From contig CAVPSB010000006.1 in the NCBI GenBank assembly GCA_963708025.1, positions 1-15,783 on the forward strand: 15,783 nucleotides of DNA, given 5' to 3'. Both the position numbers and the translations under genes were made by a program. Source of the stretch: an uncultured Candidatus Rokubacteria bacterium. GTDB taxonomy: Bacteria > Methylomirabilota > Methylomirabilia > Rokubacteriales > DASRDR01. The notes below the pieces were generated by a model. The model was not told where the DNA came from. It searched no databases and worked only from the letters and a program-made list of their open reading frames with translations. Shown in pieces: positions 1 to 15,783 of the stretch (its first letter is position 1; each line of letters starts with the position of its first letter).

Positions 1-18
1 AAGAGGGAGAGGAGAACC

Positions 19-1264
19 GTGGCGACCAAGGGCAGGCACGTCCACCAGCGGGAGCTCGTCGGCCAGCAGATCGTTGACTACGAGACGCGCGTTGACGTCG
101 CGCGCCTGAAGCGCGAGCGCCTGGCCCGGCTCCAGGCGGAGATCGGGCAGGCGGGGCTGGGGCGGTCCTCCTCTACGACCCGATCAACATCCGCTACGCG
201 ACGGGGATGCGGGACTCGTTCTACGGCTTCGCCCTCCGCTCCTACTACCGGTATGCCGTCGTCCCGCGCGAGGGACGTCCGATCGTCTTCGGCGGTCTCG
301 ACGATACCCTGGCGGGGGAGGCCGGCATCGACGCCCGGGAGGGTCGCACCTGGGATTTCTTCCCCGTGGTCGCAACGTGGAGGAGGCCGCCCGACGCTGG
401 GCGTCCGAGCTGAGGAGCACGCTGGACGAGCTTCGATTGGCCCGCGAGCCCCTGGGGATCGATCGCCTGGACTTCGTCGGCTTCGAGGCGCTCCGGGCGC
501 AGCAGCTCCGGCTGGCCGACGCGCGGGTGCCGGTCGAGCGGGCGCGGGCGATCAAGACACCGGACGAGCTGACCCTGGTTCGCCAGGCCTGCGCCGTGGC
601 CGACATCGGCATCTGCGCGGTCCGGGACGCGATCCGCCCGGGCGTGACCGAGAACGAGCTGTGGGCCGTCTTCGCCGCGACCAACATCCGGCTGGGCGGG
701 GAGCACACCGACGGCCGGCTGCTGGCCGCCGGCGATCGGACCAATCCCTGGTACCAGGCCGCGTCGGACCGGCTGGTCCGCGACGGAGAGCTGGTGGCGT
801 TCGACACCGACATGGCGGGTCCCTTCGGCTACTTCGCCGACGTCTCCCGTACCTTCCTCTGCGGCGACCGGAAGCCGACGGCCGAGCAGCGGGAGCTCTA
901 CGAGGTCGGGTACCGCTTCATCCAGGAGTCGATCCCGCTCTTCCGCCCCGGGGCGAGCTTCCGGGAGATCGGCGAGAAGGCCCCGGCCTATCCCGAGAAG
1001 TACCGGGCCAATCGCTACGTGGTGCTGGCGCACGGCGCCGGCATGTCGGACGAGTGGCCGGCCATCTACTTCCCGGACGTGAGCTGGAGCGGTTTCGGCA
1101 ACGACCCCGACGTGCTCCAGGAGCACATGGTGATCTGCGTCGAGGCCCTGGTCGGCGAGGCCGGCGGGCGGCAGAGCGTCAAGCTCGAGGAGCAGCTGAT
1201 CGTCACCGAGCGGGCGCCGGAGGTGATCTCCCTCGCCCCCCACGACTGGCGCTTCGTGGGGTGA
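19..1264 (+). CDS. M24-family (Xaa-Pro peptidase/creatinase fold) metalloenzyme, DddP-like; two apparent single-base frameshifts (~159-162 and ~362-368)
   Basis: GGAGAGGAG RBS before GTG19. Joining three frames gives ~415 aa: ...QAGLG/AVLLYDPINIRYATGMR...WDFFP/xGRNVEEAARRW...RLLAAGDRTNPWYQ...FDTDMAGPFGYFADVSRT...HGAGMSDEWP...VEALVGE...KLEEQ. These motifs match the M24 metal ligands and DddP-like subfamily signatures. Confidence 0.85.
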
Positions 1265-1284
1265 CCCTGCCGAGAGGCCGGGTG

Positions 1285-1797
1285 ATGCTGGAGAGTATCG
1301 GGAGCGTCATGGCGTACCTGGTCGCCATGGGACTCGTCGCCGCCCCCTTCTGGGGACTCCATGCGCTCGGGCGCCGGCGGTGCGTGGCGGCGGCGAAGCG
1401 TGCCGCGGCCGGGATGGACGGGCGATACGAGAAGGGCGGGTACCTCTCGGGCGGGATGATCTACGGCCGGAAGGATGGGCGCGACGTGGTCGTCGACTTC
1501 TTCACCGGCAGCTCCAGGAAGAGGCCGCTGACGACGGCCATGACGACCCTGACGAAGCCGCGGAGCGGGCGGCTCCTGGTGCGCCGCACGCTTCTTGGCC
1601 GATGGGACGGGGTCGAGGCGCTCCCGCCGGCGGGCGCGGAGCTCGTGAGGCGGCTGGAGTCGTTCCGGCGCGCCCAGGTGGAGGCGTGGTCGAACATGGT
1701 CTCCGTCCGAGTGGCGGGCGTCCTCCACGACACCGCCCGCATCGTGGAGCTGGCGTCCATCACGGCCGCCCTGGCGTCGGAGCTGGAGCGCGCCTGA
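1285..1797 (+). CDS. Hypothetical protein, 170 aa, with one N-terminal hydrophobic segment
   Basis: 3' part of ORF 19..1797. GAGAGG precedes GTG1282/ATG1285; alternative start GTG1261 overlaps the upstream TGA. Hydrophobic stretch VMAYLVAMGLVAAPFWGL is followed by RRR. Confidence 0.65.
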   Translation: MLESIGSVMAYLVAMGLVAAPFWGLHALGRRRCVAAAKRAAAGMDGRYEKGGYLSGGMIYGRKDGRDVVVDFFTGSSRKRPLTTAMTTLTKPRSGRLLVRRTLLGRWDGVEALPPAGAELVRRLESFRRAQVEAWSNMVSVRVAGVLHDTARIVELASITAALASELERA

Positions 1798-1882
1798 CCG
1801 GCCGTCACCTTAACGCGAAGGGCGGTAGCGGCGGCGACGGTCAGGTCGGCAGTCAGGGAGATGGACCTCCGGGCGTCGCCGC

Positions 1883-2701
1883 CTACATGTACAGCCCGCC
1901 GTTCGGGCTGATCACCTGGCCGGTCAGATAGCCGCTGTCGTCGGACGCCAGATACAGCGCGGTGCCGGCGATCTCCTCCGGGGTGGCCGCCCGCCCGTCG
2001 AGCGCGAGGCGCAGCATCGCCTGGCGGCGGTGCTCCACGAGCGCGGCGGCCATCTCGGTGTCGACCGCGCCGGGCGCGATCACGTTGGCGACGATGCCGC
2101 ACGGGGCGACGTCCTGGGCCAGCGCCTTGGTGAAGCCGATCATCCCCGCCTTGGCAGCCGAGTAGTCAGGGTGCGTGGCCAGGCCGCGGAGCCCGGAGAC
2201 CGACGCCATGTTGATGATCCGTCCGGAGCGCTGCGGCTCCATGATGCGGACGGCTTCCCGGCAACAGTAGAAGGCGCTGTCCAGGTTGGCGGTGATCGTG
2301 TCGCGCCATTCCTCGTCGGTCAGGGCGGCCACCGCGCCGAGCGGCGAGAGCGCCCGCCCGTGCGCGAGCAGCTCGCCGTCGATCTGCCTGGTGCGCTCCA
2401 CGATGTGGGCCGGGCTCTTGCGGACGCTCCCGGCGTTGTTGACGAGCACGTCGAGCCGGCCGAGCGCCGCCAGCACCGCGGCGAAGAGCCGCCGCACCTC
2501 GTCGCTGCGCGAGACGTCGGCCGGGATCGCGATCGCCGTCCCGCCGGCGGCCGTGATCCGCGCGACCACGCGGTGGAGCGGCTCCGGCCGCCGGCCCGCG
2601 ACGACCACGCGAGCGCCTTCGGCGGCGAACCGGTGGGCGATCGCCTCGCCGATGCCGGTGCCACCGCCAGTGACGAGTGCCGCCCGTCCCGATAGCCTCA
2701 T
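1883..2701 (-). CDS. Short-chain dehydrogenase/reductase (classical, FabG-like), 272 aa
   Basis: GGGAGAGG RBS before ATG at 2701. Motifs TGGGTGIG, NNAG, NMAS, YSAAK, VIAPG and GYLTGQVISPNGG. AGRR after beta-2 suggests NADP(H) preference. Confidence 0.93.
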   Translation of the reverse strand: MRLSGRAALVTGGGTGIGEAIAHRFAAEGARVVVAGRRPEPLHRVVARITAAGGTAIAIPADVSRSDEVRRLFAAVLAALGRLDVLVNNAGSVRKSPAHIVERTRQIDGELLAHGRALSPLGAVAALTDEEWRDTITANLDSAFYCCREAVRIMEPQRSGRIINMASVSGLRGLATHPDYSAAKAGMIGFTKALAQDVAPCGIVANVIAPGAVDTEMAAALVEHRRQAMLRLALDGRAATPEEIAGTALYLASDDSGYLTGQVISPNGGLYM

Positions 2702-2744
2702 GTCGCCTCTCCCACCCCGGCCGGCCGCCGGCCGAGCCGCTCGC

Positions 2745-2774
2745 TTGACGACGTTTAGCCATACTATATACACT
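2745..2774 (+). promoter_or_regulatory. Putative sigma70 promoter for the regulator, in the divergent SDR/regulator intergenic region
   Basis: TTGACG (2745-2750), 18-bp spacer, TACACT (2769-2774), in an AT-rich island within GC-rich DNA. Confidence 0.55.
2754..2768. promoter_or_regulatory. Candidate operator box 1 (TTTAG-CCATA-CTATA)
   Basis: One mismatch from the palindrome TTTAG-N5-CTAAA. Lies in the promoter spacer; related boxes at 3593 and 3624. Confidence 0.45.
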
Positions 2775-2835
2775 GTCGACCGACAAAAAAGAGCGGTCGG
2801 GCGGGGGCCGCCGGCCAACGATGCGAGGAGAACGG

Positions 2836-3456
2836 ATGGCGAGCACATCCCCGGGAACGCGGTCCGTGAAGGGCGGGATCCCGAAGGGCGGGATCCAGGA
2901 TGTTCAGCTCCTGATCGGCGAGCGGATCAAGCGGGCGCGGAAGAGCCGCGGACTGACGCTTCAGGACCTAGCCCGAAAGAGCGGGCTGACTCCCGGGTAC
3001 ATCTCGCAGATCGAGAACAGCAAGGCGCTGCCCTCGGTCGCGACGATCTTCAAGGTGGGCAACGTCCTCGACTGTCCGCTGACGTTCTTCTTCGATCGTG
3101 ACGGCGCCCCGGACCGCGTCGTCGTGCGCAAGCACGAGCGGAAGGTGCTGCCGCTGCCCGGGTCGCGAATCACCTGCGAGCTGCTCTCCCCCGACCTGGT
3201 GGGGAAGCGGCTCGACCCGAACATCATGCGGTTCGAGCGCGGCGGGAGCACCGGGAAGACACCCTACAGCCACAAGGAGGGCGAGGTCCTGATCCTGGTG
3301 CTGAAGGGGGAGTTCGAGCTGGTCGTGGATCGCGTGCGCTCGGTGTTGCTCGAGGGTGACAGCGCGCACTTCAACGCCGCCACGCCCCACACGATCGCCA
3401 ACCGTGCCGACGGCCCGGGTGAGATCGTCTGGGTGGCCACCCCGCCGACCTACTAG
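2836..3456 (+). CDS. XRE-family HTH plus cupin transcriptional regulator (PuuR/SutR-like), 206 aa
   Basis: GAGGAG RBS before ATG2836. HTH_3 region IGERIKRARKSRGLTLQDLARKSGLTPGYISQIENSKALPS; C-terminal cupin YSHKEGE...LKGEFEL...GDSAHFNAATPHTIAN. Confidence 0.93.
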   Translation: MASTSPGTRSVKGGIPKGGIQDVQLLIGERIKRARKSRGLTLQDLARKSGLTPGYISQIENSKALPSVATIFKVGNVLDCPLTFFFDRDGAPDRVVVRKHERKVLPLPGSRITCELLSPDLVGKRLDPNIMRFERGGSTGKTPYSHKEGEVLILVLKGEFELVVDRVRSVLLEGDSAHFNAATPHTIANRADGPGEIVWVATPPTY

Positions 3457-3464
3457 CCAGTCAC

Positions 3465-3489
3465 TCGGGGGGTCTCGGAAGACCCCCGA
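3465..3489 (+). repeat. REP-like GC-rich palindromic element, copy A
   Basis: TCGGGGGGTC-TCGGAA-GACCCCCGA hairpin just after the regulator stop codon; near-identical inverted copy at 10126-10153. Confidence 0.7.
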
Positions 3490-3571
3490 TGCCCCCGAAC
3501 GCGACGGGCATACTCCGCCAGTCTCGAAGGGGCGACGCGCCCGCCGGCGCCGGGCGTCGTCGCGAAGGGCC

Positions 3572-3600
3572 TTGACAACCATCCCGGCTGGTTTTAGTTT
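3572..3600 (+). promoter_or_regulatory. sigma70-type promoter for the long downstream operon
   Basis: Perfect TTGACA (3572-3577), 17-bp spacer, TAGTTT (3595-3600), 55 bp upstream of GTG3656, which has a GGAGG RBS. Confidence 0.75.
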
Positions 3601-3638
3601 GAGCAAACTCGCTCCCCGAAATATTTAGGGCTGGTAAA
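3593..3638. promoter_or_regulatory. Candidate operator boxes 2 and 3
   Basis: TTTAG-TTTGA-GCAAA (3593-3607) overlaps the -10, and TTTAG-GGCTG-GTAAA (3624-3638) starts 31 bp later. A perfect inverted repeat AGTTTG-AG-CAAACT also lies at 3596-3609. Confidence 0.5.
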
Positions 3639-3655
3639 AGCTGGAGGGCCCGGCC

Positions 3656-4945
3656 GTGTCCACTTCCGCGCGCGACGTGGCGCCCGATCGAGAGTCGCCG
3701 GCTGTCTCGGCCGATCCCAACGCCGAGGCGTTCGACCGGATCTGCGGCTCGGAGCCGGTGCTGGTCGACATCCGTGCCGCCGGGGAAGTGGTTCCGGGAA
3801 TGACCCGGGACACGATCCTCACCTCGGGCGCGCCGCTCCCGTGGGCGCAGTACACGGGGGGCCAGCGCCGGGCGATCCTGGGGGGCGCCCTGTTCGAAGG
3901 GCTGGCGGAAGACGCCGACCGGGCAGCCGCCCTCCTGGCCGACGGAGCGGTGCGGATCCGTCCGTGCCACGACCACGGCTGCGTCGGGTCGGTCGCCGGC
4001 ATCTACACGGCATCGATGCCGGTCTTCGTCGTCGAGAATCGCCGCGCCGGGAACCGCGCCTTCTGCAACCTGTTCGAGGGCGTCTCGCCCAAGCGGCTGA
4101 ACTACGGCGTCTACAACGAGGAGGTCCGCCAGAACCTGCTGGTCCTGCGGGACGTGATCGCCCCGACGCTCGGTGAGGCGGTGCGGGCCCTGGGCGGCAT
4201 CCCACTTCGCCCGATCATGCGGCGTGCCCTCCACATGGGCGACGAGCTGCACAGCCGGAACACGGCCGCCACGCTGCTCTTCACCCGTGAGCTGTTTCCG
4301 GCTCTGCTCGACCAGGCGTCCCGCCGGTCGGCCGAGGCCCGGCAGCTTCTCGACTTCCTGCGCGCCAGCGACTACTTCTTCCTGCGACTCTCCATGGCCG
4401 CGTCGAAGGCCACCGCCGACGCGGCCCACGGCGTGGCGGGCTCGAGCGTGGTGACCGCGATGACGCTCAGCTGTCGGGATTTCGCCATCCGGGTGAGCGG
4501 GCTCGGGGACGAGTGGTTCCGCGGACCCCTTCCGGACGTCGGCGCCATGAAGCTCTTCCCCGGCCACGGTCCCGGCGACGTCGAGTTCATGGGCGGGGAG
4601 AGCTGCATCGCGGAGACCGTGGGCCTCGGCGGCTTCGCCCAGGCGGCGGCCTTTCCGCTGCAGGAGTACCAGGGCGGGACGAGCGAGCGGATGGCGGAGT
4701 TGAACCGCGCGATGTACCGGATCACGGTCGGCGAGCACCCGGAGTTCAAGATCCCGTACCTCGGCTTCCGGGGGACGCCCACCGGCATCGACGTCTACCG
4801 CGTCGTGGCGACCGGGATCACGCCCGTGATCGACGCCGGCGTGGCCGGCAAGGACGGCGGTCAGATCGGCGCCGGGGTCCTGAACGCCCCGCTCGCCTGC
4901 TTCCAGCAGGCCGCCGAGGCACACCGCCGCCGCTACGGGAGCTGA
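3656..4945 (+). CDS. DUF1116-family protein (YlbE/AllG, YahG-like), 429 aa
   Basis: Motifs ILTSGAPLPW, ALFEGLA, PCHDHGCVGSVAG, ALHMGDELHSRN, ESCIAETVGLGG, GTPTGID and QIGAG correspond to conserved YlbE/YahG blocks, with several substitutions. Confidence 0.85.
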   Translation: MSTSARDVAPDRESPAVSADPNAEAFDRICGSEPVLVDIRAAGEVVPGMTRDTILTSGAPLPWAQYTGGQRRAILGGALFEGLAEDADRAAALLADGAVRIRPCHDHGCVGSVAGIYTASMPVFVVENRRAGNRAFCNLFEGVSPKRLNYGVYNEEVRQNLLVLRDVIAPTLGEAVRALGGIPLRPIMRRALHMGDELHSRNTAATLLFTRELFPALLDQASRRSAEARQLLDFLRASDYFFLRLSMAASKATADAAHGVAGSSVVTAMTLSCRDFAIRVSGLGDEWFRGPLPDVGAMKLFPGHGPGDVEFMGGESCIAETVGLGGFAQAAAFPLQEYQGGTSERMAELNRAMYRITVGEHPEFKIPYLGFRGTPTGIDVYRVVATGITPVIDAGVAGKDGGQIGAGVLNAPLACFQQAAEAHRRRYGS

Positions 4946-4957
4946 GCGGCGGAACCC

Positions 4958-5128
4958 ATGACATCCACGGCGGGGAACGGGGAGCCGGTGCTCATCGAGC
5001 GGCTCGCGGGGACCGACGTGCGAGCGCTGGCTGGTCGGGGAGGACCTGAGGAGGAAGACGCGGGCGGCCCTCGAGGAGGAGCCGCCGGACATCCGGCCGT
5101 AGGCACGGCAGGGAAGGGGGATCTGTGA
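4958..5128 (+). CDS. Possible small hypothetical protein (56 aa)
   Basis: ATG4958 to TGA5128 fills the intergenic gap, and the stop overlaps GTG5125 (GTGA). RBS is weak and no motif was recognised. Confidence 0.3.
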   Translation: MTSTAGNGEPVLIERLAGTDVRALAGRGGPEEEDAGGPRGGAAGHPAVGTAGKGDL

Positions 5129-6510
5129 CGACGCGCAGCGACAGGTCGGATCGAACCGAGAAGCTGGAAGCCCGGCGAGCCGAGCTCGAGAAGCAGGGTG
5201 TCCGGTACTGCATCGCGAGCTTCACCGACATCAACGGCGTGATGAAGGCCAAGTTCGTCCCGATCGAGCGGTTCGCCCACCTCATGGAGGGCTCCGAGCT
5301 GTACAACGTCTGTGCAATGGAGGGGCTCAACATCGGGCGGGACGCGAACGACTTCGAGTCCTGCACGATCCCGGACCTCGACTCGCTGGTGGTGCTGCCC
5401 TGGAAGCCCGACACCGCTTGGCTGGCCGCCGACATCCAGTACGAGGGCCAGCCCGACGTCCTGTGCGCTCGCCAGGTGCTCAAGCGGGTGGCGTCCCGCG
5501 CCCGTGAGATGGGGTTCGGGCTGAACTTCGGGATCGAGACTGAGCTCTACGTCCTGCGGGAGCGCCCCGACGGGACGTACGGTCCCTACCACCCCGAAGA
5601 CAAGATGCAGAACACGCCGGGGTACGACGTCCGGATGACGCTCGACTCGATGGATTGGCTGGACACCATGGTCCGGTACATGAACTCCCTCGGGTTCGGC
5701 GTGTACTCGTTCGACCACGAGGCGGGCCACGGGCAGTTCGAGTTCGACTTCGGGTTCGCCGACGTGGTGCGCATGGCCGACCGCTTCACCTTCTTCCGCT
5801 TGATGGCCCGCGAGGTCGCGCGGCTCAAGGGCGCGGTCGCCACGTTCATGCCGAAGCCCTACGCCAGCGACTACGGCAGCGGGGCCCACTTCAACATGAG
5901 CCTGGCCGACGCCACGACGGGGGCGAACCTGATGGGTGACCGGGCGGACAGCCGGGGCATCGGCATCTCCCAGCTGGCCTACCAGTTCATCGCCGGCGTG
6001 CTCGAGCATGCCGGGTCGATCACCGCGGTGGCGGCGCCGACCGTCAACTCGTACAAGCGCCTGGTGGCCCGCGGCTTCAACGCCGACATCACGTGGGCGC
6101 CGATCTACCGGGCCTACGGCGACAACAACAAGACGCTGATGGTCCGGATCCCACGCGCCCGGAACCGCATCGAGAACCGGGCGGCCGACAGCGCCAACAA
6201 CGTGTACCTGGCGGCGGCGCTGACCTTCGCGGCCGGGCTGGACGGGGTCCGCAAGAAGCTCGATCCGGGCCCGCCGCGCAACGAGAACATGTACCTGCTC
6301 TCCGACGCCGAGCTCGCCGAGCGCGGCGTCCGCTACCTCCCCCGCACGCTGCTCGAGGCGATCGAGGAGCTCGAAGCCGATCCGCTGGTTGACGAGGTGT
6401 TCTCGCCCGAGCTCAAGAAGGGGTTCATCCAGTACAAGCGGCGGGAGTGGGCCGAGTACCACAATACGGTCAGCTCCTGGGAGGTCGAGCGATACCTCAA
6501 GATGTTCTAG
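5125..6510 (+). CDS. Glutamine synthetase-like gamma-glutamyl-amide ligase (GlnT/GMAS-like), 461 aa
   Basis: Motifs SFTDINGVMKAKFVP, GIETE, DHEAGHGQFE, TFMPKP, GSGAHFNMSL, PTVNSYKRL, TWAP and RIENRAAD. It lacks FDGSS and has WAP in place of the GSI EAP flap. Confidence 0.92.
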   Translation: MTTRSDRSDRTEKLEARRAELEKQGVRYCIASFTDINGVMKAKFVPIERFAHLMEGSELYNVCAMEGLNIGRDANDFESCTIPDLDSLVVLPWKPDTAWLAADIQYEGQPDVLCARQVLKRVASRAREMGFGLNFGIETELYVLRERPDGTYGPYHPEDKMQNTPGYDVRMTLDSMDWLDTMVRYMNSLGFGVYSFDHEAGHGQFEFDFGFADVVRMADRFTFFRLMAREVARLKGAVATFMPKPYASDYGSGAHFNMSLADATTGANLMGDRADSRGIGISQLAYQFIAGVLEHAGSITAVAAPTVNSYKRLVARGFNADITWAPIYRAYGDNNKTLMVRIPRARNRIENRAADSANNVYLAAALTFAAGLDGVRKKLDPGPPRNENMYLLSDAELAERGVRYLPRTLLEAIEELEADPLVDEVFSPELKKGFIQYKRREWAEYHNTVSSWEVERYLKMF

Positions 6511-6517
6511 GCGTCCG

Positions 6518-7279
6518 GTGACGGTCCCCAGGGTCGGCGTGATCATCAGCTACGGCGAGGAGCGGCTGTTCCTCGAGCGGTACGGACAGATGCTGGAAGC
6601 GGCCCGGGCCCTGCCGGTCTACTTGCCGTACCCCGCTGGCAGCGCCACGCTCGACGGGTACCTCGACTGGGCGGACGGAATCGTGGCGACCGGCGGTGAA
6701 GATGTGTACCCCGAGGAGTACGGGGAGCGGCCCATTCCGGAGCTGGGCGCCATCGACCGCGCCCGGGACCGGTTCGAGCTCGCGCTGCTGAGACGCGCGG
6801 TGGAGCGCGACCGCCCCGTCCTGGCGATCTGTCGCGGGATCCAGGCGCTGAACGTGGCGATGGGCGGCACGCTGTACCAGGATCTCCCGGCCCAGGTGCC
6901 CGGCGCGCTGGCCCACGAGCCGACGCCGCTGTGGGAGGGCGACGGGCGGTTGGCCCCCTGCGGGCACGAGGTGGCGGTGGAGGGAGGGAGCGTGCTGGCC
7001 GCGACCCTGGGACGGAGGCGCCTGTCGGTCAACAGCTATCACCACCAGGCCGTCCGGGAGCCGGGGGCCGGGGTGCGAATCGTGGCCCGGGCCCCCGACG
7101 GGGTCGTCGAGGCCATCGAGCTGCCGGCGCGCCGGTTCGTGCTCGGGCTCCAGTGGCACCTCGAGCTGATGCTCGGGCAGGACGCGGGCGCCGAGGCGAT
7201 CCTCGGGCGCTTCGTCGAGGAGTGCGGGCGCGGGGCCAGGAGCGGCGCGCGGCCCGTGAGGGCGGGCGGACGGGCGTGA
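6518..7279 (+). CDS. Class I glutamine amidotransferase-like gamma-glutamyl hydrolase (peptidase C26, PuuD-like), 253 aa
   Basis: Motifs TGGEDV, RDRFE, AICRGIQ (nucleophile Cys), GGTLYQD, VNSYHHQ and QWHLE. GTG6518 follows the ligase stop. Confidence 0.92.
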   Translation: MTVPRVGVIISYGEERLFLERYGQMLEAARALPVYLPYPAGSATLDGYLDWADGIVATGGEDVYPEEYGERPIPELGAIDRARDRFELALLRRAVERDRPVLAICRGIQALNVAMGGTLYQDLPAQVPGALAHEPTPLWEGDGRLAPCGHEVAVEGGSVLAATLGRRRLSVNSYHHQAVREPGAGVRIVARAPDGVVEAIELPARRFVLGLQWHLELMLGQDAGAEAILGRFVEECGRGARSGARPVRAGGRA

Positions 7280-7758
7280 GCCCGGCGGCGCTGTTGACCG
7301 TCGCCCGGGACGTGCTCGGCTTGCGGCTGATCGCCACGCTCGCGACCCTGGCCGAGGACGGCTCGCTCTACGCGGTGCCGATGTGGTTCCGGTGGGACGG
7401 GACGTCGGTGCTCATCTGCACCTCGGCCCGGACCCGCAAGATCCGGAACCTGCGTCGGAACCCCCGGGCGACGGTCATGGTGGACCAGTGCCGGGGCGGC
7501 ATGGAGGTCCGCGGGGTCATGCTGGTGGGCTCGGCCGAGATCATCGAGGGCACGGAGGCGCGAGAGCTGAACCGGTCGATCCATCTCCGGTACGTGACGG
7601 CCCAGGGTCTGGCCCTCCCGGAGGTGCGCGGCTACCTCGACACCGACGACGTGACGGTTCGCGTGCGACCGGATCGCGTGACCACCTGGGACCTCACCGC
7701 GTCGCCGGCGAGCCGAGCGCTCGTGCGCGCCGGTCTCGCGCTGCCGCTCGACGGATGA
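7276..7758 (+). CDS. Pyridoxamine 5'-phosphate oxidase-like split-barrel flavin/deazaflavin-binding protein, 160 aa
   Basis: GTGA overlap with the upstream stop. Motifs ATLATLAEDGSLYAVPMWF, RKIRNLRRNPRATVMVD, RGVMLVGSAE and VRPDRVTTWD. Confidence 0.88.
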   Translation: MSPAALLTVARDVLGLRLIATLATLAEDGSLYAVPMWFRWDGTSVLICTSARTRKIRNLRRNPRATVMVDQCRGGMEVRGVMLVGSAEIIEGTEARELNRSIHLRYVTAQGLALPEVRGYLDTDDVTVRVRPDRVTTWDLTASPASRALVRAGLALPLDG

Positions 7759-8787
7759 GCGCGCGGGCGGCTGGCCGGAGGCCCGGAAGCGCGGAACGTC
7801 ACCGTCGCGTGCGGCTTCACGTTCAACAACTGCCGGAAGTACGACCAGGTCTTCTGGATCACGCCGGAGCGATACGCGGCGGCCACCCGGCGCCATCCCG
7901 CCCTCGCCCGCCGGGTCGATGCCACCATCGGCTGGGACCTCGAAGGCTTCGACGAGGCTCTGAAGACGGCCGACGTCCTGGTGGGGTGGGAGTTCGATCG
8001 CCGGAACCTGGCAGCCCGCGCGCCCCGGCTCCGATGGATCCACCTCACCGGCGCCGGCATCGAGCACGTCCTCCCGCTCACCTGGCTGCCCCCGGGCGCG
8101 GTGCTGACCAACAACAGCGGGGTCCACGCGCCGAAGGCGGGGGAGTTCGCCGCCACCGCCATCCTCATGCTGAACAACCGCATCCCGTTCCACGTGACGA
8201 ACCAGCGTCGGGCGTGGTGGGAGCAGCGGTTCAACGGAACCGTCACCGGCAAGACGCTGGTGATCGTCGGGGTCGGGGCGATGGGCGGCGCCGCGGCGCG
8301 ACGCGCCAAGGCGCTCGGGATGCGTGTGCTGGGAGTGCGGCGCAGCGGGCGGTCGCACCCGAGCGTCGATCGGATGTTCGGCCCCGAGGAGCTGGACCGG
8401 CTGCTTCCGCGGGCGGACTTCGTCCTCGTCACCGCTCCGCTGACGTCGCAGACGCGCGGCCTGGTGGGAGGGAAGCAGCTCGACCTGATGAAGGCGGAGG
8501 CCGGGTTGATCAACATGGGCCGGGCCGGGGTCGTGGACTACGCTGCCCTCGCCGACAAGCTCGGCCGGGGGGAGATCGCCGGCGCCGTCCTCGACGTCTT
8601 CGACCCCGAGCCGCTGCCGGCGGACTCGCCCCTGTGGGGCACCCCGAACCTGATCATGACGCCCCACGTGTCCTCGGACGCCCCCAACTACGCGGACCGG
8701 ACCCTGGACCTGTGCTTCCGGAACCTGCAGCGGTACCTGGCCGGACAGCCGCTGCACAACGTGGTGGACTCGACGCGCGAATACTGA
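7755..8787 (+). CDS. D-isomer-specific 2-hydroxyacid dehydrogenase, ~343 aa; apparent frameshift between 7758 and ~7825
   Basis: Motifs LRWIHLTGAG, IVGVGAMG, INMGR, LDVFDPEPLP and TPHVS. The catalytic frame is open from 7759 but has no ATG/GTG/TTG until 7981, while ATG7755 (ATGA-coupled to the upstream stop) is in another frame. Confidence 0.85.
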
Positions 8788-8819
8788 TGCCGCGCCGGGC
8801 CGCCGGAAGGAGAGACGAG

Positions 8820-9995
8820 ATGAGAAGGGCACGCAGCCTCGCGTACCTCGCGCTCATGGCGATCGTGGTCTGCCCGCCGGCCGGGTGGGCGGCCGACCCG
8901 GGCGTCAAGGACTCGGAGATCGTCGTCGGCCAGTGGGCCGCGATGACCGGCCCGGTGGCCCACCTCGGCACGTCGACGCGCGACGCCTTCCAGATCACGA
9001 TCAACGAGGTGAACGCCGCCGGCGGCGTGCACGGGCGGAAGATCCGGGTGATCGCGTATGACGACGCCGGCTCGCCGCAGGAAGCCCTGGCGGCCGTCCG
9101 CCGGCTGATCCATCAGGACCAGGTCTTCGCCCTGGTGATCGGCTCCACCAGCGGCGCCACGCTGCCCGTGATCCCGCTCATCACCCAGGCGAAGGTCCCC
9201 TTCATCTCTGGCACGTCCTCCAACGTGCGCTTGCTGCAGCCACACAGCCCGTACATCTTCCGCCCGTACCCGAACGACACCTGGCAGGGCTACCGGCTGA
9301 TGGACTACATCGTGGAGAAGGGGGGCAGCAAGCGGCCGGCGATCCTGTACGTGAGCGACGACTACGGCAAGGGTGGCTACGAGCTGGTCGGCAAGCGGCT
9401 GGAGGAGAAGCACAAGCTGAAGCTGGTGGCGGCGGAGCAGTACAACAAGGGAGACCAGGATTTCAGCGCGCAGCTCTTGCGGATCAAGCAGGCGAATCCG
9501 GACAGCGTGCAGATCTGGGCTTTCGCGCCGGACGCGGCGATCATCGTCCGCCAGGCCAAGGAGCTCGGGATCACGGCGCCGCTCTACGGCTCGGCATCGA
9601 CGGCGACCCCCCTCTTCCCGAAGGGCGCCGGCCCGGTCGGCGTCGGCTTCATGGCGAACTACCCGTTGCCCTACCTGCCCGAGTCCACGACCGTGCCGGC
9701 CGTGGTGAAGTACCGCGAGGCGCTGCAGAAGGTCTACCCGTCCGGGATGCCGGCCGGCCGACCCTCGCTATACGATTTCCTGGGCGTGGGCGCGGCGAAG
9801 GTCCTGATCGAGGGCCTGCAGCGAGCGGGTCGCGACGTGACGCGCGACAAGCTGATCGCGGCGCTGGAAACGCTGAAGGACTTCGACCCCGGGCTGAGCC
9901 TGCCGGTGACGTTTACGAAAGACAGCCACGAGGGGAGCACCGAGGTGCGGATGCTCCGGGTCAACGAGAAGGTGGAGTGGGAGGCGGTCCCCTAG
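8820..9995 (+). CDS. ABC transporter substrate-binding protein, LivK/Peripla_BP_6 type, 391 aa
   Basis: AAGGAG RBS before ATG8820. Signal peptide ending near GWA-ADP; motifs NAAGGVHGRKI, YDDAGSP, DDYGKGG and DFSAQLLRIKQANPD. Confidence 0.92.
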   Translation: MRRARSLAYLALMAIVVCPPAGWAADPGVKDSEIVVGQWAAMTGPVAHLGTSTRDAFQITINEVNAAGGVHGRKIRVIAYDDAGSPQEALAAVRRLIHQDQVFALVIGSTSGATLPVIPLITQAKVPFISGTSSNVRLLQPHSPYIFRPYPNDTWQGYRLMDYIVEKGGSKRPAILYVSDDYGKGGYELVGKRLEEKHKLKLVAAEQYNKGDQDFSAQLLRIKQANPDSVQIWAFAPDAAIIVRQAKELGITAPLYGSASTATPLFPKGAGPVGVGFMANYPLPYLPESTTVPAVVKYREALQKVYPSGMPAGRPSLYDFLGVGAAKVLIEGLQRAGRDVTRDKLIAALETLKDFDPGLSLPVTFTKDSHEGSTEVRMLRVNEKVEWEAVP

Positions 9996-9997
9996 CA

Positions 9998-10049
9998 GCC
10001 GGACGTGCGGGACGTGAATCCCGGCTAGGCGCATGTCCGGCGTAGCCGG
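9998..10049 (+). other. Intergenic stem-loop(s) immediately after the SBP gene
   Basis: GCCGGACGTGCG (9998-10009) pairs with CGCATGTCCGGC (10030-10041) with one G-U. An alternative pairing is CCGGCTA (10021-10027) with TAGCCGG (10043-10049). No U-tract. Confidence 0.5.
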
Positions 10050-10125
10050 CGCTCGAATCCACCCGTTCCGTGCGAGCGCCGGCTTCGCCGGTGGCCCACC
10101 CACCCAGCCCGAAAGGGGGGGAGAA

Positions 10126-10153
10126 TCGGGGAGGTCGTCCGAGACCCCCCCGA
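10126..10153 (-). repeat. REP-like GC-rich palindromic element, copy B
   Basis: Minus strand reads TCGGGGGGGTC-TCGGAC-GACCTCCCCGA, matching copy A in stem and loop. Confidence 0.7.
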
Positions 10154-10163
10154 AGATCTAGCG

Positions 10164-11035
10164 GTGCTCTTCTTTTCACAGGTCATCGTCAGCGGGCTGA
10201 CCTCGGGAGCCTGTACGCCTTGACCGCCCTCGGCTTCGCCATCATCTTCCGGGCGACGGGGGTGGTCAACTTCGCCCAGGGCGAGATGATGATGATCGGC
10301 GCCATGTTCGCCCTCGTCCTGTTCCGCGACTACCGACTCGGCTACGTCGCGTCCTTCCTCCTGGCGCTGGGGGCGGCCTGGATCTTCGGCGCGCTCGTGG
10401 AGCGGGTGGCGTATCGCCCGCTCCTCGACGCGCCGGTCTTCACGGTGATCCTCTCCACGGTCGCCGTCGGCCAGATCCTGCGGAGCGGCGTGCGGATCGT
10501 CCGGGGTGACGAGCTGTCGCTCTTCCCCCCGATCCTGAGCGGGCAGCCGTTCACGGTGCTGGGGATCAGCCTGACGCTGCTGAACATCGGCATCGTGGTG
10601 ATCTCGTTGCTCTTCCTCGCCGGGTTCATCGCCTTCTTCCGGTGGACGCGGATCGGGTGGGCCATGCGGGCGACCGCCCAGAACAAGGAGGCGGCGGCGC
10701 TGGTCGGCGTGAGCGTCCCGATGGTGTTCTCGGTGTCGTGGGGCATCAGCGCCGCCCTGGCCGCCGCGGCCGGGATCCTGGTGGCGCCGCTCATCACCAT
10801 CACGCCGGACATGGGCGTCATCGGTATCAAGGGGTTCATCGCGGCCATCATGGGCGGCTACAACACGCTCTCCGGCGCCGTCGTGGGGGGGTTCCTCCTG
10901 GGGGTGCTCGAGAACTTGGCCGGGGTGTACATCTCCAGCACGTTCAAGGACGTGGTCACGTTCGGCGCGTTGATCGCGATGGTGATCGTGCGGCCCGCCG
11001 GCCTCCTGGGAACGCCGGCGACCCGGCGCGTATGA
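10164..11035 (+). CDS. livH: Branched-chain amino acid-type ABC permease (LivH-like), ~290 aa; apparent frameshift at ~10201
   Basis: GTG10164 gives MLFFSQVIVSGLT; adding one C joins it to LGSLYALTALGFAIIFRATGVVNFAQG, the typical LivH N-terminus. TRIGWAMRATAQN and RPAGLLG are also present. Confidence 0.88.
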
Positions 11036-12021
11036 CGCGACGGTCGCTGGTCCGGGCGTCCGGATGGAGTGCGGCCATCGCGGCCTTCGCCGGGTTGCCG
11101 CTGGTCCTGCCGGTCTATCACCAGTTCGTGCTGAGCCTGACGCTGGTGAACGCGATCGCCGCCATGGGCGTCAACCTGAGCATGGGGTATGCCGGGCAGG
11201 TCTCGATCGGGCACGCCGGGTTCGTCGCCATCGGCGCCTACACGGCGGCCATCCTCATGACCAAGGTGGCGGCGCCGTACTGGCTGACGCTGCCGCTGGG
11301 GGGCGCGCTCGCCGCGCTCTTCGGCTTCCTGATCGGCCTCCCCGCGCTCCGGCTGAGCCATCTCTACATCGGCATGGTGACGTTCGGCTTCGGGCAGGCG
11401 ATCGGCTTCATCGCCCTGAACTGGGTCGCCCTGACCAACGGGCCGAACGGCCTCGCGGTGCCACCGATCACGCTCGGCTCGTTCATGTTCTCACCGGACA
11501 CCTTCTACTACGTGATCGCGGCGGCGTTTCTGGTGCTGCTGTGGGTGGCAAGGAACCTGGTCGGGTCGCGGGTGGGGCGCTGCTTCCTGGCGATCCGGGA
11601 GAGCGAGACGGCGGCCGAGGCCATGGGCGTGAACCTCGTCCGGTACAAGACGATGGCCTTCGCCGTGGGCGCCGCCTACGCTGGCCTGGCCGGCGCCCTG
11701 TACGCCGGGCTCTCGCAGTTCGTCAACCCGGACGCGTTCGTGTTCCTGGTCTCGGTGCTGTACCTGACGATGAACGTGGTGGGCGGCATGGGCACGCTGG
11801 CCGGGCCGCTCGTCGGTGCGGTCATCTTCACGCTGATGCCGGAGTTGCTGCGCACCTTCGCGGAGTACAAGGAGCTGCTCTCGGGCGCGCTGCTCCTGGG
11901 CTTCCTGGTGTTCTTCCCCCGGGGGGTGGTCGGGATCGTGGAGCCGGCGGTGGCCCGTCTGTGGCGGTGGTCCGGGAAGCCGGCGCCGCTGACGGCGTCG
12001 TCGGTCGGCGATGAAGCCTGA
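11032..12021 (+). CDS. livM: Branched-chain amino acid-type ABC permease (LivM-like), 329 aa
   Basis: ATGA overlap with the upstream stop. Motifs GYAGQVSIGHAGF, LTNGPNG, AIRESETAAEAMGVN and VVGGMGTLAGP. Confidence 0.92.
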   Translation: MTRRSLVRASGWSAAIAAFAGLPLVLPVYHQFVLSLTLVNAIAAMGVNLSMGYAGQVSIGHAGFVAIGAYTAAILMTKVAAPYWLTLPLGGALAALFGFLIGLPALRLSHLYIGMVTFGFGQAIGFIALNWVALTNGPNGLAVPPITLGSFMFSPDTFYYVIAAAFLVLLWVARNLVGSRVGRCFLAIRESETAAEAMGVNLVRYKTMAFAVGAAYAGLAGALYAGLSQFVNPDAFVFLVSVLYLTMNVVGGMGTLAGPLVGAVIFTLMPELLRTFAEYKELLSGALLLGFLVFFPRGVVGIVEPAVARLWRWSGKPAPLTASSVGDEA

Positions 12022-12802
12022 GCCCGGGCTGCTGCGGGTGGAGGGCGTCTCGCTCCGGTTCGGAGGACTCCGGGCGCTGCAGGACGTGAGCCTGAGCGTG
12101 GCCCGCGACGAGATCGTCGGCTTGATCGGACCCAACGGCGCCGGGAAGACGAGCCTGTTCAACCTCATCACGCGGCTCTACACCCCGGATCAGGGCCGGC
12201 TGTGGTTCGACGGCCGGGATGCGCTGTCCTGGGCGCCCCACCAGGTGATCGGTCAGGGCATCGCCCGCACGTTCCAGAACCTGCTCCTGTTCAACGGGCT
12301 GAGCGTGATGGACAACGTGATGATCGGCGCCCACACACACATGCGGGCCGGTCTCCTGCACTGCGCCTTGCGGCTTCCGCTCAGCACGCGCGAGGATGGG
12401 TCGATGCGCGGCTGGTGCGCGGAGGTCCTGAAGGTCGTGGGCCTCGAGGGGGTCGCGGCCCACACGGCGCGGAACCTCCCCTTCGGGCACCAGCGGCTGC
12501 TCGAGCTGGCCCGGGCGCTGGCCAGCCGTCCACGGCTGCTGCTGCTCGACGAGCCGGGGGCCGGGCTGAATGCCGAAGAGCTCGACGGGCTGACGGCCGT
12601 GATCCACCGGGTCCGGCGCGACCTGGGGCTCAGCATCCTGCTGATCGGGCACACCATGCGGCTCGTGCTGGGAATCTCGGAGCGAGTCGTCGTGCTCGAC
12701 CACGGGGTGAAGATCGCGGAGGGCACCCCGGCCGAGATCCGCTCGGACCCCGTCGTCATCGGCGCCTACCTGGGAAAGGCCGGAGCCGGTGCTGCGCCTT
12801 GA
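12011..12802 (+). CDS. livG: ABC ATP-binding protein (LivG-like), 263 aa
   Basis: Motifs FGGLRAL, Walker A GPNGAGKT, IARTFQN, LPFGHQR, Walker B LLLLDEP and VIGAYLG. Confidence 0.93.
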   Translation: MKPEPGLLRVEGVSLRFGGLRALQDVSLSVARDEIVGLIGPNGAGKTSLFNLITRLYTPDQGRLWFDGRDALSWAPHQVIGQGIARTFQNLLLFNGLSVMDNVMIGAHTHMRAGLLHCALRLPLSTREDGSMRGWCAEVLKVVGLEGVAAHTARNLPFGHQRLLELARALASRPRLLLLDEPGAGLNAEELDGLTAVIHRVRRDLGLSILLIGHTMRLVLGISERVVVLDHGVKIAEGTPAEIRSDPVVIGAYLGKAGAGAAP

Positions 12803-13496
12803 CGACGTCCGGGCCTCCTACGGGAGCATCCGGGCGCTCCAGGGGATCACGGTCGAGGTGCCGGCCGGCGCCGTCGTCACCATCCTGGGTGCGAACGGCG
12901 CCGGCAAGACCACGACCCTCCGGACCGTCACGGGCCTCCTGCGCCCCGATCGTGGGACCATCACGTACGAGGGGCGGCGGATCGACGGCCTCGCGCCGGA
13001 TCGGATCGTGCGGCTGGGGATCTCCATGGTGCCCGAGCGTCGCGAGCTGTTCTCGGAGATGACGGTCGCCGAGAATCTCAAGATGGGAGCGTACTCGCGC
13101 CGGGACCGGGGCGCGATCGCCGCCGACCTCGAGGGAGTCTTCGTCCTCTTCGGCGACCTGCGCGAGCGGCGGCGCCAGGTGGCGGCCTCTCTGAGCGGAG
13201 GGCAGCAGCAGATGCTGGCCATCGGGCGGGCCTTGATGGCCCGGCCCCGGCTGCTACTGCTCGACGAGCCGACCCTGGGGCTGGCCCCGCTGCTGGTGCA
13301 GCGGATCTTCGAGGCGATCGGCGAGATCAGCCGATCGGGCGTGACGATCCTGCTGGTGGAGCAGAATGCCCACCGGGCGCTCCCGATGTCGCGATTCGCC
13401 TACGTGCTGGAGACCGGGCGGGTGGTGGTGAGCGGCGCCAGCAACGACCTCATCTCCGATCCCCGGGTGAAGCAATCGTACCTGGGAGAGATCTGA
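12789..13496 (+). CDS. livF: ABC ATP-binding protein (LivF-like), 235 aa
   Basis: Motifs GANGAGKT, VPERRELF, LSGGQQQM, LLLLDEPTLGLAP, LLVEQN and SYLG. Confidence 0.94.
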   Translation: MLRLDDVRASYGSIRALQGITVEVPAGAVVTILGANGAGKTTTLRTVTGLLRPDRGTITYEGRRIDGLAPDRIVRLGISMVPERRELFSEMTVAENLKMGAYSRRDRGAIAADLEGVFVLFGDLRERRRQVAASLSGGQQQMLAIGRALMARPRLLLLDEPTLGLAPLLVQRIFEAIGEISRSGVTILLVEQNAHRALPMSRFAYVLETGRVVVSGASNDLISDPRVKQSYLGEI

Positions 13497-13525
13497 GAGC
13501 GTGTGAAGGAATAGGTCCTCCGACT

Positions 13526-13577
13526 CCCCCCTCCCCCCGGTGGGTGGGGGAGGGGGGTTGGGGGGGTGGGCGGGGGG
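13526..13577 (+). repeat. C-tract/G-tract palindrome plus G-run cluster in the livF-ubiD intergenic region
   Basis: CCCCCCTCCCCC (13526-13537) pairs with GGGGGAGGGGGG (13546-13557). Six G-runs of 3-7 nt lie between 13542 and 13577. Confidence 0.6.
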
Positions 13578-13605
13578 TCCCGAACTGAGCCGACCGGGGG
13601 AGCCG

Positions 13606-14949
13606 ATGCAAGACCTGCGGTCCTTTCTGGAGGTGTTGAGCAAGCGGGGCGAGCTGCGGGAGGTCACGCGGAGGCTGGATCCCCGCCTGATGGCCGGGCT
13701 CCTGGGACCCAGCGAGGCGGCGCTCCTCTTCAGCGACCTCGCCGGGTACCCGGGCGTACGGGCGGTCGGACAGGTGATGGCCACCCGCGACCGTTGCGCG
13801 TTCGCCATGGGCGCCGACCCCGCGCGGGCCCCGTGGCGCTTCATGGAGGCCCTGAAGCGGCCGGTCGAGCCCGAGATCGTGGCCGACGGCCCGGTGCTCG
13901 AGCACCGCTACAGCGGCCCCGGCCAGGTGGACCTCACCATGCTGCCGATCCCACTCCTGCACCAGGAAGACGGGGGCCCGTACATGACGGCCGGCCTGGT
14001 GGTGTCGGAGGACCCGGCCGAGGGGCGGAACGTCGGGTGCTACCGGCTCATGTACCGGACGCCTACCACCACCGGGATCGACCTGGTCTCCAACAGCGAC
14101 CTCTCGACCCGCTACCGGCGCGCGCTCGCCCGCGGCGAATCCCTGCCGATCGCGATCGCCATCGGGACGCACCCGTGCGATGCCATGGCGGCGGCGTACG
14201 CCGCCTCGGTGGGCACCGACGAGTTCACGATCGCCGGGGCCCTGAAGGGGGAGCCGGTCCCGCTGGTGCGGCTCCCGCTGACCGGGTTCGCGGTCCCGGC
14301 CTACGCCGAGGTCGCGATGGAGGCCGAGCTGCTCCCGACCGGCTGGACGGAGCCGGAAGGCCCCTTCGGCGAGTTCCAGCGGCTGCAGGGCGGCGTCCAT
14401 CTCAACCCCATCGTCCGCTTCAACGCCATCTACCACCGCAACCATCCGATCTTCCACGTGGTCACCCACCCGTGGGAGGGTGGGTGGGCGATGAATTCCA
14501 TCCCGATGGAGGTGAGCTGCCTGGAGGCGCTCAGCGCCGCCCGCGTCCAGACGGTGGCGATCAACATGCCGAAGGGCGGCGTCTGCTTCGACGTGGTGGC
14601 GGCGATCCGCAAGAAGCCGGGCCAGGGGAAGCTGGCCGTGATGGCGTTGCTCTCCACGACCATCATCAAGCACGCCATCGTGGTCAACGAGGACATCGAC
14701 ATCTTCGATCCGGTGGACGTCCAGTGGGCGGTGGCGACGCGGGTCCAGGCCGATCGCGACATCATCGTGGTCCCGGACTGCCGGGGCAAGCCGCTCGATC
14801 CGACCGCCACGTTCGCCGGCACGCCGCAGGCCCTGGCCAGCCGGTGGGGCATCGACGCCACCATCCCCGACGGGCGCGATCCGGAGGCGTTCCGGAAGTT
14901 CGCGTACACCTTCCCCGACACCCGGCTGGATGACCACGTCGAGCCATGA
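13606..14949 (+). CDS. UbiD-family prFMN-dependent (de)carboxylase, 447 aa
   Basis: GGGGGAG RBS before ATG13606. Motifs DLRSFLEVL, VDLTMLPIP, DGGPYMTAG, NVGCYR (catalytic Arg), EGPFGEF (Glu pair), VVNEDIDIFD, WAVATRVQADRD and WGIDAT. Confidence 0.94.
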   Translation: MQDLRSFLEVLSKRGELREVTRRLDPRLMAGLLGPSEAALLFSDLAGYPGVRAVGQVMATRDRCAFAMGADPARAPWRFMEALKRPVEPEIVADGPVLEHRYSGPGQVDLTMLPIPLLHQEDGGPYMTAGLVVSEDPAEGRNVGCYRLMYRTPTTTGIDLVSNSDLSTRYRRALARGESLPIAIAIGTHPCDAMAAAYAASVGTDEFTIAGALKGEPVPLVRLPLTGFAVPAYAEVAMEAELLPTGWTEPEGPFGEFQRLQGGVHLNPIVRFNAIYHRNHPIFHVVTHPWEGGWAMNSIPMEVSCLEALSAARVQTVAINMPKGGVCFDVVAAIRKKPGQGKLAVMALLSTTIIKHAIVVNEDIDIFDPVDVQWAVATRVQADRDIIVVPDCRGKPLDPTATFAGTPQALASRWGIDATIPDGRDPEAFRKFAYTFPDTRLDDHVEP

Positions 14950-14961
14950 GCGGAGGCGATG

Positions 14962-15168
14962 ATGAGCGAGACGCGTAGACTGCAGCTGGCCCGACGGATC
15001 CAGGCGCTGCTGGCCGAACGCCCCGTCTCGGTGTACGAACTGCTCCGGGCGCTCCCGGACGAGGACTACCGGACCATCTTGCAGGCCTGGGGAGACGTGC
15101 GCACCCAGGTGGCTCTGGTCCCGGATGTGCACGGACGCTACAGCGTGCGGCCGGCAGCCGGGTCCTAG
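14962..15168 (+). CDS. Small hypothetical protein, 68 aa (69 aa from ATG14959)
   Basis: GGAGG RBS at 14952-14956. Fits the gap between ubiD and the next gene; amphipathic helical pattern. Confidence 0.7.
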   Translation: MSETRRLQLARRIQALLAERPVSVYELLRALPDEDYRTILQAWGDVRTQVALVPDVHGRYSVRPAAGS

Positions 15169-15181
15169 GAAGGAGGACGAC

Positions 15182-15783
15182 ATGCCCATCTGGGACGACG
15201 TGATCGGATCGAGCGATCGGACGAGCTTCGCCAAGGGGTACTCGGCGGAGGAGTACATCGGCTTCGGCGAGCGACCGGCGGTGCTGGTCGTGGACATGTG
15301 TCGCGCGTTCGTCGAGGACGCGTATCCGACGGGGAACAGCCGCCACGGCCGGCCGACGGCGGCGGCCATCAGCCGGCTGCTGGCGGCGGCGCGCGAGGCC
15401 GCCGTCCCCGTGCTCTTCACCACCTACTCGGCGAGCGACTTCGCGTACGGGTGGGCCCGGTGGAAGGGGAAGGCGCTGAGCGACCCGCTCATGCACAGCG
15501 AGACCGCCTTCGAGATCGTCCCCGAGCTGCGACCGCGACCGGGGGAGCGGGTGATCGTCAAGACCATGCCGAGTGGGTTCTTCGGCACGCCGCTGGCGAG
15601 CCTGCTCACGTTCCTGGGGGTGGACACCTGCATCGTCACCGGCATGGTGACGAGCGGCTGCGTTCGGGCCACGGTGGTCGATGCCTTCTCGCACAACTAC
15701 CGGGTGGTGGTCCCCGAGGAGTGCGTGGCCGACCGCGGCGAGCTGTCCCACAAGGTGAACCTCTTCGACATCCACATGAAATA
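15182..15783 (+). CDS. Isochorismatase-family cysteine hydrolase (N-carbamoylsarcosine amidase/maleamate amidohydrolase-like), 3' end cut by window
   Basis: Translated by hand because it is absent from the ORF track. AGGAGG RBS; MPIWDDVI...GFGERPAVLVVDM...VIVKTMPSGFFGTPL...TGMVTSGCVRATVVDA...VADR...NLFDIHMK, with the Asp-Lys-Cys triad. Confidence 0.92.
   Translation, partial: MPIWDDVIGSSDRTSFAKGYSAEEYIGFGERPAVLVVDMCRAFVEDAYPTGNSRHGRPTAAAISRLLAAAREAAVPVLFTTYSASDFAYGWARWKGKALSDPLMHSETAFEIVPELRPRPGERVIVKTMPSGFFGTPLASLLTFLGVDTCIVTGMVTSGCVRATVVDAFSHNYRVVVPEECVADRGELSHKVNLFDIHMK

Follow-up and report, generated by a model that had tools for sequence, protein, structure and literature searches.

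A 13-gene cluster of a soil bacterium joining a stand-alone DUF1116 protein, a GmaS-like ligase, an ABC importer and a UbiD-family decarboxylase as a possible lineage-specific mosaic

The Puu, Ipu and Atd systems follow a logic of protection, modification and deprotection, with gamma-glutamylation as the protecting step. The closest solved structures to the proteins of the locus described here include such enzymes and others. The glutamine-synthetase-family ligase best matches the glutamate-methylamine ligase 9qur over its full length (3.8e-100) and next Rhodovulum GmaS (7cql). Read by eye, the alignment shows a moderate identity of about 45% to GmaS. The hydrolase encoded after it resembles 3fij (5.8e-38) and E. 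coli PuuD (6vtv, 4.7e-30), the UbiD-family enzyme 6h6v (9.8e-66), which is PtHmfF (PMC8988006), and the DUF1116 protein 3clq (4e-85). No characterised pathway containing the whole set was found in the literature searched, which agrees with a first-pass annotation that had matched it to no described route.

The window analysed is the entire 15,783-base contig, so that the last gene is cut and the 3′ limit of the cluster lies outside our view. Using Pfam, NCBIfam and a codon-usage gene caller, we found 13 same-strand genes running from position 3656 to the contig end, 3′ of a PuuR-like regulator, in the order listed here together with the flanking features.

1883..2701, minus strand: SDR-family oxidoreductase (Pfam adh_short, 3.3e-57)
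2836..3456, plus strand: PuuR-like regulator (Pfam HTH_3, 8.1e-16, and Cupin_2, 7.1e-13)
3572..3609, plus strand: putative promoter-like element, read directly (TTGACA at 3572-3577, 17-nt spacer, TAGTTT at 3595-3600)
3656..4945, plus strand: stand-alone DUF1116/AllG-family protein of an FdrA-less clade (PF06545, 245 bits)
5125..6510, plus strand: GmaS/GlnT-like glutamine-synthetase-family (GS) ligase (Gln-synt_C, 1.6e-93)
6518..7279, plus strand: PuuD-like gamma-glutamyl amide hydrolase, Peptidase_C26 (PF07722, 2.8e-58)
7276..7758, plus strand: PPOX-class oxidoreductase, F420- or FMN-dependent (PNPOx_N, 9.2e-16)
7755/7981..8787, plus strand: D-isomer 2-hydroxyacid dehydrogenase, 2HADH (NF041369, 222 bits), with a frameshift at 7823
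8787..9995, plus strand: HAAT-type substrate-binding protein, SBP (Peripla_BP_6, 2.5e-68; PDB 4q6w, 7.9e-32)
10164/10220..11035, plus strand: LivH-type permease (BPD_transp_2, 4.5e-37)
11032..12021, plus strand: LivM-type permease (BPD_transp_2, 5.6e-44)
12011..12802, plus strand: LivG-type ATPase (ABC_tran and BCA_ABC_TP_C; LivG model, 257.5 bits)
12789..13496, plus strand: LivF-type ATPase (ABC_tran, 2.9e-32)
13606..14949, plus strand: UbiD-family (prFMN) decarboxylase, nearest the HmfF group (UbiD_N, UbiD, UbiD_C)
14959..15168, plus strand: 69-aa winged-helix protein accompanying the UbiD clade, with homologues directly after UbiD homologues
15182..15783, plus strand, cut by the contig end: isochorismatase-family Cys-hydrolase (PF00857, 1.1e-36)

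The family searches and a reading of the junctions upheld every family assignment of the first-pass annotation, as well as its 13 co-directional, partly overlapping genes with a complete importer among them. By simple inference, such an all-one-strand arrangement is expected about once in 4000 if orientation is random, and all cluster genes have coding-type codon usage. The C26 and PPOX genes share a GTGA overlap, the stop codon of 2HADH and the start codon of SBP overlap in TGATG, LivH and LivM share ATGA, and the LivM/LivG and LivG/LivF overlaps are 11 and 14 nt, while the small gene after UbiD is flanked by gaps of 9 and 13 nt with GGAGG-type ribosome sites. Stable stem-loops lie in all three wider gaps, AllG-GS (179 nt), SBP-LivH (168-224 nt) and LivF-UbiD (109 nt); the codon usage of an ORF at 4958-5107 in the first of these is of the non-coding type (-0.05 per codon vs 0.27-0.50 in real genes). 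The cluster is real and is probably co-expressed. The single promoter proposed earlier is present as a promoter-like motif, but a consensus promoter scan did not list the site at 3572-3600. A 14-nt palindrome, AGTTTGAGCAAACT (3596-3609), overlaps this element and is a candidate operator. The regulator upstream scores 71.6 bits against the NCBIfam PuuR model, under the cut-off of 211, and no PuuR-like regulator was detected at the best 80 of 245 related DUF1116 loci.

At these best 80 of 245 loci, neighbours were called from tblastn matches at E<=1e-10 that covered over half of the query. The DUF1116 protein belongs to an FdrA-less clade that the tree separates from FdrA-linked copies with 100/100 support and that occurs in only four of 251 genomes of the phylum; its nearest metagenomic relatives share 73-93% identity, compared as proteins. 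FdrA/AllF-like and carbamate-kinase genes were found neither in the window nor at any of the 80 FdrA-less loci (best 80 of 245), so that the protein indeed stands alone as had been claimed. Of 20 loci that belong to the other DUF1116 clade, 15 do carry them. The predicted structure (pLDDT 82.3) has a sole fold match, 3clq, itself a DUF1116 protein. A ligase gene lies within 10 kb of DUF1116 at 61 of the best 80 of 245 loci, 58 of them at no less than 43% identity; among 27 immediate same-strand neighbours the gap is at most 20 nt in 13, and at locus G245 the DUF1116 gene is followed by an overlapping ligase gene. The pair is widespread, and the two are conserved partners. We found no publication describing it, nor DUF1116 and glutamine synthetase together in the literature searched.

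The pairing of a GS-like ligase with a C26 hydrolase behind a PuuR-like regulator, also part of the earlier proposal, is present in the window. The hydrolase keeps the cysteine of a CRG motif and an H-x-E motif (Cys-His-Glu). The PPOX protein scores 76.4 bits against TIGR03618, under the cut-off of 79.05, and the genome carries cofD. The first 74 homologous codons of 2HADH have no in-frame canonical start; near-identical contigs from the public soil runs X2 and X3 have one base fewer at 7823, which brings an ATG at 7755, overlapping the PPOX stop, into frame with the gene. Contigs from runs X2 and X4 span the following 2HADH/SBP junction. A comparison with 250 further genomes of the phylum, in each of which only 7 candidates were scored, detected no SBP orthologue at E<=1e-90. 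The N-terminus of LivH is split across two frames relative to the LivH of L042, which may reflect either translation from an internal start at 10220 or a frameshift of one base near 10207; reading the conserved N-terminus requires a one-base correction there. At the other end of the importer, metagenome contig L116 keeps LivF (77%) next to UbiD (77%), and both this adjacency and the 2HADH/SBP overlap recur in near relatives.

The UbiD-family enzyme exceeds the TIGR00148 cut-off (272.9 vs 244.85 bits), and two UbiX copies are encoded elsewhere in the genome. The 69-aa protein matches no Pfam or NCBIfam family; its model (pLDDT 90.7) predicts a winged-helix fold, the top PDB matches being winged-helix domains (TMq 0.6-0.75, E>=0.03). 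The gene is real and conserved: among the 11 UbiD loci whose downstream sequence is available, a homologue follows UbiD at 9, and of the remaining two it is possibly fused in L129 (weak, 31 bits) and was not found in L118. The Cys-hydrolase is of the N-carbamoylsarcosine amidase/maleamate amidase type, with PDB 26st, an N-carbamoylsarcosine amidohydrolase, as a match (5.6e-33), and keeps the Asp, Lys and Cys columns of the triad. In the G028 operon a hydrolase (58%) stands at the head, with an ABC transporter, UbiD (46%) and the small ORF. UbiD, small protein and transporter, sometimes with the hydrolase, recur as a separate module in relatives without the FdrA-less clade: in the eight whose UbiD homologues are nearest (43-48% identity), DUF1116 matches are at most 52% identical and of the FdrA type only, or absent (G056).

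The full 13-gene combination was not found in any other genome or locus compared, a lack of conservation that the first-pass annotation itself had named as refuting its proposal. Among the best 80 of 245 DUF1116 loci, the ligase, PPOX (13 loci) and 2HADH (10) recur, while C26 occurs at two, an isochorismatase-type hydrolase at one and UbiD at none. This genome is the only one found that joins an FdrA-less DUF1116 gene with a transporter-UbiD-small unit, and it does so twice, in the window contig (C6) and in C12, where a second such gene (74% identity) takes the operon position of the G028 hydrolase. The chance of this double pairing is roughly 1.5 in 10,000, an estimate that assumes five UbiD copies, each with 10 kb on either side in 8.2 Mb, and two independent events. 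The region itself is variable and mosaic. Over window positions 4-1820, the left flank, contig C28 is 91-96% identical, with DNA similarity ending at 1820, and it matches again over a 254-bp patch (14970-15223, 91%); between these segments it carries efflux genes in place of the cluster. C28 also retains a broken piece of the small ORF together with the 5′ end of the hydrolase gene. The SDR gene is the first gene within the differing segment and is convergent with an upstream M24/unknown pair.

Since the full combination was not found elsewhere, the cluster appears to be a local patchwork of reusable modules. Our favoured reading, which we hold at about an even chance, is a lineage-specific mosaic of three modules and not one conserved 13-gene pathway. 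A single integrated pathway, as first proposed, appears doubtful. Here the importer would take up an N-containing (hetero)aromatic compound, either a carboxamide or an N-carbamoyl acid; the Cys-hydrolase would deamidate it and UbiD would decarboxylate it, and the resulting (hetero)aryl amine would be gamma-glutamylated by the ligase, a step that resembles aniline degradation, then pass through DUF1116, PPOX and 2HADH to release by C26. The overlapping co-directional genes behind one promoter-like site, the importer coupled to 2HADH on its 5′ side and lying next to UbiD on its 3′ side, a junction kept in L116, the two DUF1116-UbiD pairings and the exchange of positions between C12 and G028 would all fit this route, as would the Rieske oxygenase alpha genes (family 13) that recur at 9 of the best 80 of 245 loci, L042 among them, and beside DUF1116 in C12 and G003. 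However, the window holds no oxygenase, UbiD, hydrolase and C26 are rare or absent at the best 80 of 245 related loci, the UbiD module occurs in eight relatives without the FdrA-less clade, and the stem-loops could split transcription. What stands of the one-pathway claim is that this genome joins both parts twice with recurring junctions.

That the ligase is a true GmaS, and the first genes a methylamine or small-alkylamine nitrogen-scavenging unit beside unrelated cargo, is unlikely. Its closest solved relatives and a TIGR03105 score of 508.5 bits (cut-off 469.6) speak for it, and creatinase-like M24, arginase-family, formamidase, Rieske and formaldehyde-activating (GFA) genes at related loci fit methylated-amine release. 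Yet the identity to GmaS is moderate, Pfam and NCBIfam revealed no N-methylglutamate synthase or dehydrogenase families in the window, the C26 hydrolase would reverse product formation and DUF1116 would be left without a role. Very improbable is a decaying island or assembly chimera that is non-functional as a unit. The single-base frameshifts in 2HADH and LivH, a bin contamination of 8.18%, the C28 remnant and a contig of just 15.8 kb are compatible with it, but contigs from two independent soil runs have an intact 2HADH frame at 7823 and bridge several junctions at 96-98% identity, and codon usage is of the coding type throughout. Frameshifts also affect the C12 UbiD and C14 AllG genes of the same assembly, which suggests single-base assembly errors and not decay.

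In the favoured mosaic, module A (3656-8787) would act under the PuuR-like regulator: the ligase would gamma-glutamylate a small amine in a step that consumes ATP and glutamate, PPOX and 2HADH would alter the adduct or the carbon skeleton, and the C26 hydrolase would take the glutamate off again. As a guess, the DUF1116 protein might act directly before or after glutamylation, on the N-compound or the glutamyl adduct. Module B (8787-13496) is the five-part HAAT importer. In module C (13606 to the contig end), the Cys-hydrolase would strip an amide or N-carbamoyl group, and the HmfF-like enzyme with its small winged-helix partner would decarboxylate a (hetero)aromatic acid, with prFMN supplied by UbiX from elsewhere in the genome. 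Counting against a mosaic, the modules are physically welded at the 2HADH stop/SBP start and, in L116, at LivF-UbiD, and the C12 DUF1116 gene likewise heads a transporter-UbiD-small unit; in this organism, all three may act on a single family of N-rich substrates. Compared with known systems, the DUF1116 protein differs from canonical AllG in its distinct clade and its lack of FdrA-like and carbamate-kinase neighbours, and module A would resemble the Puu, Ipu and Atd systems in protecting, modifying and deprotecting its substrate.

The cluster is of interest mainly for an unexplained pair of genes, encoding a GmaS-like ligase of the glutamine synthetase (GS) family and a DUF1116 protein without an FdrA partner, which is widespread and has no described function. 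The window is the entire contig C6 of an 8.17-Mb soil genome bin (49 contigs, 70% G+C), and its genes were mapped by Pfam and NCBIfam matches together with a gene caller that had learnt its codon usage from the window.

Genes of the window (strand given where minus)
377-1264: M24 peptidase
1261-1797: 178-aa protein without assignment
1883-2701, minus strand: short-chain dehydrogenase-type (SDR) protein
2836-3456: PuuR-like HTH_3+cupin regulator
3656-4945: DUF1116/AllG protein (PF06545)
5125-6510: GS-family ligase
6518-7279: Peptidase_C26 hydrolase
7276-7758: PPOX-class oxidoreductase
7755/7981-8787: D-2-hydroxyacid dehydrogenase (2HADH)
8787-9995: HAAT importer, substrate-binding protein (SBP)
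10164/10220-11035: LivH
11032-12021: LivM
12011-12802: LivG
12789-13496: LivF
13606-14949: UbiD
14959-15168: 69-aa protein
15182 to contig end: isochorismatase-like hydrolase

Pfam, NCBIfam and codon usage show that the cluster is real and that the families assigned to its genes in the first-pass annotation were correct. Its description also stands: 13 genes run in one direction, several of them overlapping at GTGA, ATGA and TGATG junctions or by 11 and 14 nt, and the HAAT (Liv-type) importer is complete, comprising an SBP, two permeases and two ATPases. A promoter-like TTGACA-N17-TAGTTT site is present at 3572-3600, where a palindrome covers its -10 region; the site is absent from the listing of a consensus scanner. 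Stem-loops of G/C runs were found in the folded stretches 3′ of the PuuR-like gene (3466-3488, -19 kcal/mol), the SBP gene (10120-10152, -33.6 kcal/mol) and livF (13526-13557, -41.8 kcal/mol). They are stable, but with z-scores of -0.9 to -1.9 against shuffled sequences and no U-tract, nothing was read from them as signals.

Several reading frames are broken in the assembly. The 2HADH gene lacks an in-frame start for a stretch of 74 codons whose homology to relatives is clear. Two public soil runs contain 96-98% identical contigs in which one base at 7823 is absent, and this change joins the frame to an ATG at 7755 that overlaps the PPOX stop codon (ATGA coupling). The N-terminus of LivH (10164-10223) is split over two frames at a G run, and the gene is intact only with one base restored near 10207. 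Since further single-base breaks affect the UbiD gene on contig C12 (G000:C12:351624-352962, two frames) and the DUF1116 gene on contig C14, we infer that the breaks arose in assembly and not by decay of the genes. At the 3′ side, the contig ends within the hydrolase gene. An ORF from 4958, in the gap between the DUF1116 and ligase genes, has non-coding codon usage; base 4937 is absent in contigs of three runs, which would make the DUF1116 C-terminus a few residues longer and give an ATGA junction with the start of this ORF. In the M24 gene (creatinase/prolidase-like), the 5′ part within positions 1-410 is out of frame with the remainder, and one-base differences from public contigs occur at 158, 220, 223 and 359. 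The copy on contig C28 is complete, encoding 455 aa and including a Creatinase_N domain.

Relatives of the DUF1116 protein are abundant in metagenomes: of 8,000 candidates scored, at least 6,963 match at E≤1e-60 (best, 93% identity). An alignment of 32 relatives led to 245 loci on contigs from one genome per species, of which the best 80 were kept (57-71% identity, up to 10 kb on each side) and scored by tblastn with the window proteins (E≤1e-10, more than half of the query aligned).

Window proteins detected in the best 80 of 245 DUF1116 loci (lower bounds, because several loci are short)
Ligase: 61 of 80 (58 at 43% identity or more)
PPOX: 13 of 80
2HADH: 10 of 80
SDR: 9 of 80
Peptidase_C26 hydrolase: 2 of 80
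Isochorismatase-like hydrolase: 1 of 80
SBP: 1 of 80
UbiD: 0 of 80
PuuR-like regulator: 0 of 80
Small ORF (69-aa protein): 0 of 80

The first-pass annotation had proposed a candidate catabolic operon joining these functions, and the neighbourhood search does not show the combination to be conserved, with UbiD in none, the isochorismatase-like hydrolase in one and the Peptidase_C26 protein in two of these best 80 loci. Recurrent neighbours in the same set were arginase-family (19), AsnC regulator (17), formamidase (12) and Rieske oxygenase alpha (9) genes. The ligase/DUF1116 pair occurs in Actinomycetota, Pseudomonadota, Chloroflexota, Dormibacterota, Gemmatimonadota and Methylomirabilota. In three of 81 loci, window included, it is joined to a PuuD-like hydrolase, which argues that the ligase product is a hydrolysable gamma-glutamyl amide and not glutamine; the window adds a PuuR-like regulator.

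Two family-less proteins (about 327 and 258 aa) and an amino-acid permease accompany the pair in 29-32 of the 80 loci (for example L085:5000-11300 and L038:5291-12500), and the protein of about 327 aa has faint metallophosphoesterase matches. Together with the pair, and often with arginase-family, formamidase or AsnC genes, they look like an undescribed conserved operon. GltB-like N-methylglutamate synthase subunits were considered for three of these neighbour families (numbered 2, 3 and 4) and rejected, as Pfam assigned one of the three to the amino-acid permeases and gave no family for the other two.

The DUF1116/AllG domain of the window protein is clear (PF06545, 7.3e-73, 245 bits; PDB 3clq, 4e-85), and its predicted model has the 3clq fold. 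Since fold searches gave only 3clq (the next match had a VIA Z-score of 4.1 with partial model coverage), the fold provides no functional lead, and a resemblance to succinyl-CoA-synthetase domains found no support in these searches. The only studied member of the family belongs to AllFGH, the oxamate carbamoyltransferase of E. coli, which is built from three proteins (PMC11326118). The window copy shares domain and fold with that system but differs in having no neighbouring AllF (FdrA), AllH or carbamate kinase. FdrA-like proteins (three queries) and carbamate kinase (one query) gave no tblastn match in the window, the C12 locus or any of the 80 related loci, and no AllH (DUF2877) match was obtained among the window ORFs scanned against Pfam. 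As these defining partners were looked for and not found, the cluster is not an AllFGH system. Within this genome, FdrA-like and carbamate kinase matches were confined to contigs C26 and C14, which carry canonical FdrA-DUF1116-carbamate kinase sets.

A phylogeny of 95 proteins (FastTree) likewise separates FdrA-linked (20 rows) from FdrA-less copies (75 rows, including the window) with 100/100 local support. In a contrast set of 20 loci with other DUF1116 copies (43-49% identical), taken from 60 relatives and this genome, an FdrA-like CoA-ligase gene was found in 15, often also with carbamate kinase, molybdenum hydroxylase, barbiturase-type or amidohydrolase genes. The FdrA-less clade was detected in only four of 251 genomes of the phylum, in one of which (G245) the DUF1116 gene overlaps the ligase gene, and the nearest named relative of the window gene comes from a Methylomirabilota MAG. 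Complex prediction for ligase and DUF1116 protein, from an alignment of each, gave a score of 0.00 and thus no answer. In the literature searched, DUF1116 appears only as E. coli ylbE/allG or allFGH and never together with glutamine synthetase.

A second unrecognised unit defined by the window consists of an HmfF-like UbiD and a conserved winged-helix partner, the 69-aa protein. The UbiD protein has UbiD_N, UbiD and UbiD_C domains (TIGR00148, 272.9 bits against a cut-off of 244.85), as in HmfF- and VdcCD-type enzymes (6h6v, 7ae4), and its best solved relative is PtHmfF (6h6v, 9.8e-66). The small protein encoded directly downstream recalls VdcD. Unlike HmfF and VdcCD, the window UbiD has no adjacent UbiX or HmfG gene, and it scores 261.9 of 650 bits with the VdcC model. 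Two UbiX genes above cut-off (contigs C25 and C18), which could supply prFMN, and cofD lie elsewhere in the genome. The small protein matches no NCBIfam family, hence no VdcD-type model; its structure is predicted as a winged-helix domain (pLDDT 90.7), and its neighbours in the Atlas, 61-67 residues long, are annotated as hypothetical. A profile of this protein was found directly after UbiD in nine of eleven loci with downstream sequence but not in L118, and it occurs in this genome only three times, on C6, on C12 and as a remnant on C28, and in none of the 80 DUF1116 loci.

UbiD homologues are common in the relatives: at E≤1e-40, 47 of 61 genomes have one (best, 43-48% identical), and none of the best homologues lies on the same contig as a DUF1116 match; these tallies take in two unpublished genomes (G038, G055), on which no individual claim depends. 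The operon of another genome, G028, contains a hydrolase (58% identical to that of the window), an ABC ATPase, a permease, an NMT1-type SBP, UbiD (46%) and the small ORF, and G056 combines the same type of transporter with UbiD and the small ORF. In other loci, the companions of UbiD and the small ORF are a TRAP transporter, UbiX plus a PPOX, or a molybdenum hydroxylase. In the metagenome scan, close UbiD relatives came from short contigs only, two of which keep the junctions LivF (77%)-UbiD (77%) and UbiD (81%)-small ORF (63%).

Two further loci bear on this unit. In L128 (G023:C134:5138-10094), genes for a GntR regulator, UbiD, the small ORF, a second UbiD, UbiX and a PPOX-class protein stand in one row, and a PPOX gene in this setting may bear on flavin handling. 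In L129 (G033:C10:18473-20068), a C-terminal extension of UbiD of about 110 aa matches the small-protein profile weakly (31 bits, E 1e-6), possibly a natural fusion of the two proteins. Apparent fusions in L123, L126 and L127 were discarded as merely alternative-frame openness of GC-rich DNA.

The isochorismatase-like hydrolase (PF00857, 1.1e-36) has its best solved relatives at 5.6e-33 to 4.2e-23 (26st, 1nba, 4l07, 3uao), the closest being an N-carbamoylsarcosine amidohydrolase; 4l07 and 3uao are maleamate amidases. It shares with these enzymes the family domain and the Asp/Lys/Cys columns, which are conserved in comparison with 26st and 4l07, and its Cys column corresponds to the position at which 4l08 has an Ala substitution. 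Its scores are far too low for RutB (54.9 of 378 bits) and for BiuH (53.7 of 370 bits). A literature search for UbiD with isochorismatase and amidase retrieved no matching pathway.

How these parts belong together is best described, with about even confidence, as a local mosaic of 13 genes. The genes from DUF1116 to 2HADH (3656-8787) would glutamylate, modify and deglutamylate a small amine, those from UbiD onwards (13606 to the contig end) would act on a (hetero)aromatic acid, taking off its carboxyl group as well as an amide or carbamoyl group, and the importer between them (8787-13496) could feed either set or both. The main rival, a single integrated pathway, seems to us less likely. Only this genome joins an FdrA-less DUF1116 gene to the UbiD unit, and it does so twice. 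On contig C12, a second FdrA-less DUF1116 gene (74% identical) heads an operon of an NMT1-ABC transporter, UbiD (45%) and the small ORF. Some 14-17 kb upstream of it are paralogues of the ligase (53%) and of 2HADH (51%), together with genes for an AsnC regulator and a Rieske alpha subunit. Since the transporter types differ and UbiD identity is low, a simple duplication is unlikely, so that the recurrence genuinely speaks for the two being functionally linked in this lineage. The C12 DUF1116 gene holds the operon position of the Cys-amidase in G028, which by analogy suggests, no more, that it too may act on an amide or ureido group.

Contig C28 (G000:C28:36192-44233) marks the region as mosaic, since it carries a 91-96% copy of window positions 4-1820 (M24 gene and 178-aa protein) and a 91% copy of 14970-15223 (small ORF and first hydrolase codons). 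There the small ORF is a broken remnant that runs into the initial codons of the hydrolase gene and is followed by a Rieske oxygenase alpha gene. Between these flanks lies an HlyD/ABC-2 efflux set of 5.9 kb, where the window has 13.15 kb with the genes from SDR to UbiD. This arrangement could be a recombination scar or could reflect two co-binned strains.

Besides the mosaic reading, which we prefer, a bolder and rather improbable proposal is that FdrA-less DUF1116 proteins are the missing catalytic partners of GmaS-like ligases. By analogy with AllG carbamoyl transfer, the two would jointly form an undescribed ATP-driven route moving amide or ureido nitrogen into a gamma-glutamyl intermediate. 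In this lineage, coupling of the route to a Cys-amidase and a prFMN decarboxylase would allow an N-heteroaromatic carboxamide or carbamoyl acid to be mineralised. The window adds a PuuD-like hydrolase and a PuuR-like regulator beside the pair, the UbiD/winged-helix unit and the double DUF1116-UbiD juxtaposition, and it offers a compact gene set for expression and assay. If both units share one substrate, they would represent a new route for soil organic-nitrogen turnover.

Gamma-glutamylation and deglutamylation serve the use of putrescine in the Puu system (PuuA/PuuD/PuuR), of isopropylamine in Ipu (IpuC/IpuF) and of aniline in Atd/Tdn (AtdA1/AtdA2). Like these systems, the window encodes a GS-family ligase and a Peptidase_C26 hydrolase with intact Cys/His/Glu motifs (its CRG cysteine and H-x-E motif align with 3fij), whose second-best solved relative is E. 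coli PuuD (6vtv, 4.7e-30). Moreover, redox enzymes are placed between the ligase and hydrolase functions, and the HTH_3+cupin regulator has the architecture of PuuR. In contrast to these systems, oxidases or aldehyde dehydrogenases of the PuuB/PuuC type, P450 enzymes and Rieske oxygenases have no gene in the window. As regards the Rieske dioxygenase and reductase of an aniline-type (Atd/Tdn) system, the contig ends inside the last gene, and Rieske alpha genes lie beside DUF1116 relatives. Judged by sequence comparison, the cluster resembles Puu, Ipu and Atd in layout but stays below all their equivalog thresholds, with 232.7 of 650 bits for PuuA (GGputSyn), 114.8 of 266 for PuuD and 71.6 of 211 for PuuR. 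Furthermore, its ligase is of the GmaS/GlnT type and has as its conserved partner DUF1116, which occurs in none of these systems.

The ligase itself is a full-length enzyme of the GmaS/GlnT (type III) group, covering Gln-synt_C positions 3-344 of 344. It resembles GmaS of the N-methylglutamate pathway over its full length (9qur, a glutamate-methylamine ligase, 3.8e-100; 7cql, 5.3e-84) and passes the TIGR03105 cut-off (508.5 against 469.6 bits). No N-methylglutamate synthase/dehydrogenase was found among the window genes; rather than with these enzymes, the GmaS-like ligase is partnered with DUF1116, as in 61 of the 80 related loci.
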